Shown here: positions 1-64,000 of the stretch, one piece after another
Layout: each line of letters starts with the position of its first letter
Position numbering within the stretch: the stretch's first letter is position 1
Origin: Marispirochaeta sp.
GTDB lineage: Bacteria > Spirochaetota > Spirochaetia > JC444 > Marispirochaetaceae
Direction: 5' to 3'
Length of the DNA: 64,000 bases
NCBI GenBank assembly: GCA_963676835.2
Contig: CAXXFF010000003.1
Location: 672,001-736,000, forward strand
Made by a program: the position numbers and the translations under genes
Notes under the pieces: model-generated
Databases searched by the model: none
The model's input: the letters and a program-made list of their open reading frames with translations, nothing else
Told to the model about the DNA's origin: nothing

Positions 1-151
1 TGAAAAAACTGGTCAAAGTACAGGGTTTCCTCGCTGGCACTAAGGTTATATTTACTGGTGCGCATATTATCCGAGTCGTACAGATATTTTACCTGAGTAT
101 TGGTGGTATCAAAGCCTACAAGGCGGTTTTCTTCATCCCAGGTGTAGGTTC
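1..151 (-). pseudogene. Orphan rhs cassette, portion distal to IS66 (continues beyond the left edge of the window)
   Basis: 1..151 aligns without gaps to 5688..5838 of the large Rhs gene (8 substitutions by eye, mostly synonymous); encodes RTYTWDEENRLVGFDTTNTQVKYLYDSDNMRTSKYNLSASEETLYFDQFF. Confidence 0.9.
106..151. repeat. 46-bp direct repeat flanking IS66, left copy (right copy 2528..2573; 45/46 identical)
   Basis: gtatcaaagcctacaaggcggttttcTtcatcccaggtgtaggttc vs gtatcaaagcctacaaggcggttttcCtcatcccaggtgtaggttc. Confidence 0.95.
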
Positions 152-174
152 GTAACCGTCAATTAAACCCCACC
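152..174 (+). repeat. IS66 left terminal inverted repeat
   Basis: GTAACCGTCAATTAAACCCCACC. Confidence 0.93.
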
Positions 175-226
175 TTATGCCGACATCAATGAATGCCCTA
201 CAATCCTCCCTTAATGGAGGAATCGC

Positions 227-556
227 ATGGTCAAATATAACCGGGAACAGCAGTGTGAACATCTTAGAAATTGGGAAAAAAGCGGGTTAAGCGGGCAGGA
301 GTATTGCCGGCAGCACGAAATACCACCCACAACGTTTTACAGCTGGAAAAAAGCCGAAAGGAAACGTGCCGTACAAACCGGAATAGGCTCTGAAACAGCA
401 GCAGCCCGGTTCATACCAGTAAAAAGCTCTTTTCATCATTTATCCGAAAAAGAAACCATAACCATAAAGTTGCACGATATTGTTATTACTCTGCCGGTAA
501 CAGCAAATCATGACCAGCTAAAAGCAGTATTAACAGCCTTGAGGGTTTATGAATGA
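227..556 (+). CDS. tnpA: IS66 accessory protein TnpA (HTH)
   Basis: WEKSGLSGQEYCRQHEIPPTTFYSWKK HTH; GGAGG RBS; first ORF inside the IRs. Confidence 0.88.
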   Translation: MVKYNREQQCEHLRNWEKSGLSGQEYCRQHEIPPTTFYSWKKAERKRAVQTGIGSETAAARFIPVKSSFHHLSEKETITIKLHDIVITLPVTANHDQLKAVLTALRVYE

Positions 557-900
557 CCCCAGATTTATCAGCCGTACAGATATTTATCCGGCCAGGCATC
601 ACTGATATGCGTAAAGCAATCAACGGCTTAGTTGTCATGGTGCAGGACTATATGAATGAAAATCCGTTAAGCGGCAATCTGTTTCTGTTCTGCAACCGCG
701 AACGACGAATCATGAAGGCATTGTATTGGGACCGGAATGGTTTCTGCCTGTGGCAGAAGAAACTGGAAAAGCATAAATTCCCCTGGCCCGTAACTGAAGA
801 AGATGCTCTTGCCATTACCCCGGAACAGCTATCGATGCTGTTGAAAGGCATCGATTTCTGGAATGAACATACTACTTTGGAATATTCCCGTGTTTCTTAA
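553..900 (+). CDS. tnpB: IS66 accessory protein TnpB
   Basis: TDMRKAINGL...LFLFCNRERRIMKALYWDRNGFCLWQKKLEKHKFPWP motifs; ATGA overlap with tnpA. Confidence 0.95.
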   Translation: MTPDLSAVQIFIRPGITDMRKAINGLVVMVQDYMNENPLSGNLFLFCNRERRIMKALYWDRNGFCLWQKKLEKHKFPWPVTEEDALAITPEQLSMLLKGIDFWNEHTTLEYSRVS

Positions 901-962
901 AGCATTTTAATGGTGTAAAGGAATTTACAGAGAAAGAGCTGTATGCTAGAATTTTTTTCAGT

Positions 963-2492
963 ATGGATGTTGCAGCCCTTCCGAAGGAAGTACAAGACTA
1001 CATTCACTCTCTTGAGACAGCAAACAGTTCCTGGGAACATCGCTACGGTGCCTTGGAGGAGCAGTACAAGTTGCTTCTTCTTCAGAAATTTGGCCGTAAA
1101 AGTGAAAAAGAACAACAGGATGAGTATCAACCGCTGTTGTTCGGACTTGAAGAGAATGGTACTTCGGAGAACGATGCATCAGAGACTTCCGTACCAGTTC
1201 AGTCCCATCCCCGCAGGAAATCCGGCAGAAAACCAATTGATGAAAGCCTTCCCCGGGAAGAGATCATCATTGATATTCCCGAAGATGAAAAACAGTGTGC
1301 CTGCGGCCATGCGCTGGTTCGTATCGGCGAAGAGACCAGCGAGCGCTTACAGGTAATCCCCCCGAAGATGTGGGTAGAACTGATTATCCGTCCCAAGTAT
1401 GCCTGCAAGAACTGTGAAGGCTCCGGGGATGAAGAGAAGCCGGCAGTAAGGGTTGCTGCCCCCCCTGCAAGTATCATCCCTAAAAGCATTGTAACGCCTG
1501 GATTGCTCTCCTTCATCATAGTGAATAAATTTGTAGATCATCTGCCCTATTACCGGCAGGAGAAACGATTTGAGCGGATCGGCATCCACATAAGCCGTCA
1601 GAACATGAGCAACTGGCAGCAGATGACGTATGAAAAGATTGAACCTTTAATTGAGACTCTGAAAATGCATATCCGGTCAGGGCCGGTCATCAACATGGAT
1701 GAAACCCCGGTCCAGGTACACGGAGAACCGGAACGCCCAGACACGGCGAAATCCTATATGTGGCTTGCCCGCGGCGGCCCTCCGGAAAACCCGGGATTGC
1801 TTTACTCATACCGGGAAACCCGCGGGTCCCGACATATTAAAGAACTTCTCGATGGATTCAGCGGCTTTTTACAGACTGACGGCTATGATGCGTATCGTAC
1901 AGCCCTGGCGGGGAATGAACAGATAGTCCATGTCGGCTGCATGGCCCATGTTCGGCGAAAGTTTCATGAAGCTGCAAAGGCCTCGAAGAAAGCAGCAAGT
2001 GCACAGGAAGCATTGAATGCCATCAGGAAACTGTATGGGATTGAAGAGCGTCTTCGCAGTATGGAATTGCCCGAAGACCAGTTTGTTGACCAGCGCAAAT
2101 CTCAGGCGGAACCGGTTTTGCAGAAGTTTAGAACCTGGCTTGAAAAACGCAGTCAGCAGGTTCCTCCTTCGTTATTGCTTGGGAAAGCAATTCAGTACAC
2201 CTTGAACGAATGGGAGAAACTGGTACACTACCTTGATTCGCCTTATCTGACGCCGGACAACAATAGCGCGGAGCAGGCCATCCGGCCATTTGTGCTGGGC
2301 CGAAAGAACTGGTTATTTTCCGGTAGTCCAAAGGGGGCTGAAAGTTCCTGTGCCATGTATTCACTGATTGAGACAGCCAAACAAAATAATGTGAACCCGA
2401 ACGACTACCTGAGACGCGTTTTTGAGGAAGCTCCACTCATGAATGAATCTGATAACTGGGAAAAATTGCTGCCATGGAATATTTCCCTCTGA
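963..2492 (+). CDS. tnpC: IS66 DDE transposase TnpC
   Basis: Coiled-coil FGRKSEK, Zn-finger CACG...CKNC, HLPYYRQ, DETPV, LQTDGY, CMAHVRRKF, DNNSAEQAIRPFVLGRKNWLF. Confidence 0.96.
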   Translation: MDVAALPKEVQDYIHSLETANSSWEHRYGALEEQYKLLLLQKFGRKSEKEQQDEYQPLLFGLEENGTSENDASETSVPVQSHPRRKSGRKPIDESLPREEIIIDIPEDEKQCACGHALVRIGEETSERLQVIPPKMWVELIIRPKYACKNCEGSGDEEKPAVRVAAPPASIIPKSIVTPGLLSFIIVNKFVDHLPYYRQEKRFERIGIHISRQNMSNWQQMTYEKIEPLIETLKMHIRSGPVINMDETPVQVHGEPERPDTAKSYMWLARGGPPENPGLLYSYRETRGSRHIKELLDGFSGFLQTDGYDAYRTALAGNEQIVHVGCMAHVRRKFHEAAKASKKAASAQEALNAIRKLYGIEERLRSMELPEDQFVDQRKSQAEPVLQKFRTWLEKRSQQVPPSLLLGKAIQYTLNEWEKLVHYLDSPYLTPDNNSAEQAIRPFVLGRKNWLFSGSPKGAESSCAMYSLIETAKQNNVNPNDYLRRVFEEAPLMNESDNWEKLLPWNISL

Positions 2493-2504
2493 TTTTTTTC
2501 TCTG

Positions 2505-2527
2505 GGTGAGGTTTAATTGACGGTTAC
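2505..2527 (-). repeat. IS66 right terminal inverted repeat
   Basis: Reverse complement GTAACCGTCAATTAAACCTCACC. Confidence 0.93.
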
Positions 2528-2679
2528 GTATCAAAGCCTACAAGGCGGTTTTCCTCATCCCAGGTGTAGGTTCTGCAATAGGTGCTTGCCTGGTCGTCCT
2601 CTTCCGTACGCATAAGGGCAAAACCGCGGTTTACGCTGCGAAGGTCTCCGATTATTGATAGTTTAAATACTTTGTTCAT
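2528..2679 (-). pseudogene. 5' part of orphan rhs cassette (MNKVFKLSII fused to Rhs-core homology), truncated by IS66
   Basis: 2528..2650 matches 5793..5915 (2 substitutions in 123 bp); in-frame ATG at 2679. Confidence 0.85.
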
Positions 2680-2763
2680 ACGGGGATCAAGGAACAATCC
2701 ATTCCATCTTATGATTATAAATACACTCAAAGTGTATTCAGTCTTTTTGTTAGAAAGATGTTA

Positions 2764-3687
2764 CTATGGCCGATCACCCATTGGTATTACTAAATTCAAA
2801 CAAGTATCTTCCCATTTTGAACCAGGATAAACATCAAGGATGGTAAAACGAATTATTGTTTCACCGTCATCTATTTTCTTCGGCAAACGTATCTCCTGAA
2901 ACTGCGGTGTATTAGTTAGCTCTACTTCGAATTCAATATCATGTTCTTCGATTTCAATCCGCATTTTTTTTATTCGAGAGTTATATTCATATAAATAAGG
3001 TTTTGCAAAATCCACATACCCATTAGAAATCAGCAGAAAATCAACCGGCCAGTTCCACGTCTCGGTTTCAATTTCGAACCATTCGCCAATACCCTGCCCG
3101 TCAATACCTTCTACCCAGGGGATGTTATCGGTTGAAGAAAATTGAACGGTATTTTGACCATTGTATTCTTTAATACCTTCAACAAAGGATGAACTACTAC
3201 GAACTGAAACAACCCTTGGGTTTGCTCCACTCCATCTCAATCCCTCATCAGAACTAAACAAGAGATAGTTTTCATCAAAAAGAAGCAGTTTACGAGGATG
3301 CACAAGCATTCCCAGTTTTTCTTTGTAAGTGTAATTATTATTGCTTCGTAGGTATAAGTAATCAAAGTTATTTTCTTTTTTTGATTGCCAGGTACCATGT
3401 TCATAGTATTCACTCCCTACTGTAAGTCCACTATCTTTCAATGGATCAGGATACACAAAGAAAGCTGACGGGATGCGCTTCTCAGATAAACCTATCATAT
3501 ACTCGTAAAACTTTATATCAAACAAAAAGTCTCCAATAAAATTGGATGTTCCACCTCCATCAAGAAGAACTCGATCAAATGCGCCAAAAAAACTAATACG
3601 TTTCTCTAATCTTACAGGCTCTATATTGTTTTCTGCGACGAGACTAATTGATAGAGATAGCAAAAAAACAAATAAAATTTTTTTCAT
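2764..3687 (-). CDS. Exported protein with C-terminal NADase-type glycan-binding (discoidin-like) domain; candidate immunity protein 2
   Basis: Signal peptide MKKILFVFLLSLSISLVA; PWVEGIDGQGIGE...NGYVD...DVYPGSKWEDT; low GC; position after toxin. Confidence 0.7.
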   Translation of the reverse strand: MKKILFVFLLSLSISLVAENNIEPVRLEKRISFFGAFDRVLLDGGGTSNFIGDFLFDIKFYEYMIGLSEKRIPSAFFVYPDPLKDSGLTVGSEYYEHGTWQSKKENNFDYLYLRSNNNYTYKEKLGMLVHPRKLLLFDENYLLFSSDEGLRWSGANPRVVSVRSSSSFVEGIKEYNGQNTVQFSSTDNIPWVEGIDGQGIGEWFEIETETWNWPVDFLLISNGYVDFAKPYLYEYNSRIKKMRIEIEEHDIEFEVELTNTPQFQEIRLPKKIDDGETIIRFTILDVYPGSKWEDTCLNLVIPMGDRP

Positions 3688-3720
3688 TCCATTACCGGCC
3701 CCATCACTTTACAGGAATAA

Positions 3721-4635
3721 TTATTCTCTTTGCGAAAATATACTGGTCAGTCTATTGTATTCATCAGCACCCAACTCATGGTGCTCCTTCAAAGACTGAT
3801 CGTCAAGTTCAGAAAAAATACCAGACACCGCTGTATCGTTATATTTATATCCCGGATAAACTTCTATAATTTTTATTTTTATCTTTTTTACTTCCCGCGG
3901 AAAGTATACTGTATGAAATCTTACTTCATCAATAAAACGATATTCTATAGAAAAATTATCATAGTCATCATTCGAAATGATTTTGATTGTTTTTAGTCTA
4001 TTATTTGCTTTGTACAACGCTCGATTTGATAAATCTATATAACCATTCATAATGGAAATATTTTGATATGATTCATTAAATTCAACGTCAATCTCCTCAC
4101 CAATTCCTGGTCCTTCAACACCTTCAACCCAAGGGTAGGTTGATGAGAATGTTCCCCAAAACGGTTTAGAATTGATATTCCAGAATTCTCCATGATAGCC
4201 CATATCAATAACTACGTGTTTTAAATTTTCACTTTTGTATTGAATTAGATTCCCGTTAATCACTTCTTGAAAAAAACTTGTTGCGGTTATATCGCTTATA
4301 ATCGGTTTTACATTTGTATCTACAATAAGTACATCTTTATAGCCCCTGGGCTTCTCGAGATTATTAAAAAGAACGCTTGATCTATCTCCAAGAATAACGA
4401 TATATGTTCTATCCGAAGTTTTTAGATAACCGTAACCATCTTCTTCATAGCTAATATCTTCTTCATTGAAAGAATAGAAGCAATTACAAGCAGAATCAAA
4501 GATATAGCCTTTCCCTGAATAAAAAGCTATTTTTTTGTCAGGGTTAATCTGATCGATAAAGTTATATTCAAATGGTGTTGAGAAAAGATCTGTAATAACT
4601 ATAAACAATATTAAAATATAAGTATTTCTTGGCAC
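3721..4635 (-). CDS. Exported protein with C-terminal NADase-type glycan-binding (discoidin-like) domain; candidate cognate immunity protein
   Basis: GTG start 1 nt after the toxin stop, AGGAG RBS inside the toxin 3' end; hydrophobic N-terminus; PWVEGVEGPGIGE...NGYID...EVYPGYKYNDT. Confidence 0.72.
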   Translation of the reverse strand: MPRNTYILILFIVITDLFSTPFEYNFIDQINPDKKIAFYSGKGYIFDSACNCFYSFNEEDISYEEDGYGYLKTSDRTYIVILGDRSSVLFNNLEKPRGYKDVLIVDTNVKPIISDITATSFFQEVINGNLIQYKSENLKHVVIDMGYHGEFWNINSKPFWGTFSSTYPWVEGVEGPGIGEEIDVEFNESYQNISIMNGYIDLSNRALYKANNRLKTIKIISNDDYDNFSIEYRFIDEVRFHTVYFPREVKKIKIKIIEVYPGYKYNDTAVSGIFSELDDQSLKEHHELGADEYNRLTSIFSQRE

Positions 4636-4636
4636 T

Positions 4637-7600
4637 TCAAAACTCCTTTAACAGACCATTTATTATTGTCCCTTCTTGTATCCCCCAAGATTCCATAAAA
4701 TCAATTGAATCGTTGAATTCAGACGATGATGGGATAAAACAGCCATCACTACCTTTATTGTTGTAATCAACTTCTGGATTACCAAGACTCGCATTTCCAT
4801 GATAAAGCCAGCGCCCACCTCTATTTGCACCTCCTCCAACGGCATTCCCGTCACGTCCAATAACTGTGCCATCTATGGTTGATGTATTTTGAATCTCCAG
4901 AACAACTCCAGGAATGGATCCACTTGTTGATTTATACTCCATATCAAATTTACCTGGAGCAATAGTATTACCCTGTAACTGTGAGCCAGATATAGGCTGG
5001 TCTCGATTGCCTTCAGTTTGAATATCTACTGTCTGTAACCCTCCAACAAAATGCTTGCCCTTTTCTCCAAGAATAGTCTCTGCTGAAATGACCAGAAAAT
5101 CTTTCCCTTGGGTATCCAACTCACCATATTTACTTTCATAACTCGATCTACTTCGAAATACCTCTGCAGTGAACTTTGTAGGTTCATATTGTCGGTCGGT
5201 AATAATTTCACCCGTTTTAACATGCTCACCGATAACATCTGCCAACCCCGTAGGATCCACATACTTCAAAGGATTATTACTACAATACCCATACCAGTTC
5301 ATCCCATCCATCGCCGGATCACTCGACATCCATCTCCCCCGCTTCGGATCAAGGTACCTCGCTCCGTAATAATACAGCCCCGTCTCCTCATCATACTCCT
5401 TTCCGGTAAACCGGAACGGAATCACATCCGCTAACGGATCAATCTGTTCCTCCCACAGCTCTCCATAAGGAGTATACTCCAGGTGTTCATATTTCTCACC
5501 TTCATGGTCCGTGACAAACTGGGCACTGCCTAAATGATCAGGGTGGTAATAGTAGGTATTTACCCGCTCATAATCGAAGTTGGTACCGGAAATATTATCC
5601 TTCTCCAGGCTCAACCGCGTGGCAATTCTGCTTTCCCCCAGATAAATATGCTTACTCTGCCGGAAATCTGACCCTTCGGTTACCCCCTGAAAAAACTGGT
5701 CAAAGTACAGGGTTTCCTCGCTGGCACTAAGGTTATATTTGCTGGTACGCATATTATCTGCGTCATACAGATATTTTACCTGGGTGTTGGTGGTATCAAA
5801 GCCTACAAGGCGGTTTTCCTCATCCCAGGTGTAGGTTCTGCAGTAGGTGCTTGCCTGGTCGTCCTCTTCCGTACGCATAAGGGCAAAACCGCGGTTTACG
5901 CTTCGAAGGTCTCCGTCGACGGACAGAGTGGACTCCCCAGCCTCAGCCTCGGCGGAAGGCCCGCCTTTCCGTTCTTCTATAACATTGCCGTTTTTATCGT
6001 AGGAGTAATAAATATTGCCTATCCACTGTACCCGGTGAGGTGTTCCCTCATAGTAGCTGTACTCCTGCTCATAATTGAGGGCACCCTTGGGGGTGGTTGA
6101 AGGAACATAACGCTGGCTGGAGTTTTTCTGCTGAAAGTTCCCCAGGCTGTCATAGACATAGTCCTGACTATAGATACTGGTAGTTACATCAATGCCGTCC
6201 GGATGGTGCCGGTAGGTGCCATCCGCTCCGGTCAGCTGGTTTAAGGCATCGTAACCATAGGTCTGGGTTGTGGTGTAGCCGTACACATCGTTGGTATACC
6301 CGGTTATGTTACCCACCGTATCAAAACTGTAGCTAATGTTCTGGTAGCGCCGGGCTGCCCCTTCCTTCCCGGTTTCTATGCTGTCCAGCCAGCGGCGGTA
6401 GGGGTTGTAGGTGTAATGTGTTTCAACGCTGTTGCCGTACTTCATGTACACCCTCTGGCCGTAGGTGTCGTAGCCGATGTCTTCTATATAGGTAGTAGAC
6501 TGCCCCTTGGTGATTCCGGTGACACTCTGCACCTGACCACCGGTGTTGTAGGTATAGGCAACTGTTTCCCCGTCGGGATAGGTAATCTCTTCCAGCCGGC
6601 CCAGGTAGTCGTATACAAACGAGGTACTGGCCGTTTCCGCATCAAGGGTCTGATCCAGACGATTCAGGGTTCTGATGGTTTCACTTACTTCGCCGAGCTT
6701 TCCGTAGGCATATTCGATGGTCCCCGAAGCATCGCTGCGAGTTATAAGTCTACCCGCAAGGTTATCGGCAGTGTCTACCGGGCTACCGTAGGCGTATTCC
6801 GTTGCGGTTGTTTTCGGGTAATTGACTCTAATTAAGCGGTTCAGTCCATCGTAGTCGTACCGGATGGATCTGCCGGAAGCGCGGAGATTTGAATCGATTT
6901 TTTCCGTCAGGTTGCCTGAATCATCATACCTGAACACAATTTTACCTGCATCATAACTTTCTACACTTGTTCTGCGGCCTGCCAGATCGTACTGGTAAGT
7001 CACAGGGTATGTTAAACCTGTTTCCAGCTGGTGTTCAAGGCTCTGCTGCAGCTCACCCAGGGGTGAGTAGCTGTATTCCGCTTTTTTCAATATTCTGCTG
7101 CCGGAATCGAGCATACGAAGTTCCGCAACCTGCCCCCGGATGTTTTTCAGGGTTTCCGTTCTGTTCTGCTTCGGATCGATGGTCAGTTCCCGCATCGTAT
7201 TACCTTCAATGCCATATTCCATCTGCATTTCTGCATCGTCATCGGGATCTTTAGGATCATCGGGGAATACAATATGCTTTACCCTGTCCAGGGGGTCGTA
7301 GGTTTTTATGGTAGGAAGAGACAAGCCCGCCAGGGCCGGCAGAACCGTGTTAAGCCCGCCGGAGACAGGCTGGCTGTCTGCTGTTTCCAAAAACACCGTC
7401 TGTCCTTCCTGGACAGTCCGGCCTGCACCGTCCTGTGCAATCAGCCCGGAACAGTTCCAGCCGTAGAGAGTATCATTTCCATCCCTCACCTCACCCTCTT
7501 TGGCTGTCTGAATAATCCGGCCCAGTCCGTCCGCAAAGGTAGCGGTGAGCATATCCTCACTGGAGGCAGTATCGTGGCTGATTTTGTTTACCGTTACTGC

Positions 7601-10600
7601 AGTCCATGGGAAACTCTCCGTTCGGTACTGAAAGGCAACAGCAGGCATGTCGCCGCTGTCCGGTTCATAGGGGCTTCTTACCCGGGCCATACGGCCGAAG
7701 CTGTCATACTCCCGGTACTGGCTGTTCAGGTTCTGGTCGGTAAGCTGCAGTTCTTTGCCGTATTTATAGTCCCACTGCATGCTGGTGGAATAGCTTGGCG
7801 TACCGGAAATAATAGAGTTGCCCGTACCAATAGTAAGCGGGAATGTATGCACACTGCTGTCGTAAACAACAGCAGTTTCACAACCCCGGGGATCAATAAC
7901 GGAAGTCAGGTTGCCAAACCCGTCATACGCAAGGGTATGCAGGGTATAGTCATCCCTGGTGTAGTACTGTTCAAGCTGCCTGAGGTTTCCGGTATCAGCG
8001 AAATACCGCCCTATGCGCTTGCGCAGGAGATTATCTTCGGCATCATACACAAGAATGGTTTCCGGGTGGGCATGCATATAGGCGTCTGCATCGAGATCGG
8101 CATAGGTAATTTCTGCCCGCATGTCATCCTCGGGGTCGCCCACAAGGCCTGCATCGGTAAGCTCCCGGACATTACCGTAGGAATCATACAGAGTATATTC
8201 CATCAGCTTATCCAGCCTGGCGCCGGTTTCCTGGTCGAAAACGGTTTCCGTTTCACTCTCCAGCCGGGGAATAACGCTGCCGGAGGCAAAGGGAATATAG
8301 CTGTAGGTCATGGAGCTTTCACTGTATTCCTGTGCCGCCGGATCGAGAGGATGCACGTCGTAGACGGCCCGTTTGATCAGCAGCCCCCGGCGGAAAAAGT
8401 TATCGTCATAGGCAGGATCAACCGCATAGGTGTCCTCCTGTACCGAAGCAATGGCGGTGTTTGCAGGAACCTCGGAATCGTAGTTTTCATAGCGCAGGGT
8501 TCTGACGGTGGTAAAGCCGCAGAACATCCGTTCCGTTCTATCGTATACACCCTGTTCAAACTCAAAACCCGTAACAAACTCATGGGCTCCGGGACGTTCA
8601 GTATCGCCTTCAATGCCGTCCTTCATGGTGATTGTTTCAGGGACCCATCTGCTCTGGGGCATTTCCACGGTGTTACCCACTCGTTTGTAGCTCAGCTCGG
8701 TGCTGCCGCCGAAGGGGGTATGGATGGTTTTCAGCAGGCCAACCGTGCCGAGGGCGGATTCCATTACCCGGATTCTGTTTTCTCCAGGTACCCGTAAAAC
8801 ATGGTCGGGAAGCCCGTCGCCGGTAATATCCTGAAACTTTAAACTTGTAGATGTATGTACATACGAACCACTTATTCCCGGAGTCATTTCAAACAGGATT
8901 AACCACAACACAGGGATTTGAAATGTTACCGTACCGTTTACCCCGAGGGAAAGACCGGCGGAATATTCCAGCGTATCATCAACATTAAAGGGATTCAAAC
9001 CGGCACCAAACTTATCTATAAAATCAAGTCCCCCAAGATCTATAGAGAAATCAGGAAGAGCTGATATATCGATGCCTGTAAAATTTCTTACCGCGGAAGT
9101 TATTTCATTACAAATTGATGCGGTCATCATTCCTGCAAAATTTATACCAGACCAATCGGGCCTATAAATTTTAACCGGTTCTTCCGCGAAAGTATCGCCT
9201 AAATTGAAGCAGACCTCAAAGAATCCTTCATCAGGCATTTTTGCCACCTGGTCAGGTAAGCCGTCTCCATTCATGTCCAGCATACGATAAATAGTTCGAT
9301 TCACAGAACCAGTTTCACTCCCGCTTGCGCCGAAACCGATAGCACCGGCAGTTACGCCGGTTGATACCGATCCACCGAAACTACCTGCATTGCTGTATTC
9401 AATTCCTTCTGACTCTTGCTGGCTTTCGAATATTTCGGGCAACAAAACTTTATATAGCCCCCCATTCCATTGAGTTTGTGGATCGAAACCGTTTCCGGTA
9501 TTCAGGGCAACTGAAGAGGACCCGCTGCCAGTACGCTCCAACTGGTCCGGCAAACCATCTCCATTGATATCCCTGAAACCGATGTTCTGGATATTAGACG
9601 AGGTAGTGCCGTTTATGCTTACACTTGCACCGGAAGAACCATCCGTAGCAGTTATCTGGTTGGATTCAACCTTTCCATCCTTATAAGTCTGCATAATCCC
9701 GCCAATAACCGCCATGGGGGAAGAACCGAAGCCGTAACATTCATTGCTGCTTTTTGTCATATAATTGAGTCTGGCTGACAACCCCGTTTCGTTCTGCAGT
9801 GTAAACGTATTATCTGATGCTATGCTTCCATACTGCACCGTAACAGAAGTACCGCCATCTGAAGGGAACTGGACTACATCCGGATACCGATCGCCGTTGA
9901 TATCTATAAAATCCTTGTACATCCATGAATTACCGGTATTCCTGCTTCCACCGATAAGATTCATAAACGCGCTGAGATTGATATCAACGTTGTCATTCTT
10001 GCTTTTTCTCAAATCGCCCAGCTGTCCCTGACCACATAATGTAGAGCTTGTAGGTGCTGAATAATAGAGGTCACCACCTAAACGTGCCGGGTGATACCTG
10101 TCTTCCTGCAAATAGGGAGCAAACGTATATTCATTAAATACCATTGTGCCTGTTTCATCCCATTCAGCTTCAGAATAGGAAGAATTGCTGCCAATCCAGG
10201 CGTTTTCAGGTACAAGTTCCTTGTATACGCGCCCGTCCTCAGTAATTTTATAGGAATCATCCTCCTCGCTATAGTTAGGTGACATCGCTAAAAACCAGGG
10301 TGGATCAACAGGATCACTGCTCTGCAATACCTCAAGGGAAGGAACCTCTCCGTTGCCCTCTTCATATTCGGGTACTTCTACAAGCTTCTCGGCATCCCAG
10401 TCGTAATACCCGGTCCAGACTCCGTAAAACCAGCCATGAACTCCACCGGCAAAAGATTCTCGGCTGTAAGATTTTTTGGACAGATTATTAAGATAATCAC
10501 CCTCCGATGAAGAAGGCAGGCTTTCAGGAAATTTTGCAAGGATAAGATTATCCAGAGCGGAATAATCGATAAGGTTTAGATCCGAGTAATCGGAGAGAGA

Positions 10601-13600
10601 ATCAGCCTGACGGAAAAGAACTTTTTTATTTATCGATATACCTTCACTGTCAAATACCGGCAAGCGGCAGCTGCCTGCAGAAACATCTGTAACAGTTGTA
10701 TCCGAATTTTCCGGTGAGAAACTCGTTAGCGCTGTTTCACTCACCAATCCTTCGTCGGTGACTTCAAAATCACCATTGGCATTATAGATAATTCCCCTCT
10801 CAAGCTCAGTCCAGGTCCGGATGCCAAGATCCGATAAAGATGAAATAACAACTGCAGTATCCTCAGGCTTATCAAGAATGTCCTTTATCACATAGTTACT
10901 GTCGTCATCAGAGTAGAATGGAAAAACCTCATCCATCGCACGGTAACGGCCGCATGCTAAAGTGAATAATGCCGTTTGATCAACGTTAAAATTTTGCTGC
11001 AGTGAATACCAGTTATTTAAATCTGAATCTAAGTACTCTACAAATAATTCAGTAATATCATTACGTATCCCTGCATCCTGAGAAGCCAGGAAAATTGCAA
11101 ATTCATCTTCACTTAACAGAATAATTCCCTGTATGCCGGGGTCAATAGTATCAAGGATTGAATCCGGAATATCATGAAGAGCATCAGTTTGCTGTAGATA
11201 TATAAGCAGGCCGCTTTCAAACCCCGGGCCTTTCGGCATATAAGTATCCAAAAACTCATCATATTCAAAAGAATCTGTCATAGAGAGAAGATCAGCCTCG
11301 CTTAGCCCAGAAGAGGCTGCCAGCCAGTCAGTGCTGCTTACGGGAAAAAGAGAGGAAACCCCATACTGCTCCCCGGAAATTACAGAAGGGATAACAGTCT
11401 CTTCGAACAACGCCTCCGGTATCGATTGAAGCAAGGAAGTCTCACCTTCCAAATTAAAAAATCGCGTAATACCATCTTCAACAACTTCACAATGAAACCC
11501 ATCACCTGTTTCGGAGACTGTTCCGGCAGGTGTTGTACCTGATTCATCATGCTTAAGAATTTGTGGTTCTGCTCCTGCATTTAAAATGTATGAATAGGAT
11601 GGATTTTGAGTATCTTCCTCCAGAAAAACCTGGTCCAGTAGAAAACTACCATTTTCAATTAACACCTTTTCACTGCCATTCCAGTCAGCCTCAAGTCGAA
11701 TTTCCGGAGAAAGATCCTCGTCAGTAACCGTAGCAGTAAGCAGACGAAACTCACCGGTAGAATCCGGATAGCCCTGAGGCAAATCTTCTGCATCCGGGTA
11801 CACCAGCGATCGTAAGGCATCCATACCGATAAGTGATCGCCACGGATCATCATATTTACGAATAACTGCAAGTCCGGCTGAATCTGTACAATAATAGACC
11901 TTCTCTTCCGGAGAATAGGTAAAAGAATAAAAAAGTGTATAACGATCAGACGCAGAAATCTGGTGAGTAAAGCCAACGGGAGTAATATTGTAGTCAGGTG
12001 AGACTAAATTAAGCAGAGGTTCAAACATGACTGCAGGAACTCTGGTAAAGTTAAGGTAACAATTTCTTATTAACACATCCTGCAGAGTGGGATTGGCTTC
12101 TACAAGTGCTTTCCAGTTAGAACGACGGTTATAAACCCTGACATTCTGCTCATCGATTTGTTCAAAGGTGGAGGTGTAGAGGGGATCAAATCCCGAATCA
12201 CCATCAGGTAGGCTTCTGTAAGTCTTTAATGGAATGTCCACAAACGTGCTGAGGTCCTCCATTGATTCCAGCAATTTGATAGAGGAGTAGTGAATAGTGG
12301 AGTTCCATAAAACATCATCTCCTCTCGGATCTCCTTTTGTATCAAGATGAAAATATATTGGCTCTCCTTTATTAATATGAACATTTTCAATCTCCAGAGG
12401 GTTTGTACTTACTCCACCTGGCAAAATATCACTGGCAGCTTCTATCCCTCCCGGCGCCCGCACTACAGCAACAGCATCACAATAACTGCTGAACCCGGTT
12501 TCCACAGGAGTAAATGAATTGGACACATTAACGGTTCCGGACCTGTAGGCCTTCCATTTTCTGACTGGCTCCTGAATAAAATAGCCTTTCTCCAGGCTGG
12601 CGCCTTGCTTGCTCGAAACCTCGGCTATTTCACTGCTGTCAGAAGGAGTTTCGATTATCTTTGAAATAAATCCTTTACCCTCATTATTCAGATAATATCC
12701 GTCAAAATCGGTGGCTGCAAAATCTACAAAACCATCTCCATTCAGATCAGAAAAACTGCTTCTTGTTTTTGATTGCCCCCACTGCCAGGTAGTCGATCCG
12801 CTTAAAGGAATAACTCCAGCGGAAAGTCCGAAATTGTATGATGAAGATCGGACCTCATTAACATTTCGCGACAGAGAACCAAAATCTATAGCCTTAGCTC
12901 CAGTGTTGAAAACACCTTCATCCTGAGGGAAACACACCGCATCCTTTCCTCTGGACAATACGACATCTGACAAACCATCTCCGGTTAAGTCCATAAGTGA
13001 CAACTCAGTTCTGGCTTTGGAAGTATTTGCATCGGCACGTAATCCAAAATGGGCATACCGTTCCCACTTAAGGCCGCCAAAGAAATCAATTTTGGGCCCA
13101 TACAGACCAATCCCCGTGTACAGGCTTACACCTACTCCGGAAGTCCGGTCTTCCTGCAGAGCTGGCACTTTGGCAGGATCTTCAAGCACAATGGACCGCT
13201 CCCCTTCCCCGAAACCTTTATACCCGTCACCCTGAACCTCCGGCTCATAGTAATCAAAGCGGTAGCAGTAAAACTCACTGCCGGAGCCGTCGCTTTCGGA
13301 AAGCTCCGCCAACTGGGTCTGGCCGAAAATATTCTGTCCATAGGTAAAATCATAACGCCGGAACATGAGACCGTCATAAGAAACCTCAACACCTTGTAAC
13401 AGGCGGGTCAGCTTGGAGACAAACTTGCCCCGGGCATCGCTGCGACGGTCCGGCCTGGCTTCGGGAGAAGAGTCCATGTCAAAATGAATACGGTAGAGCC
13501 CGGTCGAGCCGTCTCCGGTATGGCCGGAATAACGGATATCGGAAAGATACGCTGTCTTGTTTGCAAGGTCTTTATCGTAGGAATAATCCGCCGTATTACC

Positions 13601-14707
13601 GTTGGAATCAATAATCCTGCTCAAATACCAGTGGTAGATTCTGCTGCGGTCACCCGCATCCGGACCCGTCCAGCCGTCGCCGGTGCCGTAGATACGCTTC
13701 GTTCCGCCCTTGTCGGTAACCTCCCAGCGGCGGTCATCATTCACATACCAGAGTATCCGCTCAAAGCTCCCCTCTTTCCGCCGGATGTACTTCATGGCAC
13801 CGTCTTCCATTTCGCCGCTGAAGAGCAGCTCCTCTCCGTTCAACAGAAAAGTATCTTCCGTATCGTAATCGGGAAGGCCGAAACGGGTATCGATGGAAAC
13901 CGACGGTACACTTATGTCAAAGCCCCGGCCCATCCAGCTGTTCTGCTGTTCCGATGAGTAGGAAACAGACAGCTGAGGCGTTGCGGAACCCCGCCCTTTG
14001 GGAATGCGTAAAGGCAGTGAAAAGCCTGCGCCCCCCATGGTGTCCGCCTTAAGGCCCTGCACCCGGGGAACCTCCGCCGTTGGGTCGGCTGCTTTGAGGT
14101 CTTTTATACTGTTGACATTAAACTCCACCGCCTGAGGCCCTTCCGGCAAAGTCAGGGTGGAGGTAATCATATCGGTAAAATGGGTGGTAAGGCTGGTAAT
14201 AACTGCGGCATCATGGTCGATACCGTAACGTTCAAGCTTGTTCCATTTTCCCGGAGCCTCATCATAATACCAAGTGTAAAGATTGGAGAGAGCTGTTTCC
14301 GAAGCAAGTATCTGCCTGTCGAAGGGAAGGGAGACTTTAACCGCCCGGGAAAAGGTCTGTCCGTCGGGGAGAAAACGGTATCCTGCCGCCCCGGAGGTTA
14401 CATTGGCCATACCGCTGTTAAGCCGGGCAATATTGCTAAGCTTTTCTACGGTAATGACGGTAGTTTTGCTTACTGCCCCGGAGGGGACCTCCATGGAGAC
14501 CTCGGGCGAGCGGAACACTCCTCCTTCCCCGGGAGTAACGGTAAACTCGGCAATAACCTCATTGCCCGGTTCCTCACTCACCTGTACCGCCGGCGTGGTT
14601 GGAGAGAGAGAAACCTCTCCGGGTTGGGCGAAAACAGGGGGAGCAACGGAGCTCAAAAAGAACAGCTCCAGAAGGAAAAAGCTTATTAGCCGGTTTCTTA
14701 TATTCAT
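4637..14707 (-). CDS. Giant Rhs/YD-repeat polymorphic toxin: signal peptide, ZU5-like domain, SpvB/TcB-like N-terminal domain, six FG-GAP-like repeats, YD repeats, Rhs-associated core, C-terminal toxin domain
   Basis: 3356 aa; GGAGFSLPLRIPKGRGSATPQLSVSYSS...WMGRGFDI (SpvB); D[LIM][TN]GD[GR]xxD repeats; YYHPDHLGS, RFTGKEYDEETGLYYYGARYLDP, PLKYVDPTGL. Confidence 0.93.
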   Translation of the reverse strand: MNIRNRLISFFLLELFFLSSVAPPVFAQPGEVSLSPTTPAVQVSEEPGNEVIAEFTVTPGEGGVFRSPEVSMEVPSGAVSKTTVITVEKLSNIARLNSGMANVTSGAAGYRFLPDGQTFSRAVKVSLPFDRQILASETALSNLYTWYYDEAPGKWNKLERYGIDHDAAVITSLTTHFTDMITSTLTLPEGPQAVEFNVNSIKDLKAADPTAEVPRVQGLKADTMGGAGFSLPLRIPKGRGSATPQLSVSYSSEQQNSWMGRGFDISVPSVSIDTRFGLPDYDTEDTFLLNGEELLFSGEMEDGAMKYIRRKEGSFERILWYVNDDRRWEVTDKGGTKRIYGTGDGWTGPDAGDRSRIYHWYLSRIIDSNGNTADYSYDKDLANKTAYLSDIRYSGHTGDGSTGLYRIHFDMDSSPEARPDRRSDARGKFVSKLTRLLQGVEVSYDGLMFRRYDFTYGQNIFGQTQLAELSESDGSGSEFYCYRFDYYEPEVQGDGYKGFGEGERSIVLEDPAKVPALQEDRTSGVGVSLYTGIGLYGPKIDFFGGLKWERYAHFGLRADANTSKARTELSLMDLTGDGLSDVVLSRGKDAVCFPQDEGVFNTGAKAIDFGSLSRNVNEVRSSSYNFGLSAGVIPLSGSTTWQWGQSKTRSSFSDLNGDGFVDFAATDFDGYYLNNEGKGFISKIIETPSDSSEIAEVSSKQGASLEKGYFIQEPVRKWKAYRSGTVNVSNSFTPVETGFSSYCDAVAVVRAPGGIEAASDILPGGVSTNPLEIENVHINKGEPIYFHLDTKGDPRGDDVLWNSTIHYSSIKLLESMEDLSTFVDIPLKTYRSLPDGDSGFDPLYTSTFEQIDEQNVRVYNRRSNWKALVEANPTLQDVLIRNCYLNFTRVPAVMFEPLLNLVSPDYNITPVGFTHQISASDRYTLFYSFTYSPEEKVYYCTDSAGLAVIRKYDDPWRSLIGMDALRSLVYPDAEDLPQGYPDSTGEFRLLTATVTDEDLSPEIRLEADWNGSEKVLIENGSFLLDQVFLEEDTQNPSYSYILNAGAEPQILKHDESGTTPAGTVSETGDGFHCEVVEDGITRFFNLEGETSLLQSIPEALFEETVIPSVISGEQYGVSSLFPVSSTDWLAASSGLSEADLLSMTDSFEYDEFLDTYMPKGPGFESGLLIYLQQTDALHDIPDSILDTIDPGIQGIILLSEDEFAIFLASQDAGIRNDITELFVEYLDSDLNNWYSLQQNFNVDQTALFTLACGRYRAMDEVFPFYSDDDSNYVIKDILDKPEDTAVVISSLSDLGIRTWTELERGIIYNANGDFEVTDEGLVSETALTSFSPENSDTTVTDVSAGSCRLPVFDSEGISINKKVLFRQADSLSDYSDLNLIDYSALDNLILAKFPESLPSSSEGDYLNNLSKKSYSRESFAGGVHGWFYGVWTGYYDWDAEKLVEVPEYEEGNGEVPSLEVLQSSDPVDPPWFLAMSPNYSEEDDSYKITEDGRVYKELVPENAWIGSNSSYSEAEWDETGTMVFNEYTFAPYLQEDRYHPARLGGDLYYSAPTSSTLCGQGQLGDLRKSKNDNVDINLSAFMNLIGGSRNTGNSWMYKDFIDINGDRYPDVVQFPSDGGTSVTVQYGSIASDNTFTLQNETGLSARLNYMTKSSNECYGFGSSPMAVIGGIMQTYKDGKVESNQITATDGSSGASVSINGTTSSNIQNIGFRDINGDGLPDQLERTGSGSSSVALNTGNGFDPQTQWNGGLYKVLLPEIFESQQESEGIEYSNAGSFGGSVSTGVTAGAIGFGASGSETGSVNRTIYRMLDMNGDGLPDQVAKMPDEGFFEVCFNLGDTFAEEPVKIYRPDWSGINFAGMMTASICNEITSAVRNFTGIDISALPDFSIDLGGLDFIDKFGAGLNPFNVDDTLEYSAGLSLGVNGTVTFQIPVLWLILFEMTPGISGSYVHTSTSLKFQDITGDGLPDHVLRVPGENRIRVMESALGTVGLLKTIHTPFGGSTELSYKRVGNTVEMPQSRWVPETITMKDGIEGDTERPGAHEFVTGFEFEQGVYDRTERMFCGFTTVRTLRYENYDSEVPANTAIASVQEDTYAVDPAYDDNFFRRGLLIKRAVYDVHPLDPAAQEYSESSMTYSYIPFASGSVIPRLESETETVFDQETGARLDKLMEYTLYDSYGNVRELTDAGLVGDPEDDMRAEITYADLDADAYMHAHPETILVYDAEDNLLRKRIGRYFADTGNLRQLEQYYTRDDYTLHTLAYDGFGNLTSVIDPRGCETAVVYDSSVHTFPLTIGTGNSIISGTPSYSTSMQWDYKYGKELQLTDQNLNSQYREYDSFGRMARVRSPYEPDSGDMPAVAFQYRTESFPWTAVTVNKISHDTASSEDMLTATFADGLGRIIQTAKEGEVRDGNDTLYGWNCSGLIAQDGAGRTVQEGQTVFLETADSQPVSGGLNTVLPALAGLSLPTIKTYDPLDRVKHIVFPDDPKDPDDDAEMQMEYGIEGNTMRELTIDPKQNRTETLKNIRGQVAELRMLDSGSRILKKAEYSYSPLGELQQSLEHQLETGLTYPVTYQYDLAGRRTSVESYDAGKIVFRYDDSGNLTEKIDSNLRASGRSIRYDYDGLNRLIRVNYPKTTATEYAYGSPVDTADNLAGRLITRSDASGTIEYAYGKLGEVSETIRTLNRLDQTLDAETASTSFVYDYLGRLEEITYPDGETVAYTYNTGGQVQSVTGITKGQSTTYIEDIGYDTYGQRVYMKYGNSVETHYTYNPYRRWLDSIETGKEGAARRYQNISYSFDTVGNITGYTNDVYGYTTTQTYGYDALNQLTGADGTYRHHPDGIDVTTSIYSQDYVYDSLGNFQQKNSSQRYVPSTTPKGALNYEQEYSYYEGTPHRVQWIGNIYYSYDKNGNVIEERKGGPSAEAEAGESTLSVDGDLRSVNRGFALMRTEEDDQASTYCRTYTWDEENRLVGFDTTNTQVKYLYDADNMRTSKYNLSASEETLYFDQFFQGVTEGSDFRQSKHIYLGESRIATRLSLEKDNISGTNFDYERVNTYYYHPDHLGSAQFVTDHEGEKYEHLEYTPYGELWEEQIDPLADVIPFRFTGKEYDEETGLYYYGARYLDPKRGRWMSSDPAMDGMNWYGYCSNNPLKYVDPTGLADVIGEHVKTGEIITDRQYEPTKFTAEVFRSRSSYESKYGELDTQGKDFLVISAETILGEKGKHFVGGLQTVDIQTEGNRDQPISGSQLQGNTIAPGKFDMEYKSTSGSIPGVVLEIQNTSTIDGTVIGRDGNAVGGGANRGGRWLYHGNASLGNPEVDYNNKGSDGCFIPSSSEFNDSIDFMESWGIQEGTIINGLLKEF

Positions 14708-14756
14708 GTACTACTCCAGTTTTTAATTCACATTTTTTATCAGTTTACGTTTGTCG

Positions 14757-15428
14757 CTATAATTCGGTAAAAATCACATGCACCGATTCCTGAGGGAAAC
14801 TGTCTTCAGGAGAGATAACCACCAGATACCCGTTAGCCCCGCTCTGGTGCAGAGGCGGTTCCTCATCGAGAAATGTTGTTTCCAGCACATCGTTCAGATA
14901 GAGCTGATAGTTGCTTTCGCTGTTATCCCAGACAACCCGGATGCGGTTGCCTTTGTTGTAACCGTCAAGCAGGTTGTCCGAATCGGTCCAGGGAAAAAAC
15001 GGAAAGAATTCATCATCGACAACTTCTCCCACAATGTATTCAGCCGATGCATTTATCAGAACCACCAGCATGGTTTCCCCTGTATCCGGGTCGCCTGAGT
15101 CATAGTGGCAGAGAACAATTCCGTATCCTGCGACATCAGACCCGGAAACCTTATTACACTTTACTTCCCGTTCTGAAAAAGGATCTGCACTAGTACCGTT
15201 TAAAGCCCACAGGGTGTACCCCAGGGGGCTCCACCAGGCGGTATCGTTGGTAAGAAAAACAACTTCCCCCGGCCCACCGCCGTCAACAAAAAGCTCCCCC
15301 ACCTCTGCGATATCTTCACCGCCGGTACCGGAAGATGTGGCAGGTGTCGGGGTTACCGGACACCCGGTCAAAAGAACTGATAGAATAACCAGACCGAGGC
15401 AGAGACATCCTTCAATACGATTCTTCAT
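14757..15428 (-). CDS. Lipoprotein, possibly a concanavalin-A-like beta-sandwich
   Basis: Lipobox LLTGC; beta-rich GYGIVL...GNRIRVV...YQLYLND pattern; starts 1 nt after the upstream stop. Confidence 0.6.
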   Translation of the reverse strand: MKNRIEGCLCLGLVILSVLLTGCPVTPTPATSSGTGGEDIAEVGELFVDGGGPGEVVFLTNDTAWWSPLGYTLWALNGTSADPFSEREVKCNKVSGSDVAGYGIVLCHYDSGDPDTGETMLVVLINASAEYIVGEVVDDEFFPFFPWTDSDNLLDGYNKGNRIRVVWDNSESNYQLYLNDVLETTFLDEEPPLHQSGANGYLVVISPEDSFPQESVHVIFTEL

Positions 15429-15429
15429 A

Positions 15430-16251
15430 TCAGCCGTCCGAATGGGGAATGGGCGAATCGCTCACAAATACCAGGGTGTATTCGATAACCGTTCCACCGG
15501 CTAACGGAGATTCATCTATGCAGACATCGGGATCGGGAAAAATCTTGAAGCGGAAAGCTGCCTCGGCAAACTGCTCATTATCGATGCAAAAAGCCTGGTC
15601 GCTGGTTATCTGCTCCGAAGCCCCTGCACCTTCCCGGAGATACCGGAGACAGGAACCATCCACTCCTATGGCGGGACTCTGCTGAACAACCTTCAATGTA
15701 AGGCGGTGTCCCGGATCGATGACAACATAAAACCAGTCATCATCCTGTATCCAGCGCATTCCCCCGCTCTGCTGATAGTAGTAGCTATTGCAGCTTAAGC
15801 TCACCTCGTTGCAGGGAAAATAGAAGGCAGAATCTTTGGTGTCGTTCGACTCATGGAGATCCTTGATACACTCATTGCCGATTCCCAGGGCGGGTTCCGA
15901 CGGGCCGAACTCGCTGTTTCCCTTAAGCTTGGCAAGGGTATACAGGTAGCGTTTTTCATCTTCAACGGCAGTATCGTTGTAGCTCCTTCCTGTGCCCTGG
16001 TATACTGTTGAATAGACCGGAACAACGTCGGTATCCTCCGCCCGGCGGAGGATGTACTCGTCAGCAGCTTCATCATCATCCCAGGAAACCTGAACAGAAA
16101 GTTCCTGCTCAAAGGAGATCGCATATGGCGGAGAAATTTCCGGATCCCGGGCAAGCCGGTTCATGGCGTCCATAAGGTCACCGTCGCAGCCGTAGATAAT
16201 TATGCAGAGAACCGTCAGCAAAGTAAGCCGGGAAAGAAATACCTTGTACAT
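15430..16251 (-). CDS. Lipoprotein with FN3-like domain and possible Ca-binding beta-sandwich
   Basis: Lipobox IIYGC; VQVSW...YILRR...YNDTAV...YLYTL FN3 pattern; DLHESND and DDDWF motifs; AGGAG RBS. Confidence 0.62.
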   Translation of the reverse strand: MYKVFLSRLTLLTVLCIIIYGCDGDLMDAMNRLARDPEISPPYAISFEQELSVQVSWDDDEAADEYILRRAEDTDVVPVYSTVYQGTGRSYNDTAVEDEKRYLYTLAKLKGNSEFGPSEPALGIGNECIKDLHESNDTKDSAFYFPCNEVSLSCNSYYYQQSGGMRWIQDDDWFYVVIDPGHRLTLKVVQQSPAIGVDGSCLRYLREGAGASEQITSDQAFCIDNEQFAEAAFRFKIFPDPDVCIDESPLAGGTVIEYTLVFVSDSPIPHSDG

Positions 16252-16317
16252 TTTTGCTCCTGTTTTTTTGTTTTCTTTTTTCTATTCATCTCTTCATTTC
16301 TACTTTTACCAGATTCT

Positions 16318-17361
16318 TTATTGCTTCAATTGGCCGATGCGGTAGTGCCCGGACAAGCCCAGAACAAGGGCAGCCTGCACGGGAGAGTAGAACGCAAACT
16401 CCAGAGCAGACCGGACTCCGATAGTCCAGGAATCAGTCAGCCCGTAGCGGTAGCCAAGCTGCAGAAAACAGCCCGCTGCGGTGTTGAAGGTGGAGTAGGC
16501 ACCGTAATAGAGCCGGTCCTGAAAGAGCAGATCGAACTGCATGCTCAGCCCGCCGCCAAGGTCTATAAACTGATTCTCCGCCAGCCCGGCACTCATGGTA
16601 AGGGGAAGATTCAGCCTGAAGCTGTGCAGAATAAAGCTCTCGTAATCCGCATCATTGACCGCAAGCGAATAGGCCAGGGTTAAGCCTGTCTGAAACTCCC
16701 AGGGAACATCCCCCCGCATAAACAGGGGCTGCACCGGGGTAAGCAGAAGACCTGACTCAAGCCGCGCTATCCCGGTGGATGTTTCCCCCCAGTCCCCTCC
16801 CGCGGGGGTCCAGTAATTTAAGTACAGAGGCAGAACGAAGATATTCTTCTCAGGAGCCGGCATGGGATCATAGGCACTCATGCCCAGGTCGGTATACAGA
16901 TAATCCAGGATTTTCCTCGTCAGCTCCTGCACCAACCGGTCATAATGATCCGCCGTATCCCGGGCAAGAAACAGTATCTCGATCTTCCGTGTTTCATGGT
17001 TATACATTCTCAGTTCGCAATCCCAGCCTATTTCCGTTCGGGTAAAAAAGCCGAAGAGCAGATAGGTAATGCCCCGGTCAGCACATAAGCGGGCAGCCTC
17101 CAGGTATCCTTCCGGAGAGTCCGCCCCTTGAGAGAGAGATTGAATCTGAGCAATGCCCTCATGATCTGTAATCTTAATGCTTTTCAGCAGATCGCCTGTA
17201 AAATCTCCACTGTCTATTTTTTCAACCCGATCCTCTGTCAGATTTCGGATGGATACCGGCGCCAGATAGATATCCAGAGCATGAAGTTGTAACAAGGAAC
17301 AAAGCAGAAATAATAGGCATAGAATTAAACGCCTGAGAGATGCTCTTGTATAATCAGCCAT
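16318..17361 (-). CDS. Exported two-domain protein with a probable C-terminal outer-membrane beta-barrel
   Basis: Signal peptide ending LHA; alpha/beta N-domain; alternating amphipathic strands in the C-half (LQLGYRYGL, LGLSGHYRIG); 8-bp overlap with the TPR gene. Confidence 0.55.
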   Translation of the reverse strand: MADYTRASLRRLILCLLFLLCSLLQLHALDIYLAPVSIRNLTEDRVEKIDSGDFTGDLLKSIKITDHEGIAQIQSLSQGADSPEGYLEAARLCADRGITYLLFGFFTRTEIGWDCELRMYNHETRKIEILFLARDTADHYDRLVQELTRKILDYLYTDLGMSAYDPMPAPEKNIFVLPLYLNYWTPAGGDWGETSTGIARLESGLLLTPVQPLFMRGDVPWEFQTGLTLAYSLAVNDADYESFILHSFRLNLPLTMSAGLAENQFIDLGGGLSMQFDLLFQDRLYYGAYSTFNTAAGCFLQLGYRYGLTDSWTIGVRSALEFAFYSPVQAALVLGLSGHYRIGQLKQ

Positions 17362-18733
17362 GTACAGCAGCTCCAGTTAATTGAAGTAGTTCCTGCGCCT
17401 GCACAAGCTCACTGCTGTCTGATTCTGCAGAGGAATCAATAATGCCCGAAAGAATAGTCCGGGCCTCACTGTTTTTTCCCCCGTCCAGAAGCAGCCGGCA
17501 TTTTATGAGCAGCAGGGCATTGCTCCGGTAATACCCGAGACCGGTGTTCACATACCTCCAGGCATCTTCGGATGTTCCATTTGTATAATTGATTTCGGCT
17601 ATGAAGCAGCAGCAGTCGGCCGCTTTTTCCAAGTCTTCCCGGGTCTGCAGGCTCAGTGATTCAAGAGACTTTTCTCTGGTATGAACCGCCTGCTTAAACT
17701 TATATTGGCAGAGGTAGCAATCAGACAAAAGCTTGAGAACTTCATAAGATCCTTGCAGAGACTTACGGGTAAGAATACCTTCAGCGTCGGCATAGTTCTC
17801 AAGCAGAATTGCCGTACGGGCTGCACCTATCAGAGATGGTCGATGTTCAGGATTAATTTCCATACTTCGGGAAAACAGTTCAAAAGCCTCGAGGTGATCT
17901 TCCCTCTGCTCCTTCAACAGAGCCGCATAATAAATATAGAGAAAGTTCTCAGGGTCCTTTCTTCGAAGCAGAACCATCTCATACTCTGCCCGCGGAAGAT
18001 CTCCCATCTGCACACAGACTGTCACCAGCTTATCCAGGTATTCAGTACTGTCCGGGTCCAGGTCCCTCAGGCGGTGGTAATAGCGGTAAGCTGATTCCCA
18101 CTCCTGCTGTTCCACAGAAACCTCCGCAAGTACTTTTAAAGCAAGATGATTTGCCGGATCAGCAGCCAGCACTGCCCCCATGGAAGCTGCCACCCGTTTG
18201 TAATTTGTCGAATCCATGGGATTTGCATAAAACAGTGCCGCATTGAAATAGAGCTGTGCCGGTATTGATTCGGGAGCAATGGCAAGAACATCCGACATGG
18301 TAGATGCACAGAGAATAAACTCTTTCTCTTTAAACAGAAGGATTCCGTCATCAACCATGGTTTGCAGGAATGCTGTACCAGCAGGCGAAACACCAGATGA
18401 TTCGCGCACAGCCATGGCAAGAGCTCGCTGATCCTGACGGAGGGCATAGATACTGGAATTCATCTGCCGTTCCAGCAGACTCACCTTATTTTTGAGCTGG
18501 AACTGGGCTGTTTTTATCTCGACAAAATAATCCAGGTTTTGAGAAAAACCGGAATTAAGACTGGAAAGCAGCCGGTCGGTATTCTCTGCACTCAGTTCCA
18601 GGATTGCCTGCTGCTGCTCGTTCTGTGTCTGCAGAAAACAGAGCAGTGACTCATTTATCTCGGAGGTCCTATGCAGAATCAGGCCATAGGAGGTGATGAT
18701 TGTAGTTAAAATTAGAGCAGACAGCTTCTTCAT
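17354..18733 (-). CDS. Tetratricopeptide-repeat protein with N-terminal membrane anchor/signal and coiled coil
   Basis: Hydrophobic N-terminus, Q/E-rich coiled coil, TPR helices (AYRYYHRLRDLDP, AFELFSRSMEINP). Confidence 0.75.
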   Translation of the reverse strand: MKKLSALILTTIITSYGLILHRTSEINESLLCFLQTQNEQQQAILELSAENTDRLLSSLNSGFSQNLDYFVEIKTAQFQLKNKVSLLERQMNSSIYALRQDQRALAMAVRESSGVSPAGTAFLQTMVDDGILLFKEKEFILCASTMSDVLAIAPESIPAQLYFNAALFYANPMDSTNYKRVAASMGAVLAADPANHLALKVLAEVSVEQQEWESAYRYYHRLRDLDPDSTEYLDKLVTVCVQMGDLPRAEYEMVLLRRKDPENFLYIYYAALLKEQREDHLEAFELFSRSMEINPEHRPSLIGAARTAILLENYADAEGILTRKSLQGSYEVLKLLSDCYLCQYKFKQAVHTREKSLESLSLQTREDLEKAADCCCFIAEINYTNGTSEDAWRYVNTGLGYYRSNALLLIKCRLLLDGGKNSEARTILSGIIDSSAESDSSELVQAQELLQLTGAAVHG

Positions 18734-18787
18734 ACAAAAAGAAACCGCAAAAAGTGCTGTCTGCTTCTAGGTTATAAAACTTTTTTT

Positions 18788-20803
18788 CTAAAACTCCATA
18801 AAATCATCATCAGAATCATCTGCAAACGATTCTTCCGGTGCGGATGGCCGCAATGTAACGCCAGAAGCAGCATTACCTGCAGGCTGCCCCTCAGGCAGCA
18901 GCTTCTGTCTGGCCGGTGCCGGTTTGGGTTTTTCTATTCGTTGTTGCTCTCCGTCTATCCTGAAAAACCTTATACTATCCCTTAGCCGTTCTGCTTCCCC
19001 TGCAAGCTCCTGGGCAGTTGCCGCAAGCTCTTCCGCGGAGGAGGCATTTGCCTGAATAACCCCGTCCAACTGCTGGATGGCTGTGTTAATCTGCTCTGCA
19101 CCGATCTGCTGCTCTTTGCTTGAAGAGGAGATCTCCTGAACCAGGTCGGCGGTCCGCTTTATATCAGGTACAAGCTTTTCAAGAATTTCTCCGGACATCT
19201 GGTTTACCTTTACCGAGTCCCGGCTTCGTTCAGTAATTTCCTTGGCGGCATCCCGGCTCCGTTCCGCAAGCTTACGAACCTCTGCAGCCACCACGGCAAA
19301 GCCCTTCCCGGCTTCTCCCGCCCTGGCCGCTTCAATGGCGGCATTAAGGGCCAGCAGATTTGTCTGCCGGGCAATTTCATCGATAATAGAAATCTTCTCG
19401 GCAATTTCATTCATGGCCTTCAGAGAACCGGCCACTGCTGTACCGGATTCCTCTGCATCAAGGGCAGCCTGAATAGCAATCTTCTCTGTCTGAAATGAGT
19501 AATCCGCACTCTGGGTAATAGTTGAAGACATCTCTTCAACCGAGGCAGAAACCTCTTCCGCATTGGCCGCCTGTTCCGTTGAACCGGAAGAGAGGGACTG
19601 GGAAGATTCAGAAATAGCGCGGCTGCCGTCAGCTATGTGGTCAGCAGAAGAACTGACGCTGCCTACCACTGCTCTTAACTGTTCAATCATTCTTCCCATT
19701 GACCGGGCAAGCCCGCCTAACTCATCTTTACGGCCAGTCAGCTTTTTATCCGTAAAAAGCCTGAGTTTCCCGTTGGCAACTTCTTCCAGAGAGCGGGAAA
19801 TTAAGATAATCGGACGGGAAAAGGAGCGGCTGGTAATCCAGCTGGTAACAACAAAGAGAACAATAGAAGCGGCGAAAAGAGTCAGATACAGAACAACAAG
19901 TCTGTCCACAGGGGCAAAAACCTCAGAGGAATCTGCAAAGGTCAGCAGGGTCCAGCCGCCGGAAAGCAGCTGAAAGCCAACAAGCTTTCTTCCATGCTGT
20001 ATAACACCGGATACTTTCCCCGAAGCAACTGCAGCAGCAAGCTGTTCTGCCAATGTCGTATCCAGATCTTTAAGGGTCTTTCCTTCATTGGTTTCCACCG
20101 GATTGGCAATAAAGGTACCGCCGCTTCCCAGGAGGGCATAATATCCCTTCTGCATGAACTTTCTGCTTATAAGATCATCCCGAAGATCCACAACAAAGTT
20201 ATCTATACCGACAACCCCTACAACCCGGTTTTCGACTGTTAGAGATTGGGTGTAGCTTATCAGCTTGCCGTCAAAGCCTTCCCAGTCGTAGGGATCTGTA
20301 ATATTTACGCCCTTCTCTTCTGCGCCCCACATCCATTCCCAGTTGGGATCATGACCAATATCAGCCCGGGTATATACAGACTGACTTTCTAATCCGATGC
20401 TGCCGTCATCCTGCCGGCGGACGGTAAACTTCATATAATCCGGCGAAACATACTCCGGCGAGTACCATACATACAGATCGAGAAGATCATTGCCGGAAAG
20501 AATTCCCCGGGCGGCCGGAAGAAGCTGTCCCTGAATCTCTTCCATTACTTCTGCATCGGCCAGAGATTCGAGGGACAGATACTCTGCAAGTACACCTTTG
20601 TAAGCTCTGGTAAGATAACTGAGACGATTGAAATATCCCTCTATTTCCCCGGCCCAGACTTCCGTTGATTTGCTGATTATTTCATGGGTATCGGCGGTAA
20701 GAGAAGAAAGTGACTGGGTCAGACTGACCGCCATAAACAGTGCAATAATGATAATAAAAGGAATAATGGTTGCCAGAAGAAACCTGGTGGAGATCTTTTT
20801 CAC
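18788..20803 (-). CDS. Methyl-accepting chemotaxis protein (Cache sensor, HAMP)
   Basis: [40 protein letters not shown]; two TM segments; [16 protein letters not shown] start at 20803 chosen for its GAGGGGG RBS. Confidence 0.95.
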
Positions 20804-21051
20804 AGGATGTTTCCCCCTCTGCTTTAAGTATATAAAGCCCACAACGAAGTGCAACATTTTGCCCGGTAATTAAAGGAGAACTTACACTGAGTTAGATTTT
20901 AAATACCCCGGGGCTTGAAGGAGAAATGGAATCTCCCTCGTGTATACATTCTCCCCCTCTCCGTTTAGTATAAGCCCTGCTCCTGTACAACCCGCTGTAA
21001 ACAAAGGCAAACAGGACAATCACCCGACAGAATCCTTCAGAAAAGGCGTAT

Positions 21052-21597
21052 ATGAATATTTATCTGGACCTGTTTCTAACCTTTGCCCGTATAGGCGGGC
21101 TTACCTTCGGCGGCGGCTATGCCATGCTGCCAATTCTGCAGCGTGAGGTTGTAGAAAAGAGAAAGTGGGTAAGCCACGATGAACTGATGGACTACTACGC
21201 CGTGGGACAGTGTACCCCCGGCATTATAGCCATAAACACCGCAACCTTTATCGGGAACCGGCAGAAGGGAGTCCCCGGCGGCATAAGCGCCACCCTGGGC
21301 ATGGTGTTTCCATCCCTGATAATTATCACCATTATTGCAGCATTTATCAGCAATTTTGCGGAACTGCCGCTGATTAAAAACGCCTTTGCAGGGATTCGGG
21401 TTTGTGTGTTTGTGCTGGTGGTTCAGGCCATACTCAAACTCAAAAAAAATGCCCTTATTGATCTGTGGACAGGAATAATCTTCGCCATAGTGTTCCTCGC
21501 ATCCGTACTTACCAGCCTTTCGCCGGTAATCTTCATCCTGCTTGCAGGTGCAGCGGGAGCGGTGCTGCAGAGCATGAAAGGAAAGATACACCAATGA
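21052..21597 (+). CDS. chrA: Short-chain chromate transporter (ChrA family), N-type subunit
   Basis: FARIGGLTFGGGYAMLP, GQCTPG motifs. Confidence 0.9.
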   Translation: MNIYLDLFLTFARIGGLTFGGGYAMLPILQREVVEKRKWVSHDELMDYYAVGQCTPGIIAINTATFIGNRQKGVPGGISATLGMVFPSLIIITIIAAFISNFAELPLIKNAFAGIRVCVFVLVVQAILKLKKNALIDLWTGIIFAIVFLASVLTSLSPVIFILLAGAAGAVLQSMKGKIHQ

Positions 21598-22166
21598 TAT
21601 TTCTACAGCTCTACTTCGAATACTTTAAAGCCGGACTTTTTGCCATAGGCGGAGGGCTTGCCACCCTGCCATTCCTCTACACCATGTCCGACAATACTTC
21701 ATGGTTTACCCACACCCAGCTGGCAGACATGCTTGCAGTATCGGAATCGACCCCCGGACCGATAGGGGTGAATATGTCTACCTATGTTGGTTTTACCACC
21801 GCGGGACTTCCTGGAAGCATCGTGGCTACCATGGGGCTGGTGAGTCCCTCGGTTATTGTTGTGCTTATAATTGCCCGGTTTCTGCAGAAGTTTAATGAAA
21901 CCCCTCTGGTAAAAGGCACCTTTTACGGCTTAAGGCCTGCTTCTCTTGGGCTTATTGCGGCTGCAGGCTGGGGAGTTCTGCAGATTTCCCTGCTCAACCT
22001 GCCCCTCTTTCGTGAAACAGAAAGTTATCTGAATCTGTTTCACTGGAAGGGAATGCTCCTTGCCCTGGGGATTTTTCTGGTATTAAAATTCAGGAAAGTA
22101 CATCCCGTTGCTCTCATTGCAGTATCTGCAGTAACCGGAGCCGTTTTTCGATTTGCCGGGGCTTAA
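21594..22166 (+). CDS. chrA: Short-chain chromate transporter (ChrA family), C-type subunit
   Basis: FKAGLFAIGGGLATLP, SESTPGPIGVN; ATGA overlap gives start 21594. Confidence 0.9.
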   Translation: MIFLQLYFEYFKAGLFAIGGGLATLPFLYTMSDNTSWFTHTQLADMLAVSESTPGPIGVNMSTYVGFTTAGLPGSIVATMGLVSPSVIVVLIIARFLQKFNETPLVKGTFYGLRPASLGLIAAAGWGVLQISLLNLPLFRETESYLNLFHWKGMLLALGIFLVLKFRKVHPVALIAVSAVTGAVFRFAGA

Positions 22167-22252
22167 TAATCAGGCCCCGAACTGAGAAATTATCAGGTAA
22201 GTACTTTATATTTAACATGTAAAAACTATATTTCAAAAAAGGAGATTATGTC

Positions 22253-23089
22253 GTGAAAAGAAACAGTAAAATAAGTGTTGAAGGGAACGAAATATCCATT
22301 TTTACAAAAGATGAACAGGACTATATTTCTTTGACTGATATGGTTCGGGAAATGGAAAATGGACCAGCACTTATTGAGAAATGGCTGAGAAATAAAAACA
22401 CTATTGAGTTCATTGGAATTTGGGAGCAAATTTATAATCCAGGGTTTAATTCCCCCGAATTCGAGGGAATTAAAAACCAGGCGGGATTAAACAGGTTTAT
22501 CTTATCAGTTAAGCAATGGGTGGAGAAAACAGGTTCTATCGGAATCATAGCAAAAGCGGGACGTTATGGAGGAACTTATGCTCATAAAGATATTGCTTTT
22601 GAATTTGCATCCTGGATATCACCTAAATTTAAGCTGTATTTGATAAAGGAATTTCAGCGCTTAAAGGATGATGAATTAAAACTGCTCGGCTGGGATATTC
22701 GCAGGAACCTTGCAAAAATAAATTATCGTATTCATACTGATGCCATTAAGGAAAACCTTGTCCCCGATCTCCTGTCGAAACAGCAGATAAACCTGGTGTA
22801 TGCCGAAGAGGCGGATGTTCTGAATATGGCCCTCTTCGGAAAAACTGCCGTGCAGTGGCGGAAGGACAACCCTGGTATATCCGGAAATATCCGTGATTAT
22901 GCAAATGTTTCCCAGCTGGTATGCCTGGCTAACCTGGAAATTCTGAATGCCCACTTTTTGCAGGAGCATATATCTCAAAATGAGCGTTTACTCAGGCTTA
23001 ATCAAACGGCTATATCACAGATGAAGGTTCTGACACAGGAAAGAAGAATAGAAATGATTGAGCAGGATATTTCGTCGCATGAGAAATAG
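22253..23089 (+). CDS. KilA-N domain-containing DNA-binding protein
   Basis: DYISLTDM...WLRNKNTIEFIGIWE...GRYGGTYAHKDIAFEFASWISP. Confidence 0.9.
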   Translation: MKRNSKISVEGNEISIFTKDEQDYISLTDMVREMENGPALIEKWLRNKNTIEFIGIWEQIYNPGFNSPEFEGIKNQAGLNRFILSVKQWVEKTGSIGIIAKAGRYGGTYAHKDIAFEFASWISPKFKLYLIKEFQRLKDDELKLLGWDIRRNLAKINYRIHTDAIKENLVPDLLSKQQINLVYAEEADVLNMALFGKTAVQWRKDNPGISGNIRDYANVSQLVCLANLEILNAHFLQEHISQNERLLRLNQTAISQMKVLTQERRIEMIEQDISSHEK

Positions 23090-23093
23090 AGTG

Positions 23094-23126
23094 TACTTAA
23101 TTGAGACTGGAATACTCAATTAAGTA
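23094..23126. repeat. Perfect 12-bp inverted repeat with 9-nt spacer
   Basis: TACTTAATTGAG-actggaata-CTCAATTAAGTA. Confidence 0.85.
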
Positions 23127-23160
23127 TTAGTCTGATGTTAATGAAACGTTATTTACTGAA

Positions 23161-23366
23161 AAATTACCCGCAGACCTTTCTCAATTTGCTATAACCACTG
23201 ATTGGGATTAAACCCAATCACCCCCCGAACATCATCTCATGGGTCTCCAGAGATCCGTAACCTTCAACCTCTTCCCGCACAAGACCGTTTCCGGACAGTG
23301 TCGAGCGTACAATCCGCTTATTAAAGGGGCTGATATTTTCGTAGTTGAGAAAATCCTCCACGGGCA
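23161..23366. repeat. ~205-bp direct repeat of 24292..24496 (NUDIX gene 3' end plus downstream hairpin); contains a displaced 3' gene fragment at 23218..23366 (-)
   Basis: Side-by-side comparison shows 5 substitutions and 1 indel. Confidence 0.95.
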
Positions 23367-23648
23367 CAACAATAATTGAGTATCCATCCAGTTATTTACA
23401 GATATATTGCTATTGAACCTGCCAACTGCTCCGAACAATTTCATATACACTCAAAAGTAGGTTATAATATTGGTATAAGGCATTTCTAAAAACGTAGTAT
23501 TTTTGCCATAGCCTAGGAGGATAGATTTTATAGCGCCCGCAAACTCTTGTGGTAACAAGAGTTGAGGACCGCGGGAAATCTTGACGACACAGGATATGGA
23601 GAAAAGAGTAGTTTTTAGAGGTGGCCTATATATACAAAGGAGGTAGAA

Positions 23649-23867
23649 ATGAGACAAACACTTTACGTTGATGGAGAAGTCCTGGATGAGCATACCATTC
23701 ATGTAAAAGAAAATCTGAAAGCTGCAATAGGCAAGGTAAAACTTATAGTAGAGATGCCCGATCAGCAGGAAACAGATTCAGCGAGTAGCTTTGAACAGTA
23801 TTTCCGCAACCAGAACCTGGACTTAAAAGGTTTTAAATTTAATCGGGATTCGGCAAATGAGCGTTAA
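23649..23867 (+). CDS. Putative antitoxin of a PIN-domain toxin
   Basis: 72 aa, AGGAGG RBS, ends FKFNRDSANER, overlaps the PIN gene. Confidence 0.75.
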   Translation: MRQTLYVDGEVLDEHTIHVKENLKAAIGKVKLIVEMPDQQETDSASSFEQYFRNQNLDLKGFKFNRDSANER

Positions 23868-24255
23868 ATCGTTCATCGATACAAATGTTCTCGTATATTT
23901 ACTGGATACCGATCTTCACAAAAAAAATATTGCGTTAAACCTGTTTAAGAATACTCCGACGATCTCATTAAACGTTTTAAACGAGTATAGTAATGTTTGT
24001 CGTAAGAAATTCCGCCGTCCCATATCAAATATCAAAAGTGATATAGAAATACTTATACAAAAAGTAAATCTGATTATTCCTGATCTGCATACTGTTCAAC
24101 ATGCCTTAGAACTTGCAGAACAGCTGGGATATTCTCACTTTGACAGTTTAATGCTTGCATCTGCTCTTGAGTCTGACTGTACCGTTTTCTATTCTGAGGA
24201 TCTTCAAGATGGACAGTTAATCAAGGGGTCACTAAGGATATGTAACCCTTTTTAA
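23857..24255 (+). CDS. vapC: PIN-domain (VapC-like) toxin
   Basis: FIDTNVLVY, E in VLNEY, FDSLMLASAL, YSEDLQDG. Confidence 0.9.
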   Translation: MSVKSFIDTNVLVYLLDTDLHKKNIALNLFKNTPTISLNVLNEYSNVCRKKFRRPISNIKSDIEILIQKVNLIIPDLHTVQHALELAEQLGYSHFDSLMLASALESDCTVFYSEDLQDGQLIKGSLRICNPF

Positions 24256-24328
24256 CGACTGTACTTTCCAATAATAAGTGATACAGTAAACAAATTACCC
24301 GCAACCTTTCACAATTTGCTATAACCAC

Positions 24329-24350
24329 TGATTGGGATTAAACCCAATCA
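24329..24350. terminator. Hairpin at the NUDIX stop codon (copy at 23199..23220); possible terminator
   Basis: TGATTGGG-attaaa-CCCAATCA. Confidence 0.4.
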
Positions 24351-25097
24351 CCCCCCGAACATCATCTCATGGGTCTCCAGGGATCCGTAACCTTCAACCT
24401 CTTCCCGTACAAGACCGTTTCCGGACAGTGTCGAGCGTACAATCCGCTTATTAAAGGGGCTGATGTTTTCGTGGTTGAGAAAATCCTCCACGGGCATCCA
24501 GAGGGCCTCGTGGATCTCTTCGGTATCCATGGTAATATCGAAACTCAAAGGTTTCAGGCGGCAGACATAGTAGATATCCGACTTTTCATAACGGTAGCCG
24601 TGCCAATGGCGGAAGCAGGAAATATACTGAAACTCCGTCTGTATTCCAGTCTCTTCCAGAACCTCCCGCACAACAGCTTCGGAGATATGTTCGCCGGAAT
24701 TGAGTGCCCCTCCGGGCAGCTTAAAACGTCGGGTTTCAGTAATGTAGTACTTCTCGCTTATAACCAGCAGCCTGTTCTGATCATCCAGAACCACCCCGCC
24801 GGCGCCTATATAATGGGTAGCATAGGGAGGAATATAGGACCCCTCAACAAGAGTACAGGTCATATGCAGATATTCAGGCTCCGCATGATGGTAAATAAAT
24901 CCCCTGCCGGCTGCGATGGGGACAAATTCGGATTTCGCCAGGGGAAGGGTCATCCAGAGAACCTTGATATTCTGATTATTAAGATCTTTTATTGTTTCAT
25001 CGAGTCGGAGAATAAATTCTTCATTATTATCCGGCAGCCCGGCGGCATCAATTACAGCTCCGCCAAAGGGATTCAGTTCGTAGGGTAATGTCTGCAT
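24348..25097 (-). CDS. NUDIX hydrolase (NUDT6-like, with pre-Nudix domain)
   Basis: Nudix box GGALNSGEHISEAVVREVLEETG; GFIYHHA pre-Nudix motif. Confidence 0.9.
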   Translation of the reverse strand: MQTLPYELNPFGGAVIDAAGLPDNNEEFILRLDETIKDLNNQNIKVLWMTLPLAKSEFVPIAAGRGFIYHHAEPEYLHMTCTLVEGSYIPPYATHYIGAGGVVLDDQNRLLVISEKYYITETRRFKLPGGALNSGEHISEAVVREVLEETGIQTEFQYISCFRHWHGYRYEKSDIYYVCRLKPLSFDITMDTEEIHEALWMPVEDFLNHENISPFNKRIVRSTLSGNGLVREEVEGYGSLETHEMMFGG

Positions 25098-25142
25098 GAC
25101 AGGACTGTACCGGGACTTTCCGAAAATTACAAGATTACCATA

Positions 25143-26240
25143 TCAGGCTGACCAGATTTTCTTGACCATCTCAATACGGCTGTTGATTATCTCCGGAGTC
25201 ATGCCTATAAGCTGCAGAGCGAGACCTGCCGTGGGCAGTTCATCGTGAATCTGCTGAAGATCGCTATCAGACAGGTCACCAAGAATGTACAGCCGTTTAT
25301 GCTCAAGGATAGTTTTAAACCACGGCATCATCTCGGCGATGCTCATGCCCACATCATCCAGGTTGACTTCTATTACATCCAGTTCGGGAATTTGTACAAG
25401 GTCGTCTACAGTATAAAGTGCCCCGGAATGGAGATGAATGCCGGTTAGAGGCAGGTTGCCCGCCAGTTTCTGTTCCGACGACAGTACATACTGACGGTAC
25501 AGATCCGGCGACCAGTATGAGAGGGCATCATCCTGAAACCAGCCGCAGCGCTGCTCAGCCCACAAGGTCTGCAGACTGAAGGAGTACCCTCCCTCCCAGG
25601 GAACAATATGCTTCTGCTGAGCCTCGGCAACACTTTCCCAGCGGCGGGTTATTACCTTCAGAGCCTCTGTTACATTCTCCGGCTGATCATAAATATCAAA
25701 GATTGTCTGCTCCGCACCCCGCAGAACTGAAAGAAGGTCCACGGGTCCACGCATAAGGCTCATAGCAACAGGGAATCGTCCCTCGGACAGGCGGTTGAGC
25801 CAGTCAAGAAACTCGAGCAGCACATCCAGCCAGTCCAGGCGAAGCCGTTTCTCTTCAATTATTTCTGCACTTGAAAAACTCCCGTGCTCTGCCTGAATAT
25901 TTCCATCTTTATTCGAAATCGGTGAGCCGAGAATTGCCTCTACCCAGGGAAACACCATAAGAGGAAAAGCCGCCCAGGGAATATCCTCGTCAATTTTCAG
26001 GTGTGCAGTATATAGCCTCTCATAGTCTTCACGGAAACTCTCAAAGGAAATATCCGATGGTAAGAGCAGGCCGTTTTCCATTTTCGCCAAGCCGGTTCTG
26101 TAGTTATATCCAACCTCGAAGTTACCCATCCATGCTGCAAGCAGAGGGCGGTCTACTTTTTTTCGGTCCCAGAAATCTCTGCTGCGCTGAAGATTAATAT
26201 TAAGTTTACTCTTTTCCACCATTACGTCCTTTGTACTCAT
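25143..26240 (-). CDS. URO-D / cobalamin-dependent methyltransferase superfamily protein (start uncertain)
   Basis: FWDRKKVDRPL, GPVDLLSVLRG, QDDALSYWSPDLYRQY, IHLHS motifs. Confidence 0.65.
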   Translation of the reverse strand: MSTKDVMVEKSKLNINLQRSRDFWDRKKVDRPLLAAWMGNFEVGYNYRTGLAKMENGLLLPSDISFESFREDYERLYTAHLKIDEDIPWAAFPLMVFPWVEAILGSPISNKDGNIQAEHGSFSSAEIIEEKRLRLDWLDVLLEFLDWLNRLSEGRFPVAMSLMRGPVDLLSVLRGAEQTIFDIYDQPENVTEALKVITRRWESVAEAQQKHIVPWEGGYSFSLQTLWAEQRCGWFQDDALSYWSPDLYRQYVLSSEQKLAGNLPLTGIHLHSGALYTVDDLVQIPELDVIEVNLDDVGMSIAEMMPWFKTILEHKRLYILGDLSDSDLQQIHDELPTAGLALQLIGMTPEIINSRIEMVKKIWSA

Positions 26241-26352
26241 TCGGGAACCATGAATCTGGGTGATATATTCTATGCACAATACACCCGATTCTACATTTTT
26301 ATATTTACCGTCTTGCTGTTGCCTGTATCCTGCAGCTATTCACAGAAGAATA

Positions 26353-27633
26353 TCAGTGAATAATCAGATTAGGAAGAAACAGGGATATCAGCGGTATATA
26401 CGCTACGGCTAAAATTACAACAAACGAAATTGCGATTAACGGAAGAATTTCAATAATCAGGGCTTTCAACGGAACCTTTCCTACAGCAGAAGCTACATAG
26501 AGGATAATCCCAACCGGAGGCGTTATTCCTCCGAAGATAAAGGTTAATACCATGATCATAGCGAAATGTACCGGGTCGAGTCCGATTGACGCGGCAATAG
26601 GTGCAAAAATCGGTACCATGATTATTGCCGCAGCGGTGGTATCCATAAAAAGGCCGATAACAAGCATTACCAGAATCATGGCAAAAAGTACCACATTCGG
26701 ATTGCTCGATATCCCGGTAATGATTCCCGACACCGCAACAGGAAACCCTTCCTTGGCAAGAAGCCAGGAAAATGCGCTCGCGGAAGCGACAATAAGCATG
26801 GCCATTCCGGTGGTTCTGGCACTGTTCAGCATGGTCTTAAGAATATTGGTCAGTTTGAACTCTTTATACACAAAAATGCCGATTATCAGGCCATAACCGG
26901 AAGCGACAGCTCCAGCTTCAGTGGCAGTAAAACCTCCGGACAGAATCCCTCCAATAATAATCAGGGGCATTATTAACGCAGGTATTGCATCGAGAAAACC
27001 CAACCATAACTGCTTCCAGGTAAATGGAATAGATGTACCGTCATATTTCTCCGGATTTTGTTTTGCCCGGATAAAGGCATAAACCATCTGCGCAAGGCCG
27101 GTAACAATTCCGGGGATAAATCCTGCAAGAAAGAGCTTTCCAATCGAAATACCGGTAATTGATCCATACAGAACCATTAAAATACTGGGAGGTATAATAG
27201 ACCCGATAGTTGCACTGGCAGCTGTAATTGCAGCAGAATATGGTCGGTGAAAACCCGCCTTTTCCATGGAGGAAATTACCATGTTACCGATAGACGCAAC
27301 ATCTGCTGTAGAAGAACCGGAAATACCTGCCATCAGCATACTGGCAAATATATTTACATGTGCCAGCCCTCCTGCAATAAATCCAACCAGAGACTGAGCG
27401 AAGGTGATAATACGCTTTGTAACCCCACATTCATTCATTATTTCCCCGGCAAAAATAAAGAGGGGAATGGCCATAAGGGTAAAAGAGTCTGCTCCGGCAA
27501 ACATCCGCTGTGTAATAATTATCAGGTTACTGCCGGTTATGCCCAGATAAAAGAGAGTAGAAAGACCGAGGGTAAAACTGACGGGAACGCCGAAGAGCAG
27601 TAAAAGAAAGAAAAAGATTATTACAGTTACCAT
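26353..27633 (-). CDS. dctM: TRAP transporter large permease
   Basis: LMAIPLFIFAG, GISGSSTAD, IIPPSI, ITPPVG. Confidence 0.95.
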   Translation of the reverse strand: MVTVIIFFFLLLLFGVPVSFTLGLSTLFYLGITGSNLIIITQRMFAGADSFTLMAIPLFIFAGEIMNECGVTKRIITFAQSLVGFIAGGLAHVNIFASMLMAGISGSSTADVASIGNMVISSMEKAGFHRPYSAAITAASATIGSIIPPSILMVLYGSITGISIGKLFLAGFIPGIVTGLAQMVYAFIRAKQNPEKYDGTSIPFTWKQLWLGFLDAIPALIMPLIIIGGILSGGFTATEAGAVASGYGLIIGIFVYKEFKLTNILKTMLNSARTTGMAMLIVASASAFSWLLAKEGFPVAVSGIITGISSNPNVVLFAMILVMLVIGLFMDTTAAAIIMVPIFAPIAASIGLDPVHFAMIMVLTFIFGGITPPVGIILYVASAVGKVPLKALIIEILPLIAISFVVILAVAYIPLISLFLPNLIIH

Positions 27634-28128
27634 TTATTGTATTCCTGCCTGTGGGTTTTCGATGTGACTTGCCTGAATGAGCAGCTCTAACAGCATGGAT
27701 ATACCACTGAGGGGTAATACTGAATAGGGAATAGCCATGGATATAAACATGGCAGAGGACTTTGTATCTATACTTATCACCGCCATCTTGAATCCCACAT
27801 AGGAAAAAACAAACAGAAAAACGGCAACAAAGATACGATCAATAATGTGCAGGATCTTTTTCATTCCTTCAGAAAAATTTTCTATAATAATATCCAGCCC
27901 GATATGCGAGTTTTCACGAAACGCAAGTATAGCGCCTAAGTAGGTAATCGAAACAAAAAGATATCTCGACAACTCGCCGGAGATTGCGATTGGAGCGTTA
28001 AAAACAAAACGCATAATGACGTTCAACGTGACAACAAAGAACATGGAAGAAAAAAGGAAAATTATTAACCCATCAAGCAGCTTCCTGCATATATGAATTA
28101 TATTCAGGACTGATTCTTTTGTATTCAT
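27634..28128 (-). CDS. dctQ: TRAP transporter small permease
   Basis: Four TM segments, NVIMRFVFN...ELSRYLFV...HIGLD. Confidence 0.92.
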   Translation of the reverse strand: MNTKESVLNIIHICRKLLDGLIIFLFSSMFFVVTLNVIMRFVFNAPIAISGELSRYLFVSITYLGAILAFRENSHIGLDIIIENFSEGMKKILHIIDRIFVAVFLFVFSYVGFKMAVISIDTKSSAMFISMAIPYSVLPLSGISMLLELLIQASHIENPQAGIQ

Positions 28129-28146
28129 GTATAATTCCTGAAATAG

Positions 28147-28175
28147 AGCCCGCAGGGAAAGCTTCCCTGCGGGCT
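28147..28175. terminator. 13-bp GC-rich hairpin between dctP and dctQ (mRNA stabiliser/attenuator)
   Basis: AGCCCGCAGGGAA-agc-TTCCCTGCGGGCT. Confidence 0.7.
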
Positions 28176-28184
28176 TTTAAATAA

Positions 28185-29198
28185 TTAGCGGACTGATTCG
28201 ATTAAACTTTTCAGAACTTTTGCGTCTTCAAGACGCATAACATCGAAAGCACTGTAGTCAATCGCACTACGAAGGGATGCATTATCCATTTCGACTATTT
28301 CCAGCTCTGATTTAAGCTTCTCTCTAAAGGTGGTATCATTCTTTTTGGTAAGTTCAAGTCCAAACATTCCTGCTTCTTTTGCAGCCTCAACAAGCTGATT
28401 CTGCTGTTCTGCAGTCAGCTTCTGGTAGACTGAATCGGAAATGGAAAAAGTAGTCGGTGCGGATATGTGGTTTGAGAGGTTCATATAGTTGACTACCTCA
28501 TGCATGGAAGCTGAATAAATACTTTCGGGAGTATTCTCAAGACCGCCGACAACGCCTGTTTCAAGGGCGGTATATGTTTCTCCCCAGGCTACCGGAGTGG
28601 GCGCCGCACCAAGCAGCTTAAATGTATTAACATATGTAGGAGACTCGGGAACACGAATCTTAAGCCCCTTGAGATCGCCAGCGGTATGTACCGGTGCATT
28701 AGTAGTAAAGATCTGGCGGAAAGCCAAACTGTAATATCCCAGTACTTTGACACCGGTTTTGTTAAGAATAATTTCTGCAAGCTTTTTTCCGGCATCGCCT
28801 TCCAGGGCTCTTGTCTGATGCTCGTAACTTTCATACATAAAAGGCAGTACAAAAACACCCGCTTCTTCAACAAATGCAGGATAAAATTCAACAGCAATAA
28901 TGGCCATATCGAGGGTTCCGGTTTTCAGAGCTTCAAGATTTTCCCGCTCTGTACCCAATGAAGCCGAAGGGAAAACCTCGACGGTTACACTTCCGCCTGT
29001 TTTCTCTTTTACCAGCTCAGCAAATTTCAGTGAGGTCTGATGTATAGAATGGGATGCAGCCATCTGATGGGACATCTGAAGCTTGACTGTTTTTGCTTCT
29101 CCACTTTCCTTCGACCCTTCAGCCCAACCGGTAACGGTCATACTGAAAACCAGCAGCAGGGTTAACAGTACAATTACACCATTTCGCGATTTTTTCAT
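28185..29198 (-). CDS. dctP: TRAP transporter substrate-binding protein
   Basis: Signal peptide, VEVFPSASLG, DLKGLKIRVP, GETYTALETGVVGGLEN. Confidence 0.95.
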   Translation of the reverse strand: MKKSRNGVIVLLTLLLVFSMTVTGWAEGSKESGEAKTVKLQMSHQMAASHSIHQTSLKFAELVKEKTGGSVTVEVFPSASLGTERENLEALKTGTLDMAIIAVEFYPAFVEEAGVFVLPFMYESYEHQTRALEGDAGKKLAEIILNKTGVKVLGYYSLAFRQIFTTNAPVHTAGDLKGLKIRVPESPTYVNTFKLLGAAPTPVAWGETYTALETGVVGGLENTPESIYSASMHEVVNYMNLSNHISAPTTFSISDSVYQKLTAEQQNQLVEAAKEAGMFGLELTKKNDTTFREKLKSELEIVEMDNASLRSAIDYSAFDVMRLEDAKVLKSLIESVR

Positions 29199-29225
29199 AA
29201 AACTCTCCTTTTGAAAATGACGCTT

Positions 29226-29240
29226 TCTTGTCGTACAAGA
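29226..29240. promoter_or_regulatory. Candidate FadR/GntR operator upstream of dctP
   Basis: TCTTGT-cgt-ACAAGA palindrome, 28 bp from the dctP start, adjacent FadR-type gene. Confidence 0.5.
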
Positions 29241-29564
29241 TTTGAATTATTCTCCGACCCAATCCGTATTTTGTCAAATAAAAAGACAGTTTTTTTCATA
29301 CAAATTGTTGTTTTGTTATATTTTTATCGCAATTTCACCAAAAAGGTGAGGACTAATCAAGCATCCACCACCATTCTTGTACTATTATTACAATACAAGT
29401 ACGATAATGAATACCAAAGAAAGGACACTAATTATGATTCATAAATTCGATTTTTCATTGGTTTCAATCAGATAATAGATACCGGTTAGGATGAATTAGA
29501 TATTGTATATGGCTTGAGTGTTAAAGGCGGTACAAGATAATGGGGAAAAATAGGTCAGCCTGAT

Positions 29565-30302
29565 TTACTCGGTGATTCCATATTTATCACCGAGTTTCTC
29601 AAAGTGAAGATCATCAATTGCTTTCTGCAGGTGGGATTTCATCATCTGCTTTGCCAGATCTGCATCCCGCGTTTCAAGGGCATTAAGAATAAGAGCATGA
29701 TAGTACATTCCCATTTTAAAGCCGAAGGTTTCATTGATACCTTCAAGGCTACTTGTTTTCTGGTGCATGACTTTGTTGAAAGAATCAATCAGAAGGATAT
29801 TTCCGGTTGAAAGGATTATCTCCTCATGGAAAAGCATATCGTAATGAACAAACTCCTTGATATTCTCAATGGAATCTCTCATTTTTTCCAGAAAACGCCG
29901 GAGGTTATCAAGGTTTTTATCGGTGAGCTTTTGGGCAGCCCTGTAACAGGCTTCCGGCTCAATAATAACCCGGTATTCAAGCAGGGTCAGGGCATCTACT
30001 ACATCAATCTGCGAGTTGGAATGAAGCCGTAACTTGTTTCTTGTCAGGTCATCATCCCTGAGAAATGTACCTTTACGTTTTATACTTTCCATCGCACCCA
30101 GACCGATAAACTGCTGTATAGCGGCACGAACGCTCGACCGGCTAACCCCCAGAGTATCCTTGAGCGAGTTTTCAGAAGGAATTTTCTCGCCGACCTTCCA
30201 GTTGCCGTCGGCAATATTGTCGATAAAATAGTTTATTACTTTTTCGGTAACGTGGTTTCTTACCTTTTTATATTCTGTATCTGTTTCCTCAGCATTCATC
30301 AT
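29565..30302 (-). CDS. FadR/GntR-family transcriptional regulator (FCD domain)
   Basis: GEKIPSENSLKDTLGVSRSSVRAA...KGTF; DMLFHEEI; start set at ATG 30302 after GAGG. Confidence 0.92.
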   Translation of the reverse strand: MMNAEETDTEYKKVRNHVTEKVINYFIDNIADGNWKVGEKIPSENSLKDTLGVSRSSVRAAIQQFIGLGAMESIKRKGTFLRDDDLTRNKLRLHSNSQIDVVDALTLLEYRVIIEPEACYRAAQKLTDKNLDNLRRFLEKMRDSIENIKEFVHYDMLFHEEIILSTGNILLIDSFNKVMHQKTSSLEGINETFGFKMGMYYHALILNALETRDADLAKQMMKSHLQKAIDDLHFEKLGDKYGITE

Positions 30303-30430
30303 GGATGCAAACCTCAAGTATCGAATAGATGCCCTGGTAAAGACATTCCTTATCCTGGAACGATTCGGGTAACCGCCCGCTCATTCAGCAAGCAGAGAAT
30401 AAAGCCGGAAAATATATGTACGCGCAGCAA

Positions 30431-30991
30431 TCAGACAGCTGACGGCTGCAAAGTACCCCGGCTAATGTTATTCGCTGTATCTTCATCAAGAAGATAGCCG
30501 ATGATGGCCGCTGCAAACTCCGCTGCGGTACCGGCTCCCCGGCTGGTAATGATATTACCATCTTTTACTACCCTGTCACTTGAAAAGGAGGCATTTTTCC
30601 ACTCTTTTTCAAAACCGGGATAACAGGTAGCAGATTTTCCGTCGAGAACGCCTTTGGAATACAACACCACAGAGGGGGCTGCGCAAATGGACGCAACAAG
30701 CTTTCCGGCATCAACGGCTTTGCGGATAATGTTGTCTGCTTCTGCGGAGGCGGCAATATTTGCAGCTCCGGGCATACCGCCTGGTATAACCACAGCATCA
30801 AATTCACCGGAAAAATCCGCCGCGGGGATGTCTGCAAGGATGGTGATATCGTGGGCTCCCCGGATTTCCCTGCCGCCTATGCCGAGGGTTGTTACGTCAA
30901 TACCCGCCCGGCGCAGGAAATCTATAGGAGTAACCGCTTCAACCTCTTCGAAGCCTTCTGCAAGAAATACGATTGCTTTTTTACTGCCCAT
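30431..30991 (-). CDS. DJ-1/PfpI (YajL/ThiJ-like) protein
   Basis: GFEEVEA, IPGGMPGA, ICAAP, TSRGAGTA. Confidence 0.93.
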   Translation of the reverse strand: MGSKKAIVFLAEGFEEVEAVTPIDFLRRAGIDVTTLGIGGREIRGAHDITILADIPAADFSGEFDAVVIPGGMPGAANIAASAEADNIIRKAVDAGKLVASICAAPSVVLYSKGVLDGKSATCYPGFEKEWKNASFSSDRVVKDGNIITSRGAGTAAEFAAAIIGYLLDEDTANNISRGTLQPSAV

Positions 30992-31053
30992 ACGTGAACC
31001 TCCAATGCCCTGTGTGATCCTATCCTCTCGAAAATCTTATTAATCTCTTCAGC

Positions 31054-32118
31054 TTATCCCTTCAGAGCCTCATGTGCTTCGAGTATAATTTTCTCAGTTT
31101 CGTCCCAGCCGATACAGGCATCGGTTATGGACACACCGTATTGAAGCTCGGAAATATTCTCGGGTATTTTCTGACTGCCTGGAAACAGATTGCTTTCCAG
31201 CATAAAACCTACAACTTCTTCCAGGCCTCTGCGCCGGTAATCGGTAACAGCCCGCAGAACCCGCCCCTGCTTGAAGGGATCCTTACCGGAGTTCATATGG
31301 CTGCAGTCAACCATAACAGCAGGCTTCATACCCCGGGCCTTCAGCAGTTCCCGGGCTTCTTCAATATTCTCTTCGTAGTAGTTGGGTGCATCCCGTCCGC
31401 CCCGGAGAATAAGATGGTTATCCGGGTTTCCCATGGTATGCAGGACACAGGTGTTTCCCGCCCGGTCAATTCCGATAAAACTCTGGGGATGCCCGGTGGC
31501 CTCCATTGCATCCAGCGCAAGGGTGAGGTTTCCGGAGGTACCGTTCTTGTAGCCCACCGGCATGGAGAGTCCTGATGCCATCTGACGGTGGGTCTGGCTT
31601 TCGGTGGTTCTGGCACCGATTGCCGCCCAGGAGATGCAGTCTGCAATATACTGGGGAATAATGGGGTCAAGAATTTCCGACCCAACGGGAACACCCATTT
31701 CGTTGATCTCAATAAGGATTTCCCGGGCCTGTTTCAGCCCTTTTTCTATCTTGTAGCTGCCGTCAAGATCGGGGTCGGTAATCATACCCCGCCATCCGAG
31801 GATGGTTCTTGGTTTTTCGAAATAGACCCGCATTAAGAGCAGCATGGTATCGGCTGTCTTCTCCTGAAGATCTTTCAATTTCTGTGCAAACTCGATGGCG
31901 GATTTCCTGTTATGGATTGAGCAGGGGCCAACGATCCCCAGGAGACGCTTGTCTGTACCCTGGAGTATATTCTTGACTGATTCCCGGCCGTAAAACACAA
32001 CTTCATTACTCCGGGCAGATATAGGATAAAGATCCTTTAAAGCTTCCGGTGAAATTAGAGGCTGGGCATCACGTATATGCAGGTCCGACAATGGATGCAT
32101 GTTCTGGGGTTCTGTCAT
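31054..32118 (-). CDS. aroF: 3-deoxy-7-phosphoheptulonate (DAHP) synthase, class I alpha
   Basis: GPCSIH, RVYFEKPRT, IGARTTESQTHR, SITDACIGW (paralogue name aroF/G/H not resolvable). Confidence 0.93.
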   Translation of the reverse strand: MTEPQNMHPLSDLHIRDAQPLISPEALKDLYPISARSNEVVFYGRESVKNILQGTDKRLLGIVGPCSIHNRKSAIEFAQKLKDLQEKTADTMLLLMRVYFEKPRTILGWRGMITDPDLDGSYKIEKGLKQAREILIEINEMGVPVGSEILDPIIPQYIADCISWAAIGARTTESQTHRQMASGLSMPVGYKNGTSGNLTLALDAMEATGHPQSFIGIDRAGNTCVLHTMGNPDNHLILRGGRDAPNYYEENIEEARELLKARGMKPAVMVDCSHMNSGKDPFKQGRVLRAVTDYRRRGLEEVVGFMLESNLFPGSQKIPENISELQYGVSITDACIGWDETEKIILEAHEALKG

Positions 32119-32269
32119 AAAAGTTCCTTTCTGGTTTTCCTGTTAGCAGGTGAGAAAAGTATAGCCAAGTGAAGGATGTAAGACAAGCGCTCAGCTATAG
32201 CATAACAGGCCAGGCTCTTTTATCCCCGTAAATGGATTGATCAAAATGTACCGGATAGGATACAAAAAG

Positions 32270-33463
32270 ATGATGTTCCACCGAATCTTTTCCCCTGTTG
32301 TTCTGTTTGTCATAAGTGCCTTTTTGTTATCCTGTGTCAGTACCGTACCGGATCAGACGCAAACTGCAGTTTCTCTTCAGCCGGAGATCAATTCTCAACC
32401 TGAGCCGGAAAAACCGGACCCCGCGGCTCTTCTGTTTAAAAGCCTTACGCCGGAGGAACAGATCGGGCAGCTTTTTATTGTCGAAGTGCGGGACCCTTCC
32501 AGCGGCACTTTTCTAAAGGAGGTTACCTCCTCTTACAGTACCTGGGCACAGGAGATTCAGCCCGGGGGATTTATACTGTTCGCCGAAAACCTGCAGGATC
32601 CCCTACAGACGAAAAAGCTGATCAGAGATTTGAACAGCCTTACCAGGGTTCCGCCATTTATCGCTCTGGATGAAGAGGGAGGAGTTGTGAGCCGTCTGGG
32701 CAAGGTCCCGGCAATGCAGGCAACTCCTATTCCTGCAAGCAGCCGTATCGGTGCAAGCGGTGACAGCAGGGAAGCGGAAAAAGCTGCCAGAATTATTGCA
32801 AAGGAACTGCGGGACCTGGGATTTTCCATCGACTTCGCCCCTGTTGCGGATGTTCATGTTCCCGGATCCGGCGGCGCAATCGGTCCGAGAAGCTACGGCA
32901 CTGACCCCGAACTGGTGGCACAAATGGCATCGGCCTTCTCCCGGGGCCTTGAAGAAGAAGGCATACTCTCGGTGGCCAAACATTTTCCCGGCCACGGAGC
33001 TGCCGCGGGGGACTCCCATAATCAGAAAACAATACTGAATGCGGATATTGCGACCCTCGAAACAAGGGAACTGATTCCCTTTAAAGCCGCAGTGGAGAAC
33101 CACGTAGGGGGAATAATGCTGGGCCATATCATGGTACCGGCCCTGGAACCGCACGAACTGCCTGCAAGCCTTTCTCCCAATATAGCCACAGAGCTGTTAC
33201 GGAATAATCTGGGGTTTGAGGGGCTGATATTCACCGACTCCTTGAGAATGCGGGGGGTTACCGCCTTTTTCCGTCCCAACGAAATACCCCTGCTTGCCTT
33301 CGAAGCCGGTGCCGACATGCTGCTGATGCCGGAACAACCGATGCAGGCATGGCAGCGGATGCTGGATGCCTATCATGTTTATCATTATGTCGAAAAGGAG
33401 AGGCTGGATGCCTCCCTGGAAAGAATCCTGAAGGCGAAAAGGCAATTCCTCTCCTTTCCCTGA
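32270..33463 (+). CDS. GH3 beta-N-acetylhexosaminidase (NagZ-like) lipoprotein
   Basis: Lipobox LLSC; DEEGGVVSRL, KHFPGHG...GDSH, IFTDSL. Confidence 0.88.
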   Translation: MMFHRIFSPVVLFVISAFLLSCVSTVPDQTQTAVSLQPEINSQPEPEKPDPAALLFKSLTPEEQIGQLFIVEVRDPSSGTFLKEVTSSYSTWAQEIQPGGFILFAENLQDPLQTKKLIRDLNSLTRVPPFIALDEEGGVVSRLGKVPAMQATPIPASSRIGASGDSREAEKAARIIAKELRDLGFSIDFAPVADVHVPGSGGAIGPRSYGTDPELVAQMASAFSRGLEEEGILSVAKHFPGHGAAAGDSHNQKTILNADIATLETRELIPFKAAVENHVGGIMLGHIMVPALEPHELPASLSPNIATELLRNNLGFEGLIFTDSLRMRGVTAFFRPNEIPLLAFEAGADMLLMPEQPMQAWQRMLDAYHVYHYVEKERLDASLERILKAKRQFLSFP

Positions 33464-33524
33464 GTCCTTTTCAATCTCTCAAACTGCTCTCAAACCGTCT
33501 CTTAATGCTCCCGGAAACTTAAGC

Positions 33525-35249
33525 TCAGTCCCGGGAGTCAGCCTCTTTATCCTTATCATCATCCTTTTTCTGACCGGGATGAAGGGTATCGTAAAGAAAG
33601 CGTTTGATCTTCTGGGTCGGAGTTTTCTCAAAGGGCTCCTCCTGTTCGATTACCTTGCCGATTCGGGAAAAACTGCTGAGCTTCTCGTTTACCTTATTAC
33701 GGAGATCGGACAGATAGTCGCCTATATCATGCTGCAGGCCCGCTGCGGAATCCGCCAGGTTCTGCATCTGCTCTTTCAACCCGTCATAATTAATATGCAC
33801 CCGGGCCAGAAGCTCTCCCTGGGGAGACTGGAACACCAGGGAATCCTCAACAAAATCAAAGCTGTTAATAATCGACTCAATAGCCTCGGGGTAGATATTT
33901 TCGCCGCTGGGCCCCAGAATCATATTCTTCATTCTTCCCCGAATGTAGAGCACCTGGTCTTCATCGAACTTGCCGAGGTCACCGGTGTGAAACCAGCCGT
34001 CGGCATCGATAACCTCTGCGGTTACCTCAGGGTTCTTATAGTAGCCCTGCATAACATTGGGCCCTTTTACCAGAATCTCCCCTTCTCCGGTTTCCGCATC
34101 GGGATTATCAATTTTGACTTCTATGCCGGGAATTGCAGGCCCTGTCGATCGCGGACGGATATCCCGGTTGTTGGCACCGGCAATCAGGGGTGAGGTTTCG
34201 GTAAGACCATAGCCGATGGCATATGGGAACCGGGCTTCAATGAGAAAATCTTCCACCTCCGGCGAGAGTGCCGCACCGCCGATGCCGAAGAAGTAGAGTC
34301 TGCCGCCGAAAGCCCGCTTAAGCTTTTTTCCCGCCAGACGGTTCAGCAGCCTGCGGCCGAATCCGGTGGCGTAGAGCTTTCTCAAAACCGCCTTTTTTTT
34401 AAAAGAAGGAAGAACACTCTGCCGGTAGAGTTTCTCAATCAGCAGCGGCACAGAAAGCATCAGGTGGGGACGCACCTGCTGCAGAGCCGGCATGAGCACC
34501 GTCGCAGAGGGCGGGCGGCGCAGATAATACACGGAAACACCGTTTATAAGGGGAATGATAAATCCGATGGTACATTCGTAGGTATGTGCCAGGGGCAGGA
34601 TGGAAAGCATGGAAAACCCCGGCTGCATCTCCGCAATGGGGCTGGTATTTACCGCATCGAAGAGGATATTCCGGTTGGTAAGCATTACTCCCTTGGAATG
34701 GCCGGTAGTGCCGGAGGTATAGAGAATAACCGCAAGATCATCGGTATTACCCTGATGGGTATGACTTTCTTCCGGCAGATGTTCATATCCGGCAGTTTTC
34801 CCCGCCGCAGCTGCAGCCTTCTCGGAGAGTTCCGGAAGCAGAGAAAGGTTGTCTATCAGATACCAGGGGCAGGAAAAGTCAGCCGAGGCCTGGATCATCT
34901 TGGGGACCATTCGGGCAGAGACAAAACAGGCCGATATTTCCGCATGGGCCATAATGGTTCCCACATCCCCTGCGGGAAAATCGGGAAGCACAGGCACCGC
35001 AATTGCACCTGCCCTGTTGATTGCCAGGTATGCAATTCCCCAGTGGGGCATATTTTCAGAGAGAATACCAACCCTGTCTCCAGGATTTATCCCGTCTTTA
35101 ACCAGCTGCAAAGCAAGGCGGCCGGTAAGGGTATCGCATTCTTTGTAAGTCAATCCCTCTTCGCCGGCAAAAGCGAGTGCCGGAATATCTGTGAATCCAG
35201 GGTCAGCTTTACTGAAAATTTCAAACAGCATCTGCATTGAATCGCTCAT
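33525..35249 (-). CDS. Long-chain fatty acid-CoA ligase (AMP-binding)
   Basis: YTSGTTGHSKGV, GYGLTET, WFHTGDLG. Confidence 0.92.
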   Translation of the reverse strand: MSDSMQMLFEIFSKADPGFTDIPALAFAGEEGLTYKECDTLTGRLALQLVKDGINPGDRVGILSENMPHWGIAYLAINRAGAIAVPVLPDFPAGDVGTIMAHAEISACFVSARMVPKMIQASADFSCPWYLIDNLSLLPELSEKAAAAAGKTAGYEHLPEESHTHQGNTDDLAVILYTSGTTGHSKGVMLTNRNILFDAVNTSPIAEMQPGFSMLSILPLAHTYECTIGFIIPLINGVSVYYLRRPPSATVLMPALQQVRPHLMLSVPLLIEKLYRQSVLPSFKKKAVLRKLYATGFGRRLLNRLAGKKLKRAFGGRLYFFGIGGAALSPEVEDFLIEARFPYAIGYGLTETSPLIAGANNRDIRPRSTGPAIPGIEVKIDNPDAETGEGEILVKGPNVMQGYYKNPEVTAEVIDADGWFHTGDLGKFDEDQVLYIRGRMKNMILGPSGENIYPEAIESIINSFDFVEDSLVFQSPQGELLARVHINYDGLKEQMQNLADSAAGLQHDIGDYLSDLRNKVNEKLSSFSRIGKVIEQEEPFEKTPTQKIKRFLYDTLHPGQKKDDDKDKEADSRD

Positions 35250-35258
35250 ATCACTTCC

Positions 35259-36020
35259 TTATTCCAGGGTACCAGTGACCATGCTGCTCCGGGGAACAAC
35301 GGTCCAGTTACTATCCCTGGCAGCGCTGTTGTTCAGCGCTTCTTCCACCTTTTCCGGTGTATTGTTATTGTCCGAGAGATGGCAGAGCCAGGTGTGCTCC
35401 GGCTCTCCCTGCTCCTTCAGATAGCCTAAAAAATCTGCTGCCTGAATATTTGAAAGATGCCCCTGGTCTCCGGAAATTCTCCGCTGCAGAAACGGCGGAT
35501 AGGGTCCGTTGGCCAGCATCTCCGGGTCGTAGTTGGCTTCAAGAAACAGCAGCCTGCTCTCAGATGCCAGGGAAGCCATCTCATCGCTTACTACACCTGT
35601 ATCTGTTATTACGCTAATACGAGTTCCGGCTATTGTAAAGCTGAATCCGAGAGATTTATCTGCATCGTGGGAAGTTGCGAAAGGCCGGCACTCCATCCAG
35701 GAGAAACGGTAATTTTTACCCGGGTCCATTTCATAGATTTTGGCTATTGAGCCAACCGAATCGGGAAGTTTGAGTCCCCGGGCGGTAAAGAGGGGGATTT
35801 TCAGCCTGCGGCATAAGGGGCCGACCCCTTTAAGATGATCTCCATGGGTGTGGGTAAGAAACAGACCGTCCAGCGAGGAAGGATTTATCCCGGCAGACTC
35901 CATCCGGGCAAGGACCTCCCGCAGGCTGAAACCATTATCCACCATGAAGGAACGGCCGCCGGAAGAGAAAATATACGCATTCGCGGAGGACCCGCTGCCC
36001 AGAACAGAATAGAAAAGCAT
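35259..36020 (-). CDS. MBL-fold metallo-hydrolase (YycJ/WalJ-like)
   Basis: LGSGSSAN, THTHGDH, SHDA, EANYD, GHLSN, HLS. Confidence 0.9.
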   Translation of the reverse strand: MLFYSVLGSGSSANAYIFSSGGRSFMVDNGFSLREVLARMESAGINPSSLDGLFLTHTHGDHLKGVGPLCRRLKIPLFTARGLKLPDSVGSIAKIYEMDPGKNYRFSWMECRPFATSHDADKSLGFSFTIAGTRISVITDTGVVSDEMASLASESRLLFLEANYDPEMLANGPYPPFLQRRISGDQGHLSNIQAADFLGYLKEQGEPEHTWLCHLSDNNNTPEKVEEALNNSAARDSNWTVVPRSSMVTGTLE

Positions 36021-36033
36021 AGCAGCAACAGCT

Positions 36034-36378
36034 CTATTTATCCCGCTTTATCCATTCCTGCCAGACATCCTCTGCCAGACCGACAGTGGCTTCCCTGCCG
36101 TTGCGGCACACAGGAGTCTTGAGCAGCATTGGATTCTCGAGAATCTCTTCCTGAACATCAAACTCCATATAGGCCATTCCCTTCTTTTTGTACTCAGCAC
36201 TTTCGGGATCAATCAGATTATCTTCACCCACAGCCCGGGCAATATTGCCAAGCTCTCCGGGGGATATTCCCTTCTCTTTCAGGTCTACCTGGTGAGGTGA
36301 TACGCCCCGTTCCTTGAAGAACCGGACAGCCTTCTGGGTGGATTTGCATTTTTTGGTGCCGAAAATCTGAATTGTCAT
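36034..36378 (-). CDS. ArsC/Spx-family thioredoxin-fold protein
   Basis: MTIQIFGTKKCKSTQKAVRFFKERG...LLKTPV; start reset to ATG 36378. Confidence 0.88.
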   Translation of the reverse strand: MTIQIFGTKKCKSTQKAVRFFKERGVSPHQVDLKEKGISPGELGNIARAVGEDNLIDPESAEYKKKGMAYMEFDVQEEILENPMLLKTPVCRNGREATVGLAEDVWQEWIKRDK

Positions 36379-36585
36379 GAGCGTGCCTACCCCTGTTAAT
36401 TGAGACGAAAGGAATGCCAAGAGCATACCAGCGGTGTATGGAGAACACAAGCCCCGGAACGCAGGGAAAACTGTGATATGCCCGGTTAGTCCACGGAGAG
36501 AGGGATTATACAAAACCTTACCTATCTTGTGTTAAGTAACTGCAGCTGCTGCTTTGCAGCAATCCTGCTGCAAAACACCATTTAT

Positions 36586-36622
36586 CATTGAAAATTGCAA
36601 TTGATACTTTCAATTTTCAATG
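36586..36622. promoter_or_regulatory. Perfect 12-bp inverted repeat immediately upstream of the AAA ATPase gene (putative operator)
   Basis: CATTGAAAATTG-N13-CAATTTTCAATG. Confidence 0.55.
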
Positions 36623-36635
36623 TTAATATTAAAAT

Positions 36636-37793
36636 ATGATACCAAGAACGGACTACCTTCGCAAAATACAAACTGCTATGGGAAGGGCAAAAATTACAGC
36701 TCTGCTTGGACCGAGACAGTGTGGAAAGACAACTCTGGCCAAAGAAATATCCAGAAAGGCAGGAGCACACTTTCTGGATATGGAATCTCCTGCCGATAGA
36801 GCAAAGATTCAGAATCCCGAACTGTATCTGGACTCATTGGACGGGCTGGTGATTATAGATGAAATTCAGCTGTATCCGGAACTGTTTCCTGTTTTACGGG
36901 TCGTCTCAGACAGAAAACAGTCAAATGGAACTTTTCTTATACTGGGAAGTGCTTCACCTCAACTGGTAAAGAATGCTTCTGAGTCTTTAGCTGGAAGAGT
37001 GGAATTCATCGATCTCCAGGGATTTAATCTTCTGGAAACCGGCTCTGATGAGTGGGAAAAGCTGTGGCAGAGGGGGGGGTATCCACTCTCATTTCTGGCA
37101 AAGAATGATATTGACAGTAACGCCTGGAGAGAAGGCTTTGTAAGAACCTTTTTGCAGCGGGATATCCCTCAGCTGGGAATAAACATACCTTCTGCCACCC
37201 TCAGACGATTCTGGACGATGCTGGCACACAGTCATGGCCAGATCCTGAATAAATCCCAGCTGGCGGGCTCCATGGGGATAAGCCATACAACCATTCAATC
37301 CTATATTGATATTTTGACAGCTACCTATATGATACGACCTTTACAGCCATGGTTTTCCAATATGAAAAAACGGCAAGTCAAATCCCCAAAAATCTATTTT
37401 ACTGATACAGGACTCCTTCACCATCTGCTGGGAATCAAAAACCGGGAAGATCTCCTGGGCCACCCCATTCGCGGCACATCCTGGGAAAGTTTCGCCATGG
37501 AACAGATTCTACGGAATTTTTCCATCCCGGAACCCTACTTCTGGTCAACCTTCAGTGGAGCTGAAATTGATCTGCTTATAATGGAAGGGAATAAGAGAAT
37601 CGGTATAGAATTCAAAACTTCCGAAACTCCTAAAACTACCAAATCCATGCATTCAGCTATCCGGGATCTGAATCTGGAAAAAATTTCGATCATCTATCCC
37701 GGAAAAGAGAGTTATCCCATTCATGAAAAGATAGAAGTATGTTCTTTGAATTCTTTTCTTATACAAAAGAGTCATGGCAATCAGACACCTTGA
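36636..37793 (+). CDS. AAA+ ATPase (AAA_14) with C-terminal DUF4143 PD-(D/E)xK-like domain
   Basis: GPRQCGKTT, IIDEIQ, SESLAGR, KSPKIYFTDTG, EIDL...IEFK. Confidence 0.9.
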   Translation: MIPRTDYLRKIQTAMGRAKITALLGPRQCGKTTLAKEISRKAGAHFLDMESPADRAKIQNPELYLDSLDGLVIIDEIQLYPELFPVLRVVSDRKQSNGTFLILGSASPQLVKNASESLAGRVEFIDLQGFNLLETGSDEWEKLWQRGGYPLSFLAKNDIDSNAWREGFVRTFLQRDIPQLGINIPSATLRRFWTMLAHSHGQILNKSQLAGSMGISHTTIQSYIDILTATYMIRPLQPWFSNMKKRQVKSPKIYFTDTGLLHHLLGIKNREDLLGHPIRGTSWESFAMEQILRNFSIPEPYFWSTFSGAEIDLLIMEGNKRIGIEFKTSETPKTTKSMHSAIRDLNLEKISIIYPGKESYPIHEKIEVCSLNSFLIQKSHGNQTP

Positions 37794-37941
37794 AGAAGCT
37801 GTATATTAGTTCTAAAAATATCCGCGGCAAAAAATAGGTGCTTAGATCTATGGGGAGTTTTCCCCGTAAAGACCGGCAATTCTTCTTGATCCCAGCATCA
37901 ACCTGTGATATGCCTATTTAGTGCACAGAAGGAGGTCTTTC

Positions 37942-39348
37942 ATGCCCACAGTAAAAGAACTGCTCGCCGGAGAAGCCGGCAATCAGACAGTTACCCTGAA
38001 TGGCTGGGTCAGAACCAGGCGGGATTCAAAAAACCTTACTTTTCTGGCTTTAAGTGACGGATCATGCTTTTCTACTATTCAGGCAGTGTTTGACAAGGAA
38101 GGAAAAACCTACAGCACAGAAACCCTCGATGCCCTAGGGAAGGCCGGAAACGGTGCGGGAATCCAGGTTTCCGGAATTCTGACAGCATCCCCCGGAAGCG
38201 GTCAGGCGGTGGAAATACAGGCCGATTCCCTTGAGATCTACGGTGAAGCGGATCCGGAACACTACCCCCTTCAGAAAAAACGCCATTCCTTTGAATTTTT
38301 ACGCGAAATTGCCCACCTGAGGCCCCGGACAAACACCTTCGGTGCAGTTGCCCGGGTGCGGAATGCCATGAGCTTTGCAGTACACCGCTTTTTTCAGGAG
38401 AAGGGATTCCTCTATGTGCATACTCCCATTATTACCGGTGTAGATGCAGAAGGTGCAGGACAGATGTTCCGGGTAACCACCCTGCCGGCGGATAATCCCC
38501 CCAGGGATGATAAAGGTGTGGACTTTAAAGAGGATTTCTTTGCAAAACCCACCTACCTGGCGGTAACCGGCCAGCTGGAAGCGGAAACCTATGCCCTGGC
38601 TATGGGCAGCGTCTATACCTTCGGCCCTACATTCCGGGCGGAAAACTCAAATACAGCCCGGCACCTGGCGGAATTCTGGATGATAGAGCCGGAAATGGCC
38701 TTCTGCGATATCAACTGCAACATGGATGTTGCCGAGGAATTTCTCAAATATGTGATAAACGCCGTCCTCGATGAATGTGCCGAGGATATGGAGTTCTTCA
38801 ACAAATGGGTACAGAAAGATGTTATCTCCATGCTTCAGGGTGTGGTGAGCAAAGAGTTTGCCAGAACAAGCTATACCGAGGCCATGAAGGAGCTTGAAAA
38901 AGCACAGCAGTCCGGCACCGCAGGATTTGAGTTCCCTGTCTCATGGGGTGCTGATCTGCAGTCGGAACATGAGAAATTCCTTACCGAGAAGGTGTTCAAC
39001 GGCCCGGTTATTGTTACCGACTATCCCCGGGACATAAAGGCCTTCTATATGAAACAGAATGAAGATGAAAAGACAGTCCGTGCCATGGATGTTCTTGTTC
39101 CCCGTCTGGGAGAGATTATCGGCGGCTCCGAGCGAGAAGCGGACCTTTCCCGGCTGGAAACCCGCATGGATGAGCTTGGCTTGAACAAGAGTGAATACTG
39201 GTGGTATCTCGAGCTGCGCAAATACGGCAGTGTGCCTCACTCCGGATTCGGTCTCGGATTTGAACGGCTTATTCAGTATGTAACGGGTATGCAGAATATT
39301 AGGGATGTTATTCCCTATCCGAGAACCGTGCATACTGCAGATTTTTAA
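37942..39348 (+). CDS. asnS: Asparagine-tRNA ligase
   Basis: [58 protein letters not shown]. Confidence 0.97.
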
Positions 39349-39361
39349 GGAACGACGGTAA

Positions 39362-41662
39362 ATGAAATCCGCAGGCAGAGCTTCGCTGATCTTTAACAAA
39401 CTAAAAGGCCTACGTAAAAGGCTTCCAGGTGTAAACCCGGCGGAAAAGCAGGAAGATATTATTTCTGCAGAGTTTTCGGCCAGTGGAGAGGAAAAACAGG
39501 AAGAAGACCACCTCCGTACGCTGGGAACCTTCGGAGGGGTATTTACCCCCTCGTTTCTCACCATAATCGGGGTAATAATGTACCTCCGGTTCAGCTGGAT
39601 TATTGCCAACGGCGGTCTGTTTCATACTCTTATCATTGTAATCCTTGCCAATTGTATCACTTTTATTACCGCCCTCTCGGTTTCAAGCATCGGCTCCAAT
39701 GAACGGATGGAGACCGGAGGGGCCTATTACATGATCAACCGGGTCCTTGGGTTTCTTCCCGGCGGGGCCATCGGCATTCCTCTCTACATAAGCCAGGCCC
39801 TCTCCATTGCCCTCTATATAATCGGATTCTCGGAAACCCTGTCCGGACTCTTTCCTTCCATGGATATCCGCATAACAGCGCTGATTACTCTTGTGGTGCT
39901 CTCCCTGCTGGGTCTTGTGGGAGCCCGGTTTATGGTAAAGATTCAATACATAATCCTGAGTCTGATACTATTGAGCCTGGTCTCCATTGCCGCGGGATTT
40001 ACCGCATTTGATGTTAAAACTGCAGTGCTTCTTCCAGCCTACAGTAACGGAATCGGCTTCTGGCGGGTTTTTGCGGTGTTTTTCCCGGCGGTTACCGGAA
40101 TCCTTTCGGGTGTTTCCATGTCCGGCGACCTTAAAGACCCGGCTAAAAGTATACCCCGGGGAACCCTGGGCGCCGTTGCGGCAGGCTTTGTCATCTATCT
40201 GGCAGTTCCGGTAATGCTGGCTTTCTCGGTAACAAGAAACGACCTCTATTCCGCAGAAGCCCTGACCAACGCCTCCCGCTGGCCCATGTTCGTGGTATTG
40301 GGAATCTTCGGTGCAACCTTAAGCAGCGCCATCGGTTCCCTTATGGCAGCCCCCCGAACTCTTCAGGCTCTCGGGCGGGATAAGGTACTTCCTGGCTTTC
40401 TCGGATTCGGTGTGGGAAAAACCGGAGAACCGCTGCCTGCTCTGCTGATCTCGGTGGCCATAGCCATGGCGGCAATCTTCGCCGGAAGCCTGAACGCCGT
40501 AGCCGAAGTTCTGACCATGTTCTTTCTCACCACCTACGGTGTACTGAATCTATCCGCCGGAATGGAGCGGCTGGTGGGGAACCCCTCTTTCAGGCCTTCC
40601 ATCAAAATCCCGTGGTGGATAAGTTTTCTGGGTGCCGCCGGCTGTTTCGGTGTAATGTTTCTTATCAACCTGGCGGCAACTGTGGTTGCCCTGCTTCTGG
40701 TTGCTGCAATCTTTTTTCTGCTGAGCCTGCGGGCATCAAAGGTTGAACCCGGAAATCAGGGAGTCTGGGAAGGGTTCTGGACAGGCATGTTTTTTGCAGT
40801 CTCCCATATGCTTGAGAAAACCCGCAGCCATTCGGGAAAAAACTGGCGCCCCATTATTCAGGTTTTTGCTTCAGAGGTTGGCTCCCATGCGGGAATGATA
40901 TCCCTGGGCTCCCTCATAACAAAGCGCAGCGGTGCCCTTGCCCTTTATGCAATCCTTCCTCAAGGATTGCCGGAGGAGAAAGAAGAGGTGCGCCACGAGC
41001 TGGAGTCTTTTTCAACCACCCTGAATCAGCGGAATATCTTCACCACCATGGTGGAAACACCGTCAATTTTCACGGGGATACTGGTCGCATCCCAGGCGGC
41101 AGCCTTTGCAGGAAGCAGCTATAACACGGTTATGATCGGACTGCCTACAGCCGCAAGCAGGCAGGATAAGGAATACACCACCATTCTCACCGGTCTCTGT
41201 GCCCTGGAAAAGAATGTGCTCCTCTTTAAACGGGGAGATATTGCCTGGAATCTGAGTACCGACCCTATCCTGGTATGGTGGGGCGGCCAGGAGCAGAATG
41301 TACGGCTTATGCTGTTTCTGGCTCACCTTATTCAGACCAATTCTCCCCATGCAAACCAGATCCGTCTGGGAACCATTGTTCAGTCCGACGAAGAGCGCTC
41401 AGCTGCAGAAGAAAAGCTGAAAGCCACCCTCAAGGAGCTGCGTATTCCCGGAGAAGTATTTGTGGTTACCGGCTCTGAAGAGGTGGAAATAAAGGATACC
41501 ATCGCGGAACATTCACGGCAGTTTTCACTGGTGATGCTGGGTATGGCAAAGCCTTCGGAAGAGAAGAGCGGAACCTATCTGCCCGCCCTTCGTTCCACCG
41601 GAGAAAATCTGGGAAACACCCTGTTTGTTCTCAGCAATATACCGGAGCAGGAGTACGAGTAG
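39362..41662 (+). CDS. APC-superfamily permease, cation-chloride cotransporter (SLC12)-like
   Basis: LGTFGGVFTPSFLTIIGVIMYLR, GGAYYMI, FFPAVTGI, SGDLKDP, KNWRP, VWWGG C-terminal domain. Confidence 0.85.
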   Translation: MKSAGRASLIFNKLKGLRKRLPGVNPAEKQEDIISAEFSASGEEKQEEDHLRTLGTFGGVFTPSFLTIIGVIMYLRFSWIIANGGLFHTLIIVILANCITFITALSVSSIGSNERMETGGAYYMINRVLGFLPGGAIGIPLYISQALSIALYIIGFSETLSGLFPSMDIRITALITLVVLSLLGLVGARFMVKIQYIILSLILLSLVSIAAGFTAFDVKTAVLLPAYSNGIGFWRVFAVFFPAVTGILSGVSMSGDLKDPAKSIPRGTLGAVAAGFVIYLAVPVMLAFSVTRNDLYSAEALTNASRWPMFVVLGIFGATLSSAIGSLMAAPRTLQALGRDKVLPGFLGFGVGKTGEPLPALLISVAIAMAAIFAGSLNAVAEVLTMFFLTTYGVLNLSAGMERLVGNPSFRPSIKIPWWISFLGAAGCFGVMFLINLAATVVALLLVAAIFFLLSLRASKVEPGNQGVWEGFWTGMFFAVSHMLEKTRSHSGKNWRPIIQVFASEVGSHAGMISLGSLITKRSGALALYAILPQGLPEEKEEVRHELESFSTTLNQRNIFTTMVETPSIFTGILVASQAAAFAGSSYNTVMIGLPTAASRQDKEYTTILTGLCALEKNVLLFKRGDIAWNLSTDPILVWWGGQEQNVRLMLFLAHLIQTNSPHANQIRLGTIVQSDEERSAAEEKLKATLKELRIPGEVFVVTGSEEVEIKDTIAEHSRQFSLVMLGMAKPSEEKSGTYLPALRSTGENLGNTLFVLSNIPEQEYE

Positions 41663-41666
41663 AAAC

Positions 41667-42944
41667 TCAAGTTTCTCTGGCTTCTGCTTCTCTTTCGCGG
41701 GTAAGCATAAGTACGCCGGTAGTTGCTGCAAACAGCACCGCATACACAACAGCTGCAACGCCGAAAGCAGCGCGGAAGCCATGGGTATCCACACCCAGCC
41801 CTATCAGCGGAGCAACAATGGCTCCCCCGGACATGCCGATTGCATAATATATTCCCAGAATGGTTGAGCGCCGCTCTTCGGAGGTGTTTTCAAAGATAAA
41901 CGCTTCTGAAGCCGGCATACGGCCGAAAAGGGTTATGCCGAACCCGAGCATAAGAATGTAGGTTAAGGGACTGTAGGGAATAAAAGTGACCAGCCCGATT
42001 ACGGGAATAAGCAGACTCGACACAGTTACCAGAACCGAAACCCGGCCCAGTTTATCCGAAAGATAACCGCTTAAAGGTGCGGCCCAGAAACCCGCAGAAT
42101 AGACAATCGCCAGGGTAAGGGCTGCACCCTGCTCACCGATTGCAAAGTAATCAATCATTATAAGAGGAATAAAAGTAATACATGCCTGCCCGAAGGCGGC
42201 GGCTGTTCCGGTGAGCAGGATGAAAGCGGTGAGTCTCACGGACTGCCGTCTGCTTCCGGTGCGGGATTTTTCCAGGTCGAGGTGAGGGGATGCCGGGGCA
42301 TCGGGCATTTCGGAGGAACCGCCGGTAACAGCGGCGGGAGCAACAGTCTTTACCCTGGTCCCTACGCCCAGGCGGCCCAGGAGAAGGAAGAAAAAGACTC
42401 CGAACAGAAATACCGGCAGCGAGGTTCCAAGAAAGGCACCGCGCCAGCCCCAGGCCATAGCAAGGCCTGTACCGATAACAGGAGAAATAAAGTGACTCAA
42501 CGACCCGCCGATAACATGGAATCCCAGAGCCCTTCCCCGGTTTGCCGCACCTACAGCACCGACAACGATGGGAGGAGCGGAAGGGTGATACCCGCCGCCG
42601 GCAAGCCCCATAAGAACCAGGAAAACAACCAGCAAAAAGACGTTTGTTGAGAATCCCACCAGGGCTCCCGCCAGGGCAACTCCGGCAAGACCGACGGTCA
42701 TAAGAGTGCGTGGTCCGAACCTGTCCGCAAGCCATCCCGCCGGAAGCTGTCCCAGACCGTTGGCAAAATTAAAGGCAGAAGCAACCAGCCCGGTTGCAGC
42801 GTAGGTCAAACCGAAGGAATCCCGGATAAAGGGGAGCATCGGCACCACCAGAGCAGTAAGCAGATGGTGGGAAAAATGTGAGAGAATAAAGAGGGTAATA
42901 AACCCGACAAGCCTTAAAGAAAGACCTTTTGCGGACACAGGCAT
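41667..42944 (-). CDS. MFS transporter
   Basis: GWLADRFGPR and GYLSDKLGR motif A; 12 TM pattern. Confidence 0.9.
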   Translation of the reverse strand: MPVSAKGLSLRLVGFITLFILSHFSHHLLTALVVPMLPFIRDSFGLTYAATGLVASAFNFANGLGQLPAGWLADRFGPRTLMTVGLAGVALAGALVGFSTNVFLLVVFLVLMGLAGGGYHPSAPPIVVGAVGAANRGRALGFHVIGGSLSHFISPVIGTGLAMAWGWRGAFLGTSLPVFLFGVFFFLLLGRLGVGTRVKTVAPAAVTGGSSEMPDAPASPHLDLEKSRTGSRRQSVRLTAFILLTGTAAAFGQACITFIPLIMIDYFAIGEQGAALTLAIVYSAGFWAAPLSGYLSDKLGRVSVLVTVSSLLIPVIGLVTFIPYSPLTYILMLGFGITLFGRMPASEAFIFENTSEERRSTILGIYYAIGMSGGAIVAPLIGLGVDTHGFRAAFGVAAVVYAVLFAATTGVLMLTREREAEARET

Positions 42945-43066
42945 CTCCTGGAAAATTGTGCATACATTCTATCTGCAGAAATCAGCCTGTACAAGCAGGA
43001 AACTGCAGTTTCAGTTATTGACCCGCACTCTATACACTACTTATTTTATCAGGTATAATTTTGGAA

Positions 43067-43086
43067 ATAGTTTATAAATAAACTAT
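43067..43086. promoter_or_regulatory. Palindrome upstream of nifS (putative regulator site)
   Basis: ATAGTTTAT-aa-ATAAACTAT. Confidence 0.4.
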
Positions 43087-43149
43087 CCGTATACAGCGGA
43101 TATTTGTATCTTACACCTCGTAACCTGACAGAAAAAGGCAGAGAACGGT

Positions 43150-44325
43150 ATGGAACGAATTTATCTGGACAACAACGCCACAACTGTAGTCGACCCGAAA
43201 GTAAAGCAGGCAATGGAACCCTATTACCTGCAGCAGTACGGCAACCCCAACTCACTCCACAGCTTCGGAACCGAAGTGCATCCCGAAATGAGTATTGCCC
43301 TGGACAGGCTCTATGAAGGAATCGGAGCCTCCGATGAGGATGATATCCTTATAAACAGCTGTGCCACGGAAGGAAACAATACAGTCCTTAAAGGTGTCTG
43401 GTCACTTAACGTTCAGCAGGGCAAGCCCTTTACCCTTGTGGTAAGCCAGATTGAGCACCCCTGTGTCGCACATACCGCAGATTATCTTGAGAGCATGGGA
43501 GCGGAAGTAATCCGCCTTCCGGTAAATGAACAGGGAATTGTAACTCCCGCGATACTCAAAGAGCATATTGCCGGGAAAAATATTGACATGGTGAGTATAA
43601 TGTGGGCCAACAACGAAACGGGGCTTATTAATCCCGTGCAGGAACTGTGTGATATAGCCCACGAAAACGGCGCCCTCTTTCATACCGACGCAGTACAGGC
43701 CATCGGGAAGATCCCTGTAAGCCTTCAGGATGTCAAGGCGGACTACCTTACCTTCAGTGCCCACAAGTTTCACGGGCCCAAAGGCGTAGGCGGACTGTAT
43801 ATCCGCAGCGGATCTCCCTTTTCTCCCCTTCTCCATGGCGGGGAACAGATGGGCAACAAGAGAGCGGGAACAGTGAACGTTGCCTACATGGTGGGTATGG
43901 GTCTGGCCATGAAACTTGCGGTGGATGCCCTGGAATATGAGGATACCACAGTGCGGGCTTTAAGGGACCGGCTTGAAGATGCCCTGAAGGAAATTCCCGA
44001 TACGGTTATTCTGGGGCGCCGGGAACTCAGGACCCCCAACACAATTCTGGTAAGCTTCCGCGGCATTGAAGGAGAAGCCTTTATCTGGGACCTGAATACC
44101 AACGGAATAGCCGCCAGCACCGGGTCAGCCTGCTCCTCAGAGGATCTTGAGGCGGATGCAACCCTGAAGGCGATGAATCTGGGTGCAGAACTTGCCCATA
44201 CGGCGGTCCGTTTCAGCCTGAGCCGCTATACTACGGCGGAAGAGATCGATTACACCATTGAAACCATAAAGAAAACAGTATCAAGACTGCGGGAAATTTC
44301 CAGCACATATTCAGAACAGCATTGA
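43150..44325 (+). CDS. nifS: Cysteine desulfurase NifS
   Basis: IYLDNNATT, GNPNSLH, SAHKFHGPKG, STGSAC. Confidence 0.95.
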   Translation: MERIYLDNNATTVVDPKVKQAMEPYYLQQYGNPNSLHSFGTEVHPEMSIALDRLYEGIGASDEDDILINSCATEGNNTVLKGVWSLNVQQGKPFTLVVSQIEHPCVAHTADYLESMGAEVIRLPVNEQGIVTPAILKEHIAGKNIDMVSIMWANNETGLINPVQELCDIAHENGALFHTDAVQAIGKIPVSLQDVKADYLTFSAHKFHGPKGVGGLYIRSGSPFSPLLHGGEQMGNKRAGTVNVAYMVGMGLAMKLAVDALEYEDTTVRALRDRLEDALKEIPDTVILGRRELRTPNTILVSFRGIEGEAFIWDLNTNGIAASTGSACSSEDLEADATLKAMNLGAELAHTAVRFSLSRYTTAEEIDYTIETIKKTVSRLREISSTYSEQH

Positions 44326-44338
44326 GGAGCAGAACAGT

Positions 44339-45298
44339 ATGGCTAAAGGCGATTTAATCGGCGGTACCCTGTGGGACCAGTACTCAAAGAAAGTAGCAGA
44401 CAGAATGAATAACCCCACCTATCTGGGCGTGATTACCGAAGAGGAAGCCGCTGCTCTGAACGCAGAGCTGATCGTAGCCGATCATGGGGCTGAAAGCTGC
44501 GGAGATGCGGTACGTCTGTACTGGGCGGTAGATAAGGAGAGCGGAAAAATTGTTAAAGCCAGCTTTAAAAGCTTCGGCTGCGGCACTGCCATCGCCTCCA
44601 GTGACATGATGGCAGAGCTCTGCATCGGTAAAACTGTAGATGAAGCGGTTAAAATTACCAACATCGATGTAGAAGCCGCCATGAGAGACAACCCGGATAC
44701 ACCGGCAGTTCCCCCCCAGAAGATGCACTGTTCAGTTATGGCTTACGACGTGATCAAGGCTGCAGCGGCAAAATTCAAGGGCGTTGATCTGAGTTCTCTG
44801 GAAGAAGAGGAAATAGTCTGTGAATGTGCACGGGTCAGCCTGGGAACCATTCAGGAAGTAATCCGTATTAATGACCTGAAAACTGTGGAAGAGATTACCG
44901 CCTATACAAAGGCCGGGGCCTTTTGTAAATCCTGTATCCGCCCCGGCGGACACGAAAGCAGAAAATACCATCTCGAAGATATTCTGAAAGAGACCCGGGC
45001 AAAAATGGATGCGGAAGCCATGACAAAGGACGATACACCCTTTGCAGAAATGAGCCCTTTTAAACAGGCAAAAGCCCTGGAAGCACTCTTTGATGCGGAG
45101 ATACGTCCGGCCCTGCTGCAGGACGGCGGTAATGTACAGATAAAAGACTTGAGCATCACCGACGATGGCCCGCTGGTGGAAATCAGCTATGAAGGGGCCT
45201 GTATGAGCTGCCCCAGTGCCGGTCTCGGGACTCTGGACTTTATTACCGGAACCCTGCGCAGAAAACTCGATAAAAGCTTTACGGCAAAACTGGTTTAA
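44339..45298 (+). CDS. nifU: Three-domain Fe-S scaffold NifU
   Basis: SCGD / FGCG / KMHCS IscU-like domain, CEC...CKSC BFD-like domain, GACMSCP Nfu domain. Confidence 0.93.
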   Translation: MAKGDLIGGTLWDQYSKKVADRMNNPTYLGVITEEEAAALNAELIVADHGAESCGDAVRLYWAVDKESGKIVKASFKSFGCGTAIASSDMMAELCIGKTVDEAVKITNIDVEAAMRDNPDTPAVPPQKMHCSVMAYDVIKAAAAKFKGVDLSSLEEEEIVCECARVSLGTIQEVIRINDLKTVEEITAYTKAGAFCKSCIRPGGHESRKYHLEDILKETRAKMDAEAMTKDDTPFAEMSPFKQAKALEALFDAEIRPALLQDGGNVQIKDLSITDDGPLVEISYEGACMSCPSAGLGTLDFITGTLRRKLDKSFTAKLV

Positions 45299-45318
45299 CC
45301 GTTAACCGCCGGGGGCTG

Positions 45319-45768
45319 TTAGAGCCGCAAAAGGCGCTGCAGTTCCCGGTCAAAACGGTCGGAAAACTTTTTAAGCTCCCCCGAGCCATAGCTCCGGCGG
45401 CTGCTGCCGCCGACTCCTGCATCCTTCAGCGCGAGATTCCAGTCGCGCTGGCTGAGGCGTTCCCGTATGGTATCCCGGTCGAAGCGGTCTCCCCTGTCGT
45501 TGATAACTATTGCCTCTTGCTCTATAAGCCGTGCAGCCAGAGGAATATCCCGGGTTATAGCCAGATCATAGGGCATTATGTTATCCGCAATATAATCATC
45601 CGCTGTTCGGCCGGCTTCAACCACAACAAAAGAGGTAAACTCATTTTTTATATGGGGGATTTCCTTGTTTGCCGCAAATACAACCGACACCTCTTCCCTT
45701 TCTGCAGCCCTGGAAACAATATCCCGGACTTTTCCGGGCAGGCTGTCCGCATCCAGCCAGATAATCAC
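45319..45768 (-). CDS. YaiI/YqxD family protein (DUF188)
   Basis: IWLDADSLP, ADDYI, ITRDIPLAA. Confidence 0.88.
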   Translation of the reverse strand: MIIWLDADSLPGKVRDIVSRAAEREEVSVVFAANKEIPHIKNEFTSFVVVEAGRTADDYIADNIMPYDLAITRDIPLAARLIEQEAIVINDRGDRFDRDTIRERLSQRDWNLALKDAGVGGSSRRSYGSGELKKFSDRFDRELQRLLRL

Positions 45769-46913
45769 AGGGGAACCGCCGCACGGTAGACTATTCCACT
45801 GCCCGTCATAGTATATCCCTTTTCATCTGCTGTGACAAAAACAGCTTCTCCTGGATTCAACTTAAGTCCGTTGACAGCAACCTTCCCTTCCGTACAGGTC
45901 AGAATTTCACATCCATTCTTACTTTCTATGTCAACGGAACTACTTACCGCGATACGTGAAAGGCGAAACTCACTGGCAGGTGTACGATAAACCTCTTCTT
46001 CTCCATGCAGCTGAGGATGGAGAACCTCCGCTTCTGCTCCTTTAAAGGTCAGAACCGAGAGAAGCTCCTTTTTATCCACATGCTTTACCGTCAGTCCTCC
46101 ACGGAGCACATTATCGCTGGTAGCCATAAGTTCGATACCCAGACCGTTCAGATATGCATGCAGCTCTCCCGCCGGAAGAAACAGCGCCTCGCCGGGCTGA
46201 AGCTCCACCAGATTCAGAAAAAGAGGTGCAGTTATGCCGGTGTCCCCCGGGTACTGCCGGCTGATTTTACCAATCCAGCGGTACACATCTTCCGGACGAT
46301 CAGCAGCAGCCGCTGCGACTGCCTCGGCTAATGTCTCAGGCTCCGGGTAATCCATAAGTCTTGAGAAAAAACCTTTTAAGCCTTCTGAAGGAATAAGCCT
46401 GACCAGCTCCAGAAACTCCGGAGCCTGCAGCTCCTCTGCAAACTTAAGAATCTCCTCCGGTGGTCTAAAACCGCGAAGGGCCCAAAAAGGTGTAAGAGCG
46501 CAAATAATTTCAGGTTTATGGTTGTCGTCCCGGTAGTTACGTTTTGGGTCATCCAGAGGAATTCCTGCCGCATTTTCCTCGGCAAAGCCTTTTTCAGCCT
46601 CCGCTTTAGATGGATGAGCCTGAATGGAAAGAGGAGATCCTGCGGCAAGATATTTGAACAGAAAGGGAACAGTTCCAAATCTTTGATGCACCTGCGTACC
46701 AAGAACCTCATCGGGATTACGCCGGACGTACCTGTTAAGAGGCACTTTTTCATTGCCGTCTACAAGCAGCGACGGCGCTTTGGGATGAGCCCCCATCCAG
46801 ATTTCAGCCCAGGGAGCGTTCTCCACATTGGGTACTCCCATAAGTTCGGGTAAAAGCTCTCTTGATCCCCAGGCATAATGCTGTACTGTGTTTTCCAGTC
46901 GAAATACCGGCAT
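45765..46913 (-). CDS. manA: Mannose-6-phosphate isomerase, class I
   Basis: QHYAWGS, AEIWMGAHP, LSIQAHP, NHKPE, HAYL, SDNVLRGGLT. Confidence 0.95.
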   Translation of the reverse strand: MPVFRLENTVQHYAWGSRELLPELMGVPNVENAPWAEIWMGAHPKAPSLLVDGNEKVPLNRYVRRNPDEVLGTQVHQRFGTVPFLFKYLAAGSPLSIQAHPSKAEAEKGFAEENAAGIPLDDPKRNYRDDNHKPEIICALTPFWALRGFRPPEEILKFAEELQAPEFLELVRLIPSEGLKGFFSRLMDYPEPETLAEAVAAAAADRPEDVYRWIGKISRQYPGDTGITAPLFLNLVELQPGEALFLPAGELHAYLNGLGIELMATSDNVLRGGLTVKHVDKKELLSVLTFKGAEAEVLHPQLHGEEEVYRTPASEFRLSRIAVSSSVDIESKNGCEILTCTEGKVAVNGLKLNPGEAVFVTADEKGYTMTGSGIVYRAAVPL

Positions 46914-46951
46914 GCTGTTAAGTATAGTGTATTTTAAAGATTTTGCAGTAT

Positions 46952-47233
46952 TCAGGCTTTAAGTTTCTGTTTCAAGGCCATGAACACCCGGGCATTCTGT
47001 TCCTGAAAAAAGTCACGGGATTCGAGGTATTCCCGGGCAATGGCACAGAACTCATCGGACAGGTCGAAGGTACCGAAATGCTTGTAGGCCTTCCTTGGAG
47101 TGGCCTCACGGAAGATGCCATGCTGTTCGTTTATACATATACCAAGATTCTCAACCCAGATTTCAATTATCATGTTGTCCTGGCTGAAAAACTCTGACTT
47201 GTTACCCTTTGTGGCGTATACAACTGCTCTCAT
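46952..47233 (-). CDS. Hypothetical protein
   Basis: 93-aa ORF from ATG 47233 (GAGG upstream) filling the intergenic space. Confidence 0.55.
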   Translation of the reverse strand: MRAVVYATKGNKSEFFSQDNMIIEIWVENLGICINEQHGIFREATPRKAYKHFGTFDLSDEFCAIAREYLESRDFFQEQNARVFMALKQKLKA

Positions 47234-47311
47234 AGGCGCCTCTACTTTCCATTGCTCAGGAGGCAGTGTAAACCAGATTAAAAGGTAAATCAATGGACCT
47301 TTCCCTGCAGG

Positions 47312-47341
47312 TTGACCCTTACCCTGACTGCCGTATATAAA
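47312..47341 (+). promoter_or_regulatory. Possible sigma70 promoter for pfp
   Basis: TTGACC-N18-TATAAA. Confidence 0.3.
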
Positions 47342-47394
47342 AAAGACACACTAATAAGAAGATACAAAACCATCAGTATATGAAGGAGTAATCC

Positions 47395-49050
47395 ATGAAA
47401 CTTTCACCTTTGCAGGACGCCCGGTATAAATACAGCCCGAAGCTTCCTGAGATTCTTACCAAAGATGCAGCATCAATTAAAATTGAGCTTGGCGCACCCA
47501 CAGAGTCCGTTGCCGACCAGGCCGACCTGAAAGCACTTTTTGAACACACCTATGGAAAACCTGTAGCAACCATTGTTGAAGGAACCAACCCCGACGCGGG
47601 AAAAGCCATCAATGTTGGCGTAATCCTCTCCGGAGGGCAGGCTCCCGGCGGCCACAATGTAATTGCCGGTATCTTTGACGGCTTGAAGAAGCTCAACCCC
47701 CAGAACAAGCTCATCGGTTTTCTCGGCGGCCCCTCAGGACTCACAGACGACAAGACCCTGGAAATTACTCCTGCCTATATGGATGAATACCGCAATACCG
47801 GCGGTTTCGACATTATCGGTTCCGGCCGGACAAAGCTCGAATCGGAAGAGCAGTTTGATACCTGTATCAAGGTTTGTGCATCACATAACATCAGCGCCCT
47901 GGTTATCATCGGCGGAGATGACTCAAACACCAATGCTGCGGTGCTTGCGGAATACTTCAAAACGAAAAATGCTCCGGTTCAGGTAATCGGTGTTCCCAAG
48001 ACCATCGACGGTGACCTCAAGAACGAGCATATCGAGACATCCTTCGGGTTTGATACTGCAACAAAAACCTACTCCGAGCTTATTGGAAACATTCAGCGGG
48101 ATGCCAACTCTGCCAAGAAATACTGGCACTTTATCAAGCTCATGGGCCGTTCAGCCTCCCACATTGCCCTTGAATGTGCCCTGGAGACACAGCCGAATGT
48201 GACCATCATCTCTGAAGAGGTGGAAGAGAAGAAGCAGACCCTGGACCAGGTTGTCAGCGGAATTATCGAGACCATTGTAAAACGGGCAGAAAACAACGAG
48301 AATTTCGGCGTTGTGCTTGTTCCCGAGGGACTCATTGAGTTTATCCCCGAAATGGGCGCTCTTATCAGCGAACTGAACGACCTCCTGGCAGAACACGAAG
48401 CCTATTACACAACCCTTACCACTTTCGAAGATCAGTCTGAGTGGATAAACAAAAACCTGTCCAAAGACTCTTCCTACGTTTTCTCTTCACTTCCCAACAA
48501 TATTCAGCGTCAGCTGCTTATGGACAGGGACCCCCACGGAAACGTTCAGGTCTCCAGAATTGAGACAGAAAAACTGCTCATCGAAATGGTGGAAGACAAG
48601 CTCAAAGAGATGAAGGCCGAAGGCAAGTACAAGGGAAGCTTCAGCCATCAGCACCACTTCTTCGGCTATGAAGGCCGCTGTGCCTTTCCCTCGAACTTTG
48701 ATGCCGACTACTGCTATTCCCTCGGCTTCAATGCCTCTATCCTTATCGCCAATGGACTCACCGGTTATATGTCTTCCGTAAAAAACCTGTCAAAACCCGC
48801 TTCAGAGTGGATTGCCGGGGGAATTCCTGTGACCATGATGATGAACATGGAGCAGCGCCACGGAAAACAGAAACCTGTTATCCGCAAGGCCCTGGTAGAA
48901 CTCGACGGCAAACCCTTCAAGGCCTTCGCCGCATCCAGGGATGAGTGGGCGGTAAAAACATCCTTCCTCTACCCCGGTGCAATCCAGTACTACGGACCCG
49001 ATGAGGTCTGCAATCAGCCTACAGAAACTCTCAAGCTCGAACATAAATAA
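47395..49050 (+). CDS. pfp: Diphosphate-fructose-6-phosphate 1-phosphotransferase (long PPi-PFK)
   Basis: [39 protein letters not shown]. Confidence 0.96.
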
Positions 49051-49074
49051 TGCCAGGTTGGTGGTATTGAATTC

Positions 49075-49110
49075 AGCCGGTTCCGTTTAAGTACGGGGCC
49101 GGCTTTTTTT
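49075..49110 (+). terminator. Rho-independent terminator of pfp
   Basis: AGCCGGTTCCGT-loop-ACGGGGCCGGCT followed by a T-tract. Confidence 0.8.
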
Positions 49111-49111
49111 G

Positions 49112-50047
49112 TCAGCGGATAGCACCGGGTTTGACAAGCGTGGCATTGGCGGCAGCGCAGGAGGTACCCTGCTCCAGGGCTTCGGCAAAGGTACCGCCCC
49201 GGCTGTAGACAAAGGCCAGCCCGGCGGTGAAGGCATCACCGCAGCCGATGGTGTTCAGGGGCCTGATCTCCCTGGCTGGAAGTTCATGGAAGGCTTTCCC
49301 GTCGAAGGCAAGTACCCCCCTGCTGCCCCGGGTAAGAACAGTGATGATTCCCCGGGATCTGAAGAGCTCTTCCATTACCGCCTGAGCCTTCTTCAAAAGC
49401 TCAGGGGAATGTGCATGTTCTCCTGTATCGGACAGGGCAAGCTCCTGGGGCAGAAAAGTGGCACAGAACTCGGTAAAATTTGGTTTGATAATCAGCGGCT
49501 TTGCATTCAGAGAAAGCTCCAGATCCTTTCCCCGGATATCAAGAATAACTGTTTTCCCGGCATCCGCAGCTGTTTTTGTCATCCAGGCAAATAGTCCGTC
49601 AGAATAGCCCGGCGATTTGGTACCGGAAATGGTCAAAACCCCGCATTGGCCGATCAGCTCTGTAAAAAGCTCCCGGATTTTATCTTCAGTGCCTGCTGAA
49701 ACAGCCTCAGCCTCCTCAACCAGTTCCGTGGAGCTGCGGTTTTCATCTGACAAAACAGTTGTACAGGTACGGATCTCTGAGCCGGAATCCACCCAGCGGA
49801 CAGGGACATTATCTTCCTGTAAAAGCTCCAGAAACCTTTCCCGCATTTGCCCGCCGGCATGGGTTAAATGAAGGGCATCCCCTCCTAACTGGGTAAATAC
49901 CCGGGCGACATTCACCCCTTTCCCTGAAGCGTGGATATAGCTTCTGGAGGTGCGGTTCACCTCATTCTCCCGCCAGCGGGTAAAGCGCAGAGTCCGCTGC
50001 ATAACCGGATTAAGACAGACGGCCAGGCAGCGGCTGCCCTGATGCAC
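49112..50047 (-). CDS. PfkB-family (1-phosphofructokinase/LacC-like) sugar kinase
   Basis: CLNP, GKGVNVA, IKPN, NTIGCGDAFTAG. Confidence 0.9.
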   Translation of the reverse strand: MHQGSRCLAVCLNPVMQRTLRFTRWRENEVNRTSRSYIHASGKGVNVARVFTQLGGDALHLTHAGGQMRERFLELLQEDNVPVRWVDSGSEIRTCTTVLSDENRSSTELVEEAEAVSAGTEDKIRELFTELIGQCGVLTISGTKSPGYSDGLFAWMTKTAADAGKTVILDIRGKDLELSLNAKPLIIKPNFTEFCATFLPQELALSDTGEHAHSPELLKKAQAVMEELFRSRGIITVLTRGSRGVLAFDGKAFHELPAREIRPLNTIGCGDAFTAGLAFVYSRGGTFAEALEQGTSCAAANATLVKPGAIR

Positions 50048-51186
50048 TAAAGCTTCTCCAGAAATATTTCCAGAATCTCTTCTTTCGAAAAATCCACCGG
50101 ACTGTTCCGCTGACTGGTCTGCTCCGCAAGGGCAGCCATATCTTCCGCAGTAAAACCGTATTCACCGAAGCCCTTCAGCCCCGCTTCAGACAGCCACCCC
50201 TCTATGCGGTCCGGCAGGCCGGAAAGGGAAGACTGCAATGCTCCGGCGGTATCTTCCAGTTTACGCACCGTTTCTGTTTTTCCGTCGGCCTTTGCCTTGA
50301 GGATAATACGCCGTAAGGTTCCGGGAAGGAGCAGGCCGCAGACTATTCCATGAGGAATCTCTCTGGTTCCTCCGATAAGCCCCGCCGCACCGTGAACAAG
50401 CCCAAGGCCGGCATTGGCAATCCCAACCCCGGAACAGTAGGCGGCATAGCCCATCTGTGCCCGGGCCTCAATGCTTTCGGGGTTGCTTAAAACTTCCGAA
50501 AATCCCCGGCCTGCGGCTTCCAGGCCGGAAAGAGTAAGAGCATCGGTAAAGGGGCTTGCCTGGGTGGAATGGAATGCCTCCATAAGCTGGGACAGGGCAT
50601 CCAGACCGGCGGCGGCAGAAACCGAAACCGAAGCACTTACGGCAAGCTCCGGATCTATACAGGCAAGCCTGGGTATGTAGTTGTCATGCCGCAGGGATTT
50701 CTTGAATGACCCCACTTCACTGATAACGGAATTTTTAGTGGCTTCAGAACCGGTACCTGCCGTTGAAGGGACTGCATAAACCGGAATTGTACGTCCGCTA
50801 GGAGTTTTAGTACCTACCCCTTCGAGAAAATCCTTTACCCTGGCAGTTTCACTTTCCGATAGCATCGCCGCCGCGGCTTTACCGGCATCGAGGACAGATC
50901 CGCCCCCTACGGCCATGATCAGTTCCACAGAATGGGGACGGAAAAAATCGGTAATACCATCTACCACTGCCGGAGACGGCTCCCCGCTGACCTCAATCTC
51001 GGTAAAGGTTATTCCTGCACTCTCCAGAGCTGTTCTGAAGGAATCTCCATGTGCGTTATATACAGACCGGCCATGGACAATGCCGATCCTGCCTGCACCG
51101 GACTCTTTGATAAGCTCCGGCATTTTTCTGAACGATCCCGCCTCTATAATAAGCCGGGGTAATGATGCTGCTCGTGTTGGTTTCAT
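50047..51186 (-). CDS. Iron-containing alcohol dehydrogenase (start 51186 or 51222)
   Basis: GGGSVLDAGKA, PSTAGTGSEAT, GLVHG, HGIVC. Confidence 0.9.
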   Translation of the reverse strand: MKPTRAASLPRLIIEAGSFRKMPELIKESGAGRIGIVHGRSVYNAHGDSFRTALESAGITFTEIEVSGEPSPAVVDGITDFFRPHSVELIMAVGGGSVLDAGKAAAAMLSESETARVKDFLEGVGTKTPSGRTIPVYAVPSTAGTGSEATKNSVISEVGSFKKSLRHDNYIPRLACIDPELAVSASVSVSAAAGLDALSQLMEAFHSTQASPFTDALTLSGLEAAGRGFSEVLSNPESIEARAQMGYAAYCSGVGIANAGLGLVHGAAGLIGGTREIPHGIVCGLLLPGTLRRIILKAKADGKTETVRKLEDTAGALQSSLSGLPDRIEGWLSEAGLKGFGEYGFTAEDMAALAEQTSQRNSPVDFSKEEILEIFLEKL

Positions 51187-51263
51187 TGGTTCAGTATAGA
51201 TCGCAGATTTGCTGTCTGTCAAAAGAGGAAATTGAGGAACATGAAGAAGTGCCCATTATGTAA

Positions 51264-51959
51264 TCAGGCGTAGAGTTCGCTGCTTGCCTCGGGGGCATGA
51301 CCGGTCATTCTGGACAGATCCAGCTCAATATTAGCCACCGTTTCCTGGGCGCCGAAGGTAAAGGTAAGAGCCCCCTTGCCGGCACCCATGGTATTCAGCA
51401 TAAGACTGAGCATAACAATACCCAGCCCCGCACCTTCGGAATAATCCTCGGAAGAGTCGTAGGCGTCGGCCAGATTTTCGTATTGAGAAGCAATGGCGAG
51501 CTTCTCACGGATTCTGCGGCGCTCTTCCCTGGTGGTGGGAGTGTTATTGCGTATTTTTATATGCAGGGTCTCTTTTTTCAGACGAAAGTGAAAGAAGACA
51601 TGCAGTCCCGCTTTGCGCTGAAGATCGAGATAGTGATCGAGATGTTCAAATGTCTCTTCCCGGAAGCTGTCCATGCCGGATTCATAATCCTCGGAACTGT
51701 ACAGATTGAGGCGATTATGGTCGAAGAACACCCGTTTGGTATTGGCTTTGTGAGCATTGACAGCAAGTTCGTGAATACAGTAGGAGAGCCGGTTATCCAG
51801 CCAGAGGAGACCCAGGGAATCGAGATAACGGGTAATAACGCCGTCGATAAAATCCCTCTCCATGGTAAGATACTTGTAGGTTTTAATATTGAGAATCTGC
51901 CTGTTAGTAATGGCGTACTCAACTTTTTCGATAAAGGGGTTCAGTATTTTGCCTTCCAT
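51264..51959 (-). CDS. Stand-alone histidine-kinase-like ATPase (HATPase) domain protein
   Basis: ELAVNAHKAN (N-box) and EGAGLGI (G2-box) with no HisKA region. Confidence 0.6.
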   Translation of the reverse strand: MEGKILNPFIEKVEYAITNRQILNIKTYKYLTMERDFIDGVITRYLDSLGLLWLDNRLSYCIHELAVNAHKANTKRVFFDHNRLNLYSSEDYESGMDSFREETFEHLDHYLDLQRKAGLHVFFHFRLKKETLHIKIRNNTPTTREERRRIREKLAIASQYENLADAYDSSEDYSEGAGLGIVMLSLMLNTMGAGKGALTFTFGAQETVANIELDLSRMTGHAPEASSELYA

Positions 51960-52186
51960 GGCCGGTTCCTTTCCTTGTTATTCACTATACTGCATAATTT
52001 ACCTTATGAAAAAGAGCCTTTCACAAGGCTGATTCCATAATCACAGACCTGCCGGGCAGTTAATCACCCATTTCCCCTTTTGGTTGACCCCTGCCAGTGT
52101 CCTGCGAAAATCCTTTTCCGTTGGACAGGTATTTATACCATATGTTTTGCCTACCTGCAAGTTTCTATGCTAAAATCATTTACCAT

Positions 52187-52687
52187 ATGGAAACAAATGA
52201 TTATATCCGCCCCACCTGGGACGAATACTTTATGGAAGTCTGCGACGCAATAGCCAAACGGGCAACCTGTGACCGCGGCCGTTCAGGCTGTGTTATTGCC
52301 CGGGACCGGCAGATTCTGGTTACCGGATACGTAGGCTCCCCCACCGGCTTTCCTCACTGCGATGAAGAGGGCCACCAGTTTAAGAAGATGGTTCACGAGG
52401 ACGGCCATATTACCCAGCACTGTGTCCGTACGGTCCATGCCGAGCAGAATGCCATCTGTCAGGCTGCAAGGCGGGGAGTAAGCCTTGACGGCGCCACCCT
52501 CTACTGCAAGATGACCCCCTGCAGAACCTGCGCCATGCTGATTATCAACTGCGGAATAAAACGGGTGGTATGTAAACGCAAATACCATGCCGGAGCAGAA
52601 TCCGAGGAGTTCTTCCGGCAGGCAGGTATAAGTCTTGAATATTTCAGTGATGATGTAGAGTCCTACACCAATCAGGAAGGAAGCTGA
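52187..52687 (+). CDS. dCMP deaminase (ComEB family)
   Basis: RPTWDEYFM, HAEQNA, PCRTC. Confidence 0.92.
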   Translation: METNDYIRPTWDEYFMEVCDAIAKRATCDRGRSGCVIARDRQILVTGYVGSPTGFPHCDEEGHQFKKMVHEDGHITQHCVRTVHAEQNAICQAARRGVSLDGATLYCKMTPCRTCAMLIINCGIKRVVCKRKYHAGAESEEFFRQAGISLEYFSDDVESYTNQEGS

Positions 52688-52733
52688 AGACTGAAGCTGT
52701 AAGCTGTAAGAGAGAAAAAAGGCGGCTGTAGAA

Positions 52734-53033
52734 TCAGGGCAGAAGAATCTTTCTTTTCTCCGGGTCCTTGCACGGGCGGAAATAAACCGCAATATTGCCG
52801 ATTATCCTTACCAGTGAGGCATCGAGAGCCTCAGATAGCTGAGGGGCTATCTCTTTCCGTTCTTCCTTGAACTCGATAAACTTCAGTTTTACCAGTTCAT
52901 GATCCTCCAGGGCTTTATCGAGGGCGCGGATCATGCTGTCCGTAGGCCCTTCCTTGCCGAGCATAACCACCGGCTTAAGGCTTGATGCCTTTGAGCTCAA
53001 GAATTTTCTCTGAGCACTGTTTAATTCCTGCAT
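52734..53033 (-). CDS. yhbY: YhbY/CRM RNA-binding protein
   Basis: LKPVVMLGKEG, HELVKLK, IIGNIAVYFR. Confidence 0.9.
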   Translation of the reverse strand: MQELNSAQRKFLSSKASSLKPVVMLGKEGPTDSMIRALDKALEDHELVKLKFIEFKEERKEIAPQLSEALDASLVRIIGNIAVYFRPCKDPEKRKILLP

Positions 53034-53043
53034 TGTAATCTGT

Positions 53044-54252
53044 TTATCTCCATGAGCCGCTCTCGGACCGTGCCTGCCGGGGAGGCTCTGCATGTATGTA
53101 ATCCGGAAAAATAACCGGAATCCAACCCGCCGGATCTGCCATATTCCGGTCGATAAGACCTATTGCCACGTCATCCGTAAGTTCCGCCACCAGATAGGGA
53201 GTTCCGTCAACAGTGATCCGGGCGCCATTGCCGGGAACATCAACTGCCCCCATGGCATGGCCGTACTTCTCGGAGACAAGGAGAATAGCGTCAATATCAA
53301 ATGAATGCAAGATGAGCGCATAGAGCAGGCCCAGGGAATCACAATCTCCTGCACGGGAGATAACCGCCTGCAGTGGATCGAGGAAATCACTCAACGTGCC
53401 TGAACGCTTATAGGTAAACTGCTGCAGCCAGCTTAAAAGCTCCCTAGCTATGCGGGAGGCCTCCTCCGGCCCGGGATTATCCGGATAGACCGTATGCAGA
53501 TGACTGATAAGAGGCTCCACTCCGGCCAGCGCATCACGATAGAGCATACGGTAGAAACGGGTCCAGGCTGTTACCGTAGCGGTAACACTGAGTATGCGCG
53601 CCTCCCTTTCGGAGACATAGCAGGCAGACTCAACCAGGCCCGAATCGAGTTCGATGGTAAAATTAATTCCCCCTGCAGTCACCCCCACTGCTGCCGGCTT
53701 ACCCGCAGAAAAAAGCCGGTCAAAAAAAGCCACCGGCCCGGGGAGTCTGTTACAGCTCGGGTCCGGAGAGTAGGAATCTAGGGCTGAGAGAATAAAGTCG
53801 TTGTAGGCAGGCAGATCGGTGGCTTCACTGAAGCCTAAAAGCACAACCGGATCTGTTTCAGATTCAGCCTGAGGGAGTGTTGCTAAAAGATAGCCGGAAA
53901 AATCGAAGCCCCCGGCGGAAAACTCAACAGTGCCGAAGTATGATTCGGTTGAACCATAGGTGAAGAGCGATCCATCTCCATGGGCATCGATTTTAGATGC
54001 AGCCCGGTTGACCAGGTTCTCGATGGAAGTTTCCCCGGGAAAACGCTTTATCTGAAGAAACGCCTTCTGCCCGCCGATTTCCCAGGTAAGCTTTTCATCC
54101 TCACTGCCCAGTTCGGCCCAGCCTTCGGGCATATCGATAAAATTACCGAAAGCTCCAAGCCCGAGGGGTGCCGCTCCTGCAGGTATGAGAAGGATAAAAA
54201 GAACGATAAAAATTACAGGTAGATTACAACGATAACAGGTTCTGCATCTCAA
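53044..54252 (-). CDS. Exported protein with a C-terminal transglutaminase-like domain
   Basis: Signal-like N-terminus; GDCDS...GHAMGAV...YLVAELT putative Cys-His-Glu triad. Confidence 0.65.
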   Translation of the reverse strand: MRCRTCYRCNLPVIFIVLFILLIPAGAAPLGLGAFGNFIDMPEGWAELGSEDEKLTWEIGGQKAFLQIKRFPGETSIENLVNRAASKIDAHGDGSLFTYGSTESYFGTVEFSAGGFDFSGYLLATLPQAESETDPVVLLGFSEATDLPAYNDFILSALDSYSPDPSCNRLPGPVAFFDRLFSAGKPAAVGVTAGGINFTIELDSGLVESACYVSEREARILSVTATVTAWTRFYRMLYRDALAGVEPLISHLHTVYPDNPGPEEASRIARELLSWLQQFTYKRSGTLSDFLDPLQAVISRAGDCDSLGLLYALILHSFDIDAILLVSEKYGHAMGAVDVPGNGARITVDGTPYLVAELTDDVAIGLIDRNMADPAGWIPVIFPDYIHAEPPRQARSESGSWR

Positions 54253-55607
54253 CTTTCGGCTCCCTCCCGGGCATCGATTGACCGGCGGATACTGGTGTAC
54301 CGTTCTTCATTTATCGGATAAAAAAGAAGAACTATAACCGCCAGCACAAAGAAGACCGCCGGCACAGGCCCGAGGAGAAGCTTTATAGCGCCTATGGCCT
54401 TCTCTTCCTGCACCGCATTTTCCACAAAGCCTGAAAGCTCAAGCATCCAGCCCATAAGACCCACTGCAAGGCCCTGCCCCGCCTTGGTAAGGAAGGTCCA
54501 GTTGCCGTAAAAAGCCCCCTCTTTGCGCACCCCGGTTTTAAGGTAATCCTCATCAATGGCATCGGGAACCATGGCAAAGGGTGTGGGAAACACAAAACCG
54601 TTGCCGATCCCTGCCAGGGCAAAGATTATCAGGGAGCCCGAGAGCCCCACCCCGGGTCCGGCAAAGTAGAAAACAAAGAGCATGACAGCAAGAATAGCCA
54701 GACCGATGGCATAGGTCGCCTTTTTACCGATTTTTTTCGAGACAACTACGCTCAAGGGTACCGATGGAATCGAGACAACCAGCAGCAGTCCCAGAGCGGA
54801 GCCGGTGGCTGCTTCATCTCCAAAGATGTATTTGTAATAGTAGACCATTATGCCCGTAACAATGGTGATGGCAAAGATATGCAGTACATAGGCAAAGGTT
54901 ATTAGCAGGTAAGCAGGAGATTTAAAAACCTCCAGATAGGATGCGGCAATACCCTTGCCCCTGGTTGTTTCAGCCGGGGGCCTGAGAGGTTCCCGTACAG
55001 AGAGAAAGGTAATAAGAGCGGTTACCGCCATAATGGCCCCGAAAAGAATGCCCACAACTGAGTAGCCTCTGCGGGGATCAGCAAAGGCATCCCGTATAGG
55101 CAGCACAGCCACGGCCCCGAGCAAAGTGCCTACCAGGGCAAACACAAAGCGGTAGCCATTGAGACTGCTCCGTTCTTTGTAATCCTGTGTGAGATCCGGC
55201 GTAAGGGCTGTATAGGGAACAATAACCACCGTATAGGCAGTACCTAACAGGCAGTAGGCAATGAGGGCCCACCAGAAAAGCCCCTGCTGGGAGCTTACAT
55301 ATCCCGGAGCGGAGAACATGAATATCATTGCCGCCGCAAGAGGCAGGGCACCGAAAAGCAGCCATGGACGACGCCGGCCCCATCGGCTGACGGTACGGTC
55401 ACTGAGAATCCCCACGGCGGGATCGGTTATGGCATCCCAGATCTTTCCCACAAGAACCACCGTTCCGGCAAGGGCTGCTGAAAGATGAACGGTATCGGTA
55501 AGAAAGTTAAGCAGCCAGAAGGCGATTACGGTAAAATAGAGGTTTCCCCCGAGATCACAGACTCCGAAGCCTGCTTTGGCGGCAATACTCAGTCGTTTTT
55601 CACTCAT
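54249..55607 (-). CDS. Glycoside-pentoside-hexuronide:cation symporter (MelB-like MFS)
   Basis: WDAITDP, SRWGRRRPW, PYTALTPDLT...ERSSL. Confidence 0.92.
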   Translation of the reverse strand: MSEKRLSIAAKAGFGVCDLGGNLYFTVIAFWLLNFLTDTVHLSAALAGTVVLVGKIWDAITDPAVGILSDRTVSRWGRRRPWLLFGALPLAAAMIFMFSAPGYVSSQQGLFWWALIAYCLLGTAYTVVIVPYTALTPDLTQDYKERSSLNGYRFVFALVGTLLGAVAVLPIRDAFADPRRGYSVVGILFGAIMAVTALITFLSVREPLRPPAETTRGKGIAASYLEVFKSPAYLLITFAYVLHIFAITIVTGIMVYYYKYIFGDEAATGSALGLLLVVSIPSVPLSVVVSKKIGKKATYAIGLAILAVMLFVFYFAGPGVGLSGSLIIFALAGIGNGFVFPTPFAMVPDAIDEDYLKTGVRKEGAFYGNWTFLTKAGQGLAVGLMGWMLELSGFVENAVQEEKAIGAIKLLLGPVPAVFFVLAVIVLLFYPINEERYTSIRRSIDAREGAES

Positions 55608-55670
55608 ACCCGTATCATATACCCCGTAAGGCAAGGGGACAAGCTGACTTTGCGGAAGGGACTATGAGGA

Positions 55671-56564
55671 TCAGGAATAGTGCCGCAGAATAGAGAGCAC
55701 AGAAGAGTAGTAGGAACCGCCGAACATATTCAGATGATTCAGCAGATGGTAGAGATTGTAGGCATCTTTCCGTTCGGAAAACCCCGGCTCCATGGGCCAG
55801 ATTTCGTTATATGCGGCAATGAGCCGGGGACTGAAGCCGCCGAAAAGCTCAGTCATGGCAAGATCCGCTTCACGATGACCGTAGTATACCGCAGGATCTA
55901 TCAGCACCGGCATACCGGTATCATCAACCATGTAGTTACCGCCCCAGAGATCACCGTGCAGCAGGGACGATGCATCGGGCTCCGGAAGAATCTTCCCAAT
56001 ACGCCGAATAAATTGTTCGCCCGCCTTGAGCAGCACCCCGTCGGCACTGCCGTTTTTTCGGGCAAGATCCAGCTGAAAGCCGATTCTTTTCTGTGCAAAA
56101 AAATCGAGCCAGCTCCCATTCCATCCGTTGGGCTGTACAGTGGCACCGATATGGTTATCTTCGTTGAAGCCGAAGCCTTTGCTCTGGCTTTTCCGGTGGA
56201 TGGCCGCCAGTCCTTCCGCAAAGCTGTCCCAGAAGGAAGCGTCTTTGCTGCCCCCGGGGATGTACTCCAGAATAAGGATCTGTTCAGACCCGTCCTGATG
56301 AACCCCCAGAACCTCCGGAACCCTCAAGCCCCCGGCAGACCCCAGGGCGGTAAGCCCCTCAGCCTCTTCACGGAAAAGCCCCTGCAGCCGGGCACTGTTC
56401 CGCTTGAGGAAGATGTACTCTCCCCCGGTTAGCTCAAGAAGCTCCGCCTGGTTGATATCACCCCCGGAAACGGACTTGCGGGAGAGTATTTCCCGGCTGC
56501 CACTGATTTCCATAATCCTTGCGGCGAGATATTCTCCACAGGTCCCGGTAAAATTCCCGGTCAC
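55671..56564 (-). CDS. Fructosamine/ketosamine kinase family protein
   Basis: GGDIN, LLHGDLWGGN, IDPAVYYGHREADLAMTELFGGF. Confidence 0.93.
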   Translation of the reverse strand: MTGNFTGTCGEYLAARIMEISGSREILSRKSVSGGDINQAELLELTGGEYIFLKRNSARLQGLFREEAEGLTALGSAGGLRVPEVLGVHQDGSEQILILEYIPGGSKDASFWDSFAEGLAAIHRKSQSKGFGFNEDNHIGATVQPNGWNGSWLDFFAQKRIGFQLDLARKNGSADGVLLKAGEQFIRRIGKILPEPDASSLLHGDLWGGNYMVDDTGMPVLIDPAVYYGHREADLAMTELFGGFSPRLIAAYNEIWPMEPGFSERKDAYNLYHLLNHLNMFGGSYYSSVLSILRHYS

Positions 56565-57055
56565 AGGTCGTACCCGTTTCTCTCCAGGTAATCCAGCAGG
56601 CCGTCAACAGTGCGGTCAACCATTTCGTAGACCCGGGTAAATCCCTCACTGCCGCCGTAGTAGGGATCGGGAACTTCACCTGTACCCTCGGGATCAAAGT
56701 CCCGGAAAAGCCGGATCCTGCCGGCATATTCAGCATAACCGTTTACCGCAGACCGCTGCATTTCCCTTATGTGGGATCTGGACATCCCGAAAAGGAGATC
56801 ATACTCTTCAAGATCCTGAGGAAAGAACTGTCTGGCTCTGTTTCTGCTTCGTACCCCGTGGCGGGAAAGTTCCGCTCCCATCCTGTAATCCACAGGCTCA
56901 CCCACGTGATAGGCGGTGGTGCCCGACGAGGCAACCTCAATAAGGTCGGCAAGCCCCCGTTCGGACAGTTTATGTTCAAGTACAGCATGAGCAGCAGGTG
57001 ACCGGCAGATATTACCGGTGCAGACAAACATGATTTTAAGCTTTTTCTTTTTCAT
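56561..57055 (-). CDS. Low-molecular-weight protein-tyrosine phosphatase
   Basis: CTGNICRS P-loop, DPYYG. Confidence 0.95.
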   Translation of the reverse strand: MKKKKLKIMFVCTGNICRSPAAHAVLEHKLSERGLADLIEVASSGTTAYHVGEPVDYRMGAELSRHGVRSRNRARQFFPQDLEEYDLLFGMSRSHIREMQRSAVNGYAEYAGRIRLFRDFDPEGTGEVPDPYYGGSEGFTRVYEMVDRTVDGLLDYLERNGYDL

Positions 57056-57123
57056 GGAATCTAAAAAGTACCAAAAGCGCCACCCAATGTTAAGACAGCA
57101 GATGGATATGCGGTATCGGCCTG

Positions 57124-57867
57124 TCAGCTCCCGGAGAGAATGGAATCCCCCGGAATAAAAGAGAGTTCTTCCAGGGGCTTGTCGGGTGGAAGCCAGACGC
57201 CGCCGAAAGGGCTGTATTCCAGGGGTGAGTAGCCGGCCTTGTAGGCCATGGACCGGTTACCATGAACATAGAACCCGAGATAAACCCGCTCAAGATTTTC
57301 ACGGACTGCAGCCTGCAGCAGCTTTAAAACCGCCAGCTTTCCGGGACTTGCCCAGCCGTAGTCTGTATCATTGTAGTAGGTGTAAACAGCAGAAAGGCTC
57401 TCTCCCGTCCTGTCAAAATGTGAGACACAAACAAGAGTATCCCCGTCCCGGATAGTCAGAATACCTGCGGCCGGATGGGGAGCGAAAAAACTCTCCCGGA
57501 ACACCTCTATGCTGCTGGATTCAGTGTCATCAAAGCGTTTTTTATGATTTGTATAGAGTCTGAACGCCTCTGCAGTATCGGGTATCTCATCAAATGAGAT
57601 TTGAAGATCCGATGCCTTGTTCAAAACCCTGCGCCATGACCGGCGGCTCTCCGGAGGCTCCGCGCCGATTCTCACAGGAACACAGGCGGTACAGCTTCCA
57701 CAGGCCGGACGGAAATAATAGGCGCCGAAATGCCGGTAGCCGTAAGCAAGCAGGATCTCATGTTCCTCCGGAGTAACTTTAGAGACAAGAAACTGCTCCA
57801 TAATTGTTCTTTGCCCGGAAATGTACGGACAAGGGTATTCACTCTTTTCAAGCAGTACAGCTTGCAC
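57124..57867 (-). CDS. Arginyl-tRNA-protein transferase / Bpt aminoacyl-transferase
   Basis: CPYI, GYRHFG...RPACGSCTACVPVR, SAVYTYY, YLGFYV...MAYK. Confidence 0.88.
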   Translation of the reverse strand: MQAVLLEKSEYPCPYISGQRTIMEQFLVSKVTPEEHEILLAYGYRHFGAYYFRPACGSCTACVPVRIGAEPPESRRSWRRVLNKASDLQISFDEIPDTAEAFRLYTNHKKRFDDTESSSIEVFRESFFAPHPAAGILTIRDGDTLVCVSHFDRTGESLSAVYTYYNDTDYGWASPGKLAVLKLLQAAVRENLERVYLGFYVHGNRSMAYKAGYSPLEYSPFGGVWLPPDKPLEELSFIPGDSILSGS

Positions 57868-57985
57868 GGGAACTCCTTGGATATGACCTGATTATAAAAC
57901 AGAGACTTCTATAATGTCGCCGAAGGAGAAAAAAAAGTGTACATTATTGCTCAGTAATTTTTTTAGAGCCCATTCGGAGTTGCAT

Positions 57986-58903
57986 ATGCCCTTGAATATT
58001 CCCGACAAACTGCCTGCTTTTGAAGTCTTAACCGGTGAGAACATTTTTGTTATGTCCCACAGCCGGGCCATGCAGCAGGATATACGCCCCCTGAAAATCG
58101 GGATACTCAACCTTATGCCCCTTAAAATAGAAACAGAGGTGCATCTGCTCAGACTGCTGGGAAACACTCCCCTCCAGGTGGAAGTCGACCTGCTGCATAC
58201 AGCAACCTACCGCTCAAAACACACCCCCGACAGTCATCTGGATGCCTTCTATACCACCTTTGAAGACATCCGGAATAAAAACTACGACGGCTTTATTATT
58301 ACCGGAGCCCCGGTGGAGCAGATGGAGTTTGAAGACGTGGCATACTGGGATGAGCTGACCACCATTATGGACTGGACCCGAACCCATGTAACCAGCACCC
58401 TCCACATCTGCTGGGCGGCTCAGGCCGGTCTCTACTATAAATACAAGGTTCCCAAATATCCCCTGGACCGCAAGATGTTCGGGATCTTCTCCCATACCAT
58501 TCTCGAACCCCAGACGGCCCTGGTACGGGGTTTTGACGATGATTTTCTGGCACCCCACTCCCGGCACACGGAAATCCGCAGGGAGGATGTTCTTGCGGTT
58601 AAGGAACTGAAGCTGATTTCAGAATCGGAAGATGCCGGGGTTTTTATGGTTACCAACGGCGACGGCCGGGAGATATTTGTTACGGGCCATATGGAATATG
58701 ACCCCCTTACCTTAAAGAACGAATATATGCGGGACAAAAACAAAGGACTGGAAATCAGTCCTCCGGAGAACTACTTTCCCGAAGGAGATGAAAACAGCCA
58801 CCCAGTGGTCCGCTGGCGCAGTCATGCGAATCTGCTGTTTTCAAACTGGCTCAACTATTACGTTTATCAGATGACACCCTATCATCTTGAAGAAATTCAC
58901 TGA
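57986..58903 (+). CDS. metA: Homoserine O-acyltransferase MetA (GAPVE suggests acetyltransferase)
   Basis: [45 protein letters not shown]. Confidence 0.95.
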
Positions 58904-61900
58904 GCGGGGGCCAGACAGAAAATTCCTTCAGCGCCTGCATAAAGGGCGAAAAAGCAGCCTCAACGGCGGCTTCATCACCCTTCCGGGCGGCTTTTTCAAG
59001 GGCAAGAGCTGTTATGTGGAGTGGATCTGCAAACAGATTTGCTGATCCGCCCTTTATGGAATGAACCTCCCGGTGAAGGGTAACCCAGTCCCCGGCCTTC
59101 ATGGCCTCTTCTATTACCAGCCGCTGTTCATTCAGGGCTTCAAGAAATCCACCGACAAGGGTTCGGGCAAGTGCAGAGTCGCCGTCAACTTCAGCAAGCA
59201 GGGCTTCTGCATCGAAGACTGGACTTTTTCTGTTTTTATCGTGTTTGTCATTTTGATATTCTTTACCATTGGTATCCGTTTCTTCCTGTGCAGAGCTCTT
59301 CCCTTTAACCAGCCTCTCTTCAATCAGGTTTTCTGCTTCCTTAAGATCCGGCAGGGTTTCGACAGCAGTATCGGAAGAGGCTATAACAGATGATGGAAGA
59401 AGATCTGCGATAACCTTGTAGAGAGCTGTTTTTCTCAAGGGTTTAACCAGGACTTCATTCATACCGCTTTCATGGCAGCGGCGGATATCCCGTTTAAAGG
59501 CATTGGCAGTTACCCCGACAATGGGAACAGAAACAAGTCCGCTCTCTTCTTCATAAATACGGATTGCTTCCGTGGCTTCATACCCGTTCTTTTCGGGCAT
59601 ATGAACATCCATAAAAATAAGATCCGGGTGCTCTGCAGAATATAGTCCCGCAGCAGATGCTCCATCGGCGGCAAAAATAAGCACTGCGCCGGTGGGCTTC
59701 AGCATTATCTGCATAACCTCCGCATTGGGGCGGTAGTCTTCCGCAATAAGTATGCGTTTTCCCCGAAGATCCGGCAGTCCGGAATATTCCTCAACAGCAG
59801 AAGGAAGTACTCCGCTTCCCTGGGGATCACCATATGCCATGTACAGATCAAACCAGAAGCTGGTTCCGCTTCCCGGCGAACTTTCGAAACTGATGGAGCC
59901 GTCCATCAGCTCCACCAGCTGCCTCGCTATGGTGGTTCCAAGGCCGGTACCGCCATAACGGCGGTTATCTCCTGTGTCCGCCTGAAAAAAGCTGTCGAAT
60001 ATACGCGTCTGCAGCTTTTCGGGAATGCCTATACCGGTATCCCTGACCAGAAAACGAATTAAGCCGCCGTCTTTATCGGAGTGGAGGGTTTCCGCCGACA
60101 GACAGACCTCGCCCTCATCGGTAAATTTCAGTGCATTGCTGATGAGATTGTTCAGCACCTGACGGATCCGCAAGGCGTCACCGCTTACATAGGCAGGAAG
60201 ATTATCCGTTAGGCTAAGATAGAGCCGAAGATCTTTCCGGTCTGCCGATTCCCGGTGAGACTGGAGTACCGAATCCAGGAGCCCTCCCAGATGAAACAGC
60301 TCCATTTGGGGCTTGAGTTTTCCCGCTTCTATTTTGGAAAAATCGAGCACCTGATTTATCAGGTCGAGAAGGCTTCCCGATTCATTCAGGATCATTCTGC
60401 TGTAATGCTGTCCGGCGGCAAGGTTCTCCGCCTCCTCTGCTGCTTCTGCAAAGCCGATGATGCAGTTGAGGGGAGTCCGCATCTCGTGACTCATCCTGGC
60501 TATAAAAGATGCGCGTGCATGTTCCGCAGCCCTGGCCTGTTCCAGGGCATTATGCAGCTCCGTGACATCATGTCCGAAGGAAATTATCTCCTGTATCTCT
60601 CCGGTTTCATCCTGCACAGGAAGCAGTGAATTATCGATAAAGTACTCCCCGCCCCGGCGGTTGCGGCACTTGATCAGACCGGACAACCTGCGTAATGAAG
60701 AGGGAATAGCCGCATCCATAAATTGAGAGTCCCCATTACTTACGGGACGCATAATATCAGCGAGATTCCGGCCAATTGAGTCATTGAAATCGATGGAAAA
60801 CCGTTCACGGAAATGGTCATTCATGTAGATGAGGTTTCCATCCTTGTCGGTTTTTGCCACCAGAGAGCTGGCATCCATGGCCTGCCGGTATGCCTCAAGA
60901 AACTGGCTGGCAGTATAGAGTCTGCGCTGCTGCTCCCGTTCTTCCGTCCGGTTACGCACAACCAGAAGAACCTCAGTCTCACCGGATTTTACAAAGCGGA
61001 ACTCATAAAAAAATCCCCGCCGCCCTTCATTGCGGTATTCAAACCAGGTTTCCCGCTCGAGGTCCAGCACAATATTACGGTAGTAGCGGATCTTATAACT
61101 CAAATCGTCTGCAAAAGCCTCTGCAAGTTCCGTGGGAAAATCCTGGGTCTGCAGGATCCGGTTGGTGTAGGGATGAAGCTGTACAGGGTGCAGGAGTTCA
61201 TCTTCATCGATCCTGAAAATTGAGTCCGGCAGTGTTCTGAGAATAGCCGACTGGAACTCAAGGCTTTTAATCAGCTTCCCCTCTGCCTCCTCCTTGCGCA
61301 GAAAGCCCCGGTTAATAAGGAGAGCTACCGGGATCAGCAGCAGGGCAGAGAGCATAAACCAGAGTACATACCCGCCCAGGCGGTTTTCGATAAGATGCTC
61401 TTCGACACTTGCGGGAAGAACCGAGATAAGATGGTAGATATCGCTGATAATGCGCATATCAGTACCACTGGTGTTCAGATTGATTCGTCCGCTGCTCACC
61501 AGGATATTATTGATCCATTGAGACTGGATTGCAGAACCCGAATCCATCACCTTCTGTAGAATTTGCGGCGAGGGAAGTGTTTCAGCCGAACCGTGAAGGC
61601 TGATTATCTGGCCTTCGGAGGTGGCAAAGTAATGATAGTAGGGGTCGTCCCGGCCACCGGGAAACATCATTGCCGTAAGGACAGTAATATCCACGGTAAC
61701 CCGTACCAGAGAAGCCATGCCGCCCTCTTTTTCTGCAGCTCGTGACCATATTTCAAGTACCGGCGGAACAGGTTCTGTCCAGAGAGCAGCTGTACTGATA
61801 AATTTACTCTCCAGCAGAATATTATTCTCTCCAAGGAGCGAAAGACGCTGCAGGAGCGAGGCATTCAGGGGTTCACCGACTCCCATGGACCGCAGTCCTC

Positions 61901-62243
61901 CGGGGAAATGAAGAACCGGGATTCCCCGGGGGTTATAAACCGTAACCGAACGGTACTGAGGTTTACTCCGCAGAAGGAGGTCAAAAGAAAGGGACAGGTC
62001 TTCGGAAACATCCCCAAGCGACCGGGAGACAAAGAGAGTATCACCGGCTATGTCCCTGAAGAACCTGCTGATAATGCTTTGCTGGTATTTCATCCGGTTG
62101 GTTATGGATGAGAGCTGAAAATCGCGGTATGACATATACCGGCTTACATGGAGGCTTACAATTATAACGAGAGCAACAGCAAGAAGACCAAGGTAAAGAG
62201 GAACAAGAAACTGTTTACGGGTGTCCCTGCTCTGACTATTCAC
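58851..62243 (-). CDS. Membrane hybrid histidine kinase (PAS, HisKA, HATPase, REC, HPt)
   Basis: [42 protein letters not shown]. Confidence 0.95.
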
Positions 62244-63489
62244 CCTGACCGCTGCCCTTATAGGCTGACAGAAATGCAGATGCAGTCTCTATCTCTGATT
62301 TTGATATATCTCCGGATACCATGAGCTGTGTAAAGATGGACTCATACACCTGCTTCACGTTTTTCCAATCCTTGAATTCTGCTGGAATCGCCGAGATTTC
62401 CGCCTCTTCCAGCACAGTCAGACCTTTAAGTATAACCTGATCCAGGGGATCGGAACCGATCAGGGCCCGGGCTTCCTCCACGGTGGGAATAAACCCGCCC
62501 ACACCACGGGATATTTCAACCTGAATCTCCGGACGGGAGAGAAACTCCAGAAACATCACCGCTTCATCGGTATGAGGTGAAGATAAGGGGATACCCGCTC
62601 CGGAAATTCCGGCAATACTTCCCATACCGGCACTGCCTGAGGGAGCCAGAAACAGTTCAAAATCTTCCGGAGCCTGCATAACAACACTGCCGATACGGGC
62701 ACAGTGGGCAAAGGCAAACCATGCCTCGCCTGAAAGCAGGGGCTGAATAACCGAATCAAAACTTCCGGAATCCGGATGAACAGAAGCCTTCAGCTTCTGC
62801 ATCAGCGCCAGTCCGTTATATGCCCCTTCGGAAGAAAGATCCGGAAATCCTCCCCCATAGGAACGGATTATTCCACCCATAAAATAGGTAAGACTCTTGC
62901 CGGGAACCCCGGTTAAGGCCAAAAGACCTCGACCTTCCTGCGCTGAAGCACTGCCCATCCATTGAGCAGCCTCTTCCCAGCTGAGACGGCCTTCGGAACT
63001 GGAAAAATTGCGGTATTTTGCGGCATTCTTCGATGCGATAAAGAGATAAACATCGCTGTTTACGGGCAGAAAATAGTTCCAGCACAAATCATTGCAGTCG
63101 AATTTCCCGAAAGAGTTATAGCTGCGTCCGGTATACAGCTGTTTATGGGCGGATAAATCAAGAAAATCTACAGAAGATGAGGTCTGTTTTAATCTGTTTC
63201 CATACAGGATCAGAATATCCGCACCTTTTCCACCATCTCTGTCGATCAAGGCATTAATGGCATCGTCCGAGTAGAATGAGAAATTGACATTTATTCCCGT
63301 CTCGTCAACAAAGCGGGGTATAATTTTATCACGGATAAATCCCTGCTCCCGGAGGGGCGTCCAGAGGCGGGAGTAGACCTGTAAAGTAATCTTCTGATCA
63401 TGCCGACTTTTAGAACAGCTGAAAAGAAGAAAAATCATGAGTATCATGAACAAAATCAGCAGATGGCGGGTTGCTCCGCGTCGTGACAA
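62236..63489 (-). CDS. Extracellular solute-binding lipoprotein (sugar-binding family 1-like)
   Basis: Lipobox LLFSC, FVDETGINVNF, EAVMFLEFLSRPE; AGGAG RBS; overlaps the kinase start by 8 bp. Confidence 0.82.
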   Translation of the reverse strand: MSRRGATRHLLILFMILMIFLLFSCSKSRHDQKITLQVYSRLWTPLREQGFIRDKIIPRFVDETGINVNFSFYSDDAINALIDRDGGKGADILILYGNRLKQTSSSVDFLDLSAHKQLYTGRSYNSFGKFDCNDLCWNYFLPVNSDVYLFIASKNAAKYRNFSSSEGRLSWEEAAQWMGSASAQEGRGLLALTGVPGKSLTYFMGGIIRSYGGGFPDLSSEGAYNGLALMQKLKASVHPDSGSFDSVIQPLLSGEAWFAFAHCARIGSVVMQAPEDFELFLAPSGSAGMGSIAGISGAGIPLSSPHTDEAVMFLEFLSRPEIQVEISRGVGGFIPTVEEARALIGSDPLDQVILKGLTVLEEAEISAIPAEFKDWKNVKQVYESIFTQLMVSGDISKSEIETASAFLSAYKGSGQGE

Positions 63490-63559
63490 AATATGCTCCT
63501 GACTGGTCTATGAGTCAAATTGTAGCAGATTCCCGGGAGTACAAGCAATGGGAGGGAAT

Positions 63560-64000
63560 ATGCGTAAAAGATCTCTTGCGGTAGGATCCGGAAAGGGCGG
63601 TGTAGGAAAAACCACCACAGCGGTTAACCTGGCAATCTATTTTGCAAAACAGGGATATTCTACTGCCCTCATAGATGTGGATCCCCTCTCAAACGCTGCC
63701 TCCCTGCTGGATATAGACGAGAACTATCGGGGTGAATCCCTTGATGCCGATGCCGGACTGGATGACTTTGTTCTGCCGGTTTTTAATAATCTCGATCTGC
63801 TTTTTCCCGGAAATAAAACCGGCCGCAGAGATTCCGCCCTGCTGCGTAAGCTTATCTTTGAGACCTACCATGACGCCTTAAACGGCGCCTACGACATTTT
63901 TATCTTTGACCTTCCCGCAGGACTGGATACAGAGGAGAACCTTTCCTTTCTGCCCCACATCGATAATCTGATCGTTGTAACCAACCCGGAGCCCACTGCT
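63560..64000 (+). CDS. MinD/FlhG/ParA-family P-loop ATPase, 5' part (runs off the window)
   Basis: [25 protein letters not shown]...IDVDP...IFDLPAG; GGAGG RBS; absent from the ORF track because there is no stop in the window. Confidence 0.88.

Follow-up and report, generated by a model that had tools for sequence, protein, structure and literature searches.

A barrel-lipoprotein module, often linked to type II secretion genes, accompanies TcB-TcC-like Rhs toxins in spirochaetes

In Marispirochaeta sp. and its relatives, a giant Rhs toxin travels with an outer-membrane barrel protein and two lipoproteins, and often with a type II secretion system (T2SS) cluster, which points to a putative route of export and surface display. 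The account that we favour on balance is that of an interbacterial polymorphic toxin leaving the cell through the T2SS secretin and held at the surface by this dedicated module. Export, as we infer it, would go through Sec and then the secretin.

Results

Layout of the locus

Within the window (the whole stretch of 64,000 nt analysed, from the genome called G000 below), seven ORFs, all on the minus strand, occupy 2764..18733, at the positions of the initial annotation. Its description of seven co-oriented, tightly packed genes was reproduced gap by gap (-8, 66, 1, 49, 1 and 33 nt). A promoter and terminator scan came out near the shuffle level (25 versus 26.4, and 23 versus 17.8), so that the operon structure is read from gene spacing only. 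A single DNA run, which may be the source sample, covers 30 of 30 bins without joints. The features are the following.

17354..18733, minus strand: ccTPR, 459 aa; hydrophobic anchor, coiled-coil-like stretch, TPR repeats (Pfam TPR_19, E 7.7e-14)
16318..17361, minus strand: outer-membrane barrel protein; TolB-N/CsgG/PelC-like alpha/beta domain plus 8-stranded OmpA/NspA-type barrel
15430..16251, minus strand: lipo1, lipoprotein (Cys22); Fn3-like domain and a second domain weakly like PPC
14757..15428, minus strand: lipo2, lipoprotein (Cys23); probably a ConA/laminin-G-like sandwich
4637..14707, minus strand: Rhs toxin of 3356 aa; signal peptide, putative ZU5-like domain, SpvB, FG-GAP propeller, RHS shell, Rhs core
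4637..5245, minus strand: toxin tip CT1, 202 aa; L,D-transpeptidase/carboxypeptidase (YkuD) fold in the model
3721..4635, minus strand: imm1, exported candidate immunity protein; C-terminal F5/8-type (NADase_transloc) domain
2764..3687, minus strand: imm2, orphan immunity paralogue without its own toxin (PF25302, E 3.7e-20)
2527..2661, minus strand: start of an orphan Rhs cassette, matching toxin residues 2928-2972 (tblastn, 95.6% over 45 aa); IS-interrupted
152..2527, plus strand: IS66 element (Pfam IS66 families) within the orphan cassette, flanked by a 46-bp direct repeat
1..151, minus strand: continuation of the orphan cassette, the rest lying beyond the left end of the window

All products had been said to carry a hydrophobic N-terminal signal or a lipobox, and a simple hydropathy scan found hydrophobic N-termini in 7 of 7, that of the TPR gene being the weakest (1.92). 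The N-termini of ccTPR homologues resemble membrane anchors, not cleaved signals.

The toxin, its tip and the immunity genes

The 3356-aa protein matches SpvB (E 1.4e-23), FG-GAP, TcdB_midN, RHS repeats (RHS_repeat) and the Rhs core (TIGR03696), which ends with DPTG at 3154. Among solved structures, the TcdB2-TccC3 fusion is nearest in sequence (E 1.9e-37), and both results agree with the TcB-TcC architecture recognised earlier in the SpvB, FG-GAP, YD and Rhs succession. With its signal-like N-terminus ahead of SpvB, its propeller, RHS/Rhs core and variable tip with a candidate immunity gene, the toxin is by its domain content a member of the TcdB/TcaC class. The idea of an unnamed system therefore stands in part: the toxin architecture already had a name, while the tie of the upstream module to the toxin is conserved. 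Hydrophobic N-termini were found in 37 of 40 toxin homologues, against 2 of 700 internal windows, by a hydropathy heuristic. Residues 30-196 gave no Pfam match, though they hold a conserved HF[TS] motif (THFT at residues 174-178; 36 of 40 homologues), which may be a ZU5 cleavage site.

Tips vary among relatives, with a candidate immunity gene 3′ of the tip, plus cassettes. The CT1 model (pLDDT 90.4) is closest to Csd6 and Pgp2 (both Z 10.8; Foldseek Pgp2, E 1.1e-4), with Tlde1a at Z 6.9; the top 20 structure rows (Z 6.2-10.8) include these three and named L,D-transpeptidases, and the next row falls to Z 3.6. His3303 and Cys3323 are at positions where His and Cys are invariant in 34 aligned sequences. 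In the model, CT1 is thus a YkuD L,D-transpeptidase-fold tip with the His/Cys pair, and its activity is predicted. Membership of the Tlde1 family proper was rejected: PF10908 matched none of 34 CT1 members, and in the CT1 motif, H-X16-S-D-G-C-F, Asp replaces the second His of the Tlde1 motif HX14-17(S/T)HGCh. The Atlas similarity of CT1 to the Tlde1 family (0.82) is a lead only.

The product of imm1 matches PF25302 (E 1.1e-18) and NF047619, and its gene has a GC content of 0.315, versus 0.486 for the toxin body. The label of orphan cassette, given earlier to 2764-3687, had to be withdrawn: this second immunity-type gene (imm2) is an orphan without its own toxin, and the real orphan toxin-immunity cassette lies beyond the IS66 element. 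That cassette starts with a 45-codon Rhs fragment (2527-2661), is interrupted by IS66 and continues off the left end; its Rhs core, tip (CT2) and immunity gene (imm3) are found outside the window, at G000:C3:670021-672158. CT2, a seed of the CT1 alignment, has the same His/Cys columns. imm2 and imm3 are 74.5% identical, with 41% over residues 21-100 and 91-92% over 101-307. More generally, genes following tips had a hydrophobic N-terminus in 26 of 31 cases, versus 123 of 300 background ORFs. Where a tip precedes an F5/8 gene (seven cases), it always matches either the CT1 profile or a His..GC motif; three of these tips are profile seeds. These exported F5/8-domain neighbours are, by association, a candidate immunity family for L,D-peptidase tips.

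Conservation of the module

The initial annotation asked whether the four upstream genes accompany SpvB-Rhs genes with variable C-termini. The neighbourhood counts speak for it: among 38 related loci with at least 3.5 kb upstream, barrel, lipo1 and lipo2 stand directly upstream of the Rhs gene at 32, and the other 6 are close Rhs loci without the module. A ccTPR homologue lies directly 5′ of the barrel gene at 30 of the 38. Starting from lipo1, a Rhs gene followed at 30 of 33 loci (23 of 26 new loci with at least 2.4 kb downstream, and 7 of 7 earlier ones). The Rhs scan relied on one motif derived from module-bearing loci. The tips differ, and the loci are related to one another, some being near-copies or profile seeds.

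Across the phylum, SpvB matches were found in 112 of 401 genomes versus 14 with a full-length barrel match; the weak matches of G015 and G205 and other partial ones were excluded as short fragments. In five genomes the barrel gene is not SpvB-adjacent. The suspicion that barrel homologues occur mostly without Rhs was set aside, as giant RHS genes lie downstream in three of them (G032, G044 and G140); in G104 and G175 a contig end intervenes or the stretch covered has no RHS. lipo2-Rhs pairs without the barrel exist at L046, L047 and L073, and lipo2 is the module gene staying closest to the toxin. G403 has a full T2SS-module-Rhs operon and two detached module-Rhs copies like the G000 locus.

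Proteins of the module

Many ccTPR relatives have only the first ~210 aa. The barrel protein has no Pfam or NCBIfam match; its model (pLDDT 87.7) resembles NspA (Z 18.9, rmsd 2.5, 151 aligned), Dot/Icm porin III (Z 17.7) and the TolB N-domain (Z 11.7). With only 8 strands, it justifies the earlier caveat that it is too small to be the translocon. For lipo1, the Fn3-like domain has a PDB match at E 2e-4, and one of 32 members matched PPC (E 0.006). Sequence searches of the PDB were of no help with lipo2 or the barrel; lipo2 is probably a ConA/laminin-G-like sandwich, its homologue at L088 having Atlas feature matches to PF06439 and PF02210 clusters (0.95-0.96). The lipidation Cys is invariant in both lipoproteins (32 and 34 homologues). 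A word-index protein search was weak for the barrel (1 match alone, 3 with an alignment) and returned 38 matches for lipo2, the named ones spirochaetal.

A barrel-lipo1 complex was modelled with a score of 0.74, the best of 3 controls reaching 0.00; the mark for this score is reached by 116 of 157 solved pairs versus 2 of 215 mismatched ones, counts that are rough for our own alignments. Between runs, at least 88% of contacts agree, and the partner pLDDT is at least 83. In the model, the lipidated end of lipo1 sits on four loops opposite the periplasmic domain of the barrel. Conservation was no higher at the interface than in the other residues (p 0.33 and 0.47).

Linkage to type II secretion genes

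Among 27 module loci with 10 kb upstream, 20 have co-oriented GspE/F/G genes, one has GspK/L-like genes and four a secretin only, the T2SS genes beside the module being Pfam-confirmed at two loci. In a class sample of 15 loci with 12 kb upstream, T2SS genes were near 7 (5 co-oriented and 2 head-to-head, one of the latter in the same-genus genome G524); one locus of this sample has a T2SS directly downstream. No T2SS gene was found within 12 kb at the other 8, nor at the G000 locus. The linkage persists through several gene orders.

G000 has one secretin, in a D-E-F-G cluster on another contig than the toxin (G000:C1:834791-844787). PF00263, PF00437, PF00482 and PF08334 pass the Pfam cut-off there; the minor pseudopilin and GspC/L/M candidates fit by size and position and have no Pfam match. 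A prepilin peptidase is present in relatives. The cluster ends with lp0, the gene that in relatives precedes ccTPR, and in a quick tree its GspF falls inside the branch holding all module-linked T2SSs (SH-aLRT 99). All 5 genomes that were tested because their module is detached have GspG elsewhere. The module had been presented as a self-standing export, anchoring or display route, a claim that the results do not bear out in that form: it adjoins T2SS genes in most relatives and the G000 T2SS lies elsewhere. What had been a caveat, partners encoded elsewhere, thus becomes the main story.

Five T2SSs of the same GspF branch have neither module nor Rhs alongside, hence this T2SS is not exclusive to the toxin. 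Nor can a full T2SS be required everywhere: genus g2 showed GspG in 0 of 9 genomes and GspE over the cut-off in 0 of 5, and four g2 genomes keep module and toxin intact despite this. Where GspE/G were not found, the module contains a short secretin, and its dN/dS of 0.09-0.14 indicates purifying selection.

Discussion

In the scheme that we favour, Sec would take the toxin, module and immunity proteins, with their signal-like N-termini, to the periplasm. There the toxin would fold as a TcB-TcC-like shell, its Rhs core cleaving at DPTG and the tip being caged, as the motifs and known Tc/Rhs chemistry suggest. Linkage in relatives points to the secretin of G000:C1:834791-844787 for outer-membrane crossing. 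The barrel may be the dock, with lipo1 on its outer loops as modelled, and lipo1/lipo2 would tether or present the toxin, the weakest step of the scheme; ccTPR is likely an inner-membrane-anchored chaperone or bridge. The tip would attack the peptidoglycan stems of neighbours as a putative L,D-carboxy/transpeptidase, and the exported F5/8-domain proteins would neutralise it via their variable N-domain. Recombination with downstream cassettes may swap tips and immunity genes.

We think it unlikely, though worth weighing, that the toxin exits by the T2SS and is released, the module being a machine part (pilotin, scaffold and small barrels round the secretin) that adapts the secretin to giant cargo rather than a tether. 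The likeness to Dot/Icm porin III, the TolB-N/PelC/FlgT-like domain as in envelope rings, the unrelated giant RHS proteins behind barrel homologues (G032, G044, G140) and the secretin inserted inside the module at L093 and L095 would suit such a part. It fits poorly with lipo1 modelled on loops opposite the periplasmic domain, with lipo1 domains repeated up to 10 times in one protein of 2175+ aa, as in a surface stalk, with modules duplicating together with toxins away from the T2SS, and with same-branch T2SSs lacking the module.

Less probable again, a T2SS or secretin would surface only the lipoproteins, the toxin taking another route (vesicles, lysis or unfolded passage). T2SSs export surface lipoproteins, a folded shell of about 370 kDa would be very large for a secretin, a difficulty for the favoured scheme too, and at L164 barrel-lipo1 lies beside a T2SS with no Rhs seen within 6 kb. 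Against it, gspD-E-F-G run directly into Rhs at L092 with no module between, and at 7 of 19 loci a T2SS of a second type leads into another kind of RHS protein, ~1950 aa long, with neither barrel nor lipo1.

The earlier reading, four genes forming by themselves a T2SS-independent export or display route, now seems quite improbable. The lack of gsp genes near the locus, the 8 of 15 stand-alone class loci and g2 agree with it, but no folded shell can go through a barrel of 8 strands, the tested stand-alone cases all have GspG elsewhere, and the four full-module g2 genomes keep a conserved secretin inside the module. Finally, delivery by Tc or T6SS, or a host-directed toxin, with unrelated neighbours, has TcB-TcC similarity in its favour and is very improbable given the conserved neighbours, the peptidoglycan-enzyme fold of the tip, the adjacent immunity-type genes and a search of G000 (97% complete) that gave no VgrG, sheath or PAAR match while positive controls matched. 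PF03538 and PF18276 (TcA) gave no match in G000, nor in the control genomes.

A wider reading, tentative and below what we would call probable, is that many Spirochaetia run a purpose-built contact-killing apparatus, in which a T2SS lineage serves Rhs shells of 200-370 kDa and the barrel docks toxin-displaying surface lipoproteins; one group of treponemes, with the gene arrangement of L093 (Treponema putidum), would be reduced to secretin and module, exporting without ATPase or pseudopilus. If true, the latter would be an undescribed secretion mode. The locus family names candidate parts for the outer-membrane crossing of signal-peptide Rhs toxins in diderms without T6SS or TcA, a question that becomes testable by single deletions. 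It also points to a possible role for the T2SS clusters of spirochaetes, and to a putative interbacterial weapon in those of gut, mouth and sediment. F5/8 NADase_transloc proteins emerge as candidate immunity proteins against L,D-peptidase toxins; a modelled surface dock of barrel and lipoprotein, and a variant that occurs naturally with the secretin only, come in addition.

Comparison with known systems

For Rhs toxins of Xanthomonas and Ralstonia, exit by a T2SS is an existing, unconfirmed proposal (bioRxiv 10.1101/2025.05.08.652813); according to the available part of this preprint, T2SS use is predicted there, as here, from gene linkage. Linkage is to gspG in those bacteria; in spirochaetes it is either to entire D-E-F-G-K-L clusters or to a secretin standing alone, and there the toxin is moreover a SpvB-type fusion accompanied by the barrel-lipoprotein module. 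The T2SS-barrel-lipoprotein-Rhs arrangement was not found in open-access full texts; subscription papers and the supplements of the preprint and of PMC3482391 may list it.

The TcdB/TcaC class appears in Table 1 of Zhang et al. 2012 (PMC3482391), with spirochaetes in its phyletic list. As described there, it shares with our locus the signal peptide, SpvB, propeller and RHS, the order of toxin and immunity, and trailing orphan immunity; the ZU5 association also described there is putative here. Only TcdB is named as neighbourhood signature in the relevant parts of that paper, where "T2SS" labels the Sec pathway, and Table 1 and sections 8 and 41 contain no gsp operon, barrel or lipoprotein module. 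Neisseria MafA-MafB (section 37 of the same paper) likewise pairs a polymorphic toxin exported by Sec with a gene upstream of it whose product is proposed to be the surface anchor, but as described there has no Rhs shell and consists of different proteins.

Tlde1/Tldi1 of Salmonella (PMC9638812) and CT1 both have an L,D-peptidase fold with a His and Cys motif in a cell-wall toxin, a putative one in the case of CT1, Csd6 being the closest enzyme fold for each. Tlde1 is a T6SS cargo with S/T-H-G-C, whereas CT1 is a Rhs tip with H-X16-S-D-G-C-F and an F5/8-domain immunity candidate beside it. The Tc B-C shell (TcdB2-TccC3, YenB/YenC; PMC11067744) has in common with the spirochaete toxin the shell-forming domains and, by prediction, the caged C-terminal cargo; the spirochaete toxin differs in being one chain with a signal peptide, without a TcA match, and with an antibacterial-type tip and immunity genes.

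The seven-gene locus, its toxin and the downstream genes

All seven minus-strand ORFs of the initial annotation were recovered with the lengths and spacings given there (−8, 66, 1, 49, 1 and 33 nt), and a domain search confirmed the SpvB, FG-GAP and Rhs core attributed to the 3356-aa toxin, together with TcdB_midN and RHS repeats. By sequence comparison with the PDB, its closest solved chain is the TcdB2-TccC3 fusion. Beyond the window, searches of the whole genome (G000) likewise gave no match to VgrG, sheath or PAAR; a TcA profile search of G000 gave no match, and gave none in control genomes either. A co-oriented chemoreceptor gene (window 18788-20857) ends 54 nt ahead of ccTPR, the gene which with barrel, lipo1 and lipo2 makes up the module upstream of the toxin; the chemoreceptor gene is absent from the corresponding place in L060, the closest relative.

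Both genes downstream of the toxin, imm1 and imm2, carry an F5/8-type domain (PF25302). The proposed orphan cassette does exist, left of the window, but imm2, the second downstream gene, has no toxin of its own. The cassette begins inside the window:

window 2527-2661: start of the orphan cassette, interrupted by IS66

In this cassette, left of the window, a third F5/8 gene, imm3, comes after a different tip. imm2 is 74.5% identical to imm3, with 41% identity over residues 21-100 and 91-92% beyond; the comparison points to the N-domain as the probable seat of immunity specificity. GC content is low in the tip and immunity genes (0.32-0.40) compared with toxin body and module (0.49-0.50). The IS66, of which G000 holds about ten related copies, lies between the two copies of a 46-bp direct repeat (window 106-151 and 2528-2573) that differ at one position; the repeat far exceeds the short target duplications that are usual. 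After the orphan cassette, translations read by eye indicate a transposase pair of IS21 type and a second pair resembling mazEF (G000:C3:666964-670017). Three further exported F5/8-domain genes are solitary, with no Rhs match nearby, and are possibly stray immunity genes (G000:C4:339949-340857, G000:C2:1525827-1526654 and G000:C2:1433626-1434360).

The model of CT1, the toxin tip (pLDDT 90.4), adopts an L,D-peptidase fold, matching Csd6 (Z 10.8, rmsd 3.3, 126 residues aligned), Pgp2 (Z 10.8) and Tlde1a (Z 6.9), while unrelated rows do not exceed Z 3.6; its His and Cys are invariant among 34 sequences. All seven tips followed by an F5/8 gene matched the CT1 profile or a His..GC motif, four of them being non-seeds. 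The 35 other tips have different neighbours, such a motif being nevertheless present in 2 of them. Tips of relatives vary (NlpC/P60, M91, Ntox21, DUF6973, many without assignment), and an exported-looking N-terminus was found in 26/31 genes following tips versus 123/300 background ORFs. This is very likely a polymorphic antibacterial toxin locus.

Linkage of the module to Rhs toxins

The upstream module is real, as found from both directions. From the toxin side, one motif of its N-terminal part, scanned over GTDB genomes, retrieved 47 loci, and almost all of them carry the title Treponema, Spirochaetaceae, Spirochaetia or Breznakiella. After exclusion of 9 loci with less than 3.5 kb upstream, barrel, lipo1 and lipo2 lay directly upstream in 32 of the remaining 38, with ccTPR also upstream in 30. 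Conversely, a lipo1 profile run over 371 class genomes found full-length lipo1 at 40 places, the window's own included. Among the 32 not seen earlier, 6 had less than 2.4 kb downstream (in one of these, lipo1 contains a stop and is followed by other genes) and 26 were scored. The initial annotation had asked whether the upstream homologues occur mostly without Rhs genes: 23 of these 26 run into Rhs, as do 7/7 loci seen earlier. These figures are counts and not statistics, because the loci are related and some are near-copies or profile seeds. We consider it likely that the module is coupled to the toxin. It is not general to SpvB toxins, since phylum-wide SpvB matches occur in 112/401 genomes and a full-length barrel in 14, own genome included.

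Several variants were seen. In other spirochaete lineages (L050, L051, L052, L055), long SpvB-Rhs toxins are preceded by one ~490-aa lipoprotein-like gene that matches no module profile. G104 holds three barrel-lipo1 pairs (L029, L030, L031); in one of them lipo1 carries ten repeats (2175+ aa), and in another it lies ahead of a protein of 4691+ aa whose examined part gave no RHS hit. In two distant lineages (L048, L049, L116, L123, L124), the barrel is followed by a large lipoprotein, a protein of 1000-1200 aa and a giant RHS of non-SpvB type, accompanied by small exported genes in an array. Toxin family loci L084 and L089 come from records whose titles name Clostridia and Lachnospiraceae; the GspF tree places L084 within Treponema, which makes misbinning a possibility.

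A type II secretion system upstream in relatives

In relatives, the module closes a type II secretion (T2SS) cluster, with the order prepilin peptidase, secretin, GspE, F, G (these five assigned by Pfam), pseudopilin-, K- and L-like genes, the small lipoprotein gene lp0, then ccTPR-barrel-lipo1-lipo2-Rhs. GspE/F/G are present in 20 of the 27 module loci that have 10 kb of upstream sequence; one has K/L-like genes (its D-E-F-G lies further upstream, beyond a second Rhs array), 4 have a secretin only and 2 have none. The class sample is looser: T2SS is adjacent in 7/15 loci (5 co-oriented, 2 head-to-head, one of the latter in same-genus G524) and not adjacent in 8/15, and one further locus has it directly downstream. 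G000 is a split case, with module and T2SS on separate contigs: its sole secretin belongs to a D-E-F-G cluster on contig C1 whose last gene is lp0, and a quick tree places its GspF with those of all module-linked T2SSs. The genome of the closest relative shows the same split, G403 has one full operon plus two detached module-toxin copies, and GspG was found elsewhere in 5/5 genomes examined with detached modules. Five T2SSs of the same GspF branch have no module or Rhs alongside. Among 23 gspG loci examined in the class (two more genomes without listed position being left out), 10 lead into Rhs, and contig ends truncate at least 4.

In G044, which belongs to the two distant lineages with the non-SpvB RHS described above, the barrel is again at the end of a T2SS cluster. 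A second T2SS type, on a separate GspF branch (L120, L121, L122, L126-L128, L137, L138, L140, L141), leads by way of lp0, a small lipoprotein and a gene of the clostripain family (PF03415, checked on L121) to a different RHS toxin of ~1950 aa with immunity genes, with no barrel or lipo1.

In one genus, g2, GspG was absent from 9/9 genomes and no GspE exceeded the cut-off in 5/5. In four g2 genomes the module is intact, with a secretin of 400 aa placed between lipo1 and lipo2 and under purifying selection (dN/dS 0.09-0.14); a fifth has lipo2-Rhs pairs without barrel. L093 (Treponema putidum) and L095 share the secretin-inside order, GspG not being found in their genomes. Loci of this kind are L023, L025, L026, L027, L093 and L095, all in genomes where no GspG was found. 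The most constant partner is thus the secretin, not the whole T2SS. Toxin exit through a secretin is, in our judgement, quite probable.

Barrel and lipoproteins

The barrel model (pLDDT 87.7, 37 sequences) joins a TolB-N/PelC-like domain to an 8-stranded barrel close to NspA (Z 18.9, rmsd 2.5, 151 aligned); the earlier caveat that it looked too small for a translocon agrees with this model, eight strands being predicted too narrow for a channel. The barrel-lipo1 complex scored 0.74, a mark attained by 116/157 solved pairs and 2/215 mismatched pairs, versus 0.00 for the best control; contact agreement between runs was at least 88% and partner pLDDT at least 83. In the model, lipo1 residues 3-15, just past the lipid Cys, and 89-92 contact the four loops on the side of the barrel away from the N-domain, expected to face outward given standard barrel topology. 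A few contact residues are nearly invariant, but the interface overall is no more conserved than the remainder. As a prediction, the model supports barrel-lipo1 binding. lipo1 has an Fn3-like domain (PDB match), and lipo2 resembles ConA/laminin-G sandwiches in features only. Whether barrel and lipoproteins would tether the toxin at the surface we judge evenly balanced; for the whole mechanism, secretin export plus surface tethering of an Rhs toxin, we lean slightly in favour.

Comparison with known systems

Our search of the open-access literature found no paper describing the module or linking a T2SS to Rhs toxins in spirochaetes. According to PMC8049484, T. pedis and T. denticola carry RHS genes, and none of the treponemes it covers had a complete secretion system. 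PMC6668835 lists T2SS in Spirochaetes. PMC9638812 and PMC11067744 treat Tlde1 chemistry and the Tc toxin shell, respectively. For gspG-linked Rhs of Xanthomonas and Ralstonia, T2SS export is predicted, unconfirmed, in bioRxiv 10.1101/2025.05.08.652813. The TcdB/TcaC class is defined, with spirochaetes listed, in PMC3482391, where "T2SS" means Sec. The locus is real and conserved; its toxin class is already known, and the variant is new.
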